Virus record (IMG/VR): IMGVR_UViG_3300009499_000123
Location: 1-59,656 of that record
Source of the DNA: a virus
Taxonomy: Duplodnaviria; Caudoviricetes
Length of the DNA stretch: 59,656 bases
Reading direction: 5' to 3' (one strand)
Positions within the stretch are counted from its first letter, which is position 1; the number at the start of each line of letters is the position of its first letter. This document shows positions 1-59,656 of the stretch, piece by piece. The notes under the pieces were generated by a model. The model searched no databases, was not told the origin of the DNA, and saw only the letters and a program-made list of their open reading frames with translations. The position numbers and the translations under genes were made by a program.

Positions 1-123
1 GAATCGCCGTCGTAGAGCGTGTTCGTCCGCGATGCGGCGGTTAAATCAAATGACTGAACTAAGTATGTAGAACGCTCTGTAGAGGACTTGCGGACGCGGG
101 TTCGATTCCCGCCGGCTCCACCA
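1..123 (+). ncRNA. ssrA: tmRNA, 3' part (5' end lies outside the window)
   Basis: Ends in a tRNA-like T-arm and acceptor, GGACGCGGGTTCGATTCCCGCCGGCTCCACCA, preceded by the tmRNA-typical CTAAGTATGTAGA segment; no anticodon arm. Confidence 0.92.
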
Positions 124-129
124 ATATCG

Positions 130-160
130 AAACCCCAACCACTCTCGGTTGGGGTTTTTT
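130..160 (+). terminator. Rho-independent terminator after ssrA (probably island-supplied)
   Basis: AAACCCCAACC-actctc-GGTTGGGGTTT stem-loop running into a T-tract. Confidence 0.85.
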
Positions 161-408
161 CTTGCCTGATCGCAGCGGTTCCCGCGTGTTTGCGCGGATT
201 TCTGCGAACGCCTGCGGACTTCGCCGGCCGGCCAAGTGGCCCGTCCATGGCCGCTTTCCACTCTCTCCAGGCCATTCTTCTCTCCGGTCGTGCTCTCCGC
301 GAAAGGCCGGAAGTCCGCAAAGACCCTGATCTGCACCATTAAAAATCAACAAGTTACGCGCGGACCGATCAAGCGGTTGTTTTTCAGCATTGCCTACCCG
401 GAGGGAAC

Positions 409-858
409 TCATTTCGTCTCTGCGACGGCGCCGTGGAGCCTGGCGCGCTGCTCCTCCCATAGCGCCGGCGGATCGACAGCCAAGTCGAACAGCGTGACAT
501 GGTTCGGCATGGCATCGTCCAGGATAGCGGCAACGATGTCCGGCGCCAGCGTGGTCAAGTTGACCATGCGACTGACGTAGCTGTTGTCGATCCCTTCGGC
601 AGCGGCGATCTCCTTGAGGGACTTGGCCTCGCCCGACTCCAGTATGGCCAGCCACCGATGGCCTCTGGCCAGCGCCAGTTGCAGCGGTGTGGCCGCCGCG
701 TCCCACGGTCTGGCCTTGGTCGTTTCGCCGGTGGGCAGCGTGACCAGCTTGCGCCCGCTGCGCCGCTTGATCTGGATCGGCACCGACAACGTCAGCCGGC
801 CATCGCTGGCCTTGACGATGTCGGGCTCGCCCGTCTTGTGGATGCGGATCTCGCTCAT
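409..858 (-). CDS. Recombinase-associated small HTH protein
   Basis: ATG at 858 overlaps the recombinase stop (ATGA). HTH-like SLKEIAAAEGIDNSYVSRMVNL. Confidence 0.7.
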   Translation of the reverse strand: MSEIRIHKTGEPDIVKASDGRLTLSVPIQIKRRSGRKLVTLPTGETTKARPWDAAATPLQLALARGHRWLAILESGEAKSLKEIAAAEGIDNSYVSRMVNLTTLAPDIVAAILDDAMPNHVTLFDLAVDPPALWEEQRARLHGAVAETK

Positions 859-2210
859 GACAAGGCCTCCTCGGGCTGGGCAACGCCCGCCGGTTGCAGT
901 TCCAACACCAAGCGCTCGATGCCGTTGGCGCGCAATCGCACTTCGAGATCGTTGGGCGACACGATCACCTTCTCGACCAGCAGCTTGACGATGCGCGTCT
1001 GCTCGGCCGGGAACAGCTGGTCCCAAATCGTGTCGAGCCGTGTCATGGCGACCGTGACCTTGGCCTCGTCGAGACTGGGATCCAGTTCAATAGCGCGCGG
1101 CAGGACGTCGCCCAAGAGAGCCGGCGATCGCAGGATCGAGCGCAGCTGGTCCAGCACGGCGGATTCGAGTTCAGCGGCTGGTAGTCGCGGCAGCCCCGAC
1201 GCGCCCGCGTGCTCCTTGTTCTCGCGCTGCGGCACGTAGTAGCGGTAGCGCCGGCCGTTCTTCTTGGTGGTGTGCAACGGCGACAGCGCCCGTCCGTCGT
1301 TGCCGAATACGATGCCCTTGAGCAGGTACGGCACGGTCGCCCGGGTGGCATTGCCGCGCACCCGGCCGTTGGTGGCCAGGATGGCGTGCACCTGATCCCA
1401 CAACGCGCGGTCGATGATGGGTGGATGTTCGGCCTGGTACCACTGCTCCTTGTGGCGCAGTTCGCCGAGGTAGGTGCGGTTGTTGAGCAGCTTGTAGATC
1501 AGTCCCTTGTCGATCGGCTTGCCTTCGCGAGTCTTGCCGTCCTGCGTGGTCCATGCCTTGGAGGTCACGCCATCCAGCTTCAGCTCCTTGAACAGCAGCG
1601 TGCCGGAGCCGAGTTCGACGAAACGCTGGAAGATATTCCGGATGAGCTTGGCCTCCTTTTCGTTGGGTACCAGCCGCCGGTTCTCGACGTCGTAGCCGAG
1701 CGGCGGGACACCACCCATCCACATGCCCTTGCGCTTGCTGGCGGCGATCTTGTCGCGGATGCGCTCGCCCGTGACCTCGCGCTCGAACTGGGCGAAGGAC
1801 AGCAGGATGTTCAACATCAGTCGCCCCATCGACGTGGTGGTGTTGAACTGCTGGGTGACCGACACGAAGGACACGCCGTAGCGTTCGAACACCTCGACCA
1901 TCTTGGAGAAGTCGGCAAGGCTGCGTGTGAGGCGGTCGATCTTGTAAATGACGACCACATCGATCTTGCCCGCCTCGATGTCCGCCATCAGCCGCTTGAG
2001 TGCGGGACGATCCATGTTGCCGCCGGAGAACGCCGGATCGTCATAGTCATCTGCGACAGGAATCCAACCTTCGGCGCGTTGGCTGGCGATGTAGGCGTGG
2101 CCGGCATCGCGCTGGGCGTCGATGGAGTTGTATTCCTGGTCCAGCCCCTCATCGGTGGACTTGCGGGTGTAGACGGCGCAGCGCATGCGGCGCTTCAAAA
2201 CTTCGCTCAT
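855..2210 (-). CDS. Large serine recombinase (integrase)
   Basis: YTRKST catalytic-Ser motif, RPALKRL, DRLTRS, then a recombinase domain (PLGY, YLG) and a C-terminal extension; adjacent to the att site. Confidence 0.93.
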   Translation of the reverse strand: MSEVLKRRMRCAVYTRKSTDEGLDQEYNSIDAQRDAGHAYIASQRAEGWIPVADDYDDPAFSGGNMDRPALKRLMADIEAGKIDVVVIYKIDRLTRSLADFSKMVEVFERYGVSFVSVTQQFNTTTSMGRLMLNILLSFAQFEREVTGERIRDKIAASKRKGMWMGGVPPLGYDVENRRLVPNEKEAKLIRNIFQRFVELGSGTLLFKELKLDGVTSKAWTTQDGKTREGKPIDKGLIYKLLNNRTYLGELRHKEQWYQAEHPPIIDRALWDQVHAILATNGRVRGNATRATVPYLLKGIVFGNDGRALSPLHTTKKNGRRYRYYVPQRENKEHAGASGLPRLPAAELESAVLDQLRSILRSPALLGDVLPRAIELDPSLDEAKVTVAMTRLDTIWDQLFPAEQTRIVKLLVEKVIVSPNDLEVRLRANGIERLVLELQPAGVAQPEEALS

Positions 2211-2707
2211 CGCCGCGCTCCCTTCTTCGCCTTCGTCTTGGGTGTGGCGGGTGCCTTGAGCCCGAAGAACAGCGGCCCAGACCAGCGCGTGCCGGTGATT
2301 TCGCGGGCGATCATCGACAGGCTCGGGTACATCCGGCCCTGGAAGTCGTACTGACCGTCCTGGGTCACGATCACGCGGTGCTCAACGCCCTGGTACTCAC
2401 GGGTCAGCACGGTCCCGGCTGCCGGTCGGTAGTCGCGATCGCGCTTCTTGACCTTGCCGGTCTCGATCAAGGATGCGATGCGGCGCTTGTTGCGCTCCAG
2501 CAGGCCGACATCGACCTTGCGGAACTCCATCTCCTGCAGGCGGTAGGCAATGCGGCGCTCGAGAAACTGGCGGTTGTGGGTGGGCGTATCGCCGCCGAAG
2601 AGCCATAGCCAGAGCGCTTTGATTTCCGGCATAGGAAGCTCGGGCAATCGTGCGATCTGCGCAGCCACCGAGGGTGACGTGGTGAAGGTGCTTGTATTCG
2701 TTCTCAT
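2207..2707 (-). CDS. DUF2924-like protein
   Basis: RRIAYRLQE..GTVLTREYQG..SLSMIAREITGTRWSGPLFFGL signature; coupled to the recombinase gene. Confidence 0.85.
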   Translation of the reverse strand: MRTNTSTFTTSPSVAAQIARLPELPMPEIKALWLWLFGGDTPTHNRQFLERRIAYRLQEMEFRKVDVGLLERNKRRIASLIETGKVKKRDRDYRPAAGTVLTREYQGVEHRVIVTQDGQYDFQGRMYPSLSMIAREITGTRWSGPLFFGLKAPATPKTKAKKGARR

Positions 2708-2922
2708 CAGGACTCCGTTTTTGTGTTGTTGACGGTGTCTGAATGAACGCTCTGGTTGCCATGAAAGCCAAGTAAAACTTCGCTATCTTCAGCACTATCT
2801 GCGGACCGGAGATCGTCGGCCAGTCGAAGGCGCGCGATCCCATTTGCCAGCAACGACGCGAGCTCGCGCCGACGCTGTTCGGGGGTCATCCGGTCGGGTG
2901 GTATTTGGTTGATTGCGTGCAT
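2707..2922 (-). CDS. Hypothetical protein (71 aa), first gene of the recombinase operon
   Basis: GGAGAGG RBS upstream; stop overlaps the DUF2924 start. Confidence 0.65.
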   Translation of the reverse strand: MHAINQIPPDRMTPEQRRRELASLLANGIARLRLADDLRSADSAEDSEVLLGFHGNQSVHSDTVNNTKTES

Positions 2923-3213
2923 CGGTGTCGGTCCTCTCCGTCAAACTCGCTTGAATAGCGAAATTCTCCGGACGAATGCTGACCGACACCATGAGGGAGT
3001 TTCGGGCGCAGGCGTACTAGTGCGGGCCGCTGCGAATACACAGTATCGGCGCAGCCAGAACGCAGTGCCGTCAGAGCCCAAACCGCGCGCGAATCAGCCC
3101 GGCAAATGTTGGGCGAGGACTTCCTTGATACGCTGAATCGGCGTGTCGGATCGCCAGCCGAAGGCGTGACGGCGGAAGCGGGAACTGAACAGCCAGTTGC
3201 GCGCGCTCATGAT

Positions 3214-4122
3214 CTATCGCACAGGGAATTGGCCGTTGCGGATGAATCGGTCAAAGGTGTCCTCCTCAGCCTCTTCATCATGCCGAGGCCGTTGCCATTC
3301 GGCATCGGGCATCAACAGCAGCGTCAGTGTGTAGTCGTACTGCCCGGCCACGCGGGTCATTTCGGTGACGGGCATGCTCGCGGGCTCCCTTGGAAACCAG
3401 GACTGTGCGCGCCCCGTCTGCTGATCGCCTGCGTCCCAGCCGTTGTAGCTGTGGGCCAGCGCCTGGCGAGGCAACTCGACGGTGTTCTTGCGGGTGGCAA
3501 AGTATGCGCCGGACCGAAGGGCCGCCTCATTCGACTTGGCCCACAGCATGTGATCGTCACGGCTGGCTACCAACACGGCGCGCTTCGGGGCGATTTCGGT
3601 CCAGCGCAAGGCGGCGGCTGTCAGCGAAACACCGTAGCGATCGGCGCAGTGACCCAGCAGATCGAAGCTGATCGGCTGCCCATCCACTTGGCGCCGGAAA
3701 TCATCCAGCGGCATCAACAGGGTCGAGGCGAACGAGTCCGATTCGACCTCGATGTCGCGCTCATTGTTGTCCCCGGTTTCGATGTCGTCGCCACCGCACT
3801 CGAAGCGATCCTGTTGGTGGCGGTGCAGGAGGTAATGTCCAAACTCGTGCGCAATGGTGAAGCGCTTCCGACCTTCCGAGGCTGTTGCACTGTTGTAGAG
3901 GATCAGCCATTTCGAGCGCGACTTGTTGGCCGCCAACATGCCGTCGAAACCGTCCAGGTCTTCTCCCTGAACCTTGTCGATCGGCGACGCGGCAAAACAC
4001 TGGCGCGAATACTCCAGCGCCAGCTCATCGACCTTCACCGGAAATCGTTCGGTACCAAGCACCGCGTTGAGCATCTTCGAGATGCGGTTGGCCTCGGCCA
4101 TCGGTTTCTTGTGTTCGGTCAC
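3214..4122 (-). CDS. ImmA/IrrE-family Zn metallopeptidase, CapP-like
   Basis: RFTIAHEFGH (HExxH) followed by a loop Cys (RFEC), E..SDSFASTLLMP and a C-terminal GAF-like region. GTG start overlaps the stop of the upstream HTH gene. Confidence 0.88.
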   Translation of the reverse strand: MTEHKKPMAEANRISKMLNAVLGTERFPVKVDELALEYSRQCFAASPIDKVQGEDLDGFDGMLAANKSRSKWLILYNSATASEGRKRFTIAHEFGHYLLHRHQQDRFECGGDDIETGDNNERDIEVESDSFASTLLMPLDDFRRQVDGQPISFDLLGHCADRYGVSLTAAALRWTEIAPKRAVLVASRDDHMLWAKSNEAALRSGAYFATRKNTVELPRQALAHSYNGWDAGDQQTGRAQSWFPREPASMPVTEMTRVAGQYDYTLTLLLMPDAEWQRPRHDEEAEEDTFDRFIRNGQFPVR

Positions 4123-4442
4123 TCGTCGTCTTCCCAAGCATCGAGAATTTTGCGGATCTTCTTCTTGTCCGGCTCGGACATGGCTTTGAACTTGCGGAAG
4201 AACGCCTCATCGAGCACAGCCTCGTCTGGCGTCGCCGAGGACTCGGTGAGCAGGAACTCTGTGGTCACCTCGAGCACCGCCGCAATCTTGCTGATCTTGT
4301 CCGCCGACGGTTTCGGATCGTCTTTGTTCTCCAGCTCCCAGATGTAGCTCTTGCTGGACTCGGTCAACTCCGCCAGCTGTTCAAGGCTGAGCTTCTTCTG
4401 CTTACGCAGTGCACGGATCTTGTCGCCCAGGGGGGATGGCAC
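4119..4442 (-). CDS. XRE-family HTH repressor, CapH-like (107 aa)
   Basis: GTG start after GAGGAG. HTH LSLEQLAELTESSKSYIWELEN and C-terminal FFRK motif at residues 81-84. Confidence 0.88.
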   Translation of the reverse strand: MPSPLGDKIRALRKQKKLSLEQLAELTESSKSYIWELENKDDPKPSADKISKIAAVLEVTTEFLLTESSATPDEAVLDEAFFRKFKAMSEPDKKKIRKILDAWEDDE

Positions 4443-4510
4443 CGTCTTCTCCTCATTCGTCTGCTTCAACCCAAAAATGATACCACCATACCGAACAAAA
4501 CTGTACCTGC

Positions 4511-4564
4511 TTGACAAACCACTATCCGACCGGAAATAATCTGAATCGTTCGGTACGCCGAACG
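4511..4564 (+). promoter_or_regulatory. Sigma70-like promoter with downstream palindromic operator
   Basis: TTGACA (4511-4516), 18-bp spacer, AATAAT (4535-4540). Inverted repeat CGTTCGG-tacg-CCGAACG at 4547-4564 and a CCGAAC half-site at 4491. Confidence 0.6.
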
Positions 4565-4647
4565 TTATCGGTCTGAAATCCCCAACAAGAAGACGGGGGC
4601 CTGGGCTGGTGCCAACCCAATCAAAACCTTGCAAAGGGGGAATGTCG

Positions 4648-5877
4648 ATGAACGATGCTGAAAATCTGTCCAAGCTGCTCGGCCACCTGCCGCCGGCAGT
4701 CTTCCGTGAATTCATGGTGGGGGAATTCGGTCTGGCCATGCCGGAACTGGACAAAAAGCAGGGCAAACAGGACCAGCGCGCCGTCATGGAGCCGGTACTG
4801 TCGGCCCTGACGGTGAGCGAGCGCCAGAAGATCGAGGAAGTGGCCGAGCGCATCGTGCTGCTGTCGGACGGCGCCGGGCAGGACGTCATCGAAGGCATCA
4901 GTCAGGACATCTTCGGCGACGCAGAAAAAGCGGCGTTTGCCGCCATCCCGAATCAATATGAGCGCGCGCTGTGGCTTCACCTCCATGAGCCCGCGCTCTT
5001 CGAGGAGGCTTTGAACGCTCGCCAGGCCGACGTGTTCCGCCAGAGCGCGTCGTGCTATTCCGGCTACGTCGCGCCCAAGGACCTCACGGTGCTGGACGAC
5101 GCAACAGCGCGGCAGGCATTCCATCAGGCCGTCGCTCAGCACCTTGGTTGCGCGGCGGACACTGTCGCCGTCCAGGTCTTCAAGCGGCTGCGCCCCGACA
5201 CACTCACCGGCGAAGACGTCGACCTGTACCAGGTCAGCGTGCATCACAACCGCCCGCCCGAGATCATCGACCGCGTCCAGGCCAGCGAACTGGTGCCGCA
5301 GGAAGTCATCCGTGCGGTCTCCTCGCACATCACCTATGAGCCGGCCAACGGCCATCTGGAGGTCCTGTCCAAAGACACGGATGGCCGCGAGGCGCTGGCC
5401 CGCATCGTTGCGGACTCGCTGTTGCAGTCGCCCATCACCGGCGACAAGATTCCGCTGAAGCAATATGACTACCAGAGCCTGGCTGCCCCTCGCACCTTCG
5501 ATCTGTCCGGCGAGGACGTCGCGTCGGTCAAGGTGATCGAACTCGGCTACACCTTGGCCAACCACCGGTCCCTGCTGGTGAAAATCTGGTCCAAGGACGT
5601 CGACGACATCTACACTGCCGCCCGCTCACTGATCTCCCTGTCGTTCGATTTCCGCAACCACCATCTCAACTACGCAAAGCTGTCGATCCGCATCAAGAAG
5701 GTCGGCAAGGAACGTGCGCGCACGATCACGGTGATCCTGCGTGACGACAACAAGTGCAACGTCAAGACCAAGCGCGAAAAGGATCGGGCGCTGTGCGACC
5801 GTTTGCTGGCCAAGTGGCAGTTGGTGAAGGAAATCACAGATGTCGCCGAAGAGCCTGTCGACGCGCTCGTTGCTTGA
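4648..5877 (+). CDS. Hypothetical protein (~409 aa)
   Basis: Long ORF with AGGGGG RBS, divergent from the repressor; no motif recognised. Confidence 0.8.
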   Translation: MNDAENLSKLLGHLPPAVFREFMVGEFGLAMPELDKKQGKQDQRAVMEPVLSALTVSERQKIEEVAERIVLLSDGAGQDVIEGISQDIFGDAEKAAFAAIPNQYERALWLHLHEPALFEEALNARQADVFRQSASCYSGYVAPKDLTVLDDATARQAFHQAVAQHLGCAADTVAVQVFKRLRPDTLTGEDVDLYQVSVHHNRPPEIIDRVQASELVPQEVIRAVSSHITYEPANGHLEVLSKDTDGREALARIVADSLLQSPITGDKIPLKQYDYQSLAAPRTFDLSGEDVASVKVIELGYTLANHRSLLVKIWSKDVDDIYTAARSLISLSFDFRNHHLNYAKLSIRIKKVGKERARTITVILRDDNKCNVKTKREKDRALCDRLLAKWQLVKEITDVAEEPVDALVA

Positions 5878-6844
5878 TTTGCTCGATCTCTTCGAGCGAT
5901 CGGCCGATGCCATAGCCGATGGAGATGGTCAGCGACTGCATGGTGTGCCCGGTTGGGATCTGTCGCGCCGCGCGACGCTCTCCGACCGGGATCTCGCGCA
6001 ATGGACCGAACGTATCGGTTATGCCGGATGCTATCCGGCGCCCAGAGGTGACGAAAGCGTGCCGGTTGAAATCGAGGAAGACGATGACCCGGGACGCTAT
6101 CGCTACCGGTGCCCCGAGACCTTCCGTACCAAATACGTGTCTGCCGATCTGGTGGCGGTCCATGCCATCACCGACACCAAGCTGCTGAACTACCTGGCGG
6201 ACCTGCTCGGAATTCCACAGGCACATCGACGTGGCATCACGGCGCCTGCCATCGGTGGCGTGCTGTGGAATCTCGGCAAGATGCGCATAGCCGATGCGCA
6301 GGTCGACGTATGGCTGGCGCGAGCGCTTTCTTCATCCATCGATCGGGTCTTCGACCATTTCCGTGCGGCATCACAACCCGAACAGGGCTTGATCTTCACA
6401 ACGGGCCAAGCCCTGCCCGACATCGTGCCGCCGCCCCGGAGCTACCGCATCGTTCCGATTGCCAGCGTTCTGGTGGACTACGCGGTCAAGCCACACCTTG
6501 ATACCGACCTGATCCACCGCTTGCTGGTCGCACCGGCAGGCAGCAAAGAGGAAAAATCCCTCCCGGTTCGCTTCGACCCGTACTCCAACACACTGGTCAT
6601 CGCCACCAAGGCCGACAAGCCTTGGGCCATCAAGGGTGCCAAGCAGGTCGCCGTGGTGAAGTACCTGGTCGAACAGTTCGAAAACGGTCGCGCGCGAGTT
6701 TCTGCGGGAGACATTCTGGTCGCGGCTCACGGTTCACGGGAGGCCGCACGCGGCAAGCGGGTTCCGAGCATCTTCAGCAGCAACAGCCAGTGGCTCGACT
6801 ACATCGAACATGACGACGATGGGTATGGCATCAAGCTGGAATGA
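5840..6844 (+). CDS. Hypothetical protein (334 aa), possible C-terminal winged-HTH
   Basis: Overlaps the previous gene and is followed by a terminator. C-terminus (KQVAVVKYL..SAGDIL..VPSIF..GYGIK) resembles wHTH tails. Confidence 0.7.
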   Translation: MSPKSLSTRSLLDLLDLFERSADAIADGDGQRLHGVPGWDLSRRATLSDRDLAQWTERIGYAGCYPAPRGDESVPVEIEEDDDPGRYRYRCPETFRTKYVSADLVAVHAITDTKLLNYLADLLGIPQAHRRGITAPAIGGVLWNLGKMRIADAQVDVWLARALSSSIDRVFDHFRAASQPEQGLIFTTGQALPDIVPPPRSYRIVPIASVLVDYAVKPHLDTDLIHRLLVAPAGSKEEKSLPVRFDPYSNTLVIATKADKPWAIKGAKQVAVVKYLVEQFENGRARVSAGDILVAAHGSREAARGKRVPSIFSSNSQWLDYIEHDDDGYGIKLE

Positions 6845-6872
6845 ACCAGCGCCGACATTCATCCTCACGCAC

Positions 6873-6894
6873 AACCGCCTTCGGGCGGTTTTTT
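6873..6894 (+). terminator. Rho-independent terminator
   Basis: AACCGCC-ttcg-GGCGGTT followed by TTTT. Confidence 0.85.
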
Positions 6895-6922
6895 GCTTTC
6901 TGGGTCCCACTTTTTCCTGTTT

Positions 6923-6973
6923 TGGCTGAGCCCGTACATCAGCCCGTACATGGCGGTGGCTGACGCCCGTACA
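6923..6973 (+). repeat. Three direct repeats of GCCCGTACA upstream of the early operon
   Basis: Copies at 6930, 6942 and 6965; two are preceded by TGGCTGA. Confidence 0.7.
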
Positions 6974-7027
6974 GGCCGAATTTGAAGATGACCTCACGTT
7001 TTCGCAATCACCTGAAAGGAGAAAAAC

Positions 7028-7240
7028 GTGAGTGTCAAACACCTCAACCAACGCCAATTGGCCGACCGTTGGGACGTCAGCGAAGCCACCTTGGAACGCT
7101 GGCGGTCCGAAGGAATCGGTCCGGTCTTTCTGAAACTGCAAGGGCGTGTCCTGTACCGCCTTGAGGACGTCGAAGCCTTCGAGTCCGAGAGCCTGCGCAA
7201 GAGCACGTCCGAGCGCGTCGAAGCGGGAGGTGCGGCATGA
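7028..7240 (+). CDS. AlpA/Xis-like HTH DNA-binding protein
   Basis: LNQRQLADRWDVSEATLERWR..GP.F.K..GRVLYRLEDVEAFE, typical of MerR-like excisionases. Confidence 0.85.
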   Translation: MSVKHLNQRQLADRWDVSEATLERWRSEGIGPVFLKLQGRVLYRLEDVEAFESESLRKSTSERVEAGGAA

Positions 7241-7707
7241 ACCTCCTCTCCCCCGATCAAGTGCTGACCACGCCGGCCGGCGAACTCGCCCAGCAATCCG
7301 GCGAGTCGCTTTTCCAACTGAAGAACGACGCAGCTGACCTGCTGGCCGCTGCCAAAGCCATCGTCGAACACGTCGATCGCGCCCTGGATCTGAAGTACGC
7401 CCAACGCGCGCACGAACTGCGCCTGGCGGCCGGCAAAGACACCGGCGTCGTGCACTTCGATGACGGCCGTATCCGTATCACTGCCGACCTGCCCAAGAAA
7501 GTCGAGTGGGACCAGGCAAAGCTGGGCGACATCACCCGCCGCATCGCCGCCAACGGCGAAGACCCCGCCGAGTACGTCGAGATCAGCTACCGCGTCTCCG
7601 AAACCAAGTTCAACGCCTGGCCCGAGACGCTGAAGACCGCGTTCGCCTCGGCGCGAACGCTCAAGACCGGCAAGCCCGGGTTCCGTCTTGCATTGATTCA
7701 GGAGTGA
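7237..7707 (+). CDS. Phage hypothetical protein (recombination module)
   Basis: ATGA-coupled ORF with GGAGG RBS. Confidence 0.75.
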   Translation: MNLLSPDQVLTTPAGELAQQSGESLFQLKNDAADLLAAAKAIVEHVDRALDLKYAQRAHELRLAAGKDTGVVHFDDGRIRITADLPKKVEWDQAKLGDITRRIAANGEDPAEYVEISYRVSETKFNAWPETLKTAFASARTLKTGKPGFRLALIQE

Positions 7708-7712
7708 TCCCA

Positions 7713-8027
7713 ATGAAAACCAAAACCATGTTGATCGAGCTGCTGCGCAAGCAGCCCGAGATGTACCTGCGCGATCTGCCGGAAACGATCCGCATCCCGG
7801 CGCTCGGTGACAACCGTGCCGACGAGGTGGTGCGCCCGCTGGAGGACGCGACCGTTGATGACCTGGCCTTCGCGATCCAGGGCATGGAAGCCGAGTCCCG
7901 CGTTCAACACCGCCGCCTGCAGGGCTTGCGCGATCTGTATGACCTGGCCCGCAAGCGCGGCGCCTTGGGCGTCACCACGGTGGCTGCTGCATTCGCCGAT
8001 CTGGGTGGTGAAGGAGGCCGGAAATGA
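7713..8027 (+). CDS. Hypothetical protein (104 aa)
   Basis: AGGAG RBS; stop overlaps the next start. Confidence 0.7.
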   Translation: MKTKTMLIELLRKQPEMYLRDLPETIRIPALGDNRADEVVRPLEDATVDDLAFAIQGMEAESRVQHRRLQGLRDLYDLARKRGALGVTTVAAAFADLGGEGGRK

Positions 8028-8917
8028 GTCTGCCCATCATCACCGCAGACCAGCGTCTCGCAGAGCGCCGTGGCGTCAAGGGCGTGCTCGTTGGCAAGAG
8101 CGGCATCGGCAAGACCTCACAGCTCTGGACCTTGAAGCCAACGGCGACGCTGTTCTTCGACCTCGAGGCCGGCGATCTCGCCGTCGAAGGCTGGGCGGGC
8201 GACGCGATCCGCCCACGGACATGGCAGGAATGCCGCGACTTCGCCGTCTTCATCGGCGGCCCGAACCCGGCACTGCGCGAGGACCAGCCCTACAGCCAGG
8301 CGCACTTCGACGCGGTCTGCGATCGCTTTGGCGACCCGTCGGCTCTGGACAAGTACGAGACCGTCTTCGTCGACTCGATCACCGTGGCCGGACGCTTGTG
8401 CCTGCAGTGGTGCAAGGGCCAGCCACAGGCCTACTCGGAGAAGACCGGCAAGCCAGACAGCCGTGGCGCCTACGGTTTGATGGGCCAGGAAATGATCGGC
8501 TGGCTCACCCACTTGCAGCACACGCGCCGCAAGAACGTGTGGTTCGTCGGCATCTTGAACGAGGCCTTGGACGACTTCAACCGCCGGGTGTTTTCGCTGC
8601 AGATCGACGGCTCCAAGACCGGCCTCGAGCTGCCCGGAATCGTCGACGAGGTCGTGACCCTCGCCGAGCTCAAGGCCGACGACGGCAGCGGCTACCGCGC
8701 ATTCGTCTGCCACACGCTCAACCCATGGAACTACCCGGCCAAGGACCGTTCCGGTCGGCTCGACGCCATCGAGGAGCCGCATCTCGGCCGCCTGATGGAA
8801 AAGATCGCCGGCCCCGCGAGGCCCGCCACCGAGCGACTCGATTTCGCCCGTCCCAATCCGGCGTCTGCCTCTGATTCAGCTGCCGCCCCCGAATCCACTT
8901 CGACTCAGGAGTCCTGA
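8024..8917 (+). CDS. AAA_24/Sak4-like ATPase (phage recombination)
   Basis: Walker A GKSGIGKT, Walker B VFVDSIT and C-terminal AKDRSG. Confidence 0.85.
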   Translation: MSLPIITADQRLAERRGVKGVLVGKSGIGKTSQLWTLKPTATLFFDLEAGDLAVEGWAGDAIRPRTWQECRDFAVFIGGPNPALREDQPYSQAHFDAVCDRFGDPSALDKYETVFVDSITVAGRLCLQWCKGQPQAYSEKTGKPDSRGAYGLMGQEMIGWLTHLQHTRRKNVWFVGILNEALDDFNRRVFSLQIDGSKTGLELPGIVDEVVTLAELKADDGSGYRAFVCHTLNPWNYPAKDRSGRLDAIEEPHLGRLMEKIAGPARPATERLDFARPNPASASDSAAAPESTSTQES

Positions 8918-8918
8918 T

Positions 8919-9524
8919 ATGACTTATTTCGATTTCAATTCCGCTTCCGAACAGACGTCCTTCGATCTGATCCCGAAGGGCACCCTGGTCCGCGTCCGCA
9001 TGACCATCCGCCCGGGCGGCTTCGATGACGCGTCGCAAGGGTGGACTGGCGGCTATGCCACCCGCAATGCCGAGACCGGCTCGGTCTACCTCAGCTGCGA
9101 GTTCGTCGTGACGGACGGCGAGTTCGCCCGCCGCAAGATGTGGTCGCTCATCGGCCTGCACAGCCCCAAGGGGCCGGAATGGGCCAACATGGGCCGCACC
9201 TTCGTCAAGGCGGTCCTCAACTCGGCGCGTGGGGTGCACCCCGGCGACAACAGCCCTGCCGCACAGAACGCGCGACGCATCGGTGGATTCGCCGATCTGG
9301 ATGGCATCGAGTTCCTGGGCAAGGTCGACTGGGAGAAGGACAAGAACGGTCAGGACAAGAGCGTCATCAAGGCCGCCGTCACGCCGGACCACAAGGACTA
9401 CGCCGCGCTGATGGGCGGTGCGCGTCAGCCAGCACCTACGTCCCCCGCTGCCAGCGCTCCCAACGCGTATGCACAGGCCACCGGCCGAGCACCCGTTTCG
9501 GGCCGCCCCAGCTGGGCGCAGTGA
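8919..9524 (+). CDS. DUF669-like ssDNA-binding protein
   Basis: FDLIPKG N-terminus, flexible Pro/Ala tail ending PSWAQ, directly after the Sak4-like gene. Confidence 0.65.
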   Translation: MTYFDFNSASEQTSFDLIPKGTLVRVRMTIRPGGFDDASQGWTGGYATRNAETGSVYLSCEFVVTDGEFARRKMWSLIGLHSPKGPEWANMGRTFVKAVLNSARGVHPGDNSPAAQNARRIGGFADLDGIEFLGKVDWEKDKNGQDKSVIKAAVTPDHKDYAALMGGARQPAPTSPAASAPNAYAQATGRAPVSGRPSWAQ

Positions 9525-9539
9525 CGGAGGGCTAATCTC

Positions 9540-11213
9540 ATGATGCTCCGTCCCCGCCAATCCCTCCTGATCGAGCGCACGCTTGCGGCGCTCGACGAGC
9601 ACGGGAACACGCTGGCTGTCGCACCGACCGGGTCGGGCAAGACCATCATGCTGTCGGCAGTCACCGGCAGGGTGTTGGCCGAGCCCGATGCGAAGGCCTG
9701 CATCCTCGCCCATCGCACTGAACTGACCGGTCAGAACCGCGACAAGTTCTCGCGTGTGAATCCGAGCATGAGCACGTCGGTGTTCGATGCCAACGAGAAG
9801 TCCTGGCGCGGCCAAGCGACGTTCGCGATGGTGCAGACCCTGTCGCGCCAGACGCACCTCGACCAGATGCCTACCCTGGATCTGCTCGTGATCGACGAGG
9901 CGCACCACGCTTCGTCACCGACCTACCGCGCCGTCATCGACACGGTGCTGGCCCGCAATCCTCGGGCTGGCGTCTGCGGCCTGACCGCCACCCCGAATCG
10001 CGGTGATGGCAAGGGGCTGCGCGAGGTCTTCTCCAACGTGGCAGACCAGATCACCTTGGGCGAAATGATCGCCGCCGGGCACCTCGTTCCGCCGCGCACC
10101 TTCGTGATCGACGTCGGCGTACAGGACGCACTGCGCAACGTCCGCCGCACCGCGATGGACTTCGACATGGACGAGGTCGCCTCCATTCTCGACAAGCGCC
10201 TGATCACCGAGGCGGTGATCAAGCATTGGAAGGCGAATGCGTCGTCGCGCAAGACCATCGTCTTCTGTTCCACGGTCGCCCATGCGCAGAACGTCTGTGA
10301 TGCCTTTGTCGAATCGGGCATACACGCCGTGCTGATCCACGGCGAGTTGTCCGACGCCGATCGCAAAGCGCGCCTGGCCGAGTATGAGTCCGGGCACGCC
10401 CAGGTCGTGGTCAATGTCGCGGTGCTGACCGAGGGCTATGACTACACGCCCACCAGTTGCGTCGTCCTGCTGCGTCCCAGTTCCTACAAGTCCACCTTCA
10501 TCCAGATGGTCGGCCGTGGTCTGCGCACCGTGGACCCCGAGGAGTTCCCGGGCGTCATCAAGACCGATTGCATCGTGCTGGATTTCGGTACGGCCAGCTT
10601 GATGCACGGATCTCTCGAACAGGAAATTAACCTCGACGGGCATCCGGGCGACGGTGATGCGCCGACCAAGGACTGCCCGGAGTGTGGTGCCATCGTTCCG
10701 CTGGCCTGCATGGAGTGCCCCCTGTGCGGCCACGTGTGGGAGCGCGAGCCGCAGGAGCTTGGCGTACTGACGGACTTCGTCATGAGCGAGATCGATCTGC
10801 TCAAGCGCTCCAACTTCCGCTGGTGCGACCTGTTCGGGCATGACGACGCGCTGATGGCCACGGGGTTCAGCGCATGGGGCGGCATCTTCTATCTCAATGG
10901 CCGCTGGCACGCCGTCGGCGGCGGGAAAGACTTGAGGCCACACCTGCTGGCCGTCGGCGAGCGCACGGTGTGCATGGCCAAGGCCGACGACTGGCTCAAC
11001 GACCACGAATCCGCCGACTCCGCCCACAAGACCCGGCGCTGGCTGAACGAGCCGCCGACCGACAAGCAACTGCGCTACCTCCCAGAGCACATGCGGGTGG
11101 ACTTCGGCATGACCCGCTACCAGGCATCGGCCTTGTTGGCGTTCCAGTTCAACAAATCGTCAATTCAGCGGCTAGTGGTCGCGGCCAACGAAAGCCATCG
11201 GGAGGCCGCTTGA
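9540..11213 (+). CDS. SF2 DEAH helicase with Zn ribbon
   Basis: PTGSGKT, DEAHH, TATP, QMVGRGLR and CPEC..CPLC. Confidence 0.93.
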   Translation: MMLRPRQSLLIERTLAALDEHGNTLAVAPTGSGKTIMLSAVTGRVLAEPDAKACILAHRTELTGQNRDKFSRVNPSMSTSVFDANEKSWRGQATFAMVQTLSRQTHLDQMPTLDLLVIDEAHHASSPTYRAVIDTVLARNPRAGVCGLTATPNRGDGKGLREVFSNVADQITLGEMIAAGHLVPPRTFVIDVGVQDALRNVRRTAMDFDMDEVASILDKRLITEAVIKHWKANASSRKTIVFCSTVAHAQNVCDAFVESGIHAVLIHGELSDADRKARLAEYESGHAQVVVNVAVLTEGYDYTPTSCVVLLRPSSYKSTFIQMVGRGLRTVDPEEFPGVIKTDCIVLDFGTASLMHGSLEQEINLDGHPGDGDAPTKDCPECGAIVPLACMECPLCGHVWEREPQELGVLTDFVMSEIDLLKRSNFRWCDLFGHDDALMATGFSAWGGIFYLNGRWHAVGGGKDLRPHLLAVGERTVCMAKADDWLNDHESADSAHKTRRWLNEPPTDKQLRYLPEHMRVDFGMTRYQASALLAFQFNKSSIQRLVVAANESHREAA

Positions 11214-11632
11214 AATGCGCGATCTGCTACCGCAAGGCCAAGGGCTATGGCTGGTCCAACCCTCGGTTCAAACCGGGCGACCCACAACGCTACTCAGATC
11301 GCTGGGTGTTCTGTTCGCGCCGTTGCCAGGACGCGTTCTGCAAATTGATGACCAAGACGGAGGCACGCATGATCGATCCGAGTGACATGGAACTGGCAGC
11401 CATGCGGGCGTGCCTGTCGCCGCTGGGTGAGTACGTCGGCTCCATCGGCATGGAGCGGCCCTTGGCGGACTACACGCGGGATGAGGTGCTGACCCTGATC
11501 GATGTCGTCGTCACCACCTATCAGGACCAGATGATCGAAGAGCACGAGCGCATGGCCGCCAAGGATCGTGCCTTCCTGGAGGAGCGCCTGGCCCGTCAAG
11601 GTCAAGCCGCTCCGAAGGGAGTGCCGTTCTGA
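11210..11632 (+). CDS. Phage Zn-finger protein (DUF6511-like)
   Basis: TTG start overlapping the helicase stop after GGAGG; CAIC..FCSRRC. Confidence 0.65.
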   Translation: MKCAICYRKAKGYGWSNPRFKPGDPQRYSDRWVFCSRRCQDAFCKLMTKTEARMIDPSDMELAAMRACLSPLGEYVGSIGMERPLADYTRDEVLTLIDVVVTTYQDQMIEEHERMAAKDRAFLEERLARQGQAAPKGVPF

Positions 11633-12387
11633 TGCTGGATTTCAACCACCGCCCCAAGATTCACGAACAGATCGGCGCTCTCATCGATGCCGCCCTCGCT
11701 AGCGATCGTGATGGACAGGCACCGCGCACCTACCTCGGCGCTTCGCGGCTGGGTGTGGCCTGCGAGCGCGCGCTGCAGTACGAGTACCTGCGCACGCCGG
11801 TCGATCCCGGCCGTGAAATTCCCGGTCGCATCCTGCGCGTGTTTGAGGTCGGGCATGCGCTCGAAGACCTGGCCGTTCGCTGGCTGCGTTTGGCTGGCTT
11901 CGACCTGTACACCCGCAAGGCCGGCGGAGGCCAATTCGGCTTTTCCGTGGCGGGCGGCCGCATCCAGGGCCATGTCGACGGTGTGATCAACGCCGCCCCA
12001 GGCGAGCTCGGGCTCCGGTGCCCGTCGCTATGGGAATGCAAGACCATGAACGACAAGTCCTGGCGGGACACGGTCAAGCTCGGCGTCGCCCGGTCCAAGC
12101 CGGTGTACGCAGCGCAGATGGCGATCTACCAGGCCTACATGGAAGCCGCCATTCCCGGCATATCGCGCAACCCCGCGCTGTTCACCGCGATCAACAAGGA
12201 TTCGCAGGAGATCTGGTTCGAGCTGGTGCCGTTTGACGGCGGACTGGCCCAGCGCATGTCCGATCGCGCGGTCCGGGTCATTTCCGCATCCGATGCCGGC
12301 GAGTTGTTGCCACGCCATGCAACGACCCCGACCCATTTCGAGTGCAAGTCGTGCTCCTGGCAAGACCGCTGCTGGGGGGCGACGTGA
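11632..12387 (+). CDS. PD-(D/E)xK exonuclease, Cas4-like Cys pattern
   Basis: GHVDG..WECK..Q..Y; N-terminal Cys plus C-terminal CKSCSWQDRC. Confidence 0.8.
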   Translation: MLDFNHRPKIHEQIGALIDAALASDRDGQAPRTYLGASRLGVACERALQYEYLRTPVDPGREIPGRILRVFEVGHALEDLAVRWLRLAGFDLYTRKAGGGQFGFSVAGGRIQGHVDGVINAAPGELGLRCPSLWECKTMNDKSWRDTVKLGVARSKPVYAAQMAIYQAYMEAAIPGISRNPALFTAINKDSQEIWFELVPFDGGLAQRMSDRAVRVISASDAGELLPRHATTPTHFECKSCSWQDRCWGAT

Positions 12388-14573
12388 CGACGAACGATAT
12401 CGTGTGGCTCGACTTCAACGACGCGGCCGAACCTCGAAATGAACTCGTAAATGACACGGAGACGTTGCGTACCGGGTTGCTGGATCGGCTCGAAGCCGTC
12501 TTGCACTACCTGTTCCCCCAAGGCCGCATGCGGGGCGGCAAGTTCTATGTCGGCGACACCGACGGCTCACCCGGCAAAAGCCTGGTCGTCGAGCTCGACG
12601 GCGCTCGTCGCGGTTTGTGGAAGGACTTCGCCACCGACGATGGCGGTGATGTCATCGACCTGTGGGCACGATCCCAGGGGCTGTCCACGCGCCAGGATTT
12701 TCCCCGTCTTGCCACGGAGATTCGCCAGTGGCTGGGAGTCGCACCGCCTGCGCAGTCCATTGCTCCTCACGCGGTCCGTACCGTTGCTGTCGATGAGCTT
12801 GGCCCCTACACCGCGAAATGGGATTACCTCACGCCCGAGGGCGAGCTGATCGCCTGTGTGTACCGCTACGACCCACCGACCGGCAAGGAGTACCGCCCCT
12901 GGGACGTGCGCGCCCGGATGTGGCGGGCACCCGATCCGCGCCCGCTTTACAACCTGCCGGCAATCTCAAAGCTGCAGGACGTGGTGCTGGTCGAGGGCGA
13001 GAAATGCGCCGATGCGCTAATCGCCTGCGGCATTGCGGCCACCACCGCGATGAACGGGGCCAGGGCGCCGATCGACAAAACCGACTGGCGACCGCTCGCT
13101 GGCCGCTCGGTGCTGATCTGGCCAGACCGCGACGCGCCGGGCTGGGACTACGCCGAGAACGCCGCACGCGCTTGTGTCGCGGCGGGCTGCGCTTCCGTAG
13201 CCATTCTGGTGCCGCCATCCGACAAGCCCGACAAGTGGGACGCGGCTGATGCCGTCGCCGAAGGCTTCGACTGCGATGGGTTCATCGCGCAGGGCGAGCG
13301 CCGCGTGGTCAAGGCGGCATTGCCGATGCTGCCGACATTCACGCTGGGCGCGCTGCTGGATGACGATTCGCCGCTGCCGCCTGATCTCATCTCGCCGCGC
13401 GTGCTGACGCCGGCCGGAATGCTGGTCTTCGGCGGCGCGCCCAAGGTCGGCAAGAGCGACTTCCTGCTGGCCTGGCTGACCCACATGGCCGCTGGTGCCG
13501 CCTTTCTCGGCATGCGCCCGTCACGCCCTTTGCGCGTGTTCTACCTGCAGGCAGAGGTGCAGTACCACTACCTGCGCGAACGGGTCAAAGAGCTGCGCAT
13601 TCCACCCAGCCGGCTCCTGGATGCCCGCGCGAACTTCGTGGCCACGCCCCAGCTGCGCCTCGTGCTGGACGACGCCGGCCTCGCGCAGGTGATTCCTGCC
13701 ATTGCGAATGCGTTTGGTGGCGAGCCTCCGGACATCATCGCCATCGATCCCATCCGCAATGTGTTCGATGGCGGCGACGCCGGTGGCGAGAACGACAACG
13801 GCGCGATGCTGTTTTTTCTCTCGCAACGGGTGGACCGGCTTCGCCAGGCGGTGAATCCGGATGCCGGGGTGATCCTGGCCCACCACACGAGGAAGCTGGG
13901 CAAGAAGCAGTTCGAGGAGGACCCGTTCCAGGCTCTGGCCGGTGCCGGCAGCCTGCGCGGCTACTACTCGAGCGGAATGCTGCTGTATCGGCCCGACGAG
14001 CTGCGCACGACGCGGCAGCTCATCTTCGAATTGCGCAATGGGCCGGGCATCCCCCTCAAGCACGTGGACAAGGTGCAGGGGGAGTGGCGCGAGGTCGAAC
14101 CCAATGAGCGGCTGGTCATGCAGGAGTATGGCCAGCGGCTCGATGCCGAACGCCGCCGCAAACGCGATGTGATCCTGCAGATCCTGTTCGATGAGGCTGC
14201 GCAGGGTCGCTGCTACACCGCCAATCAGTTCGCCGAAGGCTTCGAAGGCAAGGCGGGGCTCGGCGGCGAGCGCACGATCCGCGAGCGGCTTTCTGCGCTC
14301 TCGACGCAGGGCTACATCAAGTATTTCCGCAATGCAGTCGACTACGGCCTGCCGCCAGCCCGCACCAAATTCGGCTACCTCTGCGTGGAAGGCATGGTCC
14401 TGCGCTCGGTCGCTGGCGAACCCGATCCAGACACCGGCGAAGTGCCGTTGCGCGAACTCGCCGTACAGCCCACCCACTTCAAATGCCCGCAATCGGGGGC
14501 CGCCTTGCCGGTCGAGAACCCCGAGGTGTGGGTTTACCAAGACGACATCAACGATCCTCAGGAGCCCGCATGA
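12384..14573 (+). CDS. Primase-helicase (TOPRIM plus RepA/AAA_25-like)
   Basis: VEGEKCAD and WPDRD TOPRIM motifs, Walker A GAPKVGKS, IAIDP, HHTRK. Confidence 0.88.
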   Translation: MTTNDIVWLDFNDAAEPRNELVNDTETLRTGLLDRLEAVLHYLFPQGRMRGGKFYVGDTDGSPGKSLVVELDGARRGLWKDFATDDGGDVIDLWARSQGLSTRQDFPRLATEIRQWLGVAPPAQSIAPHAVRTVAVDELGPYTAKWDYLTPEGELIACVYRYDPPTGKEYRPWDVRARMWRAPDPRPLYNLPAISKLQDVVLVEGEKCADALIACGIAATTAMNGARAPIDKTDWRPLAGRSVLIWPDRDAPGWDYAENAARACVAAGCASVAILVPPSDKPDKWDAADAVAEGFDCDGFIAQGERRVVKAALPMLPTFTLGALLDDDSPLPPDLISPRVLTPAGMLVFGGAPKVGKSDFLLAWLTHMAAGAAFLGMRPSRPLRVFYLQAEVQYHYLRERVKELRIPPSRLLDARANFVATPQLRLVLDDAGLAQVIPAIANAFGGEPPDIIAIDPIRNVFDGGDAGGENDNGAMLFFLSQRVDRLRQAVNPDAGVILAHHTRKLGKKQFEEDPFQALAGAGSLRGYYSSGMLLYRPDELRTTRQLIFELRNGPGIPLKHVDKVQGEWREVEPNERLVMQEYGQRLDAERRRKRDVILQILFDEAAQGRCYTANQFAEGFEGKAGLGGERTIRERLSALSTQGYIKYFRNAVDYGLPPARTKFGYLCVEGMVLRSVAGEPDPDTGEVPLRELAVQPTHFKCPQSGAALPVENPEVWVYQDDINDPQEPA

Positions 14574-15358
14574 ACACGCATCGACAAGTTGGCAAAACCG
14601 TTGCCAACTTCCCCCTGCTTTTTGCCGACGTCGGCAAGTTGGCAAACACCTGCCAACTTCAATCCATTTCAAATCAACGCCTTGCGGAGTTGTCGGCAAA
14701 TTGGCAAGTTGGCAGCGCCGCCAACTTGCCAACTTCAGCAAACCCGCATGGATACTGGGTTTTCCGGGAATTCCAAGTTGGCGAAAACTCCCCCTCCTAC
14801 TACGTAGGAGAGGGAACAGCAGTTCCCTCTACCTTACGTGGAGGTTTGCCTGGAGGTCGGGATGGGGGCGGTCTGCCGGCGAACGGAAACGCGATCTTGG
14901 CGCTGGATCTCGGCACCCAGACCGGTTGGGCTCTGCTGGACCGTGACGGCGACATCAGCAGTGGAACCGAAGGGTTCAAGCCACAGCGCTTCGAGGGTGG
15001 CGGCATGCGCTACCTCCGCTTCAAACGCTGGCTCACCGAACTCAAGCAGGTTGCTGATGGTTTGGATGCCGTGTTCTTCGAAGAGGTCCGTCGTCATGCC
15101 GGCGTCGATGCCGCGCACGCCTACGGCGGTTTCATGGCCCATCTGACTGCCTGGTGCGAACACCATCAGATCCCGTACCAGGGCGTTCCGGTTGGCACGA
15201 TCAAGAAGCACGCGACCGGCAAAGGCAACGCAAGCAAGGACGACATGATCGCTGCCGCCCGGCTTCTTGGATATGCGCCTACGGATGACAACGAGGCCGA
15301 TGCCCTGGCGATCCTGCACTGGGCCATCCAGATCTACCACGATGGGCAGGAGGTGTGA
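14570..15358 (+). CDS. RuvC-like Holliday junction resolvase (N-terminal part overlaps a repeat array; true start uncertain)
   Basis: ILALDLGTQTGWA..FEEV..KKHATGKGNASKDDM..DDNEADALA. ATG at 14570 overlaps the primase stop with an AGGAG RBS. Confidence 0.75.
   Translation: MNTHRQVGKTVANFPLLFADVGKLANTCQLQSISNQRLAELSANWQVGSAANLPTSANPHGYWVFREFQVGENSPSYYVGEGTAVPSTLRGGLPGGRDGGGLPANGNAILALDLGTQTGWALLDRDGDISSGTEGFKPQRFEGGGMRYLRFKRWLTELKQVADGLDAVFFEEVRRHAGVDAAHAYGGFMAHLTAWCEHHQIPYQGVPVGTIKKHATGKGNASKDDMIAAARLLGYAPTDDNEADALAILHWAIQIYHDGQEV
14586..14830. repeat. Iteron-like array, putative replication origin
   Basis: Eight exact AAGTTGGC/GCCAACTT copies mostly in inverted pairs (14586, 14603, 14636, 14652, 14706, 14720, 14728, 14775), plus hairpin AGAGGGAAC-agca-GTTCCCTCT at 14809-14830. 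Confidence 0.7.
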
Positions 15359-15359
15359 C

Positions 15360-15572
15360 ATGAAGATCCCCACACCTCAGTACCGCAGCCCGCTGGGACG
15401 GCTCGTGCCAGAGCCCCGACGAGATCCCGAAGAGATCAAACGCGAGGGATGGCTCGACCAGCACATCCTCGTCATTTCACCCGAGGACACACGACTCGAC
15501 TGGTCCGAGCGTGAGCTGCTCCGTCGCATTGGCAACCGCCTGTATGGGAACAAGGAGCGTCGCCATGGCTGA
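15360..15572 (+). CDS. Hypothetical protein (70 aa)
   Basis: GGAGG RBS; overlaps the next gene. Confidence 0.65.
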   Translation: MKIPTPQYRSPLGRLVPEPRRDPEEIKREGWLDQHILVISPEDTRLDWSERELLRRIGNRLYGNKERRHG

Positions 15573-15945
15573 ATGGAGCATCGATGAACTTGCAGATCGT
15601 TTTGTCGAGGCTGCACGCACTGCACATCGATTGCCCCCTGTGCGGGTGCAAGGCTATTTCAACGTCTGGCCGACGATCGTGCGCACGGAGTTCGAACGCC
15701 TGGCCTCCGACGATCCTGCACCCATCCGTTTTCCGCCGAGCCCTGCCGATGTCGACAGAATGCTGGAGGTCATGCGATGGGTGCAGTGTTTGGAGATGGA
15801 CCAACGACACCTCGTGTGGATGCGGGCGGAGCGGTATCGCTGGTCAGAGATCGCCAAGCGCTTCGGTTGTGCACCGCGCACGGCACAACGACGGTGGGAC
15901 ATGGCCCTGCATCTCGTGGCACTCCATCTGGCATCGGGAAATTAA
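15565..15945 (+). CDS. DUF6362-like protein with sigma region-4-like HTH (candidate late regulator)
   Basis: WSEIAKRFGCAPRTAQRRW HTH; last early gene, in the Q/RinA position. Confidence 0.7.
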   Translation: MAEWSIDELADRFVEAARTAHRLPPVRVQGYFNVWPTIVRTEFERLASDDPAPIRFPPSPADVDRMLEVMRWVQCLEMDQRHLVWMRAERYRWSEIAKRFGCAPRTAQRRWDMALHLVALHLASGN

Positions 15946-16093
15946 GTGAAGTTGCTGGTGGCTGCTAACGAGCGCCAGCCATTGCTAACGCTTGATGGGA
16001 TTGCACGCTTTCCGGCGTGTCGCGTTTTGCGGCGATCGAGGGTAAATTCTCTCTATGGTTGCGAGAGCTGTGTCTCGCATCGAATCGACTTGT

Positions 16094-16128
16094 AGCCCGC
16101 CCGGAGCATCGCTCTCGGCGGGCTTTTC
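16094..16128 (+). terminator. Terminator-like hairpin in the late-operon leader
   Basis: AGCCCGCC..GGCGGGCT followed by TTT. Confidence 0.55.
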
Positions 16129-16136
16129 ATTTATGA

Positions 16137-17399
16137 ATGCCGATGAGCGCGCTGCAGATCCACTACCGTCCGATCGACTCGCTGATCCCGTACGCCCGCA
16201 ATGCCAAGCAGCACTCGGATGCCCAGGTCGCGCAGATCGCCGCCAGCATCCGCGAGTTCGGTTGGGGTGCGCCGATCCTGATCGATGGCAAGAACAATGT
16301 GATCGCCGGCCACGGTCGCCTGCTGGCTGCCCGCAAGCTCGGCATGACGGAGGTTCCGGTCGTCCCGCTGGAGCATCTGACGGACACCCAACGTCGGGCG
16401 CTGATCCTGGCTGACAACAAGATCGGCGACAACGCCTCCTGGGAAGACGAACTGCTGGGCATTGAGTTGTCCGAGCTGAAAGACGCCGGCTTCGACCTCG
16501 GCCTGACAGGCTTTTCTCCCGACGAATGGGAAGCGCTGATCGCAGGCGACGAAGCTACCAAGGACGGGCTCACCGACGACGATGCTGTGCCGGAAGTGCC
16601 TGAAACACCCATCTCCAAAACGGGCGACGTGTGGTTGCTGGGCGATCACAATCTGCTGTGTGGCGACGCCACCAAGACGGACGACTACAAGCTGCTGCTC
16701 GGTGACGAATTGCCGGACATGGCTTTCACCGATCCACCGTACAACGTGAACTACGCCAACACGGCCAAGGACAAATTGCGCGGCAAGAATCGTCCGATCC
16801 TGAACGACAACCTGGGCGACGGCTTCGAAGCATTCCTGCTTGCCGCCTGCCAGAACATCTTGGGCGTCACCAAGGGCGCCGTCTATGTCGCCATGAGTTC
16901 CAGCGAACTCGACACCCTGCAATCGGCCTTCCGCGCTGCCGGCGGTCGCTGGTCGACCTTCATCATCTGGGCCAAGAACACCTTCACCCTCGGACGCGCC
17001 GACTATCAGCGCCAGTACGAGCCGATCCTCTATGGCTGGCGTGACGGCACCGATCACTACTGGTGTGGCGCCCGTGATCAGGGCGACGTCTGGAACATCA
17101 AGAAGCCGGCCAAGAACGATCTGCACCCGACCATGAAACCGGTGGAACTCGTCGAGCGCGCGGTGCGCAACAGCAGCAAGACCAAAGACATCGTGCTCGA
17201 TCCGTTCGGCGGCTCCGGCTCCACGCTGATCGCCTGCGAAAAATCCGGCCGCCGTGCCCGTCTGATCGAACTCGATCCGAAGTATGTCGATGTGATCGTG
17301 CGCCGCTGGCAGGACTACACGGGGCAAGAAGCGATACGCGCCAGTGATGGCGCGAAATTCGGAACGGTGCCGGAGGCGGATCAGCCGGTGATGGCGTAG
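16137..17399 (+). CDS. ParB-N domain plus N4/N6 DNA methyltransferase (beta class)
   Basis: YARNAKQH..IAGHGR ParB domain, then DPPY, HPTMKP and DPFGGSGST. Confidence 0.92.
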   Translation: MPMSALQIHYRPIDSLIPYARNAKQHSDAQVAQIAASIREFGWGAPILIDGKNNVIAGHGRLLAARKLGMTEVPVVPLEHLTDTQRRALILADNKIGDNASWEDELLGIELSELKDAGFDLGLTGFSPDEWEALIAGDEATKDGLTDDDAVPEVPETPISKTGDVWLLGDHNLLCGDATKTDDYKLLLGDELPDMAFTDPPYNVNYANTAKDKLRGKNRPILNDNLGDGFEAFLLAACQNILGVTKGAVYVAMSSSELDTLQSAFRAAGGRWSTFIIWAKNTFTLGRADYQRQYEPILYGWRDGTDHYWCGARDQGDVWNIKKPAKNDLHPTMKPVELVERAVRNSSKTKDIVLDPFGGSGSTLIACEKSGRRARLIELDPKYVDVIVRRWQDYTGQEAIRASDGAKFGTVPEADQPVMA

Positions 17400-17854
17400 A
17401 TCCGCTCGCCGCCGTTCACCTTGGTCGACGTGATCGTCAGGCCCAGCTTCTTCTTGAAGGCGCCAGCAAAGGTGCCGCGCACCGTGTGCGGCTGCCAGCC
17501 AGTCACCTCAACGATCTGCGCGATGGTGGCGCCCTCCGGTCGCTTGAGCATCGCGATCACCTGGGCCTGCTTGCTGTTCTCGCGCGTGCGCGGCTTGGCT
17601 TGTTCGATGGCCTCGTCGATCGCCTTGGCGCTGACCGGCGCCTTGCGCGGTACGCCCAGCGCCTCGTAACCCTCGGCGGCGATGAACCAGTCGTCGCCGG
17701 TGTTCGTGATCAGAGTGCGGTTGGACAGTCCGTCGAGAACCTTCTTGCGCGCGCCGCCTTTGATGTGGTCCGGGAACCAGGTGATCTTGCCCTCGGTGTG
17801 TTGATGGGCATAGGCCAGGATGGCGTGTTGGGCGGGTGTGAGCTGAGTGGTCAT
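17381..17854 (-). CDS. DUF3489-like protein
   Basis: SKQAQVIAMLKRPEGATI..TGWQPHTVRG..KKKLGL signature. Confidence 0.85.
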   Translation of the reverse strand: MTTQLTPAQHAILAYAHQHTEGKITWFPDHIKGGARKKVLDGLSNRTLITNTGDDWFIAAEGYEALGVPRKAPVSAKAIDEAIEQAKPRTRENSKQAQVIAMLKRPEGATIAQIVEVTGWQPHTVRGTFAGAFKKKLGLTITSTKVNGGERIYAITG

Positions 17855-17961
17855 TTGGATCTCCGTCGACGTGGTTGATGGTGTTCGCATGAACGCTTCA
17901 ATCCGCCACGAAGACAAGTCGTTTCGGCGCATTCGTCGCTTCTTTCTTGAACAGGCCATCG

Positions 17962-18360
17962 ATGCCCCGCAAAGCCCCCACGCCCTGTCGCCACCCCGGT
18001 TGCGGCAAGCTGGTCCAGGACGGCTCCGGCTACTGCGCCGAACATCAGCGGAACAAGGTCGGCTGGTACCAGGACCGTCGCAGTGCGCATCAGCGCGGGT
18101 ACGGCGCGAAGTGGCAAAAGCTGCGCGCCTTCGTCATGCGACGCGACCAAGGGCTGTGCCAGCCGTGCAAACGGTCCGGACGCCTGACGCCGGCCGTGGC
18201 GGTGGACCACGTCGTGCCCAAGTCACAAGGCGGCGCCGACCACCCCGACAACTGCCAGGCGATCTGCCACCGCTGCCACGTGCTCAAAACGGCCCAGGAG
18301 TCGCGCCAACCGCGTGACCCGGCGTTCAAGCCTGGGGCGCCCGGCAACGACAGCTTTTGA
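17962..18360 (+). CDS. Terminase-associated HNH endonuclease
   Basis: RGYG..W, CQPC..VDHVVP..N.QAICHRCH..KT; immediately upstream of terS. Confidence 0.9.
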   Translation: MPRKAPTPCRHPGCGKLVQDGSGYCAEHQRNKVGWYQDRRSAHQRGYGAKWQKLRAFVMRRDQGLCQPCKRSGRLTPAVAVDHVVPKSQGGADHPDNCQAICHRCHVLKTAQESRQPRDPAFKPGAPGNDSF

Positions 18361-18479
18361 TGCCCCCGGGTAGGGGGTGAAATCCTTGGGCGCGATTCGC
18401 AAAAGACCGCGCGCCCCGTCAAATTTTTCCGCGTGCAAATTGAAACAGGGGGGACTCCCCCTGCGAGGACCCGAATCCA
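18361..18479. other. Probable cos/packaging region
   Basis: HNH-terS intergenic gap containing GC-rich ACCGCGCGCCCCG followed by AAATTTTT, as in HK97/P27-type cos phages; exact cut site not determined. Confidence 0.45.
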
Positions 18480-18941
18480 ATGGCCGGACGCAAGCCGCTG
18501 CCCACCACCGTCAAGCAAATCAAGGGCACGCTGCAGAAGTGCCGCACCAACCTGCGGGAGCCCAAGCCGCAAGGGGATCTGGTCGAGCCACCAGAGTACA
18601 TGAGCGAGGGCGCGAAGTCCGCCTGGCGCTATGCGCTGGAATGCGCACCGCCGCACCTGCTCAAGAAACTCGACATGTCGGTCCTTGAAGTGTGGGCCTG
18701 CGCCGCTGATCTGTACCGCAAAGCGCAGGCCGGCATCAGCAAGACCGGACTGCTCGTGAAGGCGCCGAACACTGGCGTGCCGATGCAGTCGCCGTACCTC
18801 GCCATTGCCAACAAACAGGCGCAGATCATGACCAAGGCCGCGACCGAGATGGGCTTCACGCCGGCATCGCGCTCCCGTGTCACGCTGCCCATGGAAGCCG
18901 CTGAGGACGATCTCGATCCTTGGGCGGACATCGCGGGATAG
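18480..18941 (+). CDS. Terminase small subunit, P27 family
   Basis: MAGRKPLPT N-terminus and EMGFTPASR. Confidence 0.9.
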   Translation: MAGRKPLPTTVKQIKGTLQKCRTNLREPKPQGDLVEPPEYMSEGAKSAWRYALECAPPHLLKKLDMSVLEVWACAADLYRKAQAGISKTGLLVKAPNTGVPMQSPYLAIANKQAQIMTKAATEMGFTPASRSRVTLPMEAAEDDLDPWADIAG

Positions 18942-18946
18942 ATGGA

Positions 18947-19561
18947 ATGATGGCAACCCAAGCGCGTATCGATGTTCATCTGCTGACCCTCAACGAGCCT
19001 GATGAATGGCGCGAGGCCTGCATCGCCAGCCTCGCGGGCGCACCGATCCAGTTGCACGTCTTGCCGGGAATTCCTGGTCGCATCGGCCAGGCGCGTGCCG
19101 CTGGCTACATGCAAGGCACTTTGCCCCTGGTGTCCTTCGTCGATCCCGATGACCGGTACGAAGCCAGCACCTTCACTCAGCTGGCTGATGCGCTCGATGC
19201 TAACCCGCAGGCCGTGATGGCCTACACCGACGAAACGCTGACCGACGAACGTGGACGAGACATTGCTATGCGGCGCCTCCCCTACAGCCGCCAGCAGCAC
19301 GAGGGCAGCGCCAGTCATGTGCACGGCCTGATCGTGATGCGTCGATGGGCCGTCGAAGCCGTGCTGAAAGAAACCACCGACATCAACAATTTTTCCGACT
19401 GGCTGCTGACGCTGCTGGTTGCCAAGGCAGGCGAAGTGCTGCACCTGCCCGTCATCGGACGGCATTGGCGACAGCATCCGCGCCAAAGCCATCGCATGGG
19501 CGACCTTGGGGCCGTCCGGCGCGTTCGCCAGTCTTTGGATTTCTCGCCCGATGAGCTCTAA
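18947..19561 (+). CDS. GT-A (GT2-like) glycosyltransferase
   Basis: IGQARAAG..LVSFVDPDD (DxD)..AYTDE..DWLL..HLP..WRQH; lies between terS and terL. Confidence 0.75.
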   Translation: MMATQARIDVHLLTLNEPDEWREACIASLAGAPIQLHVLPGIPGRIGQARAAGYMQGTLPLVSFVDPDDRYEASTFTQLADALDANPQAVMAYTDETLTDERGRDIAMRRLPYSRQQHEGSASHVHGLIVMRRWAVEAVLKETTDINNFSDWLLTLLVAKAGEVLHLPVIGRHWRQHPRQSHRMGDLGAVRRVRQSLDFSPDEL

Positions 19562-21260
19562 CTACGCCACCGTCGCTCGTCGCTACGCCGAAGCGGTGGT
19601 GGCCGGAGAAATCCTGGCCTGCCGCTGGGTGCAACAGGCCTGTCGCCGGCAGCTCGATGATCTGGCCCGGTACACGGGCAAGGCCAGCCCCTACCGCTTC
19701 AACCCGAAGTTGAAGGACAAGGAAGGCCGGACCTTTCAGCCCGCCGACAACCTGTGCGCCTTCATCGAGCGGCTGCCGCACGTCAAGGGGCCGCTGGCCG
19801 GTGAGCCGATCAGCCTGGAACCGTGGCAGGTGTTCATCCTCTCGACGGTGTTCGGCTGGGTGAAGTCCGACGGCAAGCGACGGTTCCGCCGTTCTTACAT
19901 CGAGGTGCCGCGCGGCAACGCCAAGTCCACGCTGTCCTCGGCGGTGGGCCTGTACATGCTGGCCGCCGATGGCGAGGGGGGCGCCGAGGTGTATTCACTG
20001 GCCACCACGCGTGACCAGGCGCGCATCGTGTTCGGCGACGCGCAGACCATGGCGCGGCGCAGTGCCGGCTTTCGCAGCCGCTTCGCGGTGAACGTCGGCG
20101 CGCACAACATGCATGTGCTGGCCAGCGGCTCCAAGTTCGAGGCGCTGTCGGCCGAGGGCTCGACGCTGGACGGCTTGAACATCCACTTCGGCTGCGTCGA
20201 TGAGCTGCACGCCCACAAGACGCGCACGGTCTATGACGTGGTCGAAACCGGCACCGGTAAACGCGACAACTCACTGCTCTGGGTGATCACCACCGCCGGC
20301 AGCAACCGCGCCGGCATCTGCTACGAGGTGCGCACCTTCGTCACCAAGCTGCTCGACGGGGTGATCCAGGACGACACCCAGTTCGGGATCATCTACGGGC
20401 TGGATGACGGCGACGCCTGGGATACCGAGCCGGCGCTGATCAAGGCCAATCCCAACTGGGGCATCTCGGTGCGCCCGGAGGTGCTGGGACCGCTGCAGGC
20501 CAAGGCCATGCAGTTGCCCAGCGCCATCAACAACTTCAAGACCAAGCACCTGAACGAGTGGGTCAACGCCGACACGGCGTGGATGGACATGCGGGCCTGG
20601 GACGCCTGCGGCGACTCCACGCTCGATCTCGACGCCTTCGAGGGCCAGCCCTGCTGGGTCGGGCTGGATCTGGCCAGCAAGACCGACATCGCGGCGCTGG
20701 TGCTGGTGTTCCAGCATCCCGACATCGCTGATGCCTACGCGGTGTTCGGCAAGTACTACCTGCCCGAGGACACGGTCCAGGCCGCCGGCAACAGCCAGTA
20801 CCCAGGCTGGATGCGTACCGGGCGGCTGACCGTGACGCCCGGCAATGTGATCGATTTCGGCTGGATCGAGGCCGACCTGACGGAGATGGCCTCGCGCTTT
20901 CAGATCCAGGCCGTGGCCTTCGACCCGTTCCAGGCCACGCAGCTCTCGACCCGCATGCTGGCTGAGGGCCTGCCCATGATCGAGGTGCGGCCGACGGTGC
21001 TCAATTTCAGCGAGCCGATGAAGACCCTGGAGGCGCTTGTGCTGCAGAGGAAGCTGGTGCACGACGGCGATCCGGTACTGGCCTGGATGGCCTCCAACGT
21101 GGTCGCGCATCTGGACGCCAAGGACAACATTTACCCGAGGAAGGAGCGCCCGGAGAACAAGATCGACGGCATCGTCGCTCTGATCATGGCGATCTCGCGT
21201 GCGATCAAACCGGGTGACGGCATCGTGATCGACAGCAGCTACGAGCTGATGGTGCTGTGA
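19551..21260 (+). CDS. Terminase large subunit
   Basis: LEPWQ, PRGNAKS Walker A, VDELHAH, ITTAG, GLDLA and KIDG. Confidence 0.95.
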   Translation: MSSNYATVARRYAEAVVAGEILACRWVQQACRRQLDDLARYTGKASPYRFNPKLKDKEGRTFQPADNLCAFIERLPHVKGPLAGEPISLEPWQVFILSTVFGWVKSDGKRRFRRSYIEVPRGNAKSTLSSAVGLYMLAADGEGGAEVYSLATTRDQARIVFGDAQTMARRSAGFRSRFAVNVGAHNMHVLASGSKFEALSAEGSTLDGLNIHFGCVDELHAHKTRTVYDVVETGTGKRDNSLLWVITTAGSNRAGICYEVRTFVTKLLDGVIQDDTQFGIIYGLDDGDAWDTEPALIKANPNWGISVRPEVLGPLQAKAMQLPSAINNFKTKHLNEWVNADTAWMDMRAWDACGDSTLDLDAFEGQPCWVGLDLASKTDIAALVLVFQHPDIADAYAVFGKYYLPEDTVQAAGNSQYPGWMRTGRLTVTPGNVIDFGWIEADLTEMASRFQIQAVAFDPFQATQLSTRMLAEGLPMIEVRPTVLNFSEPMKTLEALVLQRKLVHDGDPVLAWMASNVVAHLDAKDNIYPRKERPENKIDGIVALIMAISRAIKPGDGIVIDSSYELMVL

Positions 21261-22552
21261 TGGGCAAGGTCGCCGACTTCTTCCGACGTCTCGGGCCACG
21301 CTCGGACTCGGACGATCGCAGTCCGTGGGGATCGTTCTGGTTCGAGCCGGTCACCGTGCGCAGCATGAGCGGCGCGCGCATCTCGTCCGAGTCGGCGCTG
21401 CGGCTCTCCGCCGTCTATGCCTGCGTGCGCATCCTGGCCGAGAGCATGGCCTCGTTGCCGTTCATCCTCTATCGACCCGGCTCCAAGCGCGGCAAGGTGG
21501 AAGTGCGCGACCACTGGCTGTACCGCCTGTTCCATATCCGCCCGAACCGGTATCAAAACCCGTTCGAGTGGCGCGAGATGCTGATGGGCCACCTGGCGCT
21601 GCGCGGCAATGCGTTCTGTCGCATCGTCAGCAATGCCGCTGGCGAGATCACCGACCTGATCCCGATCCACCCGGACCGAGTCAGTCTGGTGCTCTCGAAT
21701 ACCCAGGCCGACGAGTACAGCTATCGCATCCTTGACCGCTTCGGCAACCAGACCATCCTGCCGCGCGGCGCGGTCTGGCATCTACGTGGACTGTCCTCTG
21801 ACGGCATGATCGGCCTGTCGCCGATCGAGATGGCGCGCGAGAGCTTTGGCCTGGCGTTAGCCGCCCAAGACTACGGCGCGCGCTTCTTCGCCAACGATGC
21901 CAAGCCCACCGGTGGCTGGATCGAATATCCGGGCACCTTCAAGGACAAGCCCGCCCGAGACAATTTCCGCGAGTCCTACCAGAACGCGCAGGGCGCGATG
22001 AATCGCGGCAAGGTGCTGGTGCTGGAAGCGGGCATGAAGTACCACGAGGTCGGCGTCACCAACAAGGAGGCGCAGTTCCTGGAGCTGCGCAAGTTCCAGG
22101 TCACCGATATCGCGCGCCTGTTCCGCGTGCCGCCGCACATGATTGCGGACCTGGACCGCGCGACCAACAACAACATCGAGCAGCAGTCGATCGAGTTCGT
22201 GCGCTACACCATGCGTCCCTGGGCCGAGCGCTGGGAGGCCAGCATCCGCGCCGACTTGATGCTCGACAACGAAGGGCTGGACTGCGAATTCGACTTCGCC
22301 GCTTTGATGCGCGGCGACGCCAACAGCCGGGCGACCTACTACTCCGCGATGGTCAGCATGGGCGCGCTCACGCGCAACGAAGTGCGCCTGGCCGAGAACT
22401 ATGCGCCGCTGCCAGGGCTCGACGAGCCGCTGGTGGCGCTCAACATGGGGGCGACCGGCACCAACCAGCAGCCGTTCCAGGCGCCGCCGCCCGATGACGA
22501 CAACGCGCAGCCGAACAAGATCAACGACCGAGAAGATGACGATGAAACGTGA
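21260..22552 (+). CDS. HK97-family portal protein
   Basis: AVYACVRILAE..ASLP, PN.YQ, GLSPI, IARLFRVPPHMI and TRNEVR. Confidence 0.95.
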   Translation: MGKVADFFRRLGPRSDSDDRSPWGSFWFEPVTVRSMSGARISSESALRLSAVYACVRILAESMASLPFILYRPGSKRGKVEVRDHWLYRLFHIRPNRYQNPFEWREMLMGHLALRGNAFCRIVSNAAGEITDLIPIHPDRVSLVLSNTQADEYSYRILDRFGNQTILPRGAVWHLRGLSSDGMIGLSPIEMARESFGLALAAQDYGARFFANDAKPTGGWIEYPGTFKDKPARDNFRESYQNAQGAMNRGKVLVLEAGMKYHEVGVTNKEAQFLELRKFQVTDIARLFRVPPHMIADLDRATNNNIEQQSIEFVRYTMRPWAERWEASIRADLMLDNEGLDCEFDFAALMRGDANSRATYYSAMVSMGALTRNEVRLAENYAPLPGLDEPLVALNMGATGTNQQPFQAPPPDDDNAQPNKINDREDDDET

Positions 22553-23465
22553 ACTGCTGCTGGCCGAGTTCCTGGCCACGCCGTGGGCCTTGATGCCGGA
22601 ACGACTGAATGCATTGACCGCCGTCTTCGGGCGGTGGGCCAGGAACGAGCCGGCCGGCGACGACATCCTGGCCCGCGTGATGGCCGACCGTGACGCACGC
22701 CAGCTCAAACGCCAGGCGGCGCAGACCGCCGGTGGCAATGGCATCGCGGTGCTGCCGCTGTATGGCGTGGTGACCCAGCGCGGCAACATGGTCGACGACG
22801 TCTCTGGCCCGGGCACCACCAGCACGCAGATGTTTGGTGCCGCCTTGCGCCAGGCGCTCGCTGACGACTCGGTCGGCCAGATCCTGATCGACATCGACAG
22901 TCCGGGCGGCAGCGTCTACGGCGTCGCCGAACTCGCGGACCAGATCCAGTCGGCGCGCGCGGCCAAACCGGTCGTGGCGATCGCCAACAGCCTCGCGGCC
23001 AGCGCCGCGTACTGGATCGGCTGTGCCGCCGCCGAGTTGTACGTCACGCCCGGTGGCGAGGTCGGCTCCATCGGCGTGTGGCAGGCGCATTTCGATTACT
23101 CGCAAGCGCTGGCCACCGATGGGGTGAAGCCCACCCTGATCTCGGCCGGCAAGTACAAGGTCGAAGGCAATCCTTACGAGCCGTTGGACGAGGAAGCGCG
23201 CGGCTTCATGCAATCGCGCGTGGACGATTACTACGGCGCGTTCACGAAAGCCGTCGCCAAGGGGCGCGGCCAGCCGATTGCCAGTGTGCGCGAGGGCATG
23301 GGCCAGGGCCGGGTGCTCGGCGCGGATGCCGCGCTCACGCAGAAGATGGTCGATGGCATCGCTACCTTCGATGAGGTCGTCACGATGATGCAAAAGCGCG
23401 GACGTGCTCAAGGTCGAGCCACGTCCCGCCTCACGCAAGCCAGGAACACGCTTGCCTTGATTTGA
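22542..23465 (+). CDS. S49-family prohead protease
   Basis: IDSPGG, AASAAYWI, VGSIGV and GKYK. Confidence 0.9.
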   Translation: MKRELLLAEFLATPWALMPERLNALTAVFGRWARNEPAGDDILARVMADRDARQLKRQAAQTAGGNGIAVLPLYGVVTQRGNMVDDVSGPGTTSTQMFGAALRQALADDSVGQILIDIDSPGGSVYGVAELADQIQSARAAKPVVAIANSLAASAAYWIGCAAAELYVTPGGEVGSIGVWQAHFDYSQALATDGVKPTLISAGKYKVEGNPYEPLDEEARGFMQSRVDDYYGAFTKAVAKGRGQPIASVREGMGQGRVLGADAALTQKMVDGIATFDEVVTMMQKRGRAQGRATSRLTQARNTLALI

Positions 23466-23473
23466 TTTTCTGC

Positions 23474-23576
23474 CTGCCCGGCGTCACTGGGCAGACCCAA
23501 CGAACAGCCGCTTGAGGGTGACCTCGGCGGCTTTTTTCATACCCGCTCCGGTGATGCTCACCCGCGCGGGTTTTTT
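23474..23576 (+). terminator. Three tandem hairpins, two with T-tracts, upstream of the capsid gene
   Basis: CTGCCC..GGGCAG; AGCCGC..GCGGCTTTTTT; ACCCGC..GCGGGTTTTTT. Confidence 0.55.
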
Positions 23577-23593
23577 CATTTGGAGAACCCGCA

Positions 23594-24979
23594 ATGAGCA
23601 AACACCTACGAGAGCTTCAGGCCAGGAAAGCGAATCTGGTCAAGGACGCCCGTGCCTTGACGGAAGGCGCCGCTGCCGAGAATCGCGATCTCACGGCCGA
23701 AGAGGCCAGCCGCTTCGACACCCTGCGCGCCCAGATCGAAACGGCCTCCGCCGCCATCGACCGGGAGATGACCCTGGTTGCGGAGGAGGCGCGCTCGGCC
23801 GGCGTCGCCGTGGCCTTGGCAACGGCTGGTGCCGTGCAGCCCAATCCGCCTGCCGCCAGCGCACCGGCAGGCGCGAGCATCATCACCGTCAGCGACAACC
23901 GCGAACTCGATCCCCGGCGCGGTTTTGCCAGCGTCGGCGACTTCCTGAAGTCGGTGCGACAGGCCGAGATCGCGCGCCGCGCGGGCGGCGTGGTCGACGA
24001 GCGGCTGCTGGTCGGCTCCGGGATCGGTGCCGTCGCCCCCGGCCTGGCGGCCAACGAATCGGCCGGCGTGGACGGCGGCTTTGCCGTGCCGCCTCAGTTC
24101 GCGCAGGAGATCTTCACGCTCTCGCTGGGTGAGGACGGCCTGCTGCCGATGACCGACAACGTCGAGATCTCCGGCAACAGCATGTCCTTCCCGAAGGACG
24201 AGACCACGCCCTGGGGATCGAACGGCGTGCGCGCCTACTGGCAGGGCGAGGCCTCCGTCGCCCAGGCCACCAAGCCGCAACTGGGCCTGACCACGCTGCG
24301 CTTGAAGAAACTCATGGCGCTGGTGCCCATCACCTCGGAACTGCTGGAGGACACCAACGCGCTCACCTCCTACCTGCCCAAGCAGATCGCCGAGCGTATC
24401 CGCTGGAAGACCAACGAGGCCATCCTGAACGGCCAGGGCGATGGCGTGCCGTTGGGCGCCTTCCAGTCCGGTGCGGTGATCACCGTGCCCAAGGACCAGG
24501 GCCAAGCGACCCAGACCTTGACCCTCACGAACCTGCTCAACATGCAGTCACGCTTCATGCCCGGCTCGGAGAACAAGGGCGTGTGGATCATCAACAAGTC
24601 GGTCCAGGCCGCCCTGTACGGCATCACCTGGAACGGCATGCCGGCCTTCATGCCGATCGGCTACCAGGTCAACCTCGGCGGCTCGCTCGCCCAGGTGCAG
24701 CGCAACACGCTGCTGGGCCTGCCAGTGATCTTCTCGCAGCACCCGGCGCCGTTCTCGAGCCAGGGCGACGTGCTGCTGGTGGACCTGCAGTACTACCACA
24801 CGATCACCAAGGCGGGCGGCCTGCAGACCGCCACCAGCATGCATCTGTATTTCGACGCCGACGCGGTGGCCTTCCGCACCACCTTCCGCATGGACGGGCA
24901 AAGCAAGATCGCGCAGGCCGTGTCGCCCGCCAAGGGCGCGGCCACGCTCTCGCCCTTCGTCCAGCTCGGTGCGCGCTGA
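23594..24979 (+). CDS. HK97-fold major capsid protein
   Basis: Coiled-coil N-terminal delta domain, DGGFAVP, W.GE, ITSELLED, LLGLPV; expected position. Confidence 0.92.
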   Translation: MSKHLRELQARKANLVKDARALTEGAAAENRDLTAEEASRFDTLRAQIETASAAIDREMTLVAEEARSAGVAVALATAGAVQPNPPAASAPAGASIITVSDNRELDPRRGFASVGDFLKSVRQAEIARRAGGVVDERLLVGSGIGAVAPGLAANESAGVDGGFAVPPQFAQEIFTLSLGEDGLLPMTDNVEISGNSMSFPKDETTPWGSNGVRAYWQGEASVAQATKPQLGLTTLRLKKLMALVPITSELLEDTNALTSYLPKQIAERIRWKTNEAILNGQGDGVPLGAFQSGAVITVPKDQGQATQTLTLTNLLNMQSRFMPGSENKGVWIINKSVQAALYGITWNGMPAFMPIGYQVNLGGSLAQVQRNTLLGLPVIFSQHPAPFSSQGDVLLVDLQYYHTITKAGGLQTATSMHLYFDADAVAFRTTFRMDGQSKIAQAVSPAKGAATLSPFVQLGAR

Positions 24980-25007
24980 TCTTTTCACTCACACAGAAGG
25001 ACATCCC

Positions 25008-25463
25008 ATGGGCTTCCCCAACACCAAAGGCTCGGAACAGTTCGCCATTCTTGGCCGCACCGGCCCCCTCAATGCCAATGCCGCGCAATCCGCCTGGGTC
25101 CCGGTCAGCAACGTCCATCGCTTGCTGGCGCTGATCGATACCGGCGCCAACGCGAACGGCGTGCTCAATGCGCAGCTGCTGCAGGCACTGGACGCCACCG
25201 GCACCGGCGCCAAGCCGATCACCGGCGTCAATGGCCAGGCCAAGGCACTCACCCCGATCGCAGCCGGCAATGCAATCAACGTGCAGGCCCTGATCGATTG
25301 CTCGGTCGACGAGCTCGACACCAACAACGGCTACGCCTTCGTGCAGTTGCAGATCACGCTGTCGAACGCCGGCCTGATCGCGGGCCTGCTGCTGGGCATC
25401 AATGCGCGGTTTGAGCCGGCCAGCTCGCTCAACGCCGCATCCGTCGCCCAGATCACCGGCTGA
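25008..25463 (+). CDS. Putative head-associated structural protein
   Basis: GAAGGA RBS; beta-rich Ala/Asn composition directly after the capsid gene. Confidence 0.6.
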   Translation: MGFPNTKGSEQFAILGRTGPLNANAAQSAWVPVSNVHRLLALIDTGANANGVLNAQLLQALDATGTGAKPITGVNGQAKALTPIAAGNAINVQALIDCSVDELDTNNGYAFVQLQITLSNAGLIAGLLLGINARFEPASSLNAASVAQITG

Positions 25464-25532
25464 GCCACGACTGGTCGCGAACGGTCTTCCCATTCCTGAT
25501 TTTTTTCACCCCCCTCAACAAGGAGCTTTTCC

Positions 25533-26162
25533 ATGAACGTGATCCGCTATCTCATCGATTTCTTCCACATCAACGGCGCGGGCGTGCAGTCCGTCAAGTA
25601 CGCCAAGGGCCAGACCTATCCGGCTGACGACGAAACCCTGTCGCATGTGGAGGCCGGGCACGCCGAGATTGTGGTGATCGATGTCACCGCCACGACCAGC
25701 GACGCTGCGACTGCCGAGCCGGCCCAGCCCGACCCGACCCCGGTGTCGGATGCGACCCCGGACACCGCACCGGTCGCCCAAGCGGCAGACGTAGCACCGG
25801 CGACTACGGCGGCAGCGCCCGCCGCAGATCCCGCTCCGGCTGCGGATGCAAGCGCGTCCTCGGCGACTCCGGCGACCACCGCAACCGATCCTGTGCCGGC
25901 TCCCGCCGTCGTGGTGGCGGCAGCGCCTGTGACCAGTCCGTCGGCGACCGATACGCCTGGCGATCCGTCTCTGACGGCGGCCCAGCCTGCCGACGCCACC
26001 GGGACCCAGGCAAGCGCGGCGGCAGCCTCCGCTGACTCGGCGGCGCCGGCAGCACAGGCGACGACCGCTACGCCGCCTGACGCGCCCGCCGCTTCGACGA
26101 ACGAGCCGGCTGCTGCGGCGCCGTCGTCCGCGACCACGGCAACTGCCAGCACCCAAGGCTGA
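25533..26162 (+). CDS. Head-region protein: short folded N-terminus plus ~155-aa Ala/Pro/Thr/Ser/Asp low-complexity tail
   Basis: AAGGAG RBS; stop overlaps the next start; composition read directly. Confidence 0.75.
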   Translation: MNVIRYLIDFFHINGAGVQSVKYAKGQTYPADDETLSHVEAGHAEIVVIDVTATTSDAATAEPAQPDPTPVSDATPDTAPVAQAADVAPATTAAAPAADPAPAADASASSATPATTATDPVPAPAVVVAAAPVTSPSATDTPGDPSLTAAQPADATGTQASAAAASADSAAPAAQATTATPPDAPAASTNEPAAAAPSSATTATASTQG

Positions 26163-26803
26163 TGCCATTTCACCTGGTGACACCACCGGCCGTCGATGCC
26201 ACCACCGGCATCGCCGAGCCGGTGTCCCTGGCCGAGGTCAAGCAGCATCTGCGCGTCGACATCCCGGATGATGACGCGCTGATCCTGGCGTTGATCAGCA
26301 GTGCGCGGCAGATGGCCGAGACGCTGACCAACCGTCAGTTGCTCCCGGCCACCTGGAACCTGGTGCTCGATGCCTTCCCTGGGCCAAGCCTAATGGGCGT
26401 GCCGGCGGGTCTGTCGTACTCGATCCCCGGGCACGCCATCCTCATTCCGAAGGGGCCGGTGCAAACCGTGACTTCGATCGTCTACCAGGACATGAATTTC
26501 AATCTGGTGACGATGCCGCCCGAGGACTACGTGGTGACCTCCACCGACGATCTGACCCGCATCACGCCGATCTTCGGCCAGATCTGGCAGCCGACGTTGC
26601 CGCAAATCGGCGCGGTCGCCGTGCAGTTCGTGGCGGGCTATGGCGATTCGACGCAGGTGCCCGAGGGCATCAAGCACTGGATCAAGCTGCGCGTCGACAG
26701 CCTCTACAACCAGCGCGGCGAAGTGGCCTTCGCACGCGGGCGCATGGACAAGCTGCCCTATGTGGACGCGCTGCTCGACCCCTACCGGATCGCCATCCTA
26801 TGA
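26162..26803 (+). CDS. Head-tail connector (gp6-like)
   Basis: EPVSLAEVKQHLRVD..DDALI..AGYG..LY.QR..LLDPYR. Confidence 0.88.
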   Translation: MPFHLVTPPAVDATTGIAEPVSLAEVKQHLRVDIPDDDALILALISSARQMAETLTNRQLLPATWNLVLDAFPGPSLMGVPAGLSYSIPGHAILIPKGPVQTVTSIVYQDMNFNLVTMPPEDYVVTSTDDLTRITPIFGQIWQPTLPQIGAVAVQFVAGYGDSTQVPEGIKHWIKLRVDSLYNQRGEVAFARGRMDKLPYVDALLDPYRIAIL

Positions 26804-27183
26804 GCGAAGCGCTGATGCTCCCCGATACCGGGGAGCTCAACCGTCGCATCGTCATCCGGCGTTGGACCGACGTCCCCAATGCCAGCTTCAACGTCGATCA
26901 GACCTTCGATGCCGGCATCAACCGCTGGGCCAAGGTCGAGCCCATCCGGGGCATTGCCTCCCGCATGGGCGTGGCGACGGTGGAGGAAGCGACGCATTAC
27001 TTCTGGGTGCGCTACAGCGCCGAGACGACGGCTGACTATTTTTCGCAGGACCGCGTCATCGAGTACCGCGCCCGGCGCTATCGCATCCTCGACGCGCAGA
27101 ACTTCCAGGATGCCGACCGCTACATCCGGATCACCGCCAAGAATCTGGGTGCCATCGCTTCGCTCAACACGAGCGCACCGTGA
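26800..27183 (+). CDS. Head closure / head-tail adaptor
   Basis: GELNRRIVI..WAKVEP..RY..DRV.Y; synteny. Confidence 0.8.
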   Translation: MSEALMLPDTGELNRRIVIRRWTDVPNASFNVDQTFDAGINRWAKVEPIRGIASRMGVATVEEATHYFWVRYSAETTADYFSQDRVIEYRARRYRILDAQNFQDADRYIRITAKNLGAIASLNTSAP

Positions 27184-27191
27184 GATTCGCC

Positions 27192-27629
27192 ATGACTCAA
27201 CAAAGCAGTGACGGACAGGTGGCAGGCATCAGCCTGCACGTCGGTCTCGATTTCCACAGCACGATCGACTACGACCGCAAGGCCATGCGCCGTGCCTTGG
27301 TCAAGGGCGCGGCGGTCGTGCGCAAAGAGGCACGCACGCTGGTGTCCCGCCGCGTGGTGTCCCAGCCTGGCGAGTTCCCCGGTGAAGTGACGGGCGCGAT
27401 GCGCCGCGCCATCGGCGTGATCGGCAGAGGCTCCAAGGGCGGCTGGGTCAAGGTGGGTGTGCGCGCGATTCCCGGCAGCTTCTACTACCCGGCCGTGCTG
27501 TTCTACGGCAGCCCGGCGCGCCACATCGCCGCGCGCGGCAACTTCATGACGGCGGCGCTGGCGAATCGCGGCAGCGAGATCCGCGAGCAGGTGCGCGACG
27601 CGCTGCGCCACGCCTTGGTGCCCAGGTAA
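27192..27629 (+). CDS. HK97 gp10-like neck/tail-completion protein
   Basis: TGAMRRAI..FY..L.YGS..ARGNFM; synteny. Confidence 0.75.
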   Translation: MTQQSSDGQVAGISLHVGLDFHSTIDYDRKAMRRALVKGAAVVRKEARTLVSRRVVSQPGEFPGEVTGAMRRAIGVIGRGSKGGWVKVGVRAIPGSFYYPAVLFYGSPARHIAARGNFMTAALANRGSEIREQVRDALRHALVPR

Positions 27630-28312
27630 TGCAACTCGAACTCGTCATCGCGCAACTGCGCGCACTGTGCCCGTCGTTCAGCGGCCGGGTGGCCGGTGCC
27701 GCCGAATTCAAGCCGGTGCAGGAAGCGGCAGCGTTGCCGGTGCCGTGCGCCTTCGTCATCCCGCTCGACGACCGTCCCGAGCCACCCAAGGCGCTCAACG
27801 CCGTGGGGCAGGAGATGACCGACAGCTTCGGCGTGATCATCGCGCTCGACAACCGTGCCGATGAGAAGGGCCAATCTGCCTTCGATGGCGTGCATGCCGT
27901 CCGCGCCGAAATCTGGCGGGCCTTGCTCGGCTGGGTGCCGGGGCCGGTGAACACCGTCAATCCGGCCACCGACTACAACGGCATCTTCTACGAGGGCGGC
28001 AGCCTGCTGGCGATGGACCGCGCGCGGCTCTGGTACCAGTTCGAGTTCGGCGCGCAGATGTGGATCGGTGCCAGCGATGGCTGGGAAGCCGGTGCATTGC
28101 GCACCTTGCCGGACTTTGGCACCGAGGATGCCCAAGGTCGATGGCTACCGGGCTCCGCCGCCAACGTGGAAGTCGATGTCGGCAGGCCGATCTTCGACGC
28201 CACGGCCGATTACCCGGCCAACCCGATCGCCGACTTTGCCCAGGCTACCGTGAGCGCGCCGCGCACGCACGGCCCAGACGGACGCATCGAGTTCGACATT
28301 TCAGTTCCCTGA
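27629..28312 (+). CDS. Tail terminator protein
   Basis: RVAGAAEF..P.AFVIP..EIWRALLGW.P; lies before the sheath gene. Confidence 0.7.
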   Translation: MQLELVIAQLRALCPSFSGRVAGAAEFKPVQEAAALPVPCAFVIPLDDRPEPPKALNAVGQEMTDSFGVIIALDNRADEKGQSAFDGVHAVRAEIWRALLGWVPGPVNTVNPATDYNGIFYEGGSLLAMDRARLWYQFEFGAQMWIGASDGWEAGALRTLPDFGTEDAQGRWLPGSAANVEVDVGRPIFDATADYPANPIADFAQATVSAPRTHGPDGRIEFDISVP

Positions 28313-28394
28313 CCTGGCTGCCCAGGCCACGACGGATTTTCATGACCGCCCGCCACGACTCGCGTCGTCGCGGGCTTTTTGCACTGGAGCACGC

Positions 28395-28691
28395 ATGTTT
28401 GCCATTCCCACACCGGGCCGATCGGTCCCCATCCCTGGAACCAGGACACTGTTGCCGGCCACCGGCCAGAACATCGGCCAGGACACCCAGTACTGGCAGC
28501 GCCGGCTGCATGAGGGCGATATCACGCTGAGCGAGGCGCCTCCCGCTGCGACCCCGGCGGCGACGGAAGCAGCAAAGGCCGCGTCAACGGCTGCATCGCC
28601 GGCCCCGGCATCCGCACCGGCGGCAAACAGCCCGCCCCCAGCCACCTCCGTAGCACCTGAACCGGCGGCTTCCGCAAGGAGTACGACATGA
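28395..28691 (+). CDS. DUF2635 (Mu gp38-like) protein with Ala/Pro/Ser/Thr extension
   Basis: P.PGR.VP.P..LPA.G..YWQRRL..GDI followed by a low-complexity tail. Confidence 0.75.
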   Translation: MFAIPTPGRSVPIPGTRTLLPATGQNIGQDTQYWQRRLHEGDITLSEAPPAATPAATEAAKAASTAASPAPASAPAANSPPPATSVAPEPAASARSTT

Positions 28692-30256
28692 GCGGCGTGT
28701 CCTTCGAACACATTCCATCCAATCTGCGCGTGCCGCTGTTCTACGCGGAGATGGACAACAGCCAGGCCAATCTGGGCGACCAGGCGCTCAATGCGCTGTT
28801 GATTGGTCAGATGTTTCCCTGGGGAACAGCCACGCCCAACAAGGCGGTGCTGGTCACCGATCCAAAGTCGGCCTTGGTCCTGTTCGGCCAGGGATCGATG
28901 CTGGCGCGCATGGTGGCCAGCTATCGGCTGCAGGATGCTGGTTCCTGCAACCTGTGGTGCATCCCCGTACAAGATGACCCCGCTGCCTCGCAGGCCTCGG
29001 GCACGATCGTCATCAACGGCTTCGCCAGCGCGGCGGGCGCCATCGCCCTCTACATCGCGGGCCAGCGCGTGAATGTCGGCGTCCAGCTGGGTGACAGCCC
29101 GTTCAACATCGCCGCCAACATGGTCAGCAGCATCAACGCCAATGCCGATCTGCCGGTGACCGCCACGACGGGGGCGTATGCCTTCGCCGCCGTGCGCCCC
29201 ATGTCGGCGATCGCCGAGGGCTCGGCCGTCGTCACGCTCACCAGCAAGTGGGCTGGGCAGACGGCCAACGACATCACCGTCCTCGACTCCTTCCTGGGGT
29301 GGAGCGCCGGTGAGCGCGTGCCCGCCGGTGTGACGCTGAGTTATTCCGGCCCCACGCTTGCGGGTGGGTCCACCGACCCGACGCTGGCGGCCACCGCCAT
29401 CCCGGGCATGGGCGATGACCCCTACGACTTCATCATCCACCCCTATGGCCAGGCGCAGGCCCTGAACGACCTGCAGCTGGAACTCAACGACATCACCGGG
29501 CGTTGGTCCTACGCCAAGCAGATCTACGGACACGGCTACACCGCCTTGCGCGGCATGCTCAGTGATCTGGTCGCCTTCGGCATGACGCGCAACGACCAGC
29601 ACCACACCGTTGCCGCCATCGATGCCGATTGCCCGAATCCCTGCTGGGAATACGCGGCAGCCTATGGCGGCGCCAACGCGGTCGACATCGCCGCCGATCC
29701 GGCGCGTCCCACCCAGACGACGCCGCTGCTGGGCCTGCTCGCGCCGCGCGCCGGCAATCGCTTCCTGTTCGAGGATCGCCAGGCGCTGCTCAATTTCGGG
29801 ATCGCGACGAGCTTCGTCTCCGGCGGCCAGTTGCGCGTGGAGCGCGCGATCACGACCTACCAGCAGAACGCCTTCGGCGCGCCGGACACCAGCTACCTCG
29901 ACTCGGAAACCCTGCACACCTCGGCCTACGTGCTGCGTGCGCTCAAGGGCGTGATCACGTCGAAGTATCCCCGGCACAAGCTGGCGAGTGATGGCACACG
30001 CTTCGCCGCCGGCCAGGCCATCGTGACGCCCGCCGTCATCAAGGGCGAGCTCTGCGCGATCTACGGGCAGATGGAATACCTGGGCATCGTCGAAAACCTC
30101 GACACCTTCAAGCAGTACCTGATCGTCGAGCGCGACACCACGGACCCCAACCGGGTCAATGTCCTCTTCCCGCCCGACTACGTCAATCAACTGCGGGTGT
30201 TCGCGGTACTGAACCAGTTCCGACTGCAGTACCCGGCCAACCAGATCGTCAGCTGA
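28688..30256 (+). CDS. Mu-like tail sheath protein
   Basis: IPSNLRVPLFYAE.DNS, FGQGSMLARM, DPARP.QT, ITTYQ.N..G..D.SYLDSE and YPRHKLA.DG. Confidence 0.93.
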   Translation: MSGVSFEHIPSNLRVPLFYAEMDNSQANLGDQALNALLIGQMFPWGTATPNKAVLVTDPKSALVLFGQGSMLARMVASYRLQDAGSCNLWCIPVQDDPAASQASGTIVINGFASAAGAIALYIAGQRVNVGVQLGDSPFNIAANMVSSINANADLPVTATTGAYAFAAVRPMSAIAEGSAVVTLTSKWAGQTANDITVLDSFLGWSAGERVPAGVTLSYSGPTLAGGSTDPTLAATAIPGMGDDPYDFIIHPYGQAQALNDLQLELNDITGRWSYAKQIYGHGYTALRGMLSDLVAFGMTRNDQHHTVAAIDADCPNPCWEYAAAYGGANAVDIAADPARPTQTTPLLGLLAPRAGNRFLFEDRQALLNFGIATSFVSGGQLRVERAITTYQQNAFGAPDTSYLDSETLHTSAYVLRALKGVITSKYPRHKLASDGTRFAAGQAIVTPAVIKGELCAIYGQMEYLGIVENLDTFKQYLIVERDTTDPNRVNVLFPPDYVNQLRVFAVLNQFRLQYPANQIVS

Positions 30257-30269
30257 CCAGGAGGCAACC

Positions 30270-30638
30270 ATGGCTCAACGTATCGCGGGCATCTGTTTCG
30301 TCAAGGTCAACGGCGCCCAATTCGAAATCTCCGGCGACATCGAGATTCCGCTGACCGAGTTCAAGCGCGAGGCCGTCATGGGCCTGTCCGGACCGGCCGG
30401 CTACAAGGAAACGGCGCTGGAACCCTACATCAAGGTGGTGGCGCTGTTCACGCCGGACTTTCCGGTGAACACCTTGCGCACCAACACCACACTGACCGTG
30501 ACGGCGGAACTCGCCAACGGCGTCGTCTACACGCTCTCCAACGCCTTCGTGCGCGGGGAGCCCAAAGCCAAACCCATCGACGGCACGATCGAGATCGAGT
30601 TCTCGGGAAGCCAGGGACAGTGGAGTAACAACCAATGA
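30270..30638 (+). CDS. Mu-like tail tube protein
   Basis: RIAG.C..KV.G..GYKE..PYI..AELANG..Y; follows the sheath gene. Confidence 0.88.
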   Translation: MAQRIAGICFVKVNGAQFEISGDIEIPLTEFKREAVMGLSGPAGYKETALEPYIKVVALFTPDFPVNTLRTNTTLTVTAELANGVVYTLSNAFVRGEPKAKPIDGTIEIEFSGSQGQWSNNQ

Positions 30639-31009
30639 GCGACCAAGAACTGACCATCCCCCTGTCCGCGCCGGTGATGGCGCATGGCGAGGAAATCACC
30701 TGCCTGGTGCTGCGCCAGCCGACCACGGCGGACCTGATCGAACTGGGGCAACCGATGCGGCTGCTGCCAGGCAATGGCATGGAGGACGCCGCCGTCGAAG
30801 TGCGCATGGGCGTGGTGGCGCATTACGTGGCGCGCCTTGCGTCGATTCCACTGTCCAGCGTCAAGTCCCTGTCGCTGGGTGACTTTGGCCGTGCGACGCA
30901 GGCGGTCCTGGGTTTTTTCGGGGAAGACGGCTCGGATCGGACGAACAGTTCGCCGAGCGCGTCTTCGAAGTCGCCTGGTTCTTCAAAACATCCCCGCGCG
31001 ACGTCCTGA
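30635..31009 (+). CDS. Tail assembly chaperone (gp41-like); a -1 frameshift extends it to 31086
   Basis: L.AP...HGE....L.LR.PT..D; slippery G GGT TTT TTC at 30910-30919. Confidence 0.85.
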   Translation: MSDQELTIPLSAPVMAHGEEITCLVLRQPTTADLIELGQPMRLLPGNGMEDAAVEVRMGVVAHYVARLASIPLSSVKSLSLGDFGRATQAVLGFFGEDGSDRTNSSPSASSKSPGSSKHPRATS

Positions 31010-31110
31010 GCTTGACCCTCACCGAATTCGAACTCTGGAACCGGCAGGCCGAGCGCATCGCGCAGCGCCTGCAGGGCGACGAGTGACGGCATCCGAATCA
31101 GAAACCAATC

Positions 31111-32916
31111 ATGTCTGACCGTTTCGAGCTCAAGGCCATTTTGTCGGCCAACGCGGAGAGCCTCATCCATGCCCTGAAGTCGGTCGAGGCCCCCGCGCAG
31201 GCTGCGCGCAAATACCTCACCGACATCGGCAAGTCCGCCTCCGGCCTGGCGGGCAAGTTCGGTTTGCCGGTCGGGATCGCCGGTGGCCTGGCGGCCGGTT
31301 TCGGCCTCGCCAAGGTCAAGGATGCGGTGCACACCTATGCCGAACTAGGTGAGGCGGTGCACCACGGCGCCACGCGCGCGGGCATGAGCGTCGAGCAGTT
31401 CCAGCGCATGAAGTACGTGGCGGAGCAAAACGGCGTCGCGGTCGAACAGATGGAAGGCGCCATGGGCAAGCTGAACCTGACGCTCGGGCGCGCGGCCGGC
31501 GGGCGAGGCAAGGAAGCCGCCGCGCTGTTCGCTCGCCTGGGCATCGCCATGCGCGATGCGTCCGGTCAACTGCGTTCGGGCATGACTGTGCTGCCCGAAC
31601 TGGCCGATGCGTTCGTGCGCAACGAAAACCCGGCCGTGCGTGCCCGTATGGGGATGGCCTTGTTCGGCAAGAAGTGGCAGGAGATCGTGCCGCTGCTGGA
31701 AGCCGGCGGCAAGGGCATCGAGGAAGCCCAGGCGCGCATGTCGCGCTTCAAGGGCGTCATGAACGAGGAGAATATCGACCGATCGCGGGAATTCGCCAAG
31801 TCGCTGCGCGATCTGGAGATGGTCAGCAAGGGCTTCCAGATGACCATCGCCAAGAGCCTGGTGCCGGCGATCAAACCGCTGCTCGATGGCTTCAACGACT
31901 GGATGGCAGCCAACAAGAAGCTGGTGTCCGCCGAGGTCGGCCGCATGGCCAAGGATCTCGGACATTGGCTGTCCAGCATCGACTGGCGCGGCATGGCCCG
32001 CAGTGTGTTGGCCTTCGGCCAGGGCATCGGCAAACTGGTCGATTTCGTCGGCGGCCCGCGCAATGCGCTGATCGGCCTGGCGGTCGTGATGAATGCCCAG
32101 ACGATCATGGCCCTGGGCGGCCTGGTTGGCGCCATCGGCCGCGCGGGCCTGGCATTTCTTGGTATGGCGGCACGGGCCTATGTCGCGAGCAATGCGGCGC
32201 TGCTGTCGATGGCGCGCACCGGCATCGCGGCCACGCTGCTCACCGGCCCGCTTGGGCGCTTGCGCGCACTGTGGACGTTGCTCGCCACCACGACGGTGTC
32301 GATGAGCGGCCTGATGTCGGGCGCCATGGCGATGGTCAGTGGCGGCATTCGCGCCGTCGGTGCGGCGCTGATGGCCAACCCGCTGGGCATCATTCTCGCG
32401 ATCGCCTCGGCAGCTTGGCTGATTTATGAGAACTGGGACACCGTCAAAAGCTGGTTCACCGGCTTCTGGAACTGGATCAAGGCCCATGCCGAACTGATCC
32501 TCACCTGCCTCGGCCCGATCGGCTGGGTCGCCAGCACGATCATCGAGCATTGGGAGCCGCTCAAAGCCTGGTTCGGCGATTTCGTGCGCTGGCTGTCGGA
32601 CAAGCTGCGCTGGATGGTCGATGCCGCCAAAGCCGTGGGCCATGCCTTCGGTATCGGTGGCGGCGACGAAAGATCGGCGAGCCCCGAGCCAGGCAACCCC
32701 TCCCGGGGCACGCCTCTGGGGGCGATGGCATCCCCGGTTGCCGGTAACCGCCCCTCCTTGCTGGGGACGGCTGCCGGCGCCGCCAAGGTGGAGGGCCAGG
32801 TGAACATCAAGATCGACGGCCTGCCTGCAGGTTCACGCGTCGAACAGGTGCGCGGCGGCACCATGCCGATCAATGTCGATGCCGGCTACAGCGCGCATGC
32901 GCTGCTTATGCCATAG
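31111..32916 (+). CDS. Tape measure protein
   Basis: Ala/Gly-rich helical protein with ANPLG..IYENWDTVK Trp/Phe repeats; synteny. Confidence 0.88.
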   Translation: MSDRFELKAILSANAESLIHALKSVEAPAQAARKYLTDIGKSASGLAGKFGLPVGIAGGLAAGFGLAKVKDAVHTYAELGEAVHHGATRAGMSVEQFQRMKYVAEQNGVAVEQMEGAMGKLNLTLGRAAGGRGKEAAALFARLGIAMRDASGQLRSGMTVLPELADAFVRNENPAVRARMGMALFGKKWQEIVPLLEAGGKGIEEAQARMSRFKGVMNEENIDRSREFAKSLRDLEMVSKGFQMTIAKSLVPAIKPLLDGFNDWMAANKKLVSAEVGRMAKDLGHWLSSIDWRGMARSVLAFGQGIGKLVDFVGGPRNALIGLAVVMNAQTIMALGGLVGAIGRAGLAFLGMAARAYVASNAALLSMARTGIAATLLTGPLGRLRALWTLLATTTVSMSGLMSGAMAMVSGGIRAVGAALMANPLGIILAIASAAWLIYENWDTVKSWFTGFWNWIKAHAELILTCLGPIGWVASTIIEHWEPLKAWFGDFVRWLSDKLRWMVDAAKAVGHAFGIGGGDERSASPEPGNPSRGTPLGAMASPVAGNRPSLLGTAAGAAKVEGQVNIKIDGLPAGSRVEQVRGGTMPINVDAGYSAHALLMP

Positions 32917-32931
32917 CGCCGGATTCCTCTC

Positions 32932-34194
32932 ATGGCCAAGTATTCCGACTCTCTGCATACGGCATCCTTTCGCGGGGTGGTGTTCCAGGTCAATGGCGCC
33001 GACTGCGGCGCCGGCCGACGCGTGCAGGTCCATGAATACCCCCAGCGCGACATGCCCTGGGTGGAGGACCTGGGCCGTGCCACCCGCGAGATCGCGCTGG
33101 ACGCCTTTCTGATCGGTGCGGACTACATCGATCAGGCCAATCGCCTGCTCTCAGTTCTGGAGATGGCTGGGCCGGGGACGCTCGTGCATCCCTGGCTGGG
33201 AACGATGCAGGTGTGCCTGTCCGCACCGGCTCGCGTGCGCTTCGATTCCGGCCTGGGCGTGGCGACGGTATCCCTGTCCTTCGTCGAATCGGGCGAACTC
33301 ACGTTCCCGATTCCGACGAGTTCCACCCAGGCGGCCAGCCGGCTCGCGGCCGATGGACTGGCCACGGCGGCCATCCAGGATTTTGCGGGCAGTTTCACGG
33401 TCGCGGGCTTTCAGAGCTTCGTCGCGGCGGCGGCCCAAGGACGACTGGCCGCCATGCTGGGTTTCGTGGGGGCTGGGCAGATCGCGCAGGTGCTCGCGAA
33501 CTTCACATCGCAGGCCACCTCGGTCGCCAACCTGGTCACCCAGGCGGCGTCTTTTCTGAGCAATCCGGCGATGCTGGGTCAGACGCTGCTCAATGCCTTC
33601 GGCCTGTCGGGCGCGGCGGGCGCCGTCGCCGCCTGGTCCAACGTGGTCAAGCTGCTCACCGGCACGGCGTCGTCGAACGCCATGCTGGCGCGCACCCCGG
33701 TCGTGGCGGCCACGCCGTCACGCCGGCAGATCGATACCAATGCCGTCGCGCTCTACGGCCTGGGCCGGCAACTCCTGCTCGCGCAAGCGGTGGGCATTTC
33801 GTCCCTGGTGGGCACCGAGCAGGACAGCGTGCAGGCCGGCATCAGCCAGCCGTCGGGCGGCATGCCGGTCGCCCCACAACAGGTCACGCAAGACAGCATG
33901 CTGGCGGTGCGCGACGCGCTGCTCTCCACGCTCGACGCCGAGATGCGCCGCTGCGGGGACGCCGCCTATGAGGCGTTGCAGACCGCGAGCGCGGCGGTCT
34001 ATGTGGATTTGACGGCCCGGGCGCAGGGCGCGGCTCGTCTGACCGCCTGGACGCCGCCCGAGACGATGCCGATGCTGGCCGTCGCCTACGAGTTGTACGC
34101 GGATGCGTCGCGCGATGCCGAGATCCAGTCGCGCAACGGCATCCGCCATCCCGGCTTCGTGCCGCCCGGCGCGCTTTCCGTGATCGTGGCCTGA
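32932..34194 (+). CDS. Mu gpN-like DNA circularization/tail protein
   Basis: ASFRGVVF..GRRVQVHEYPQRD..EDLGR..GTLVHPW..RN.I.HPGFVP. Confidence 0.9.
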   Translation: MAKYSDSLHTASFRGVVFQVNGADCGAGRRVQVHEYPQRDMPWVEDLGRATREIALDAFLIGADYIDQANRLLSVLEMAGPGTLVHPWLGTMQVCLSAPARVRFDSGLGVATVSLSFVESGELTFPIPTSSTQAASRLAADGLATAAIQDFAGSFTVAGFQSFVAAAAQGRLAAMLGFVGAGQIAQVLANFTSQATSVANLVTQAASFLSNPAMLGQTLLNAFGLSGAAGAVAAWSNVVKLLTGTASSNAMLARTPVVAATPSRRQIDTNAVALYGLGRQLLLAQAVGISSLVGTEQDSVQAGISQPSGGMPVAPQQVTQDSMLAVRDALLSTLDAEMRRCGDAAYEALQTASAAVYVDLTARAQGAARLTAWTPPETMPMLAVAYELYADASRDAEIQSRNGIRHPGFVPPGALSVIVA

Positions 34195-34195
34195 C

Positions 34196-35491
34196 ATGGC
34201 GAGCACTGATCCAGGCTATCCGGCGGGCCTGCCGGAGAATCAGGTGCGCCTCGTGGTGGGCGGCCAGGAATTCGGCGGCTGGAAGAAGATCCGCATCGAG
34301 GCCGGGATCGAGCGGCAGGCGCGCAGCTTCGAGCTGGAAGTCACCGACCGCTGGCCCGGACCGACCTCGGCCGCCACCGCAGACACCGCACCACCGGTCT
34401 GGCGCCGTATCCGGCCATTCGATGCCTGTCAGGTGCTGATCGGCAACGACCTGGTGCTGACCGGCTATGTCGATGCCACCCCGATCCAGTATGACGGCAA
34501 GCGCGTCAGCGTCACCGTCAAGGGCCGCAGCCGCACCTGCGATCTGGTCGACTGCTGCCCGCCCGATTCCGGGCGGGCAGCACCGGCGGGCAACGGCCTG
34601 TGGGCGGACGTCAAAGGCAAGGACGGCAAGACCGGCACGGTCGTCAAGCCGGCGGCGGCCAACACCAACGTCTGGCGCAACGCCAAGCTGGAGACCATTG
34701 CCGCCGCGCTGGCCGCGCCCTATGGCGTGCGCGTGCTGACCGAGATCGACAGCGGTGCGCCGATCACCGAGCACCACGTCCAGGTCGGGGAAACCGTGTT
34801 CGAGAGCATCGACCGGCTGATGCGCCTGCGCCATGTGCTGTCCACCGACAACGCCCGGGGCGACCTGGTGTTCATCGATGTCGGCAGCGCCGGCAATGCC
34901 ACCACCACGCTCGAGTTGGGCCAGAACATCCGGGAGGGGAGTTGCGAACTCGACTTCAAGGCGGTGATGTCCAGCTACGTCGTGAAGGGCCAGCGTGCGG
35001 GCAATGACGGCGACTTCGGCGTCATTGCCAACGAGGTCGAAGGCGACGATGACGGCGAGGCCGAGTTCGAAGGCGGGATCTCCGACGCCGGCACGCCGGT
35101 GACGGCGAGTCTGACGGATGCGCGTTCCAAGCGCTTTCGGGTGCTGGTGCTCAAGCAAGCCGGCCATGCCGACGCCGGCACCTGCCAGGACCGGGCGCTG
35201 TACGAGCGCGCGCACCGGGCCGCCAAGGCGCTCGAAGCCACCTATACGGTCGCTGGCTGGCGCCAGGGTGACGGACAGCTGTGGGTGCCGAACCTGCTGG
35301 TACGCGTCCGGGACGACTTGATCGGCTTCGACCAGACCATGGTCATCGCCGAAGCGCATTACCTGCTCGACGACAACGGACTGCGCACGCAATTGCGTGT
35401 CGGGCCGCCCGATGGTTACCGCTCCAAGGCGGCCAAGCCGCGCAAGGGCATCAAGCGCGGCGGCGCCGACACCTGGGGAGATGTGGAATGA
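34196..35491 (+). CDS. Mu gpP/gp44-like baseplate hub
   Basis: FGGWK..I..GIE..ARSF.L..TGYVD..GRS.T.DLVDC..GWRQ..G.LW.PN. Confidence 0.88.
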   Translation: MASTDPGYPAGLPENQVRLVVGGQEFGGWKKIRIEAGIERQARSFELEVTDRWPGPTSAATADTAPPVWRRIRPFDACQVLIGNDLVLTGYVDATPIQYDGKRVSVTVKGRSRTCDLVDCCPPDSGRAAPAGNGLWADVKGKDGKTGTVVKPAAANTNVWRNAKLETIAAALAAPYGVRVLTEIDSGAPITEHHVQVGETVFESIDRLMRLRHVLSTDNARGDLVFIDVGSAGNATTTLELGQNIREGSCELDFKAVMSSYVVKGQRAGNDGDFGVIANEVEGDDDGEAEFEGGISDAGTPVTASLTDARSKRFRVLVLKQAGHADAGTCQDRALYERAHRAAKALEATYTVAGWRQGDGQLWVPNLLVRVRDDLIGFDQTMVIAEAHYLLDDNGLRTQLRVGPPDGYRSKAAKPRKGIKRGGADTWGDVE

Positions 35492-35501
35492 GGTTCAATC
35501 C

Positions 35502-36140
35502 ATGACGGATTTCGCGCGCCTGGTCGCGCCCTATGCGCGCCGCCTGTCCAACATGGTCGCGCGTGGCAGCGTGTCCCTGGTCAACGCGGCGACCAAGATG
35601 CAGAGCCTGCAACTGCGCCTGTTGGCCGGCGAGTCCAAGGATGACGTCGAGCATTTCGAGCCGTATGGCTTGACCAGCCATCCCCAGCCCGGCGCCGAAT
35701 GCGTCGCGCTTTTTCTCGATGGCGACCGCTCGCATGGCGTCGTCGTGTGCGTGGCCGATCGTCGCTATCGGGTCAAGGGCCTGGCGAGCGGCGAAGTCAT
35801 CTTGCATGACGACCAGGGGCAGTCCGTCTATCTCATGCGCGGCGGCATCAAGCTGACTGACAAGGCGGGATCGACCGTTGTGATGCAAGGTGACGGCAGC
35901 GGATCGATGACGTTCGCGGCCGGCCTCACGATCAACGCGAACAGCAAGATCGTCGGCACGCTGGAAGTGACCCAGAACATCACGAGCGACGCCAGCATCA
36001 CGGCGGCACAGGACGTCGGTGACCAGGGTGGTGTCAAGACGATGGCCGGCATGCGGGAGATCTACAACGGCCACACGCATGCCGGCACCGACAGCCACGG
36101 CGACGGCTTCACCACCAACCCGCCGAACCAGCAGGAATAA
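35502..36140 (+). CDS. Baseplate spike (gpV / Mu gp45)
   Basis: EHFEPYGLTS.P..GDRSHG..DRRYR; C-terminal YNGHTH metal-binding tip. Confidence 0.9.
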   Translation: MTDFARLVAPYARRLSNMVARGSVSLVNAATKMQSLQLRLLAGESKDDVEHFEPYGLTSHPQPGAECVALFLDGDRSHGVVVCVADRRYRVKGLASGEVILHDDQGQSVYLMRGGIKLTDKAGSTVVMQGDGSGSMTFAAGLTINANSKIVGTLEVTQNITSDASITAAQDVGDQGGVKTMAGMREIYNGHTHAGTDSHGDGFTTNPPNQQE

Positions 36141-36143
36141 GCC

Positions 36144-36611
36144 ATGCGCGACACCATGCCGCTGACCGTCACCTTCGACGGCCAGACGACCCCGCTCGGC
36201 CTGCTCCAGGACATCGACAACGACAAGGCCCATCCGCTGGTGCGGGCCGTGCTCATCAGTCTCTTCACCTGGCGCCGCGCCAATGCCGACGACACCTTGC
36301 CCGACCCGAAGGGGTTTCGCATGGGCTGGTGGGGCGACTCCTACCCGGCGGTGGCCAACGACCGCATCGGCTCACGCCTGTGGCTGCTGGCGCGCGCGAA
36401 GCTCACGCTGACCACGGTGCAACGAGCCCAGGACTATGCCGAAGAGGCCCTGCAGTGGCTGATCGACGATGGCGTCGCCGCCCGCATCGCCGTGCGTGCG
36501 GAGCGCCAGGGCCTGTCGACGCTGGCCCTGCAATGCACGCTGTTCGCGGCCGATGGCACGGCGAACGCGGTGCTCAGGTTCGACAACCTCTGGAGTCTCT
36601 TGAATGTTTAA
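36144..36611 (+). CDS. Mu gp46-like baseplate protein
   Basis: ISLFTWRRA..GWWGD..IGSRLWLL.R.K..EALQWL..DG. Confidence 0.92.
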   Translation: MRDTMPLTVTFDGQTTPLGLLQDIDNDKAHPLVRAVLISLFTWRRANADDTLPDPKGFRMGWWGDSYPAVANDRIGSRLWLLARAKLTLTTVQRAQDYAEEALQWLIDDGVAARIAVRAERQGLSTLALQCTLFAADGTANAVLRFDNLWSLLNV

Positions 36612-37665
36612 CCGTCCGTCCCTCGCGGACCTGATCAATCGCACGACGAACGACGTGTTTCAACGGCTGCAGCAAGACAACGTGCTGCGCCGCGCCGACG
36701 CCCAGGTCTATGCCCGCGTGCTCGCCGGCGTGGCCCATGGCCTGTACGGTTTCATTGAATGGATCAGCCGCCAGATCATCATCGACACCGCCGAAGCCGA
36801 GTTCCTGGAGCGCTGGGCCTCCATCTGGGGCGTGCAGCGTCTCGCGGCAACACCCGCCACCGGCACCATCACCTTCACGGTGGCGCCGGGGGCAGCGGAC
36901 ATCCCGGCCGGTACGCTGGTGCAGACGCTCGATGGCACGCAATTCCAGACGACAGCGGACATCACGGTCAGCGGACTCCAGGCCACGACCACCGTCACGG
37001 CGGTCGCACCGTCTGCCGCCAGCAACGGCTACGCCGGGCAGACGGCCAATCTGGTCACGCCGGTGCTGGGCGTGCAGACCGCTGCCGTGCTCGGGCTGCT
37101 TGCCGGTGGCGGCGACCTCGAGTCCGACGACAGTCTGCGCGAGCGGCTGCTCAACCGCATCCAGCAACCGCCGCAAGGCGGGGACGCCAACGACTACGTG
37201 CAATGGACCCTGGCAACGCCCGGCGGCGGCGCCACCCGTGCTTGGGTCGTGGCCGAGCAATTCGGGCAAGGCACGGTGGGCGTCGCCTTCGTCTGCGACG
37301 GCAACGGCGCGGGCGCGGCGATCCTTCCCTCGGCCGCGCAGATCGCGGCCGTCGCCGCCTTCATCGACACGGTCCGCCCGGTCACCGCGCATGTGACGGT
37401 CTATGCGCCGGTCGCCGTGCCGATCGATTTCGCGATCGAAGGATTGAGCCCGGACACGCTGGCCGTTCAACAGGCCATCACGGCCGAACTCGCCGATCTG
37501 CTGGCGCGTGAGGGGCAGCCCGGCGGCACGATCCTGCTGTCGCACATGCGCTCGGCGATTTCCTCTGCGGCCCAGGAATGGGACTACGTGCTGGTTACTC
37601 CGGCCGCCAACGTCGTGTTGTCGCCCGGCCAAATCCCGGTCATGGGGAGGGTGGTATGGCAGTGA
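36604..37665 (+). CDS. Baseplate J / Mu gp47-like wedge protein
   Basis: GGGD.ESDDSLRERLL..PPQGG..DY..W..RAWV..GTV..RPVTA. Confidence 0.92.
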   Translation: MFNRPSLADLINRTTNDVFQRLQQDNVLRRADAQVYARVLAGVAHGLYGFIEWISRQIIIDTAEAEFLERWASIWGVQRLAATPATGTITFTVAPGAADIPAGTLVQTLDGTQFQTTADITVSGLQATTTVTAVAPSAASNGYAGQTANLVTPVLGVQTAAVLGLLAGGGDLESDDSLRERLLNRIQQPPQGGDANDYVQWTLATPGGGATRAWVVAEQFGQGTVGVAFVCDGNGAGAAILPSAAQIAAVAAFIDTVRPVTAHVTVYAPVAVPIDFAIEGLSPDTLAVQQAITAELADLLAREGQPGGTILLSHMRSAISSAAQEWDYVLVTPAANVVLSPGQIPVMGRVVWQ

Positions 37666-38279
37666 CGCAGCAGGTCAGCCAGCCACTGGCCGCCGCCGAC
37701 TACCTGGCGTCGCTGCAAAAGCTCCTGCCCTATGGCCCGGCGTGGACCGATGACGCCGACGCGGCCATCACCCGGCTGCTGACGGGCCTCGCGCAGGAAC
37801 TGGCACGGATCGATGCCAGAAGCTGGCAACTCATCGACGAGGCCGATCCGCGCACCACCAACGAATTGTTTCCCGATTGGCAGCGGGTGGCGGGCTTGCC
37901 CGATCCGTGCGTGGTAGCGCTCGGCAGTCAGCAGACGTTTGCGCAGCGACGGGCCACGCTGGTGTCCCGGCTGATCCAGGTCGGCGGCCAGTCTCGCGGT
38001 TACTTCATCGCCGTGGCGCGGGCATTGGGCTTCGCCATCTCGATCACTGAAGGCTGGCAGGAAATCGACACCGTCATTTCGCCGGTCAACAACCCGCTGG
38101 CCAATAGCAACTGGATTTACACCTGGACGATTCACGTGCCCCTCGGGGACACGCGCAGCACGCTCACCGTCAACGGCCGCGTCTCCGATCCGCTCGCGGC
38201 CTGGGGCAACACCTTGCTCGAGTGCGTGATGCGGCGGCTCAAGCCCGCCCACACCACGCTGCTCTTCAGCTACACGTAG
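37656..38279 (+). CDS. YmfQ / Mu gp48-like baseplate protein
   Basis: LLP.GPAW..E.DP..PDW.R..GLPD..GGQS..YF..LEC....KPAHT. Confidence 0.9.
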   Translation: MAVTQQVSQPLAAADYLASLQKLLPYGPAWTDDADAAITRLLTGLAQELARIDARSWQLIDEADPRTTNELFPDWQRVAGLPDPCVVALGSQQTFAQRRATLVSRLIQVGGQSRGYFIAVARALGFAISITEGWQEIDTVISPVNNPLANSNWIYTWTIHVPLGDTRSTLTVNGRVSDPLAAWGNTLLECVMRRLKPAHTTLLFSYT

Positions 38280-38287
38280 GAGATCAC

Positions 38288-38782
38288 ATGGACAACCGCG
38301 TCTGGGAGGCCAACGCCGCCCAAACACCACCTGCCGTGCCGGCCAATCCGTCGATCGGCTACCCGACCGACGGGAATCCGGCCACCAATACGCCGGCCAC
38401 CACGCCGGGGGATTACTGGTTCTATCAGGTCAGCGAGGAGATCCGCAATGTCATCCTGGCCGCTGGGCTCGCACCCGACCGCAACGCGCTCAACCAGCTC
38501 AGGCAGGCGATCGAGGTCCTGATCAATGCAGCGGTCGCCGCCGCGCTGGCGAACTACCGACCACCGGCGCCAGCTCCCACGCCCACACCGACCCCCGCAC
38601 CGACCCCGACGCCGACGCCGACGCCGACACCAACACCAACACCAACACCGACACCGACACCAACGCCTACGCCTACGCCAACTCCACCACCGCCGCCTCC
38701 ACCACCTCCACCACCTCCACCACCGCCGCCGCCACCGCCACCGCCACCGCCACCACCCCCACCGCCACCGCCGGGCGGCTGA
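38288..38782 (+). CDS. Tail-fibre-like protein (164 aa): Mu-type attachment domain, Pro-Thr repeats, Pro30, Gly-Gly
   Basis: TDGNP....PAT....WF....EE..NVI..AG...D....QL..AI is the Mu-type fibre N-terminus. Pro-X repeats at 38561-38683 and 30 Pro codons at 38684-38773; AGGAG RBS. Confidence 0.85.
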   Translation: MDNRVWEANAAQTPPAVPANPSIGYPTDGNPATNTPATTPGDYWFYQVSEEIRNVILAAGLAPDRNALNQLRQAIEVLINAAVAAALANYRPPAPAPTPTPTPAPTPTPTPTPTPTPTPTPTPTPTPTPTPTPPPPPPPPPPPPPPPPPPPPPPPPPPPPPPGG

Positions 38783-38791
38783 TCCAGGGAG

Positions 38792-39397
38792 ATGCCCATG
38801 TACCTGCAAATGGCCGGTCTGCAATTCATGCCGACCGGCGTGATCCTTTACGTCATCAACTACGTCGACCTCGATCGGCAGCACCTCGCCCGCGAGATCG
38901 ACGAGCGTTACGAGCCCTTCCACCACTGGGGCGAAGTGCCGGACGACTTCAGCTACCGCAAACCGTATCGCTACCGGTTGCGCGGCGGGGTGGTGGAAGC
39001 CTCGCCACCCGACGACCAGGACTACCGTTTCCACTACCGCCGGCTGCTGCTGATGGACAAGGTGCATGCGGCGTTGCGGGCGCAACGGACCTCATTCGGC
39101 TCGCGGTCCTTGCCGCTGCAGGAACGGCTGCTTGATCTCGCCCATGCCGAGTGCCAGGCGCTGAACGATCAGGGCGGCCAGAACGGTGAGGCGTTGCCGC
39201 TGCTGGAGGCGATGGCCACGGCCTGGAACACCACTCTGGCCACGGCGGCGGAGCGGGTGGGGATGGAGTACGCCGACCGGCAAGACGCGCTGATCCAGTC
39301 CGAGGTCCGCCGCTTACAGGCCCTGGCGGCCGTTTGTGCCGCGCGCGATCACCAGGACCTGGACGCGCTGTTCGTGAGGTACGGCTGCCATGACTGA
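38792..39397 (+). CDS. Putative tail-fibre assembly chaperone
   Basis: Directly after the fibre. C-terminal PLLEAMA..T.A..AERV..E..R..A..A..L pattern resembles fibre chaperones. Confidence 0.55.
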   Translation: MPMYLQMAGLQFMPTGVILYVINYVDLDRQHLAREIDERYEPFHHWGEVPDDFSYRKPYRYRLRGGVVEASPPDDQDYRFHYRRLLLMDKVHAALRAQRTSFGSRSLPLQERLLDLAHAECQALNDQGGQNGEALPLLEAMATAWNTTLATAAERVGMEYADRQDALIQSEVRRLQALAAVCAARDHQDLDALFVRYGCHD

Positions 39398-40406
39398 ATT
39401 GCTAGTCGCCCGCAATCTGGTGCGGGGCAATCCGTTCGCGAGCGGTCTGCGCCAGGTGATCGGGGGCGTCGTCACGACCTCGCGTCTGGCGTGCAAGCCC
39501 GATCTGTTGCGCTTTGGCGCGTGCTGCCCGATGCCCGATGCGACGACGGGGCCGCAGATGTCTTTCGCGGACTGCTGTGATGCCCGCGCGCGCGAATTGC
39601 TCGACGCGCATGCGCGGCTGCACGTCATGTGGTCGGGCGGTATCGATTCGACCGTGACGCTGGTCGCCTTGCTCAAGGCTTTGCCCGCCAACGAACACGA
39701 CCGGCTGACCGTGTACCTGTCGAGCCACAGCATCGCCGAGAATCCCGGGTTCTACCAGGCCCACATCGCCGGCCGGCTGCCCGTCCAACGGACTGTGGGC
39801 AAGGCAGGGTTGTACGACGAGGTGGTGGTCACCGGCGAGCTGGGTGACCAGTTGTTCGGTTCCGACCTGATGCTGGAGGCCACGCGGCGATTGGGCTTCG
39901 AGAGCTTGGCGCAGCCGCATGCCATGATCCTGCCCCGCCTGTTTGGCAGCATCGCCGGGGATGCCGAGGCAGGCGCCGCGATCTATCGGCGTTATGCGCC
40001 GATCGCCGACGAGGCTCCGTACCCTCTGGTCAGCGCCCAGGACTTCTTGTGGTGGTGGAACTTCTCCCAGAAATGGCAGCACGTGAAGTACCGGCATCTG
40101 CTCTATGAGCCACCGGGCTCGGACTATCGCGCGTTGCTCGGCAAGGTCCGGCATTTCTTCGATACGGAGACGTTCCAGCGCTGGAGCCTCACGCATCCCG
40201 CCGACAAACTGGGCGCCGGCATCGACACCTACAAGATGCCGGCCAAGCGCTACATCGTCGAGTTCACCGGCGATCAGAGCTACCTGACCAAGATGAAGAT
40301 CGGCTCGCTGTGCAAGGTCTTCAAGTATCCGCCGGTGGCCGCCATCACCACCGAGGGCGCGCCGGTCGATCAGGTCGGCTTGCAGGCGTTCGTCCTTTCT
40401 GACTGA
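39390..40406 (+). CDS. Asparagine-synthase-like ATP pyrophosphatase (PP-loop), no glutaminase domain
   Basis: VMWSGGIDST PP-loop and VVTGELGDQLFGS (compare the Asn synthase GEGADE.FGGY motif). Confidence 0.75.
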   Translation: MTELLVARNLVRGNPFASGLRQVIGGVVTTSRLACKPDLLRFGACCPMPDATTGPQMSFADCCDARARELLDAHARLHVMWSGGIDSTVTLVALLKALPANEHDRLTVYLSSHSIAENPGFYQAHIAGRLPVQRTVGKAGLYDEVVVTGELGDQLFGSDLMLEATRRLGFESLAQPHAMILPRLFGSIAGDAEAGAAIYRRYAPIADEAPYPLVSAQDFLWWWNFSQKWQHVKYRHLLYEPPGSDYRALLGKVRHFFDTETFQRWSLTHPADKLGAGIDTYKMPAKRYIVEFTGDQSYLTKMKIGSLCKVFKYPPVAAITTEGAPVDQVGLQAFVLSD

Positions 40407-40489
40407 ACGCCTCACTCCGTTCGTTTTCGATTCGCGGCCCGCGCCGCTCCCCCATTTGTTCAACCCATCCTTCCGAAGGAGGAATAGCC

Positions 40490-40816
40490 ATGCCTTTCAC
40501 CGTCACCAAAACCACCACGCGCCCAGCCAATGACGTGCCCGTCTTCAAGGACAGCGCCAATCTCGATCCCGAGGTTGCGACCGCGATCGCCAACGTCGGC
40601 CATGCCGTGCGCACGCATCCGGCCGTGCAGTCCCGCTCGGTCGAGATGTCGGCCGACGGGCTGACCAAGACCACGACCACCGTCTGGGAGAGCCAGGAGG
40701 CTTATGACAGCTTTCAGGCCGCCAACAGCGGTGACCTGGGCAAGGTCTCCAGCGCGGCCAGCGCCTACAACAAGTCCAACGGCATCGTCGTCAACACCAC
40801 CAAGACGGGGGCCTGA
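40490..40816 (+). CDS. Hypothetical protein (108 aa), possibly a dimeric alpha/beta barrel
   Basis: Strong AAGGAGG RBS. TTVWESQEAYDSF resembles the WES.EA motif of ABM-type barrels. Confidence 0.6.
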   Translation: MPFTVTKTTTRPANDVPVFKDSANLDPEVATAIANVGHAVRTHPAVQSRSVEMSADGLTKTTTTVWESQEAYDSFQAANSGDLGKVSSAASAYNKSNGIVVNTTKTGA

Positions 40817-40818
40817 TC

Positions 40819-41529
40819 ATGAAAACCGGCACCTATATCGACGCCCGGCACAGCATGTACCCGTGCCAGTCCTGGCTGCTGTCCAAGCCCGTCAAGGACC
40901 ACATCACCGTTCCGCCGTATTGCACACTGTACGGCTTTGTGGTTTCCGGCCACGCAGACCGGGCTGCCTCGATCATCGAGGGCGCGGCCGGAGCGGATGG
41001 TCCGAGGGTTCTGCGCCAAGCCGGACAGGGGCAGTATTTCTGCCACGCCACCGGCAGCGAAACGGCCACGCTGGTTCTCGATGACGAGGGCGACGTCCAG
41101 GTCTTTGCCGTGATCCGGCATGGTTTCCGTGGGCAGGGACTCGTCGGCGGGCCGATCGAGGCCTCGGGGCGGCTTTGCTACATCGACAACTGCTCGGACT
41201 CCCTGCTGGTCTACCCGCCGCGCAAGGGCGACCCGAGCCTGAATCACCTATCGTTCCCGGCCGGCGTGCGCCAGTCGTTTCACATCCATCCCTCGATTCG
41301 CCTGGGCGTGGTCGCCAACGGGTCCGGCTTTGCCTGCTTCGCGGACCGTGAGATGCCGCTGACGGCCGGCACCTTGTTCTGCATCGAGGAGCGCGAGCTG
41401 CATCGCTTCCGCACGGAAGATCAGCGGCTCGATGTCATCGCGTTCCACCCGGACGGCGATTGGGGGCCGACCGATCAGGATCACCCGATGCTCAACCGCA
41501 CGTATCTGTCGGCGGCGCGTCATGAATGA
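40819..41529 (+). CDS. Cupin-domain protein
   Basis: HIHPSIRLGVVANGSG..L.AG..F.I....LHRF cupin metal motif. Confidence 0.78.
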   Translation: MKTGTYIDARHSMYPCQSWLLSKPVKDHITVPPYCTLYGFVVSGHADRAASIIEGAAGADGPRVLRQAGQGQYFCHATGSETATLVLDDEGDVQVFAVIRHGFRGQGLVGGPIEASGRLCYIDNCSDSLLVYPPRKGDPSLNHLSFPAGVRQSFHIHPSIRLGVVANGSGFACFADREMPLTAGTLFCIEERELHRFRTEDQRLDVIAFHPDGDWGPTDQDHPMLNRTYLSAARHE

Positions 41530-42193
41530 TCCGGCCCTCCTACGGATGACATACCCCGATGCGCAGCTGCATGCCGGCGGGCATCGGCACCAGGTGCTGA
41601 CGGCGGTCCGGTCGCCCAATATCGTCGTGCTGGGCGGGTTTCTGGACGAGGACGCCTGCCGCGATCTGATCGATCTGGCCCGCCCGCGCATGAAACGGTC
41701 CTCGGTCGTGCATCACGCCGAGGGGGTGCGCATCGACGAAACGCGCACCAGTTCCGGCTGCCATTTCCGGCGCGGGGAAGTGGCGCTGGTGGCGGGCATC
41801 GAGCAGCGCATCGCCGAACTCACCGACATCCCCCCGGAAAACGGCGAGGGCCTGCAGGTGTTGCATTACCTGCCTGGGCAGCACTACGTCCCGCACTGGG
41901 ATTACTTCCCGCCGGAGAGCCCTTCGTCCGCCGACATCGTCCGGCCGGAATTCGGCGGCCAGCGTGTCGCCACCTTCATCGCCTACCTGAACACCGTTCC
42001 CCTCGGCGGGGAGACGGAATTCCCGCGTGCCAGCGTCAAGGTGGCAGCCGTCCAGGGTAATGCCTGCTTTTTCTCCTACCGCACGGCGGATGGACAGCCC
42101 GATCCACTGACGCTGCACAGCGGCAACGCCGTCATCGACGGCGAGAAGTGGATCGCGGTCAAGTGGCTGCGCGAGGGGCGCTATCCCCAGTAA
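41522..42193 (+). CDS. Prolyl 4-hydroxylase-like 2OG-Fe(II) dioxygenase
   Basis: RTSSG, EGLQVLHY..GQ.Y.PHWD (HxD), QRVAT...YLN.V..GGET.FP and LHSG..V..GEKW. Confidence 0.92.
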   Translation: MNDPALLRMTYPDAQLHAGGHRHQVLTAVRSPNIVVLGGFLDEDACRDLIDLARPRMKRSSVVHHAEGVRIDETRTSSGCHFRRGEVALVAGIEQRIAELTDIPPENGEGLQVLHYLPGQHYVPHWDYFPPESPSSADIVRPEFGGQRVATFIAYLNTVPLGGETEFPRASVKVAAVQGNACFFSYRTADGQPDPLTLHSGNAVIDGEKWIAVKWLREGRYPQ

Positions 42194-42253
42194 GGCCGGC
42201 CGAGCCATGAGTCGGCTCGGCGGCATCCCAAATTTCAACGAAAGGAGTCAGAC

Positions 42254-42535
42254 ATGAGCGATGTCTGTGAATGCGGCCGTCCCATCGGTCCGCAAGTAGA
42301 GCGGCATGCCGGCGGCGTGCTGTCGGACAGCGATCGGCAGGCGCTGGCCGATGCGCTGTGCGAGGCATTCGAAAAATCGGCGCCGGTACTGTCCCAAGCC
42401 CTGTCCGATGCGCTGCAAGCGCAGTTCGAGCGCGTGATCGGGCGTGGTGTCGTGGGCTGGCTCAAACGCATCCTGATCGCCGGCATCTTGATTCTGGCCG
42501 GCTACACCTACACGAAAACCGGAGGTCTGAAATGA
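42254..42535 (+). CDS. Single-TM membrane protein (holin/antiholin candidate)
   Basis: AAGGAG RBS; C-terminal hydrophobic helix; first gene of the lysis region. Confidence 0.55.
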   Translation: MSDVCECGRPIGPQVERHAGGVLSDSDRQALADALCEAFEKSAPVLSQALSDALQAQFERVIGRGVVGWLKRILIAGILILAGYTYTKTGGLK

Positions 42536-43008
42536 ACATCACTATCACCCGAAAACAGTCCACGCCCAGCGGCACCCCGGGTCAACTGGTCGCCACAAAT
42601 CCGGCAGGTGAGACCTTTACCTGCAACACCCTGGAGCTACCGTGGCAGGACAACACCCCGGGCGTGTCCTGCATCATCGATGACAGCTACGGCGCGACGA
42701 TCTGGCATTCCGATCATCTCGACTGCGACGTCCTGCGTCTGGAAGACAAGCATGGCCGGCAGAACTGCCTGATCCACTGCGGCAACTTTGCCGGGGACGT
42801 CTCGCAGGGCATGGAAACCCAGGTACACGGCTGCACGCTGGTCGGCAGCCGCTACGGGTCGCTGGTCAATGACGACGGAGATGGGCAACTGGCCATCCTA
42901 GACAGCCGCGTGACGCTGGCCAAACTGGTCGCCTTCGTCGGCAGCGGTGAGCACACCGTCAACTATCAATGGGCGGAAGGCTGTGACCCTGCCGCCTGCC
43001 ACGCTTGA
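42532..43008 (+). CDS. DUF5675-like protein, endolysin candidate
   Basis: T.G.L..C.TLELPW.DN....SCI..LIH.GN..GC.LVG; sits between two membrane-protein genes. Confidence 0.7.
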   Translation: MNITITRKQSTPSGTPGQLVATNPAGETFTCNTLELPWQDNTPGVSCIIDDSYGATIWHSDHLDCDVLRLEDKHGRQNCLIHCGNFAGDVSQGMETQVHGCTLVGSRYGSLVNDDGDGQLAILDSRVTLAKLVAFVGSGEHTVNYQWAEGCDPAACHA

Positions 43009-43020
43009 GGAGGGAACACC

Positions 43021-43398
43021 ATGGACATCAGTGGCATCGGCACGGCGGCGGAAGCCGCCAAGAGCATCATCGGCATGTTCTTCCCCGACAAGACCGAGGA
43101 GGACAAGGCCAAGCTGGCAGCGACGCTGGCGCTCATTCAGACGCAGACCGATATCGACAAGGCCGAGGCGCAGAGCTCGGACCCGTTGCAGCACTGGCGC
43201 GGGGGCCTCGGCTGGGTGTGCGTCGCGGGGTATTTCTGGAACTTCGTCGGCGGGCCGCTCACGAACGCGGCAGCGGCCGCCGTCGGCCATCCGCTCAATC
43301 TGCCGTCGCTCGACCTCGGACCACTGGCCACGCTCACGCTCGGCATGTTGGGGCTCGGTGGGCTGCATGTGGCGGAGCGGGTGAACGGGGCGGCGTAG
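43021..43398 (+). CDS. 3TM-type holin
   Basis: D..EA.S...WR...GWVC..GMLGLGG signature. Confidence 0.8.
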   Translation: MDISGIGTAAEAAKSIIGMFFPDKTEEDKAKLAATLALIQTQTDIDKAEAQSSDPLQHWRGGLGWVCVAGYFWNFVGGPLTNAAAAAVGHPLNLPSLDLGPLATLTLGMLGLGGLHVAERVNGAA

Positions 43399-43541
43399 CG
43401 ATGTGCCAAGCTAGCCTCCCGGCATGGAATCGAGACGGGTGGGTAATTTCACGGCGCCCCGAAGCCTGCAAGCCAAGAAATCCTTGGCTTGCAGGCCGAA
43501 CCGAGCGTTCATGTCATCCACAGTCACAACGGAACATAGAG

Positions 43542-43832
43542 ATGGGTATTCGATACAAAAAAGCCATCATCGATGACGTCACGTCGCGTAACATGGACGC
43601 CAGTCTGCAAGACAATTTGCTTGACCTGTTCGAGTCGGCCATGAAGTCGGTAGCCACGACGCTGGCGCGTGAGGCCAAATTCGACACCACCGACTTCGCT
43701 ACCGCCAAGGCGCGCGGCTGCGAGGGTTTCACCCTGCTGGTGAGTCGCGCCCGCGCCGATTCACGAGACAGCTGGTTCGGCGCGTTTCAGCGTGGCGATG
43801 AACGCCTCGACGTGATCGGCCATCTGGAATAA
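43542..43832 (+). CDS. Hypothetical protein (96 aa)
   Basis: Stand-alone ORF convergent with the cargo operon. Confidence 0.55.
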   Translation: MGIRYKKAIIDDVTSRNMDASLQDNLLDLFESAMKSVATTLAREAKFDTTDFATAKARGCEGFTLLVSRARADSRDSWFGAFQRGDERLDVIGHLE

Positions 43833-43836
43833 CTCA

Positions 43837-44784
43837 TCAGTCCTCCATCTCGGGAACGTCCCAGTCCACCAGACGTGCCTCGCCGGTCTGGTAGAACTGC
43901 TTCACCAACTTCACGTACTCCAAAAAATCCCGGTTCTCCGTGGCCAGTCGGTTAGCCATATCCCAATCGATCTCGTCACGCTCGCGCGCCGGAATCAGCA
44001 CTTGGCTGTCAGCAGGGTTGTCCACATCCAGCTTGATGAAGCCGATGCCGTGGGCGGCGAAGAGCATCCGCAGCTCCTTCAGGGTGTCGGTGCCGCCAAT
44101 TTCCGCCGCAACCAGATAGCCGAAGTTGGCCCACGATGAGTTCGATACGGCCTGAAAGAAGCACTCACGCACGTTTGAACGGTTGATCAGCAGCTTGGCC
44201 TCGAACGACCACAGCTTGGTGCGCTTGTCGGAATACTGGTTGACGCAGTCGCGTACCTCCTGATGCCACTCAGCGCCCAAGTCCTCCATGCCGACCACGT
44301 CCGGGTACAGCCAGCGGTTGCCGTTGGGGCCGCGTTTGTTCGATGACCGCTTTTCGTCGATGCGCTTGGAGAACACGCCGAATTCTTCCCACAGGTATTG
44401 CGACAGCAATGGATACAGCGCATGCTCGTCGATCTTCAAAGCACTCGCATCTGCTGCCGCCGACGTTCCCTCGCTTTCGACCGCTGCCACTTCGGCGCTG
44501 TCTGAGCGCTCCGAGTAGTAGTACCTGCGTGGCCGCCCCTCGGTCGTTTTCAGCTCTGGGTGCCGCGTTTGCATGCGCGGGCGCTGCGAGCTGATCTCTG
44601 CAACGAGTTGCTGCACCAAATCAGCATCGGACTTGATGTAATCGCCCCGACTATTTGCCCGCTTTTCCTGACACTCATCCGGGTAGGTGGCGAATACCCA
44701 CTCGGCGATCTGCCGTGCAGTGAACTTCTCCTCGGGTCGTTCCTTCAGGTAGCCGATGACGGCCTTTGCCAGATTGAGTGCCAT
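43837..44784 (-). CDS. COG2958/HrgA-like protein (HTH plus PD-(D/E)xK nuclease-like)
   Basis: EHALYPLL..W.YPDVVG..SFE.K..FFQAVSNSSWANFGYLVA. Confidence 0.8.
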   Translation of the reverse strand: MALNLAKAVIGYLKERPEEKFTARQIAEWVFATYPDECQEKRANSRGDYIKSDADLVQQLVAEISSQRPRMQTRHPELKTTEGRPRRYYYSERSDSAEVAAVESEGTSAAADASALKIDEHALYPLLSQYLWEEFGVFSKRIDEKRSSNKRGPNGNRWLYPDVVGMEDLGAEWHQEVRDCVNQYSDKRTKLWSFEAKLLINRSNVRECFFQAVSNSSWANFGYLVAAEIGGTDTLKELRMLFAAHGIGFIKLDVDNPADSQVLIPARERDEIDWDMANRLATENRDFLEYVKLVKQFYQTGEARLVDWDVPEMED

Positions 44785-44795
44785 TGTTCTTCCCC

Positions 44796-45572
44796 TCAGA
44801 GCCGGAACAGCTTCTTGATTTCATTCTCTGCCGTTACCGGCATGTCATCTTTTTCGTACTGCTTGACGTTGGCCGCGATGCTTTTTGCTCGGGTGATTTC
44901 GTTGTTCACCCACTGCGAGTAGGACGAGTTCGTATTCAGGTTCTCGATGACTGCCAGAAAGTAGTCCTTTTGGTTCGACAGAAACCAGAAGTTCAGGCCA
45001 CAGACCCATTTCTCCATCTCGAAGGATTGGAAAGGGAATCCGGCAGTTGCATTCCAGTACTTGAAAAGCCGAATCGTTGGTTTGATCAGCGATTTATGAT
45101 CTTTGTTCTTTGCTTCGAGCGTGGAGTTGAAGTCGTTCGGGTTGGTGGTCATCCAACCACCGGAGGTATTCGGGATTTGCAATCCGTCGAGCCATGCCAT
45201 CGTTGCTGGTACGAGGTCGAACTTGATGTGATTCAGTTCGAGCAAGATAGTTGGGCTGGACTGCCGGATCTCCGACGAGCCGTAATATTTCTCGACGAAG
45301 GTCTTGAGCCGATTCAAATATGTCTGAGGCGTGGCATTGTTCTCGCTGAAGACGATCATGTAATCGATATCCGAATGCTCGTCCATCGAGCGCGGCAGGA
45401 TGGTTCCCCGCGTCGATGAGCCGAAGCGGAAGTGCCGCTTGATTACACTACTGGCGAAATGCTGCCCGATCCGGGTTTGCAACGTCGAAATGGAGGTCGT
45501 GATCGACGACTGCTCGGTCGACGAAAGCACTGCATTGCTGGCAGTGTCCGTCAGAAAGCTCAATACTGACAT
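44796..45572 (-). CDS. SMODS-type (CD-NTase-like) nucleotidyltransferase
   Basis: FGSSTRGT..SDIDY and KFDLVPA catalytic triad, W..TNP, IRL.KYWN. Confidence 0.85.
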   Translation of the reverse strand: MSVLSFLTDTASNAVLSSTEQSSITTSISTLQTRIGQHFASSVIKRHFRFGSSTRGTILPRSMDEHSDIDYMIVFSENNATPQTYLNRLKTFVEKYYGSSEIRQSSPTILLELNHIKFDLVPATMAWLDGLQIPNTSGGWMTTNPNDFNSTLEAKNKDHKSLIKPTIRLFKYWNATAGFPFQSFEMEKWVCGLNFWFLSNQKDYFLAVIENLNTNSSYSQWVNNEITRAKSIAANVKQYEKDDMPVTAENEIKKLFRL

Positions 45573-45576
45573 CCTG

Positions 45577-46098
45577 TCACTCCTCCTTGTCCACCTTGTG
45601 GGTAGCTTCGCCTTCCTCGATTCCCCTGCGTGCGGCGACGAACGCCCTTCGAGGAATGCTCGGACTCTTCTGGTTCAATTCGTTACGCTCGGTCGCGAGA
45701 GCCTTTAATCTCTCGGACATCTCATTCAGCCGATCCGCCTGAAGTAGTTCGATTTCCCGGAAGAAGCGCACGTCATTTCTGAGAGCTAGGAATTTCCCGG
45801 CGGCGGCACGATGCATTGCCGCGCGTTCATTGGGCTTGAGAAACGTCATAAGCCCCGTCAGCAGCGATGCCAGCAATGCAAATGCGCTAGCCAATTCCGG
45901 CTGGCTCTTTATCAGCGTGGCCCCGGCAATCGCCGCGAGCGCCGTCGCGGGAATGCCCAACCAATAGTTCCGCCTTACCCAGGTGTCCTCAGCGTTGAAG
46001 TGCCCTTTGCTGGAGTATGTCGCATCCTCCTCTATCCGTTCGGCCTCGCGGTGCAGAGCCAAAATCATGGACTGATCGGTTGTTTGAATCTGGCTCAT
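45577..46098 (-). CDS. SLATT-domain 2TM effector
   Basis: SSKGHFNA...W....WLGIP, two TM helices, A..H..A..F..L, then C-terminal helices; adjacent to the SMODS gene. Confidence 0.8.
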   Translation of the reverse strand: MSQIQTTDQSMILALHREAERIEEDATYSSKGHFNAEDTWVRRNYWLGIPATALAAIAGATLIKSQPELASAFALLASLLTGLMTFLKPNERAAMHRAAAGKFLALRNDVRFFREIELLQADRLNEMSERLKALATERNELNQKSPSIPRRAFVAARRGIEEGEATHKVDKEE

Positions 46099-46112
46099 TG
46101 TGTGCACCTCTT

Positions 46113-49100
46113 TCAGGCCAACCCGAAATACCGCTCGAAGTACGCAGCGAGCTTTTCCAGCACCGTCTGTTTCTTGGCTGCATGGCCATTATTCTTTGAG
46201 AATCTCGACACAGGAGGCAGGATTTTGGTGATCGCGGTGCCAGTGACGGGGATGCTCCCGTCGCGGAAAGCGTTATCGATGAAGCTGCGCGTGGCCTCGG
46301 CGTTGAGGTTCTCTTCCGTGATGATGCGTTCCAGCTCCTCGAGCTTCTTCGTTGCCACGAATGCCTGCCATTGCTCGTCCACCTTGAATTTAGTGGTGAC
46401 CGAATCGACAAAATCTTCGATCAGGTCTTTCTTGTTGCGTAGGCCAGGACTGGAGTTGATGGCGCGCTCGATGGTGGCGCGAATTTCCTTGTCGTCGCCT
46501 GTGCCTTTTTTCTTCAGGTACTGCTCGACCAACAGCAGGATGTAGTCGACGTTGATTTCGACCTGTTTGATCAGCTCGATCTCAAACACCACGTCGTCGT
46601 TGATCGATTCTTTCTCGGCATCAGACGTGGCGCGGAATTCCGCGTACAGATTCAGGTACAGGCTTTGGTAGTCCTGAAACTCGCGATCTGTGAGTATTTC
46701 GTTCCCAGCGAAATCGTCGAAGGCCGTCAAGATGTTCTTCAAACGCAAGATCGAGCCGAACAGTTTGATGAACGCTTTCTGTGCCGCTTCGCCGACGATG
46801 GCTTTTCCGAGCGGGAATCCTGCCACCAACTCACCGACGCGTTTTTCGTACTCCTTGTAGTACTCTGCATAGGGCTTGAGCAGCACGATGCCCTTGGCAT
46901 CCTTGTTGCCGAACAGGGCCAGCGCGTCATTGGTCTCCTGCTCCAGATTGCGGAAGGAAACGATGTTGCCGTAGGTCTTGACCGAGTTGAGGATGCGGTT
47001 GGTGCGCGAGTACGCCTGAATCAAACCGTGCGCCTTGAGGTTCTTGTCAGCCCACAGGGTGTTGAGCGTGGTAGCGTCGAAGCCGGTAAGGAACATGTTG
47101 ACCACGATCACCATATCCAGCTCACGTTTTTTCAGGCGCTGCGACAGGTCCTTGTAGTAGTTCTGGAATTTATCCGCCGAGGTGTCGAAGCTGGTGCCGA
47201 ACAAGGTGTTGTAGTCCTGGATCGCAGCTTCGAGAAAATCGCGCGAGTTGGCATCCAGTCCCTCGGTTTCAAATTCCTCTTCACCCAGCAAGCCGTCGCC
47301 TTCTTCCTCATTGGCGGCAAAGCTGTAGATCAGGCCCACCTTTAGCCGTTGTGCCTCGGGTAAGTCTTTTTGCTGCGCGGTGAATTCCGCGTAGTAGCGT
47401 TTGGCGGCATCGATGGAGGCACAGGCGAACAGCGAGTTGAAGCCTGCCAGGCGCTTACCGTCGTGACGGTAGCTGCTGGCGCGCTTGGTCTTCTGATCGA
47501 AGTGCTCGCGAATGTAGCCCACGATCTGCGTGATGCGTTCCGGTGCCAAGAGCGCCCGCTCGGTGTCGATGGCCGACACCTTTTTGTCCTTGATGCCCGC
47601 CTGCGTTTTGATCGTGTTGATGTAGTCGATGCGAAACGGCAGCACGTTTTTGTCGTTGATGGCATCAACGATGGTGTAGGTATGCAACTTATCGCCAAAG
47701 GCCTGCTGCGTGGTACGCCGCAGCGGGTTGCCGGAGGTGCCGGAGTTCTCGGCAAAGATCGGCGTGCCGGTGAAGCCGAACAGGTGGTAGCGTTGGAACA
47801 CCCGGGTGATTTCGGCGTGCATATCGCCGAACTGGCTGCGGTGGCACTCGTCGAAGATCACCACCACATGTGCCTCATACACCGGGTGCTTCTTGTTCCT
47901 GGCCACGAAGCGGGAGAGCTTCTGAATGGTCGTAATGATGATGCGGGCGTTTGGGTCTTCCAACTGCTTTTGCAACACTGCCGTGGAGGTGTTCGAGTTG
48001 GCCGCGCCCTTCTCGAAGCGCTCGTACTCGCGCATGGTCTGGTAGTCCAGATCCTTACGATCCACCACGAACAACACCTTGTCCACGTCGGGCAGCCCCC
48101 GAGCGAGCTGCGCCGCCTTGAAACTGGTGAGCGTTTTTCCAGAGCCGGTTGTGTGCCAGATGTAGCCGCCCGCCGCCACTGTGCCCAACTGCTTGTGATT
48201 AGTGGCGGTGGCGATGCGCTGCAGGATGCGCTCGGCAGCCACGATCTGATAGGGCCGCATCACCAGCAGCTTGCGATCCACATCGAACACACAATATTTG
48301 GTGAGGATGTTGAGCAGCGAATGCTTGGCGAAAAAGGTCTTGGTGAAGCCCGTCAGCTCGGTGATCGGCTGGTTCTTCGCGTCGGCCCACCAGCTGGTGA
48401 AGGAAAAGCTGTTGGAGGTTTTGCTCTTGCTGCGCTTGCTGGACTGCTCCTTCAAATGCCCATCGCGTACGGTGTTGCTGTAGTACTTGGTCAGCGTGCC
48501 GTTGCTGATCACGAACAGTTGGACGTACTCGAACAGGCCAGAGCCCGCCCAGAAGCTGTCGCGCTGGTAGCGATTGATCTGATTAAAGGCCTCACGAATG
48601 TCCACTCCACGGCGTTTGAGTTCGATGTGTACCATCGGCAGGCCGTTGACCAGCACGGTCACATCAAAGCGGGTTGCACGTGCGCCTTCAGATTCGTACT
48701 GGTTGATCACCTGCAGCGCGTTGTTATGGATATTGGCCTTGTCGATCAGGTAGATGTTCTTGGTGCTGCCGTCGTCGCGCTTCAAAACCTGGACGTGGTC
48801 TTCCTGAATGCGCGCGGTCTTTTCCAGAATGCCATCGTTGGCGCCGGCGATGCTGGCCGTGAAGAATCGTTCCCACTCGGCATCGGAAAAGCTGATTTTG
48901 TTGAGCTTTTCCAATTGACGGCGCAGGTTGGTAATCAGCTCAGTTTCCGAGGTCAGGGCCAAGTAGTCATAGGCCTGTAGCTGCAATTGCTGGATGAATG
49001 CCTTCTCCAAAGCGGCTTCGCTTTGATAAGTGGCCTCCCGCACGCTCGGTACATCGGGCAAGAATTCGGCGACGACGGTGCTCTCGTTGGAAAGAGCAAT

Positions 49101-49136
49101 CGGTTCGTAACGAAATGGCTTGAGGTCTTCGCTCAT
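46113..49136 (-). CDS. hsdR: Type I restriction endonuclease subunit R
   Basis: D....NGLP..IELK nuclease motif, HTTGSGKT, DECHRS, FTGTP and QAYSRTNR. Confidence 0.96.
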   Translation of the reverse strand: MSEDLKPFRYEPIALSNESTVVAEFLPDVPSVREATYQSEAALEKAFIQQLQLQAYDYLALTSETELITNLRRQLEKLNKISFSDAEWERFFTASIAGANDGILEKTARIQEDHVQVLKRDDGSTKNIYLIDKANIHNNALQVINQYESEGARATRFDVTVLVNGLPMVHIELKRRGVDIREAFNQINRYQRDSFWAGSGLFEYVQLFVISNGTLTKYYSNTVRDGHLKEQSSKRSKSKTSNSFSFTSWWADAKNQPITELTGFTKTFFAKHSLLNILTKYCVFDVDRKLLVMRPYQIVAAERILQRIATATNHKQLGTVAAGGYIWHTTGSGKTLTSFKAAQLARGLPDVDKVLFVVDRKDLDYQTMREYERFEKGAANSNTSTAVLQKQLEDPNARIIITTIQKLSRFVARNKKHPVYEAHVVVIFDECHRSQFGDMHAEITRVFQRYHLFGFTGTPIFAENSGTSGNPLRRTTQQAFGDKLHTYTIVDAINDKNVLPFRIDYINTIKTQAGIKDKKVSAIDTERALLAPERITQIVGYIREHFDQKTKRASSYRHDGKRLAGFNSLFACASIDAAKRYYAEFTAQQKDLPEAQRLKVGLIYSFAANEEEGDGLLGEEEFETEGLDANSRDFLEAAIQDYNTLFGTSFDTSADKFQNYYKDLSQRLKKRELDMVIVVNMFLTGFDATTLNTLWADKNLKAHGLIQAYSRTNRILNSVKTYGNIVSFRNLEQETNDALALFGNKDAKGIVLLKPYAEYYKEYEKRVGELVAGFPLGKAIVGEAAQKAFIKLFGSILRLKNILTAFDDFAGNEILTDREFQDYQSLYLNLYAEFRATSDAEKESINDDVVFEIELIKQVEINVDYILLLVEQYLKKKGTGDDKEIRATIERAINSSPGLRNKKDLIEDFVDSVTTKFKVDEQWQAFVATKKLEELERIITEENLNAEATRSFIDNAFRDGSIPVTGTAITKILPPVSRFSKNNGHAAKKQTVLEKLAAYFERYFGLA

Positions 49137-49720
49137 GCGGCGTCCCTAAAGGTGAGCAGCCGGTCGCGGTAATGCGCGTACTGCTGGCGGCGTGCCTTGA
49201 TTTCAGCCGGCAGGCCGAAAGAAATATCGTTTACCAGCGTGTCAAATTTATCGAGGATGGCGACGATGCGTTCTTGTTCTTCGAGCGGCGGGACAGGAAT
49301 TGTCAGTTTGGCCAGGCTTTCACCGGACAAACGCTTAACCTTTGCACGGGCGACAAATTTATTTTTCTCAGCATTGAATCTCTCTGTCTGGAAGCAATAC
49401 GACACAAACTTTGGATTCATTGAGTGCTGAAATGCAAAGCAGTCGTCGTGAATCGCAACTTTATCCGCGCCCAGCCAAGCAACGGCCTTGCCGACGTCCT
49501 CAACCGTCTCGCCGACAGCAGCAATAACGATGTCGCCCTGTTGCGCGAAACGCAGTGTTGACACCAGGTCAGCGCGCACATGCGAAACCGCCTGCGTTGC
49601 GGAGGTTCCGTACTGGGTATAAATATCGCCATAGTGAATGCAGCCGATTCCGTCCGGGACGTAATCACCCTTGGTGAATCGGCGGCCGCGCGTGAATTTT
49701 CCAATCTCACCCAAGGTCAT
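49133..49720 (-). CDS. hsdS: Type I specificity subunit, 3' half (second TRD), currently out of frame with the 5' half
   Basis: IPVPPLEEQERIVAILDKFD..GLPAEI.AR..QY..YRDRLLTF. Confidence 0.85.
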   Translation of the reverse strand: MTLGEIGKFTRGRRFTKGDYVPDGIGCIHYGDIYTQYGTSATQAVSHVRADLVSTLRFAQQGDIVIAAVGETVEDVGKAVAWLGADKVAIHDDCFAFQHSMNPKFVSYCFQTERFNAEKNKFVARAKVKRLSGESLAKLTIPVPPLEEQERIVAILDKFDTLVNDISFGLPAEIKARRQQYAHYRDRLLTFRDAA

Positions 49721-49725
49721 CCACC

Positions 49726-50417
<692 letters not shown>

Positions 50418-50421
<4 letters not shown>

Positions 50422-52058
50422 GCTTGTTCTCCTTCCAGATCTGCAACGATGGCATCGATCTGCTCCCTCAATTCCACTTGTCGAGCCACGATGCGGCTGA
50501 TCTCGGCGTTGAGCACCCGGATGTCCACGGCTACGCTAGTGTCGGCCTGCTCGACATAGCTGGACACTGCGATGTTGTAGCCATTGGCGGCAATGTCACC
50601 GTTCTCGACCAGCCGCGCGAAGTGTTCGATGCTCTGGCGACGGGCGAAGGCATCGAGGATTCTTTGCTGGTGCTCGGGCAGCAGCTTGTTCTTATTGCCG
50701 CTGCGAATGAATTCGGCGCTGGCGTCGATGAAGAGCGTGGCGTTGTCACGTTTGGATTTCTTCAGCACGATGATGCACGTGGCGATAGTGGTGCCGAAGA
50801 ACAGGTCGGGCGGCAGCTGGATGACCGCATCAACATAGTTGTTGTCAATCAGGTACTGGCGAATCTTCTGCTCCGCGCCACCGCGATAGAGCACGCCGGG
50901 GAATTCAACAATCGCTGCAGTGCCGTTGACCGCCAACCAGCTCAGGATGTGCAAGGTGAAGGCCAGGTCGGCCTTGCTCTTGGGTGCAAGCACACCCGCC
51001 GGGGCGAAGCGCGGGTCGTTGATCAGCAGGGGGTTGGCGTCACCGTCCCATTTGATCGAGTACGGCGGATTGGAGACGATGGCCTCGAACGGTTCGTCGT
51101 CCCAGTGCGCCGGATCGGTGAGTGTGTCACCGTGGGCAATGTTGAACTTTTCGTAATTCACATCGTGCAGGAACATGTTGATCCGGCACAGGTTGTAGGT
51201 GGTGAGATTGATTTCCTGGCCAAAGAAGCCCTGGCGCACCTTGTCGTGGCCCAGCACCTTGACGAAGTTGAGCAGTAGCGAGCCGGAACCGCAGGCGGGG
51301 TCATAGACCTTGTTAACTTCGGTTTTGCCCGCCACCGTGATACGCGCCAGGAGCTCAGAGACTTCCTGGGGAGTGTAGAACTCGCCGCCGGACTTGCCGG
51401 CAGTGGAGGCGTACATCTGCATCAGGTATTCGTAGGCGTCGCCGAACAAGTCGATGCTGTTGCTGGTAAAGCGGCCCGAGCCATTGGAGAGCGGCAGATC
51501 GCCGATGGCGTCGAGCAGCTTTACCAGCTTTTCATTGCGCTTGGCCACCGTGGGTCCGAGCTTGCTGCTGTTGACGTCGAGGTCGTCGAACAGGCCTTTG
51601 AAATCGTCCTCGCTATCGGAGCCGGTGGCAGAGCCTTCAATGTCGGCGAATACCCGGCTTAGCGTTTCATTGAGGTTGGTATCCAGTCGGGCGCGTTCGC
51701 GCACATTGGCGAACAGTTCCGAAGGTAGGATGTAAAAGCCCTTTTCCTTCACCGTCTCGGCGCGACCGAACTCTGCATCCGTATCGCTCAGGGCGGCGTA
51801 GTCGAAATCTGCGCTGCCCGCCTTGCGTTCCTGTTCATTGAGGTAGCCGGTTAGGTTCTCCGAAATAAAGCGGTAGAACAACATGCCGAGCACATAGCTC
51901 TTGAAGTCCCAGCCGTCCACACTGCCGCGCAGATCGTTGGCGATGCGCCAGATGGTCTTGTGAAGCTCTGCTCGCTCGGTTTCTTTACGACGACTGCGGG
52001 CGTCTGACTCACAGCGATTGTCCTCGCCCTGTTTTATTGCCATTTCAATGTTGGTCAT
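50418..52058 (-). CDS. hsdM: Type I methyltransferase subunit M
   Basis: [17 protein letters not shown] and NPPY. Confidence 0.96.
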
Positions 52059-52073
52059 ACTCGTTCTCGTCTT

Positions 52074-52577
52074 TTATGTCTTTGGAGGCTGCGCTGCATC
52101 GAGCGCCACCAACATTTGTTCAGCCGCATCCCACGGTAGACGCCTGCCGTTGAGACGCATCTTGTTCAATGCCGCTCTGGCCACCGCGACCGTGATGCGC
52201 TGCTCGCGTACCATCTCGCCTATCAGCCAGATCGTGCCCTTGACTTCCACCTGCTCGGCGTCCGCCGCTTGTCTCAACGCAGCATCGCCCGTCAACAGTG
52301 GGCATTTCTCGACCTCGGCCAATGCCAGTGCAAACAAGTCGTTGCGGCCTGGCTTGGCGTAGGTCTGCGCCAACATCTGAACGCGCTCAACGCTTTTCGC
52401 CGAAAGCGTTCGCGTCTGCAGGCCCATGTCGAGCAAATGGGCGTGCTGCTCTTCCAGTTCCTCGTAGTACAAAATGTCCGGCACGGCGAACTGGTAGCCG
52501 AGACTGAACATTGGTGCCACCAGATCGCCCACTTCAACATCCATCAAGATGTTGGCATCACTGATTAACAGCAGCAT
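52074..52577 (-). CDS. PIN-domain protein (DUF3368-like)
   Basis: ISDANILMD..EL..ND...LALA..LLTGD..LR..A..GTIW. Confidence 0.82.
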   Translation of the reverse strand: MLLLISDANILMDVEVGDLVAPMFSLGYQFAVPDILYYEELEEQHAHLLDMGLQTRTLSAKSVERVQMLAQTYAKPGRNDLFALALAEVEKCPLLTGDAALRQAADAEQVEVKGTIWLIGEMVREQRITVAVARAALNKMRLNGRRLPWDAAEQMLVALDAAQPPKT

Positions 52578-53625
52578 CGCCGCCCTCCATCGAGCGGACG
52601 CGCCGAAACTGTTGCAGCGGCATGTTCATCAGTTCTGCGGCTTTCGATTCGCCGATGTATTCCTCGGCTAATGCGTGGAACACCAGTTGTTCGAAGATGT
52701 GTGCCTTCTCGGTGGGGTAGTCGCGCCCCGGCTCCTTCCGGTACCAGCCCTTGAAGCGGAATAGCTTGGCTTGTTCTTCGCGGTAGGCAGGCGAGATGAT
52801 TCCGAGATCGCGAGCGCGATAGAGAATGCCGGCCATCGACAGGCCGAACTCTTCCTTCAGCAGCCCCAGTTCCTTGAGTTCGATGGCATTACGATGTTCG
52901 CCGAGCTCTTGCAGCACGGAGGCACGCGGAAACAGGAAGGCACCGGCAAAGCGGTTGCACGCCATCTCTTCGTCAAGATCATCTGGGAGGCGACCTTCAA
53001 GCATGAGGTGCCCCAGTTCGTGCGCCAGCGTGAAGCGCTGGCGATCCCCTGGCCAATGGCGGCCAACGACCACGATAGGCATCCCATTGACGCGAGCGGC
53101 CAAGCCGTCAAATTTGTTTTCGGCGTCTGCCTCGATCATGAAGACACGGATGCCGTTGGTCTCCAGCACGTCGATCAGATCGGGGATCGGATCGAAGCCC
53201 AAATCCCAAGTCTCACGGACGCACTCAGTGACCGCTTCGATCTCATCCATCCCGGTGATGGAGCCCGGCAACCCTTCGACTGTGGCAAAGGCCTTGACCG
53301 GCGACTGCGGAAACAGATTTTCTAGCTCGACGCGCCGCTCGATCTGGTCGATCACCTCGTGAGTGATCGCATCCAGCCGCTTCTTGGGTAAGGAGCTGCG
53401 CTTGCGGTATTCGATCCCTTCAAGTGCAACCGGCTCCGGTCGGAAGAAATACTCGGTGCGTACATTGAGCGCGCGCGACAGCCCCAGCAGGATGTCGCTG
53501 GATGGCATAGCGAGCCCGTCCTCGTACTTCTTGATGGCTGCGTGGGACACGCCGACGCGCTCGCCCAGATCGCGCAGGGATAGCCCGGCCGCCTTACGAG
53601 CACGATGGAGTCGAACGCTGAACAT
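52558..53625 (-). CDS. XRE-HTH plus ImmA/IrrE metallopeptidase fusion
   Basis: N-terminal HTH (LSLRDLGERVGVSHAAIKKYEDG); RFTLAHELGH and E..CNRFAGAFL.P. Confidence 0.9.
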   Translation of the reverse strand: MFSVRLHRARKAAGLSLRDLGERVGVSHAAIKKYEDGLAMPSSDILLGLSRALNVRTEYFFRPEPVALEGIEYRKRSSLPKKRLDAITHEVIDQIERRVELENLFPQSPVKAFATVEGLPGSITGMDEIEAVTECVRETWDLGFDPIPDLIDVLETNGIRVFMIEADAENKFDGLAARVNGMPIVVVGRHWPGDRQRFTLAHELGHLMLEGRLPDDLDEEMACNRFAGAFLFPRASVLQELGEHRNAIELKELGLLKEEFGLSMAGILYRARDLGIISPAYREEQAKLFRFKGWYRKEPGRDYPTEKAHIFEQLVFHALAEEYIGESKAAELMNMPLQQFRRVRSMEGGDAAVNQ

Positions 53626-53640
53626 GATTGACCTCTTGTG

Positions 53641-53687
53641 GGTTTACATACACCTGTATTATAGTAGAATTTGTAAACCGAAGTCCA
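53641..53687 (-). promoter_or_regulatory. Promoter of the defence operon with flanking inverted repeat
   Basis: Minus-strand TGGACT-18bp-TATAAT. GGTTTACA (53641) and TGTAAACC (53672) bracket the -10 element. Confidence 0.6.
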
Positions 53688-53761
53688 GGCCGATCTTCGG
53701 TTCCTCAAGGTGCCCGGGTCGCTGCGGCGTCGGAGGTCCATCGCGGCCGAAGGAGCACGAC

Positions 53762-53971
53762 ATGGCTAAGCATTTTCCGAAGGGCCTGGATGGCCGCATG
53801 CGCGATCAGAACGGCGAAATCCGTCAGAAGCGCAGTGACACGAAGGTGGAAACCTTGCGCAAGACCTACGGCGATGACTTCGCCAAGGGCTATCGCTCCG
53901 ATGCCCACCTCGGGACCGTCTTGAAGCGTGAAGGCGTAGATACGCTCGATCAGTTGCTCAAGAAGAAATAG
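53762..53971 (+). CDS. Small basic hypothetical protein (69 aa)
   Basis: AAGGAG RBS; divergent from the defence operon. Confidence 0.7.
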   Translation: MAKHFPKGLDGRMRDQNGEIRQKRSDTKVETLRKTYGDDFAKGYRSDAHLGTVLKREGVDTLDQLLKKK

Positions 53972-54037
53972 CCCCGACGTTGGGCCGGTCCGTTCTCGAC
54001 GCTAGTGGCGGCTTGCCTGTCAAGCCAGAAAGGTGAC

Positions 54038-54991
54038 ATGGAATCAGCACGCGATAAGCACACGGGCGAGATCGTCGACGCCGAACAGTTGTGGATCATC
54101 AATCCGGTCGACCCCCTGGGCTATGAATGTCGGGGCTGCGCCGCCCAAGCGACCCCTTGCTCGTATCGGCCGGAGAACAAGGTCCGCCCGTACTTCAGCG
54201 CGAAAGATGGGCACAAAGCTGGCTGCGACGTCGAGGGTGAAGTCGAGCTGGTGAAGCGCGCACGGAAGCAGCGGGTCACAACCCGTGAGGGCTTCCCTGG
54301 CGGCTTCCCGAACCGGCTCGTGCTCCGTGAAACTCGTCCTGTGTCCAGCCCAGATGGGTCTCCGACCGCTCCGGCGGGCGGTGGAGGACGCCGAACCGGC
54401 TCGAACGGATCAAGCGAGACGCGACGGGATCGCCATTGGGCAGCGCAGACCATTCGGCCAATTTGCCGCACTTTCCTAAATTACCCGTTCGACCGCGACC
54501 TCCCTTTGGCAGTGCCTGGAATCGAGGCTGACACCTACCAGCGTGTCTTCCGCTCCCTCAAGAGCGATCAAATCGTCCAGTATCCCGAACCGCGCCTTTT
54601 CTACGCTCCCATCAGTTGGAAGGCGCCAATCGCCGATGATGTCCAGCTCGAAATCCAATTGAGCTACGGTGAATGGAAAGAGCGAAAGCTCACTCGACCA
54701 TACCGGGTGAGGTTGGACTGGAAAGACTGGAGCGCAGCGAAGCGCAACTATGTTTCCCGAGAGATCGAGACCGCCAAGTCTGAGTACATGGCGGCAAAAA
54801 AGCGCGGCGACAAAGAAAAGGGATGGCTGTTCTTCATTGGAAGGCAGGACGAAAGTGACCCCACGCTCTTCCACGTCGATGATCATCGTCTTGTCTGTTG
54901 CGTGGTTGCCGAAATGATCTACCCGCCGTGGCCCGCTAACCGCCAGAATGAGAAGCAGGCCATTGACCGCCCTGCGCCGTCAAATTATTGA
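54038..54991 (+). CDS. Hypothetical protein with N-terminal CoiA-like Zn-finger pattern
   Basis: ARD..TGE.V.A..YECRGC..PYF..H...C. Confidence 0.65.
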   Translation: MESARDKHTGEIVDAEQLWIINPVDPLGYECRGCAAQATPCSYRPENKVRPYFSAKDGHKAGCDVEGEVELVKRARKQRVTTREGFPGGFPNRLVLRETRPVSSPDGSPTAPAGGGGRRTGSNGSSETRRDRHWAAQTIRPICRTFLNYPFDRDLPLAVPGIEADTYQRVFRSLKSDQIVQYPEPRLFYAPISWKAPIADDVQLEIQLSYGEWKERKLTRPYRVRLDWKDWSAAKRNYVSREIETAKSEYMAAKKRGDKEKGWLFFIGRQDESDPTLFHVDDHRLVCCVVAEMIYPPWPANRQNEKQAIDRPAPSNY

Positions 54992-55237
54992 AAGCACACC
55001 CTCAAGATCAAATCATTACTATCCCGCCCGTAATGAAAAAGTGCCGCTGTTCGCCCATTTGCATCCGGCACTACAAATGCGCAGGCCAGCGGCCGGCCTG
55101 TTGGCCGCCGCACCCGCTCACGCGCAGAGATGGAATCTCCGTTGCGGGCACGACGACCCCAAATCATCCGGATTGTTAAAGAGCAGCGTATCGCCCACAC
55201 GGGCAACACTACGATCTTCCAGCTGGAAGGGTTTCGA

Positions 55238-56119
55238 TCATTGATCCAATGACGTCGTCGCGACAATGGCCTCGAACTGCTCCAACACTTCCGGGTGCTG
55301 CTGCCGGATGTAGCGGACCACCGCCTTGTTGTCCAACAGCTTCACCAGAAAGCCCTTGGCCAGCACCAGGTTGAGCACATCCTGACCGTAGGATTTTTCG
55401 ACCAGCTTCAGTTGCCCTTGCAGGTTGCCCATTTCGCGCTCCATCTTCACCATCTGTTCCGCCGTCACGCCGGACATCTTCCGTGGCCGCTTCTCGCTGA
55501 CCAGCAGCTGCGGCGGCGTGGCCGCGAGCAAGGCTTCGGCGTAGGCGACCGTCATGTTGTTGGCTGTGAGCATCAGCTCTACGCACTCGACCTGCCGGGT
55601 GGGTTTGAGCTTGCGCAGCACCGCGCCGAGGTTGGCGGAGAAGTGCTGATCCTTCAGCATCTCGACCGCCTCCGGGCAAATGCCGTCTAGCAGACTCATC
55701 TTCTTATGAATCTGGCTGATGTCCACGTTCAGAGCCTTGGCCAGCCGCTCGGGCGTGACGCCCCGTTCGACTGCGCGCCGAAGCATGTGGTGCTCTTGAA
55801 TGGACGAGATACGGTTGATCCGATTGTTATAGGTGTAGCTTTCGTCGTCGGTGGCGATCAGGCAGGGTGCGTCGGTGTAGCCGAGCTGCCGCAGTGCCAG
55901 CAGGCGCATGTGCCCATCGAGCAAGACGTGCTGGCCGGTGGCCTTGTCGGCCTTGCCCACGCTCAGGGGCTCGATCAGGCCGACCGCTTCCATCGACGCC
56001 ACGATCTGCTTGAACTTGCGCGAGGTATGCAAGCCCTCCGGCGTCTTGCGCGACGGCAGAATCCGATCCAGCGCAAGCGTGATCGGCTCCGGGATGAACC
56101 CCAGCAGCGGCCGGCTCAT
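55238..56119 (-). CDS. ParB/RepB-like partition protein
   Basis: VGLIEPL.V..LLDGHMRL.AL ParB motif plus RepB C-terminal-type region. Confidence 0.85.
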   Translation of the reverse strand: MSRPLLGFIPEPITLALDRILPSRKTPEGLHTSRKFKQIVASMEAVGLIEPLSVGKADKATGQHVLLDGHMRLLALRQLGYTDAPCLIATDDESYTYNNRINRISSIQEHHMLRRAVERGVTPERLAKALNVDISQIHKKMSLLDGICPEAVEMLKDQHFSANLGAVLRKLKPTRQVECVELMLTANNMTVAYAEALLAATPPQLLVSEKRPRKMSGVTAEQMVKMEREMGNLQGQLKLVEKSYGQDVLNLVLAKGFLVKLLDNKAVVRYIRQQHPEVLEQFEAIVATTSLDQ

Positions 56120-57015
56120 GTCGCGTGGCCTCCGATCCATACGCGCTCGGCAAGTTGCTTGGGCAAGGTATCCAGGCCTTCGGCACGTAGCAAATTGGAG
56201 AAGTGCTCGTCGGCCAGCAACTGGCGTAGCGCCTCGATCACGAACAGCAGGCGTTGCTGCGCCGATTCGGCCTTCTTGACCATCAGCTTCTGCCGCTCGA
56301 CCTCGTGCTGATAGTTGCGCACCAGGCTGGAGGTGGTGACGGATGCTCCCTTGCGTGCGGGCCGGTGGGCCAGCGTTTTGCCGAGGGCGCTGCGCCGCTG
56401 AAGCACACGCCGCGCCTGCATCAATTGCCCGCCGCGCAGTTGGCCGCTTTCATATGCGTCCTGCAACGCAGCCTGCACCGCTTCTTCGTCGCTTGCGCCC
56501 GCGATGGTGATGGCGACATTGAGTGGAACTCTTCCGGCTTCGACGGCGGCCAGCAGACGTTCCTCGCCTTTTTCGAAGAGGAGCAGGATGCCTTTGATGT
56601 AGTCGAGGCTCAGGCCGGTCTTCTGGGCGATGACGCGCTTGTCGTATCCCTGCTGGCTCAACTGCTCGATGCTCATCAGCAGTTCCAGCGCGCTGTATTT
56701 CCTGCGGGCGATGTTTTCGGTCAAGCTCATGATGAAGGCGTCTTCGTCGTTGACCCGCACCACCAGCGCCGGAATCTCCTTTTCGCCAAGCGACATGAAC
56801 GCTTTGAGCCGGCCTTCGCCGCAGATCAGCAGATAGCGTTTGCCATCTTCCAGATCGTCGCGCGGCGTCACCGTGACCGGCTTCTTCAGGCCGACGTTCT
56901 TGATGTTGCCGACGATCTCCTCGAACACGCGGCCATTGCGCTCGCGCGGATTGAGCACGGCAATCTGATCGACCGGGATCATCTGCAGGTCGATGGCGTG
57001 ATGCGGTTTGGTCAT
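56116..57015 (-). CDS. ParB/RepB-like partition protein
   Basis: NPRERN..VGLKKPVTV..LICGEGRL..SLTENIAR; ATGA-coupled at both ends. Confidence 0.87.
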   Translation of the reverse strand: MTKPHHAIDLQMIPVDQIAVLNPRERNGRVFEEIVGNIKNVGLKKPVTVTPRDDLEDGKRYLLICGEGRLKAFMSLGEKEIPALVVRVNDEDAFIMSLTENIARRKYSALELLMSIEQLSQQGYDKRVIAQKTGLSLDYIKGILLLFEKGEERLLAAVEAGRVPLNVAITIAGASDEEAVQAALQDAYESGQLRGGQLMQARRVLQRRSALGKTLAHRPARKGASVTTSSLVRNYQHEVERQKLMVKKAESAQQRLLFVIEALRQLLADEHFSNLLRAEGLDTLPKQLAERVWIGGHAT

Positions 57016-58577
57016 GTGGCCCTCCGGATGCGGCTGCGCTCGGCCATGCCGTAGAGGTAGTCCAGGCTGTCGAAGCGGTAGCTCTCGAATTCGAGGCCGT
57101 TGTGATCGGCCAAATGGATGCCCGACTGGCCGAAGTCCAGACGCGGCAGCAGGTAGTAGTCCAGCGGCGCTTGATTCGTTTCGTCGAGCCGGACGGCGAC
57201 CGTGATGTCGGGCGTCAGGCTGGTGTCGAAGCGCACCTTCCAGCGGCGGCGGTCGTTGTCGAGCAACTGGCAGCGCGAGAGCACCAGCGAGACGGTGAAC
57301 TCGTGGTTGACCGTGAGCAGGTCGGTCGCCGGATCGCGCGCGACCATTCCGCCGACGTCTGCGATCATCCGCTCCGTCTGGCCAACGATTTCCGGGTGCA
57401 GGCGGCGCAGAAACTGGTTGACCTCCAGATACTGGTAGTCCCGATCCGGCGTGAAGCCGACTGTCTGGTATGCGCGGATCAGGCTGCCGAAGCGGTGCGC
57501 GTAGGCCGCCGCCGAGGGCATGCCTTCGGACTCGTTGATGATCAGGCCGGAGAGGTAGCCGTGCTGCTGGAACAAGCGGCGTAGCTTTTCGATCAGCTCC
57601 TCGTTGCTGAAGCGGTGCGCGCGCTCGCGCAGGATGCCCTGTGCTGTGTAGAACAAATCGGGCGGCACGATGCCTTCGAACGCGCCTTCCTTCTTGATCC
57701 ACATCTCCGGCTGGTTCACCACCCGCACCTTCTTGAGCTTGAAGGAGCGCCGGTTGTAGACGTTGTTGCCGATGTACTTTTCGTTCGACAGCACCTCGCG
57801 CACCGTGGCCCGAGTCCACGCACGGCCCAGGTCGGTGAGAATGCCCTGGGTATTGAGCCGGTCGGCGATTTCCGACTCGAACAGGCCGCCCTCGACGAAC
57901 CAGCGGTAGATCTGGTTGACGACGGCGACTTCGTTGTCCGGACCGGGCTGCAAGATCACGCGGTCGGTTTGCAGGCTCTTGTGCTCGCCGCGTGACAGCT
58001 GCCCCTTCACCGCGCCGGACTGGTCGATCAGCACGCGGCGCAGACCGTAGCCCGCTGGCCCGCCTTGCCGGAAGCCGAGTTCGATCAGGCGGCACTGCCC
58101 GGCGAACACCTTGGCCGATAGCTCCCGGCTGTACTCGCCCGCCATCGCGCGCTTGACGCCCTTGACGATGGTGGACACCGGCGAGCCATCGTTCTCGAAC
58201 TGCTCGGCGCAGTAGGCGACCTGGATGCCGGCGCGGCGGCAGACGTATTCGTAATAGGCGCTTTCGTCAGCATCCTGGAACCGGCCCCAGCGGCTCACGT
58301 CATAGACCAGGATGATCTGGAAGTCCGCGTTGCCTGCCTCGACGTCCTTGATCAGTTGCTGCAAGGCTTGCCGGCCATCGATGCGCAGGCCGCTCTTTCC
58401 CTCGTCGGCGTAGGTGCGGACGATTTCGATGCCCCGCCGCTGGGCGTACTCGCGGATCTTGTCGGCCTGGTTCTCGGTCGAGTACTGCTGGTGCTCGGTC
58501 GACATCCGAACGTACTCGGCGGCGCGGAACACTGCCGGGCGATCCGGCAGATCTATTGCTGGCTCTTCTGGCTGCAT
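57012..58577 (-). CDS. Large serine recombinase (second)
   Basis: YVRMSTEHQQYS..Q, DEGKSG, DVSRWGR, EYSRELS, GYG and EKYIG. Confidence 0.93.
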   Translation of the reverse strand: MQPEEPAIDLPDRPAVFRAAEYVRMSTEHQQYSTENQADKIREYAQRRGIEIVRTYADEGKSGLRIDGRQALQQLIKDVEAGNADFQIILVYDVSRWGRFQDADESAYYEYVCRRAGIQVAYCAEQFENDGSPVSTIVKGVKRAMAGEYSRELSAKVFAGQCRLIELGFRQGGPAGYGLRRVLIDQSGAVKGQLSRGEHKSLQTDRVILQPGPDNEVAVVNQIYRWFVEGGLFESEIADRLNTQGILTDLGRAWTRATVREVLSNEKYIGNNVYNRRSFKLKKVRVVNQPEMWIKKEGAFEGIVPPDLFYTAQGILRERAHRFSNEELIEKLRRLFQQHGYLSGLIINESEGMPSAAAYAHRFGSLIRAYQTVGFTPDRDYQYLEVNQFLRRLHPEIVGQTERMIADVGGMVARDPATDLLTVNHEFTVSLVLSRCQLLDNDRRRWKVRFDTSLTPDITVAVRLDETNQAPLDYYLLPRLDFGQSGIHLADHNGLEFESYRFDSLDYLYGMAERSRIRRAT

Positions 58578-58752
58578 AGGACCCGATCTCTTTGTTATTG
58601 GGGTTCTTGCTCTCGGGTCAGCCTTTCAATTCATAGGTCGGGCCATGGCCGGGGAGGCACGGCCGTGGCGTTTTCCGCCGAAATCGTTCTCATGCAGGGC
58701 GATCGAGGGCACATTTGGGCTCGAAATTAACGAGTCCCAGCCGAAAAGCCCA

Positions 58753-59208
58753 TCACGTCCTCTCTTTGCAAGCGTCCTTTTTGCAAGGGCAGTCGACGCA
58801 CACGGGGGTGATTTCGACGACCAATGCTTTACTGTTGGACGCGTCAGTCCTTCTTGTCGGCGTGATCCTGTACAGCCCAGGGGGCAGTGAAGGTGTCCAG
58901 CACACGTCCATCTTTGCAAGGGAATGGGTGTTGCCAGATTGATCTGCCCGTTGCCGATCTCGATTGCGTTCCGCATACTCTGGGTGGGCGTCGCGATAGT
59001 TGCGCCAGTAGTCTGGATGGCGCTCAAGCCACGCTCGCTGGGCATCACGCTGGTTGCCCCGGTAGTCAGGGTCGGATTGCAGCTTATTGTGATGCCACTG
59101 GCGTTTTCGGGCGCGTTGGCACTCTGACAATGAACAGTAGGTCTGGTTCGGAGCTTGTGGGCGTGGCAGGAAAGTCTGGCCACAGCAGGCGCAGCGCTTG
59201 GTCGTCAT
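58753..59208 (-). CDS. Hypothetical protein with N-terminal Cys4 Zn finger
   Basis: CACCG..F.PRP..YCS..EC..RK; GGAG upstream. Confidence 0.6.
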   Translation of the reverse strand: MTTKRCACCGQTFLPRPQAPNQTYCSLSECQRARKRQWHHNKLQSDPDYRGNQRDAQRAWLERHPDYWRNYRDAHPEYAERNRDRQRADQSGNTHSLAKMDVCWTPSLPPGLYRITPTRRTDASNSKALVVEITPVCVDCPCKKDACKERT

Positions 59209-59545
59209 CAATTTTCTCCATACGAAAAACGTATGGAAACCATGCGTGACGGAGGTGCAGCCCGACCACCAGGAACGGCGTGGCGGCTCGCCAATGCGTT
59301 GTATTGGCGGCAGCGTTAAGGACCGGGGTGAAATTGCAGGTTTGCGGACGCGGGATCAATTCCGCAATCGGGAATCGAACTGGCAGATGATCACGGGCCG
59401 CAAGTTGGATGAGGTGGCGACTTGATTGGCTACCGTTCACGGCATAAACGGTCAGATTTCGCACCCTTTTGCAGCAGTTCGCAGCAGCCATAATGGCCTG
59501 AACTGGCGCGGTTTAGCGCGGGATTCCACCCCACCACCATTTACC

Positions 59546-59577
59546 AAAAGCCCAACCCTTATCGGTTGGGTTTTTTT
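59546..59577 (+). terminator. Rho-independent terminator (probably the displaced native ssrA terminator)
   Basis: CCCAACC-cttatc-GGTTGGG followed by T7, similar to 130-160. Confidence 0.75.
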
Positions 59578-59656
59578 CTGCCTGGAACGCCAGAACTGGC
59601 GAGGTTCCATATCCTGGCCTCTTGAGCACATTCCTCCCGAAGCCATCGTTCCCGGC

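What the first reader, a model, noticed from the sequence alone, without database searches (positions are those of the whole stretch)
38288..42193. Candidate phage tail-fibre modification system: polyproline fibre, prolyl hydroxylase, ATP-dependent ligase and cupin
Seen: six co-oriented, mostly abutting genes fill the tail-fibre slot between the baseplate and lysis genes. They are a fibre stub ending (Pro-Thr)n-Pro30-Gly-Gly, a chaperone-like ORF, an Asn-synthase-like PP-loop enzyme, a 108-aa protein, a cupin and a P4H-type 2OG-Fe(II) dioxygenase. Established: plant, algal and chlorovirus P4Hs hydroxylate poly-Pro and Pro-rich repeats, and hydroxyproline is the glycan acceptor in extensins. 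Inference: substrate and tailoring enzymes are co-encoded like a RiPP cluster, so the phage may build its adsorption fibre as a chemically modified hydroxyproline-rich polymer instead of a folded receptor-binding domain. I know of no described phage system with this layout.
Basis: partly seen in the sequence, partly recalled or inferred. Interest (0 to 1): 0.93.

Follow-up and report, generated by a model that had tools for sequence, protein, structure and literature searches.

The report
Polyproline phage tail fibre with enzymes
A family of prophages has swapped the receptor-binding end of its tail fibre for a long run of prolines and always carries a proline hydroxylase and four other genes beside it, which gives phage-borne proline hydroxylases their first obvious candidate substrate.

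Summary
After a Mu gp48-like baseplate gene come six co-oriented genes, then the lysis genes. They are a 164-aa fibre (N-terminal fibre domain, then (PT/PA)20-Pro30-GG), ORF201, a PP-loop enzyme, a 108-aa ORF, a cupin and a true prolyl 4-hydroxylase.

The layout is kept in 13 related loci from Comamonas, Ralstonia, Xanthomonas, Undibacterium and viral contigs. All six genes are under purifying selection. The Pro tract avoids CCC codons.

Sister phages with folded fibre tips lack all five companion genes.

The reading is only partly supported:
- The P4H is most like the algal and Bacillus enzymes among solved structures, so the fibre is its best candidate substrate.
- PP-loop and cupin form a widespread pair. 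It occurs in phages far from fibre genes, in bacterial cassettes, and fused with methyltransferases in algae, so it is not fibre-specific.
- In 10 of 68 lineages the PP-loop gene does sit next to Gly- or Pro-run proteins, mostly gp38-like adhesins.
- ORF201 is a PP-loop partner, not a chaperone. No glycosyltransferase is present.

The parts
37656..38279 (+). Mu gp48-like baseplate wedge gene (context); the longest ORF starts at 37578
   Evidence: Pfam Phage_Mu_Gp48 E 4.6e-28; phrog_203 baseplate wedge E 1.2e-55
38288..38563 (+). N-terminal tail-fibre domain of the 164-aa fibre
   Evidence: Six tail-fibre PHROGs among 11 hits, residues 24-98. 2135 representative proteins match at E<=1e-3. Five of 10 homologues tested carry Collar or Gp53-like_C after this domain.
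38564..38782 (+). Pro-rich tail of the fibre: (PA/PT)x20, Pro30, Gly-Gly, TGA stop
   Evidence: Read directly. 50 of 72 residues are Pro. Codons are CCA 21, CCG 20, CCT 5, CCC 4, against CCG 142, CCC 74, CCA 15, CCT 7 in other phage genes (Fisher p 1.7e-9 for CCA, 4e-4 for CCC). A Pro-rich tail ending in Gly is kept in 13 of 13 close loci.
38798..39397 (+). ORF201, a member of a family that abuts PP-loop genes; an earlier ATG lies at 38792
   Evidence: No Pfam family. A profile of the CPR/Bdellovibrio/viral family hits 12 of 13 orthologues at E 9e-6 to 6e-3. hhalign gives probability 85.9%, E 5e-6, over 91 columns. The iterated profile finds the family in 29 of 160 loci, each copy beside a PP-loop gene (for L011, L014, L018 and the second L035 copy the neighbour is a second PP-loop gene, read from the maps for L011 and L035).
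39390..40406 (+). PP-loop ATP pyrophosphatase of an unnamed, mostly viral family
   Evidence: Invariant W81 S82 G83 G84 D86 S87 and no invariant Cys. No Pfam family. 209 homologues. Atlas clusters are 78-100% viral. Only the P-loop region matches LarE, TilS or GMP synthase, at E>=0.086.
40404..40423 (+). Weak terminator-like hairpin between the PP-loop gene and the 108-aa gene
   Evidence: Consensus scan only. The same gap holds inserted genes in the Xanthomonas loci.
40490..40816 (+). 108-aa protein; ABM/Dabb-like is a lead only
   Evidence: No Pfam, PHROG or NCBIfam match. Atlas feature score 0.92 to clusters carrying PF03992 ABM. Intact in the five loci checked.
40819..41529 (+). Metal-binding cupin of the family paired with the PP-loop enzyme
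   Evidence: AraC_binding E 2.5e-6. Invariant H155, H157, H195 and an HPD..GP..H.M tail motif. Present in 99 of 160 PP-loop loci. Fused to the PP-loop domain in 7 of 18 long homologues.
41522..42193 (+). Prolyl 4-hydroxylase (2OG-Fe(II) oxygenase), 223 aa
   Evidence: PF13640 E 3.3e-11. PDB: Chlamydomonas P4H 2jig/3gze E 2.5e-43, Bacillus anthracis P4H E 5e-37. H125, D127, H199 and K209 invariant.
42254..43398 (+). Lysis region (context): 93-aa ORF, DUF5675 protein at 42532-43008, 3-TM holin at 43021-43398
   Evidence: DUF5675 E 2.7e-18 and GTA_holin_3TM E 2.3e-15; phrog_3427 holin

Best explanation
This Mu-like prophage lineage has replaced the usual folded fibre tip and its chaperone with one co-inherited block. 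The fibre keeps its baseplate-binding N-domain. It then continues as a 60-90-residue Pro-rich rod, presumably a polyproline-II helix, that ends in Gly.

The block's P4H most likely hydroxylates that rod in the cytoplasm before assembly, giving a hydroxyproline-rich fibre.

The other three conserved proteins are the PP-loop enzyme, its ORF201 partner and the cupin. They form a separate, widespread enzyme module. It is inferred to run an adenylation-dependent step followed by a metal-dependent step. It is not specific to Pro-rich fibres, and its substrate is unknown. In several phage lineages it sits next to fibre-tip adhesin genes, so its role here is probably linked to adsorption rather than to building the rod.

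Shown: gene content, synteny, purifying selection, P4H family membership and the PP-loop-cupin link.
Inferred: that the fibre is the P4H substrate, and every chemical step.
For: Fibre and block:
- 13 of 13 close loci keep the N-domain, a Pro-rich tail ending in Gly, and a stop. The tail reaches about 85 Pro in Xanthomonas.
- 12 of those 13 loci hold the whole block; L007 ends inside the PP-loop gene.
- dN/dS of the six genes is 0.078-0.204 in four comparisons. Their dS matches that of the baseplate and lysis genes.
- The Pro tracts use 0-5 CCC codons and have no C run longer than 5 bases in nine loci.
- No promoter-like site lies in 36000-44000, and gene ends overlap or abut.
- 0 of 12 sister loci (gp48 38-58% identical) carry ORF201, PP-loop, p108, cupin or P4H. 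11 of them have a fibre with the same N-domain.
- Of the 150 best representatives of the N-domain, none has a Pro-rich tail.

P4H:
- E 2.5e-43 to Chlamydomonas P4H.
- Catalytic residues invariant.
- One independent viral contig, L272, has a P4H 215 nt upstream of a protein with 27 consecutive Pro.

PP-loop module:
- Cupin present in 99 of 160 PP-loop loci.
- PP-loop and this cupin fused in 7 of 18 long homologues.
- The ORF201-like partner occurs in 29 of 160 loci, each copy beside a PP-loop gene.
- Same-strand ORFs with a run of 8 or more Gly or Pro lie within 3 kb of the PP-loop gene in 41 of 160 loci, or 10 of 68 lineages. None lies in the larger outer flanks.
- In Pseudomonas phage Cygsa01 the order is distal fibre, poly-Gly protein, two PP-loop genes.
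Against: - No experiment or mass spectrum exists.
- 73 other viral P4H loci show only two weak Pro-rich ORFs nearby and no PP-loop or cupin. Phage P4Hs therefore usually act on something not encoded next door.
- 80 viral loci with runs of 15 or more Pro or Gly have no PP-loop and no cupin.
- The two largest PP-loop lineages, of 47 and 21 loci, have no Gly/Pro-run neighbour. In some members of the 21-locus lineage the neighbours are SbcCD-like genes.
- A separate five-locus lineage (L120) has PhoH and other accessory genes as neighbours.
- The slot between fibre and lysis genes accepts insertions: the Xanthomonas loci carry extra genes there.
- How a Pro rod would recognise a host is unexplained.
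Confidence: 0.4

Rival explanations
1. Accessory cassette. None of the five companion genes acts on the fibre. They are accessory genes lodged in the permissive slot between fibre and lysis genes. They act on a host metabolite, nucleic acid or envelope component, for example to change the receptor or exclude other phages. The Pro-rich tail is an unmodified spacer.
For: - PP-loop and cupin occur in non-fibre settings: beside SbcCD-like genes, beside PhoH, in stand-alone bacterial three-gene cassettes with a membrane protein in 17 loci, and fused with two methyltransferases in algae.
- 7 of 160 loci have homologous tandem methyltransferases beside the PP-loop gene.
- 73 other phage P4Hs have no Pro-rich neighbour of note.
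- Xanthomonas loci show further insertions in the same slot.
Against: - The block has diverged in step with the phage backbone, with similar dS.
- It has the backbone's GC3 of 0.81-0.87 and no promoter-like site of its own.
- It is absent wherever the fibre has a folded tip.
- A poly-Pro substrate beside a P4H of the poly-Pro-accepting type would be a large coincidence.
Confidence: 0.3
2. All five companions tailor the fibre in the manner of a RiPP cluster, with ORF201 as recognition partner. The PP-loop enzyme activates a carboxylate on the fibre, perhaps the conserved C-terminal Gly. The cupin, the ABM-like protein and the P4H oxidise it.
For: - Block co-inheritance.
- The C-terminal residue is Gly in 13 of 13 loci.
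- ORF201 overlaps the PP-loop gene start by 8 bases, and its family lies beside PP-loop genes.
- PP-loop genes recur next to gp38-like adhesins.
Against: - The PP-loop-cupin pair exists in eukaryotic algae and in bacterial cassettes, where no phage fibre exists.
- The penultimate residue varies (G, D or Q).
- There is no Pfam match to lasso-cyclase-type Asn synthetases.
- No leader/core organisation is visible.
Confidence: 0.12
3. Relic. The fibre is a truncated remnant in a defective prophage or tailocin, and the Pro tract is an expanded linker without function.
For: - There is no receptor-binding domain.
- The tract is built from 6-, 9-, 18- and 33-base repeats that could expand by slippage.
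- The record is rated 75% complete.
Against: - The reading frame and stop are kept in 13 of 13 loci across at least four genera.
- CCC codons are avoided.
- dN/dS of the N-domain is 0.095-0.204, with neighbouring structural genes equally constrained.
- ORFs of typical size and order for head, sheath, tube and tape-measure genes are present, judged by position only.
Confidence: 0.08
4. Translation aid. The PP-loop enzyme, with the cupin, modifies a tRNA or a translation factor so that long Gly or Pro runs in adhesin genes can be decoded.
For: - From recall, many PP-loop enzymes modify tRNA.
- PP-loop genes lie beside poly-Gly and poly-Pro genes in 10 of 68 lineages.
- The tract is enriched in CCA and ACA codons.
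- The module occurs in cells of all kinds.
Against: - 0 of 80 viral loci with runs of 15 or more Gly or Pro have the PP-loop enzyme or the cupin.
- The family has no invariant Cys, so thiolation is unlikely.
- No tRNA-binding domain was detected.
Confidence: 0.07

Closest known systems
Chlorovirus PBCV-1 prolyl 4-hydroxylase with Pro-rich viral proteins; Chlamydomonas Cr-P4H-1 (PDB 2jig, 3gze)
   Same: A virus-borne P4H of the same fold. The window enzyme matches 2jig at E 2.5e-43 and the PBCV-1 enzyme 5c5t at E 2.5e-12. A Pro-rich candidate substrate is encoded in the same genome. That these enzymes accept poly-Pro and (SP)n or (PAPK)n peptides is recalled; the PBCV-1 paper was seen only as a reference in PMC9301287.
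   Different: Here the host is a bacterium, the enzyme has no membrane anchor, and the candidate substrate is a virion tail fibre in the same operon. No activity has been measured.
Collagen-like (Gly-X-Y) tail-fibre proteins of prophages, for example in E. coli O157:H7 (PMC3368898; listing and start of abstract seen)
   Same: An extended, Pro-containing, non-globular segment inside a prophage tail-fibre protein.
   Different: Those have Gly-X-Y triplets, folded flanking domains and no co-encoded hydroxylase (recalled). This one has PT/PA repeats and pure poly-Pro, no Gly-X-Y, no distal domain, and a P4H.
T2/S16-type gp38 adhesins with polyglycine-II helices (listings)
   Same: A low-complexity fibre-tip protein just after the distal fibre gene. 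Gp38-like poly-Gly proteins lie next to PP-loop genes in several lineages.
   Different: The Pfam GP38 match is weak (E 4.3e-5, below cut-off). From recall, classical T-even gp38 genes have no PP-loop neighbour. The window fibre is poly-Pro, not poly-Gly.
RiPP clusters such as lasso peptides (Asn-synthetase-like cyclase plus RRE partner); recalled
   Same: Substrate and tailoring enzymes are co-encoded. A PP-loop enzyme has a small partner protein whose gene overlaps it.
   Different: No match to PF00733 and no leader/core organisation. The would-be substrate is a structural protein. The PP-loop-cupin pair also exists without any such substrate.
Carboxylate- or carbonyl-adenylating PP-loop enzymes: QueC, LarE, TilS, NAD synthetase, diphthine-ammonia ligase Dph6
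   Same: The SGGxDS motif. Weak local matches to LarE (E 0.086), TilS (0.14) and nitrile synthetase (1.7). The link with methyltransferases recalls the Dph5/Dph6 pair (recalled).
   Different: Similarity is limited to about 40 residues around the P-loop. The remaining roughly 250 residues, including the WWWNF.QKWQ motif, match nothing named.

Membership tests
Prolyl 4-hydroxylase (2OG-Fe(II) oxygenase, PF13640) | Double-stranded beta-helix domain scoring above the Pfam cut-off | tested here: met
   44.4 bits against a cut-off of 27, E 3.3e-11
Prolyl 4-hydroxylase (2OG-Fe(II) oxygenase, PF13640) | His-x-Asp...His iron triad and the 2-oxoglutarate-binding Lys | tested here: met
   H125, D127, H199 and K209 are invariant in 13 sequences. 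They sit in the segments PHWDYF, LHSG and KW that align with PHYDYF, LHGS and KW of 2jig. Their catalytic roles are recalled.
Prolyl 4-hydroxylase (2OG-Fe(II) oxygenase, PF13640) | Near full-length similarity to solved P4Hs | tested here: met
   2jig/3gze E 2.5e-43; B. anthracis 3itq/5iax/5hv0 E about 5e-37; human C-P4H alpha-2 E 2.3e-19
Prolyl 4-hydroxylase (2OG-Fe(II) oxygenase, PF13640) | Hydroxylates peptidyl proline | not testable with these tools
   Needs an enzyme assay or mass spectrometry
PP-loop ATP pyrophosphatase superfamily | SGGxDS pyrophosphate-binding loop | tested here: met
   S82 G83 G84 D86 S87 invariant in 23 sequences
PP-loop ATP pyrophosphatase superfamily | Rossmann-like alpha/beta fold | not testable with these tools
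Asparagine synthetase B / lasso cyclase family (PF00733) | Match to the family profile | tested here: not met
   No Pfam family at E<=0.01. One Atlas cluster is merely auto-named 'Asparagine synthase family protein'.
MnmA-type tRNA 2-thiouridylase (the annotation in phage Cygsa01) | Catalytic cysteines (requirement recalled) | tested here: not met
   No invariant or nearly invariant Cys in alignment A1. The annotation was seen.
Cupin superfamily | Cupin barrel profile match and metal-binding His residues | tested here: met
   AraC_binding 27.7 bits against 21.1; Cupin_2 23.5 bits, below 27.2. H155, H157 and H195 invariant in 16 sequences.
Phage tail fibre | Fibre N-terminal domain, encoded just after the baseplate wedge genes | tested here: met
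   Six tail-fibre PHROGs among 11 hits, E down to 1.7e-9. The gene follows the gp48-like gene.
Phage tail fibre | Folded distal receptor-binding domain | tested here: not met
   Residues 93-164 are Pro, Thr, Ala and Gly only. Homologues carry Collar or Gp53-like_C in 5 of 10 tested.
Tail-fibre assembly chaperone (proposed for ORF201) | Match to a chaperone family | tested here: not met
   No Pfam family. The only PHROG is of unknown function, E 0.0017. ORF201 is instead related to a family that lies beside PP-loop genes.
RiPP-type precursor plus tailoring cluster | Leader/core precursor and a recognised RRE or cyclase family | tested here: inconclusive
   No RRE, PqqD or PF00733 match. The ORF201 fold is unknown because the structure tools were off.
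Extensin-like hydroxyproline-O-glycosylated polymer | A glycosyltransferase to add the glycan | tested here: not met
   None of the six proteins matches a glycosyltransferase family. The rest of the prophage was not scanned for one.
ABM / Dabb-fold monooxygenase (PF03992), proposed for the 108-aa protein | Match to the family profile | tested here: inconclusive
   No Pfam hit. Atlas feature score 0.92 with 155 shared features, which is a lead only.

The most novel reading that the evidence does not exclude
The fibre tip is made by enzymes rather than by folding. The Pro-rich rod is hydroxylated. Its conserved C-terminal Gly is then adenylated by the PP-loop enzyme, guided by ORF201. It is then joined to, or turned into, a non-ribosomal receptor-binding group shaped by the cupin and the ABM-like protein. 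The PP-loop(-cupin) genes found after gp38-like poly-Gly adhesins in unrelated phages would do the same kind of chemistry. That would define a general, undescribed way in which phages finish their adhesins.
Probability: 0.08. Interest if true: 0.95.

Novelty: new variant of a known kind. Interest (0 to 1): 0.68.

Why it matters
Phage receptor-binding proteins are thought of as folded domains. A conserved, selected fibre that ends in up to about 85 prolines challenges that view.

P4H genes are common in viral metagenomes, and a 2022 survey calls their use by viruses 'cryptic' (PMC9301287, passage read). This lineage offers a concrete pair to test, with enzyme and candidate substrate in one operon.

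The work also exposes a large enzyme pair with no Pfam family: a PP-loop enzyme and a cupin. The pair is:
- often accompanied by an ORF201-like partner or by two methyltransferases;
- found in phages and bacteria;
- found as a single fused protein in algae.

Its recurrent position beside fibre-tip adhesin genes is a lead on phage host recognition.

Tried and rejected
- Stop-codon read-through joining the fibre to ORF201. ORF201 is in the same frame in all 13 loci, but the stop varies (TGA, TAA, or TGA followed by TAG), so a conserved read-through is unlikely.
- Homopolymer assembly error. Rejected, because the tract uses mixed CCN codons with C runs of 5 bases or fewer.
- Defence system. PADLOC gave nothing for the module.
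- Link to 7-deazaguanine genes. QueE/QueD-like genes (named from recalled motifs) lie near the PP-loop gene in only 3-4 of 160 loci.
- Function from solved structures. Sequence and profile searches gave only generic PP-loop and cupin matches.
- Reverse test starting from gp38-like poly-Gly proteins. How many such adhesins have a PP-loop neighbour is therefore unknown.
- The fibre N-domain found no cultured phage by tblastn. The PP-loop enzyme found one, Cygsa01.
- Expression. RNA-labelled runs X4 and X5 are held only as contigs. They cover 30000-48000 evenly at depth 3-9, tail genes and neighbouring non-phage genes alike. DNA carry-over cannot be excluded, and nothing can be said about timing.
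- One tRNA-Ala gene lies near the Cygsa01 PP-loop genes; it is not informative.
- Literature. No paper holds 'PP-loop', 'cupin' and 'phage' together. The one paper with PP-loop, cupin, methyltransferase and gene cluster describes a different system. Searches on hydroxyproline or polyproline with tail fibre found no description of this layout. Supplementary files were not consulted.
- Structure prediction, complex prediction and the earlier-findings tool gave no result. No fold evidence enters this report.

Full report
**What is there.** The window is a whole IMG/VR virus record of 59,656 bases, rated 75% complete. Judged by ORF size and order only, it holds a prophage with terminase, portal, capsid, sheath, tube and tape-measure genes, followed by Mu-like baseplate genes. 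The last baseplate gene is Mu gp48-like (Pfam E 4.6e-28; phrog_203 E 1.2e-55). Six + strand genes follow, then a DUF5675 protein and a 3-TM holin.

| Gene | Coordinates | Size |
|---|---|---|
| Fibre | 38288-38782 | 164 aa |
| ORF201 | 38798-39397 | 199 aa from this start (201 aa from the earlier ATG at 38792) |
| PP-loop enzyme | 39390-40406 | 338 aa |
| p108 | 40490-40816 | 108 aa |
| Cupin | 40819-41529 | 236 aa |
| P4H | 41522-42193 | 223 aa |

Gene ends overlap or abut, except for an 83-base gap after the PP-loop gene that holds a weak hairpin. No sigma-70-like promoter site was found in 36000-44000.

**The fibre.** Residues 24-98 match 11 PHROGs, six of them tail-fibre families (E down to 1.7e-9). 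The rest of the protein is twenty PA/PT pairs, thirty Pro, Gly-Gly and a stop.

The N-domain is common: 2135 representative proteins match at E<=1e-3. None of the best 150 has a Pro-rich tail. Of 10 homologues scanned, 5 carry a Collar or Gp53-like_C domain after it. The tail therefore stands where a folded tip normally is.

**Conservation.** Thirteen close loci keep the same design: N-domain, Pro-rich tail, final Gly, stop. They come from Comamonas phosphati, an uncultured Ralstonia, Xanthomonas sp. GPE 39, X. albilineans, two Undibacterium strains, one uncultured proteobacterium and six viral contigs. L003/L082 and L085/L086 look like duplicates.
- The tail varies between PT, PA, PV or pure Pro, up to about 85 Pro in Xanthomonas.
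- The endings are GG, SGG, TGG, DG or QG.
- Twelve of the 13 loci carry all downstream genes; L007 ends inside the PP-loop gene.

A search starting from gp48 found 10 loci with gp48 at 76% identity or more. All 7 that reach past the fibre have the full block.

**Selection.** In four pairwise comparisons, dN/dS of the six genes is 0.078-0.204. Baseplate and lysis genes give 0.022-0.327, with similar dS. The block has therefore diverged together with the phage.

Pro codons in the window's tail differ from those in the rest of the phage:

| | CCA | CCG | CCT | CCC |
|---|---|---|---|---|
| Pro tail | 21 | 20 | 5 | 4 |
| 11 other phage genes | 15 | 142 | 7 | 74 |

Fisher tests give p 1.7e-9 for CCA and 4e-4 for CCC. 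Nine relatives use 0-5 CCC codons and have no C run above 5 bases. The tract is a maintained coding sequence, not junk or an assembly artefact.

**Sister phages.** Twelve loci have baseplate genes related at 38-58% identity (gp48).
- Eleven have a fibre with the same N-domain.
- None has ORF201, PP-loop, p108, cupin or P4H.
- In L253 the slot holds a 174-aa fibre and a 110-aa ORF that I read as chaperone-like (a reading, not a tested match), followed directly by what I read from the sequences as lysis genes, also untested.

The six-gene block replaces the usual 'fibre tip plus chaperone'.

**The P4H.** It scores above the PF13640 cut-off. Its matches to solved structures are:
- Chlamydomonas P4H 2jig/3gze, E 2.5e-43;
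- Bacillus anthracis P4H, E about 5e-37;
- human collagen P4H alpha-2, E 2.3e-19;
- the chlorovirus enzyme 5c5t, E 2.5e-12.

H125, D127, H199 and K209 are invariant. Outside this phage lineage the nearest relatives are about 280-aa proteins at about 50-54% identity. Four are named, three of them betaproteobacterial (Leptothrix, Comamonadaceae, Methylibium). They carry an N-terminal extension that the phage enzyme lacks.

Among 80 viral P4H loci, 7 are this lineage. Of the other 73, two have a weak Pro-rich ORF within 6 kb, and none has a PP-loop or cupin gene.

Among 80 viral loci chosen for twenty consecutive CCN codons, one (L272) has a P4H. It is membrane-anchored and lies 215 nt upstream of a 172-aa membrane protein with 27 consecutive Pro. 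I read that contig as resembling a eukaryotic giant virus; that is a reading, not a test.

So adjacency of a P4H to poly-Pro is rare, but not unique to this lineage.

**The PP-loop enzyme, ORF201 and the cupin.**
- The PP-loop protein has no Pfam family but 209 homologues.
- Its Atlas clusters are 78-100% viral.
- It has an invariant WSGGIDS motif and no conserved Cys.
- Relatives lie in 145 genome stretches and at least 523 viral stretches.

In the 160 loci kept, the cupin is present in 99. A second, more distant cupin subfamily is clearly homologous. The cupin has invariant H155, H157, H195 and an HPD..GP..H.M motif.

ORF201 is related to a family found beside PP-loop genes in CPR, Bdellovibrio and viral loci:
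- profile hits to 12 of 13 orthologues, E 9e-6 to 6e-3;
- hhalign probability 85.9%, E 5e-6;
- after iteration, 29 of 160 loci, each copy beside a PP-loop gene.

Eighteen longer homologues exist. Seven join the PP-loop domain to this same cupin (profile E 1e-55 to 1e-67). All seven also carry methyltransferase domains by precomputed Pfam. The four I scanned show one or two of them between the PP-loop domain and the cupin. Four of the seven carry a eukaryotic source label or name, one being the diatom Seminavis robusta. Seven of 160 loci have homologous tandem methyltransferases near the PP-loop gene.

The pair is thus one functional unit of wide distribution, and it cannot be specific to phage fibres.

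**Where the pair sits in phages.**
- At 45% identity the PP-loop proteins form 21 lineages.
- The two largest, with 47 and 21 loci, have no Gly- or Pro-run neighbour. In the 21-locus lineage some members lie beside SbcCD-like genes and, by my reading, a peptide deformylase.
- Another lineage lies among PhoH, denV-like and 2OG-oxygenase genes.
- Same-strand ORFs of 150 aa or more with a run of eight or more Gly or Pro lie within 3 kb of the PP-loop gene in 41 of 160 loci, or 10 of 68 lineages at 60% identity.
- No such ORF lies in the outer flanks, although those hold more bases: 1.08 Mb against 0.87 Mb.

Most of these neighbours are gp38-like proteins:
- Pfam GP38 at E 4.3e-5, below cut-off;
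- tail-fibre PHROGs at E down to 2.9e-19.

In the one cultured phage with the family, Pseudomonas phage Cygsa01, the order is:
1. baseplate wedge;
2. a fibre-like ORF;
3. the distal fibre (phrog_11011, E 4.9e-41);
4. a 278-aa poly-Gly protein;
5. a PP-loop gene;
6. a 90-aa ORF;
7. a second PP-loop gene.

Three viral loci have a 1700-2370-aa Pro/Gly/Ala-rich protein just downstream of the partner and PP-loop genes.

Conversely, 0 of 80 loci with very long Gly or Pro runs have the pair. The link is therefore to adhesin genes, not to homopolymer runs as such.

**How it most likely works.**

I take three things as shown:
- the fibre is a selected product;
- the block is one heritable unit that replaces a folded tip;
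- the P4H is a real P4H.

I infer, at about even odds, that the P4H hydroxylates the Pro-rich rod before assembly.

I infer that the PP-loop enzyme, with ORF201, adenylates a carboxylate or carbonyl, and that the cupin performs a metal-dependent step on the same substrate. The substrate is unknown. It could be the fibre, a ligand for it, a host surface precursor or a nucleic acid. The wide distribution argues against the fibre itself.

p108 may be an ABM-type protein, but this is an Atlas lead only. No glycosyltransferase family was found in the block.

**Novelty.** I found no description of this layout. It is best filed as a new variant of two known things: Pro-rich or collagen-like phage fibres, and virus-borne P4Hs. 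It is joined to an enzyme pair that has no Pfam family and that the searches did not find described.

**Limits.**
- No structure or complex prediction could be run.
- Expression data were uninformative.
- Gene calls in fetched loci are my own ORF heuristics.
- The close loci are one lineage, so their agreement counts as one observation of co-inheritance, not thirteen.

Noticed in passing
window 43837-46107, - strand: A CBASS-type oligonucleotide cyclase at 44796-45572 (PADLOC PDLC00769, E 4.1e-119) lies just past the lysis genes. It is flanked by unassigned ORFs of 315 aa and 176 aa. Larger - strand ORFs follow up to about 52 kb, and GC drops to 0.54-0.58 there.
   Followed up: partly
L003 9044-11415 and L006 9115-10356 (Xanthomonas loci): The gap between the PP-loop gene and p108 holds extra DNA. 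In L003, - strand ORFs of 231 and 228 aa lie there. Partial copies of the first 25-35 codons of p108 precede the intact p108 gene, two in L003 and one in L006. This looks like repeated cassette insertion at one site.
   Followed up: partly
P0400-P0407 (long homologues); L011, L018, L025, L026, L028, L035, L152: Single proteins of 1270-1817 aa join the PP-loop domain, one or two SAM methyltransferase domains and the same cupin. One is from the diatom Seminavis robusta. Seven bacterial or viral loci have homologous tandem methyltransferase genes near the PP-loop gene.
   Followed up: partly
L272 4528-5929: A viral contig that looks like a eukaryotic giant virus (my reading) has a membrane-anchored P4H 215 nt upstream of a 172-aa membrane protein with 27 consecutive prolines. 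This is an independent case of a P4H next to poly-Pro.
   Followed up: partly
L144 9468-16382; also L154 and L155: Giant proteins of 1700-2370 aa are rich in Pro, Gly and Ala, with (AP)n, PPPP and Cys-Gly repeats. They lie 0.5-0.8 kb downstream of an ORF201-like partner and a PP-loop gene.
   Followed up: no
L161 5721-7870 (Pseudomonas phage Cygsa01, PP179332): Both PP-loop genes are annotated 'tRNA-specific 2-thiouridylase MnmA'. The family has no conserved cysteine, so this name is probably wrong.
   Followed up: partly
window 38780-38800 and the same place in 13 loci: ORF201 lies in the same reading frame as the fibre, separated by one stop (TGA or TAA) or two (TGA TAG). This may be a trace of an ancestral single gene.
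   Followed up: partly
L120 3713-10167: One viral locus carries three PP-loop paralogues, the cupin, a VOC/glyoxalase-family protein and a 2OG-FeII_Oxy_3 oxygenase, beside PhoH and a denV-like gene.
   Followed up: partly
L021 and 16 other loci, most of them Bacteroidota: A stand-alone three-gene cassette recurs with no conserved flanking genes. It consists of a roughly 170-aa protein with one predicted membrane helix, the PP-loop enzyme and the cupin.
   Followed up: no

Follow-up and report, generated by a model that had tools for sequence, protein, structure and literature searches.

Among prolyl 4-hydroxylases (P4Hs), Chlamydomonas P4H-1 has an extended proline-rich peptide as its substrate, and its products are extracellular poly(hydroxyproline) rods, as in mastigonemes. 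Algal rods of this kind are formed from poly(hydroxyproline) helices (PMC11015965), and the algal enzyme has been crystallized with (Ser-Pro)5, a proline-rich peptide that occupies a tunnel (PMC9676403). P4H genes are also common in phage genomes and metagenomes. Eriksson et al. are said to have described, in 1999, a prolyl 4-hydroxylase and Pro-rich ORFs of the chlorovirus PBCV-1. This virus provides an example in which a P4H (PDB 5c5t) and proline-rich proteins proposed as its substrates are found together, although an unpublished analysis, as cited in the reference list of PMC7019647, found no hydroxyproline in PBCV-1 particles. The use of viral P4Hs "remains cryptic" in the wording of a published survey of viral auxiliary genes (PMC9301287).

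Tail fibres are usually pictured as an anchor that carries a folded receptor-binding tip. Ordinary short fibres (represented here by P0002, P0003, the fibres of loci L224 and L236–L238, and PHROG families 6859, 1858, and 2617) are encoded directly after a gp48-type baseplate gene in Mu-like tail modules. The fibre described below is encoded at the same site and has in common with them an N-domain of ~90 residues at 46 to 70% identity. It was found in a 59,656-nucleotide viral DNA (Caudoviricetes; IMG/VR record IMGVR_UViG_3300009499_000123), hereafter called the window. Its gene ends in a long run of proline codons, and a P4H gene lies 2.7 kb downstream, with four genes between.

A short tail-fibre gene that ends in a polyproline tract

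The fibre gene and its upstream neighbour are arranged as follows.

37656..38279, + strand: baseplate wedge gene of the Mu gp48 type, directly 5′ of the fibre gene (start at 37578 or 37656)
38288..38782 including the stop codon, + strand: short tail-fibre gene with a polyproline tail, ATG to TGA, 164 aa
38288..38560, + strand: conserved N-terminal (baseplate-proximal) domain of the tail fibre, residues 1–91
38561..38683, + strand: Pro-Thr/Pro-Ala dipeptide segment of 41 residues (codon listing; Tandem Repeats Finder periods 6 and 18)
38684..38773, + strand: 30 consecutive Pro codons, with synonymous codons mixed
38774..38782, + strand: Gly-Gly-stop cap (GGC GGC TGA)

The fibre gene is located directly 3′ of the baseplate wedge genes gp47/gp48. 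The product of 37656..38279 matches Pfam PF10076 (Phage_Mu_Gp48, E 4.6e-28) and phrog_203 (baseplate wedge subunit, E 1.2e-55), and residues 24 to 86 of the fibre are matched by PHROG tail-fibre families 6859, 1858, 2617, and 1833 with E values of 1e-7 to 1e-9. Residues 92 to 164 are 70% Pro, the rest being only T, A, and G, and include no folded distal receptor-binding domain.

The ORF and its codon listing bear out the layout given in the original prediction, namely a 41-residue dipeptide segment followed by 30 Pro codons of mixed type and GGC GGC TGA. The 41 codons of the dipeptide segment specify a single P and then 20 P-T or P-A dipeptides. In the 30-Pro run, CCA is used 15 times, CCG 11 times, CCT three times, and CCC once, with at most three identical codons in a row; all 60 first and second codon positions are C, and all four bases occur at third positions. 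This codon use is atypical, because the five adjacent genes encode proline with CCG (49), CCC (21), and CCA (5) and never with CCT. Within the tract, Tandem Repeats Finder detects imperfect repeats of higher order, with periods of 6, 9, 18, and 33 nt and 77 to 85% matches. The longest Pro run elsewhere in the window, in all six frames, is 4, and chance runs did not exceed 5 in 100 order-2 Markov simulations. One 29.7-kb contig from a public run (X1, perhaps the window's own source) crosses the tract, and in its own coordinates the flanks are likewise 216 nt apart; contigs from another run (X12) break within the tract.

Orthologues, tract turnover, and selection

The polyproline fibre was found at 29 loci, which encode 14 distinct proteins, 12 of them complete; a 1514-bp fragment (L226) that stops after 24 fibre codons was left out of all counts. 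The complete versions derive from prophages of Comamonas, Ralstonia, Undibacterium, and Xanthomonas and from viral contigs. Their tracts are 57 to 96% Pro with longest runs of 11 to 83, and they span 59 to 91 residues, so that tract length does vary among homologues. The Pro run is always at the extreme 3′ end of the gene, just before the Shine–Dalgarno sequence of the next gene, and the last residue is Gly in 12 of 12. Serine is absent from the tract of the window and is present zero to three times per tract across the complete set.

The fibre N-domain has dN/dS values of 0.08 to 0.15 and the five genes downstream of the fibre have values of 0.07 to 0.18, at dS of 0.5 to 1.5. The N-domain diverges about ten times more slowly than the tract DNA, which nevertheless remains in frame and Pro-based. 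Relatives whose N-domain DNA is 97 to 100% identical have tracts that are only 72 to 79% identical or that carry in-frame indels; repeat turnover is therefore fast, with selection on composition and frame. The mixing of synonymous codons had earlier been taken as a sign of selection on the protein and against simple slippage. The first part of this claim stands, in that the tract is selected as protein, but codon mixing does not make the tract stable.

We considered whether the protein might extend beyond its stop codon. Read-through into the next same-frame ORF was rejected on the basis of the stop codons of the complete versions (TGA in 10 and TAA in two, with one tandem TGA-TAG in frame) and of the separate Shine–Dalgarno sequence of each downstream gene. 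A programmed frameshift within the tract was rejected as well, since the alternative-frame extensions past the stop run for 4 to 135 residues in nine loci and are not conserved.

The tract occupies the place of a globular distal domain

An exhaustive search with the N-domain recovered 2155 representatives at E ≤ 1e-3. A Pro-rich tail is present in none of the best 150 of these 2155 representatives, whose median length is 281 aa. Globular distal ends are found in the relatives P0002 and P0003 and in the fibres of loci whose gp47 is at most 59% identical. Ordinary short fibres thus carry a globular distal domain and total 174 to 453 aa, whereas the polyproline fibre carries its Pro-rich tail instead. 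The proposal that the receptor-binding domain has been replaced is therefore supported, in the sense that the tract occupies the place of the globular distal domain of related fibres. The accompanying statement that no other fibre or tailspike gene is visible also held, as no family match to one was obtained among the 39 distinct ORFs scanned, a set that lies outside the early region at 1 to 19 kb. A nucleotide search of a phage collection with positions 36600 to 43400 returned one match only, of 176 bp, to Paraburkholderia phage IPK.

Five downstream genes are co-inherited with the fibre

The genes that follow the fibre, which we refer to as the cassette, are listed below.

38798..39397, + strand: clade-specific protein of 199 aa, with its own Shine–Dalgarno sequence
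39390..40406, + strand: probable AsnB-type synthetase-domain protein (PP-loop, SGGIDS), 338 aa
40490..40816, + strand: clade-specific protein of 108 aa
40819..41529, + strand: cupin-fold protein
41522..42193, + strand: prolyl 4-hydroxylase (2OG-Fe(II) oxygenase; start at 41432 or 41522)

The polyproline fibre is strictly co-inherited with these five genes. Of the 19 loci whose gp47 is at least 80% identical, 13 carry the full set of five, P4H included, and the contigs of the remaining six end sooner; none of the 21 loci whose gp47 is at most 59% identical has the five genes. All polyproline members belong to one clade, however, and co-inheritance may therefore reflect a single acquisition and linkage rather than functional coupling. 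Among 120 viral stretches with at least 20 Pro codons in a row, only one (L011) includes a detectable relative of the P4H in the DNA fetched, and among four distinct types of distant P4H locus, a Pro-rich ORF is nearby in L011 only. The Xanthomonas copies include additional DNA, which encodes membrane proteins. The fibre N-domain and cassette genes are represented in contigs from RNA libraries (runs X15 and X16), although contigs cannot show transcription or rank genes.

The cassette is not a single unit, because the synthetase–cupin pair is a separate module that is widespread in phages without a P4H or polyproline. Neither the P4H nor the fibre N-domain occurs in any of 75 distant viral synthetase loci. 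The cupin, which matches Pfam AraC_binding (E 2.5e-6) and Cupin_2 (E 4.6e-5), is the usual partner of the synthetase in other phages and co-occurs with it in 37 of these 75 loci; in other phages the module is found among fibre-like and virion genes, as judged from weak matches. Residues S82, G83, G84, D86, and S87 of the synthetase are invariant in 46 sequences and correspond to an SGGxDS pyrophosphate-binding loop, and sequence profiles (NCBIfam, and Pfam at loose thresholds) match the PP-loop only. Its AF2 model (pLDDT 93) gives carbapenam/β-lactam synthetases, asparagine synthetase, and LarE as top Foldseek matches, which are weak (E 6e-4 to 5e-3, TMq 0.35–0.45), and phage proteins labelled "Asparagine synthase" in BFVD at TM up to 0.89. 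The N-terminal glutaminase domain is missing, the 338 residues matching only the C-terminal half of targets of ~500 aa.

The gene for the 108-aa protein is present in every complete cassette, and its product has no Pfam, PHROG, or NCBIfam match. Searches by sequence against solved structures gave no match or chance-level matches for the synthetase, the cupin, and the 108-aa protein. The 199-aa protein has only 12 homologues, all at least 60% identical, and in their alignment a stretch of ~60 residues at the N terminus is almost invariant and rich in aromatic residues. Its AF2 model is of low confidence (pLDDT 63) and places helices in the C-terminal half, at residues 76 to 194; a fold search with this model against a viral library returned only uncharacterized phage proteins at E ≥ 4e-4. 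Complex prediction for the 199-aa protein with the whole fibre scored 0.00 in a run without controls, a value that says nothing on binding either way. We also asked whether the 199-aa protein is a diverged member of a family of ~211 aa that is encoded upstream of the synthetase elsewhere, and no homology was shown (HMM search E 0.12; hhalign probability 0.1).

The distal cassette gene and prolyl 4-hydroxylases

As judged from its sequence, the downstream oxygenase gene encodes a genuine prolyl 4-hydroxylase of the collagen/plant type. The protein scores 44.4 bits against PF13640 (2OG-FeII_Oxy_3), above the cut-off of 27, and its best solved relatives are Chlamydomonas P4H-1 (2jig/3gze, E 2.4e-43) and the B. 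anthracis P4H (E 5e-37). All nine of its PDB matches are prolyl 4-hydroxylases, and no solved hydroxylase of the HIF/EF-Tu type is among the nine. The segments PHWDYF, LHSGN, and KWIAVKW can be aligned with the algal enzyme, and all 11 clade members examined have the same HxD, H, and K motifs; in PMC9676403, motifs of this kind are assigned to the His-x-Asp...His iron triad and the 2-oxoglutarate-binding Lys. The P4H is under purifying selection in every clade member. No polyproline-ended tail fibre paired with a P4H is described among the papers listed by the literature searches, as far as titles and abstract openings indicate, and PMC3482391 has nothing relevant to such a link. No glycosyltransferase family (Pfam, PHROG, NCBIfam) is matched by any cassette protein.

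Discussion

The gene is intact and under selection, and it encodes a short tail fibre of a temperate Mu-like myovirus; co-inheritance with a P4H changes the most likely chemistry of the fibre tail. The explanation that we favour, to which we assign roughly even chances, is that the phage P4H hydroxylates the tail into a hydroxyproline rod. The N-terminal domain would dock on the baseplate beside gp48, and the usual globular receptor-binding domain has given way to a tail of Pro-Thr/Ala/Val dipeptides, a pure Pro run, and a Gly cap. This tail of 59 to 91 residues is expected to form an extended rod of the polyproline-II type, ~18 to 28 nm in length; the original prediction put it at ~20 nm for the window and suggested that repeat length could tune its reach. 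The P4H would most likely act in the cytoplasm, before the tail is assembled or while it is, and turn many of the prolines into 4-hydroxyproline, and the hydroxylated product would be a stiffer, hydrogen-bonding, extensin-like rod that might serve adsorption as a reach or adhesion element. The terminal Gly plausibly eases ribosome termination after the proline run; a review (PMC13602936) includes no passage on C-terminal proline. Several points count against hydroxylation of the tail: the membership of all polyproline fibres in one clade, the 2.7 kb and four genes that separate the P4H from the fibre, the independence of the synthetase–cupin pair, the rarity of P4H relatives near other long Pro tracts, the unpublished PBCV-1 analysis, and the lack of a glycosyltransferase in the cassette.

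It is somewhat unlikely, in our estimation, that the fibre is real and selected but unmodified, with a bare Pro tail that acts as a rod or spacer, and that the five downstream genes, the P4H among them, are an unrelated moron cassette that entered with the fibre swap and has another target in host or phage. Linkage within a single clade alone would explain co-inheritance, the synthetase–cupin pair is independent, and most distant P4H loci are without Pro-rich neighbours; the cryptic use of viral P4Hs (PMC9301287) and the unpublished PBCV-1 result (cited in PMC7019647) point the same way. Against this stand the binding of proline-rich peptides by the solved relative of the P4H, the purifying selection on the enzyme in every member, and the fact that no candidate substrate encoded by the genome is richer in proline than the one specified 2.7 kb upstream of the enzyme, the longest Pro run elsewhere in the window being 4. 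We give a small probability to the view that the Pro tail is a handle, in which case the 199-aa or 108-aa product would bind the rod, or the AsnB-like synthetase would ligate it to the C-terminal Gly, and receptor binding would occur in trans. The 199-aa gene is located at the usual site of fibre chaperones and adhesins, is clade-specific with its 12 homologues, and specifies the conserved aromatic-rich N terminus; the terminal Gly is invariant; the fold class to which the synthetase probably belongs adenylates carboxylates to form amides; and the synthetase–cupin module lies, as judged from weak matches, among fibre-like and virion genes elsewhere. Neither small protein resembles an adhesin by homology or structure, however, the 199-aa model being helical and of low confidence, and the terminal Gly is more simply explained by translation termination after Pro. 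Moreover, the synthetase–cupin module is without a polyproline fibre in 75 of 75 distant loci, and its substrate therefore cannot be specific to the Pro tail. A further proposal, for which we see a slight chance, treats the five downstream genes as a full fibre-maturation pathway: the P4H would produce a poly-hydroxyproline rod, and the AsnB-like synthetase would adenylate the carboxylate of the C-terminal Gly and join it as an amide to a partner, either one of the two small clade-specific proteins (108 and 199 aa) or an amine of the host surface, such that the receptor-binding tip is added post-translationally and is not part of the fibre gene product.

About three consecutive prolines suffice to stall a ribosome. 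Stalling at consecutive prolines is relieved only partially by EF-P (PMC11611912 and PMC5811046), and the Pro run is always at the 3′ end of its gene, right before the next Shine–Dalgarno sequence. The tract might accordingly act in translation, as an EF-P-dependent pause before the stop codon, 10 to 16 nt upstream of the next gene, that controls when the fibre and the downstream cassette are expressed or holds their expression down. We hold this to be very unlikely, since 59 to 91 residues with conserved Pro-Thr/Ala/Val on a conserved structural domain far exceed a pause signal, and pausing is better seen as a cost or side effect. An explanation as a truncated or decaying remnant, or as a repeat misassembly, would accommodate a fibre without a recognizable receptor-binding domain, the short-read contigs of X12 that break inside the tract, and the L226 fragment. 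This explanation is already largely refuted, and we leave it next to no probability: 12 complete, distinct versions from independent assemblies keep the reading frame and the terminal Gly without exception, dN/dS is ~0.1 at dS ~1, and the 29.7-kb contig, perhaps from the window's own source, spans the tract at the same length. The original prediction had raised the possibility of a truncated pseudogene whose homologues continue in frame into a globular domain. No homologue does so, and the stop codons differ while the stop position is conserved.

The P4H is inherited here with a putative virion protein made up almost entirely of substrate, so that an enzyme whose presence in phages has been puzzling acquires a likely target that can be tested. 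The fact that the prophage is present in sequenced isolate genomes (Comamonas phosphati, Undibacterium) makes the question directly testable. The locus also calls into question the anchor-and-tip view of tail fibres, as apparently only a thin proline rod is found where a folded tip would be expected. In addition, bacterial translation relies on EF-P to pass through proline runs, and one of up to 83 consecutive residues is an extreme case.

Comparison with known systems

The HxD...H...K motifs and the catalytic-loop Tyr of Chlamydomonas P4H-1 align with the phage P4H. The algal system, in contrast, is eukaryotic and secretory, acts on Ser-Pro motifs, and yields heavily glycosylated products, whereas the phage cassette has no glycosyltransferase, the tail is almost without Ser, and modification would need to occur in the bacterial cytoplasm. 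Likewise, hydroxyproline-rich glycoproteins and extensins are built on Ser-(Pro/Hyp)n repeat motifs, which the polyproline tract of the fibre does not have, and are served by dedicated Hyp O-glycosyltransferases, for which the cassette offers no counterpart. The P4H of PBCV-1 is far more distant (E 2.5e-12) and belongs to a eukaryotic giant virus in which no tail fibre is involved. The second-best solved relative, from B. anthracis (3itq, 5hv0), is bacterial, cytoplasmic, and stand-alone. That enzyme acts on collagen-like Gly-Pro-Pro peptides, and a collagen-like repeat is absent here.

With respect to its form, the tail resembles the Pro-Thr (PT) linkers and Pro-rich spacers of modular secreted proteins, which are likewise extended, of low complexity, and variable in repeat length. 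Collagen-like segments in E. coli prophage tail fibres are spacers with the same properties (PMC3368898). These linkers and segments join folded domains, however, whereas in the polyproline fibre the spacer ends the protein and has a pure Pro run of 11 to 83 residues.

The fibre gene ends in a mixed-codon polyproline tract

With a length of 59,656 bp and a GC content of 63%, the window is a complete viral record from IMG/VR, and it contains a Mu-like myovirus prophage. Pfam and PHROG matches identify a tail sheath, a tape measure protein, two baseplate hub proteins, and wedge subunits, whereas the terminase, portal, and capsid genes were read from gene order and size alone. The polyproline ORF begins 9 bp after the end of a gp48-type baseplate gene, and residues 24 to 86 of its product match several PHROG tail-fibre families (E 1e-7 to 1e-9). 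These matches, along with the location, identify the ORF as the fibre gene at the position expected for it.

Elements of the polyproline fibre ORF
38288-38782, + strand: polyproline fibre ORF, 164 residues
Residues 1-91: ordinary sequence
38561-38683, + strand: one proline and 20 Pro-Thr or Pro-Ala dipeptides, residues 92-132
38684-38773, + strand: pure proline run of 30 residues, residues 133-162
Directly 3′ of the proline run, + strand: GGC GGC TGA

A codon listing bears out the original observation of a dipeptide stretch, 30 prolines in mixed codons, and a GGC GGC TGA terminus. The run uses CCA 15 times, CCG 11 times, CCT three times, and CCC once, with no more than three identical codons in succession. 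First and second codon positions are C in 60 of 60 cases, and all four bases occur at the third. This codon use is unusual, because the proline codons of five neighbouring genes are CCG (49), CCC (21), and CCA (5). Elsewhere in the window, the longest proline run in any frame is four, and the maximum in order-2 Markov simulations (n = 100) is five. Tandem Repeats Finder reports imperfect periods of 6, 9, 18, and 33 nt in the tract. A 29.7-kb contig from sequencing run X1 crosses the tract and agrees with the window on its 216 nt, although the window may itself derive from this source, and contigs from run X12 break off within the tract.

Near-identical copies of the stretch 38100-39000 (at least half of sampled words) are present in 17 public runs, and thus the phage or its host either has a wide distribution or turns up repeatedly across data sets. 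The 20 runs with this stretch derive from 12 studies, among them metagenomes of sediment, soil, and groundwater as well as RNA libraries.

It had also been noted that no other fibre or tailspike gene is visible, and this holds for the 39 distinct ORFs scanned with Pfam or PHROGs outside the early region (1-19 kb), among which no second match to such a family was found. The lysis region (42254-43398) encodes a 93-aa protein without a family, a DUF5675 protein (42532-43008), and a 3-TM holin of the gene-transfer-agent type (43021-43398), and has no Pfam or PHROG match to a canonical endolysin family. Further 3′ is a defence island of lower GC content (43837-53625, − strand; 54-58%) that encodes a SMODS nucleotide synthetase with a SLATT 2TM effector (CBASS-like), the R and M subunits of a type I restriction-modification system, a DUF3368 protein, and an IrrE/HTH (M78 peptidase) regulator. 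A RepB/ParB-like gene is located at 55238-56140. Large serine recombinase genes reside near both record ends, where 57012-58577 (− strand) matches Pfam Resolvase and Recombinase and 855-2210 (− strand) was assigned from its translation only.

The proline-rich tail takes the place of a distal domain

An exhaustive search with the 92-residue N-domain yielded 2155 representatives at E ≤ 1e-3. Among the best 150 of these, whose median length is 281 aa, none carries a proline-rich tail (a 30-residue window of at least 40% proline after residue 85). P0002 and P0003, relatives of only 230 and 194 aa, have small globular C-terminal domains, and the fibres of prophages with gp47 baseplate proteins of at most 59% identity (174-453 aa) also have globular ends. 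Because related fibres end in this manner and lack such a tail, the proline-rich tail occupies the place of the distal, presumably receptor-binding, domain, as originally suggested. The proline-tailed form is restricted to one clade.

The polyproline fibre is an intact and conserved gene

Related loci were fetched by using the 199-aa protein, the prolyl 4-hydroxylase (P4H), the synthetase, and gp47. The fibre N-domain is present at 70% identity or more in 29 loci, which reduce to 14 distinct proteins, 12 of them complete; a fragment with a stop after 24 codons (L226) was excluded from fibre counts. Sources include Comamonas phosphati, a Ralstonia MAG, two Undibacterium isolates, a proteobacterial MAG, Xanthomonas sp. 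GPE 39, X. albilineans, and viral contigs, and a thirteenth version (P0001) comes from the protein database. Each of the 12 complete versions continues from the N-domain into a tract of 59-91 residues that is 57-96% proline, the remainder being T, A, V, and S. The longest pure proline run (11-83 residues) lies at the C-terminus or within four residues of it, and the last residue is always glycine (GG, SGG, TGG, QG, or DG).

If the gene were a truncated pseudogene, close homologues might continue in frame into a globular domain, but none of the 12 complete versions does so. A broken gene is also rejected by the existence of these in-frame versions and by purifying selection, with N-domain dN/dS values of 0.08-0.15 at dS 0.7-1.3, similar to those of the baseplate, cassette, and lysis genes. 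These values demonstrate that the fibre architecture has been kept over a long divergence. Read-through into the in-frame downstream ORF is ruled out because the stop codon varies (TGA in 10 of 12, TAA in two, with an in-frame TAG after one TGA) and because the gene 3′ of the fibre has its own Shine-Dalgarno sequence. Extension in an alternative frame was likewise dismissed, since the possible additions range from 4 to 135 residues across nine loci and their length is not conserved.

The tract itself changes quickly. The window and loci L001 and L126 share 97-99% identity in N-domain DNA, but in the tracts identity falls to 74-79% and indels occur, and the tracts of L128 and L129 differ by in-frame indels even though their N-domains are identical. 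Such divergence reveals that codon mixing confers no stability on the tract, whose rapid turnover probably proceeds via its higher-order repeats. Selection maintains the reading frame, the proline-based composition, the overall length (59-91 residues), and the glycine at the end. Thus, the argument that mixed codons reflect selection on the protein stands, whereas the accompanying argument against simple slippage must be qualified.

A P4H gene is inherited with the fibre

Five genes lie between the fibre and lysis genes, the last of which encodes the P4H. This protein scores above the cut-off for Pfam PF13640, and its nine solved relatives are P4Hs without exception: Chlamydomonas P4H-1 (2jig/3gze; E 2.4e-43) ranks first, ahead of the Bacillus anthracis enzyme (5e-37), human collagen P4H (2e-19), and a chlorovirus enzyme (2.5e-12). 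The HxD, distal His, and Lys motifs align to those of the algal enzyme and do not vary across the 11 clade members compared. By every sequence criterion, the enzyme is a P4H.

The 338-aa protein has an invariant SGGIDS loop. Its model (pLDDT 93) is nearest, though modestly, to the synthetase halves of carbapenam, beta-lactam, and asparagine synthetases (E 6e-4 to 5e-3, TMq 0.35-0.45), and matches phage proteins of uncharacterised function closely (TM up to 0.89). Pfam identifies the 236-aa protein as a cupin, and no family was found for the 199-aa and 108-aa proteins. Homologues of the 199-aa protein number only 12 and all fall inside the clade; the protein combines a helical C-terminal half with a nearly invariant, aromatic-rich N-terminus that is unresolved in the model. 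In two Xanthomonas prophages (L003 9600-11680 and L004 9600-10625), a low-GC (44%) insert between the synthetase and 108-aa genes carries, on the opposite strand, one or two paralogous multi-pass membrane proteins of 228-231 aa, which are likely morons.

All five genes are present in 13 of 19 loci with gp47 of at least 80% identity, the other six contigs ending before that position, whereas none of the five occurs in 21 loci with gp47 of at most 59% identity. Therefore, the polyproline fibre and the cassette form a package. Because all carriers belong to one clade, this co-inheritance may go back to one event, after which the genes simply stayed linked.

The cassette is not one unit, however, because 75 distant synthetase loci (L141-L215) lack the P4H, the fibre N-domain, and the 199-aa and 108-aa proteins. 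Relatives of the synthetase are plentiful in phages, being encoded on at least 533 viral stretches, and a cupin adjoins the synthetase in 37 of the 75 distant loci (GC 31-61%). The AsnB-like synthetase and cupin (39390-41529 in the window) thus constitute a two-gene module that is abundant in phages, and neither family has a PHROG match or an informative Pfam match. Recurrent neighbours of the module include weakly tail-fibre-like, Gly-rich, and virion structural proteins, and a ~211-aa family is often encoded just upstream of the synthetase in other phages. The module may be concerned with fibres in general.

Among 120 viral stretches with at least 20 consecutive proline codons, one (L011) encodes a relative of the P4H, and the same contig is the only one of four distinct types of distant P4H locus with a proline-rich ORF nearby. 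The link between P4H and polyproline is therefore not general in the sampled loci. On L011, an unrelated viral contig (GC 48%), the region 4528-5929 includes a distant P4H (34% identity) and, 224 bp after it, a membrane-anchored protein in which 26 consecutive prolines precede a globular domain. L011 is a second and independent case of a P4H paired with a polyproline protein, but that protein does not belong to this fibre family.

Discussion

We propose that the N-domain anchors the fibre on the baseplate and bears an extended proline-rich tail. A polyproline-II helix rises ~0.31 nm per residue, and a tail of 59-91 residues in this form would extend 18-28 nm. The P4H inherited with the fibre, which is of the type that binds extended proline-rich peptides, would most likely hydroxylate the tail, and the outcome would be a poly(hydroxy)proline rod. 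We judge the chances of this modification to be about even. The algal P4H was solved with a proline-rich (Ser-Pro)5 peptide in its tunnel (PMC9676403). As a caution, an unpublished analysis cited in PMC7019647 found no hydroxyproline in PBCV-1 particles. A fibre without a folded tip may recognise its host by adhesion of the bare rod or through a partner protein that either binds the rod or is joined to it.

A C-terminal proline slows release and provokes tagging, and the invariant terminal glycine may simply spare the ribosome from terminating on such a residue. Translation of 30-83 prolines must be heavily EF-P-dependent (PMC11611912, PMC5811046).

The use of viral P4Hs "remains cryptic" according to a 2022 survey (PMC9301287), and among the papers listed by literature searches, judged by title and abstract, we found no description of a polyproline-ended tail fibre paired with a P4H. 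The main value of the system is that it is testable in cultured, non-listed hosts.

The phage fibre shares its N-domain and gene position with ordinary fibres of the same family, but the folded distal domain is missing. Although the phage system falls outside the hydroxyproline-rich protein class because it lacks Ser-Pro motifs, glycosyltransferases, and the secretory route, it would, by analogy, work like the hydroxyproline-rich proteins of algae and plants, which form poly(hydroxy)proline rods (PMC11015965).
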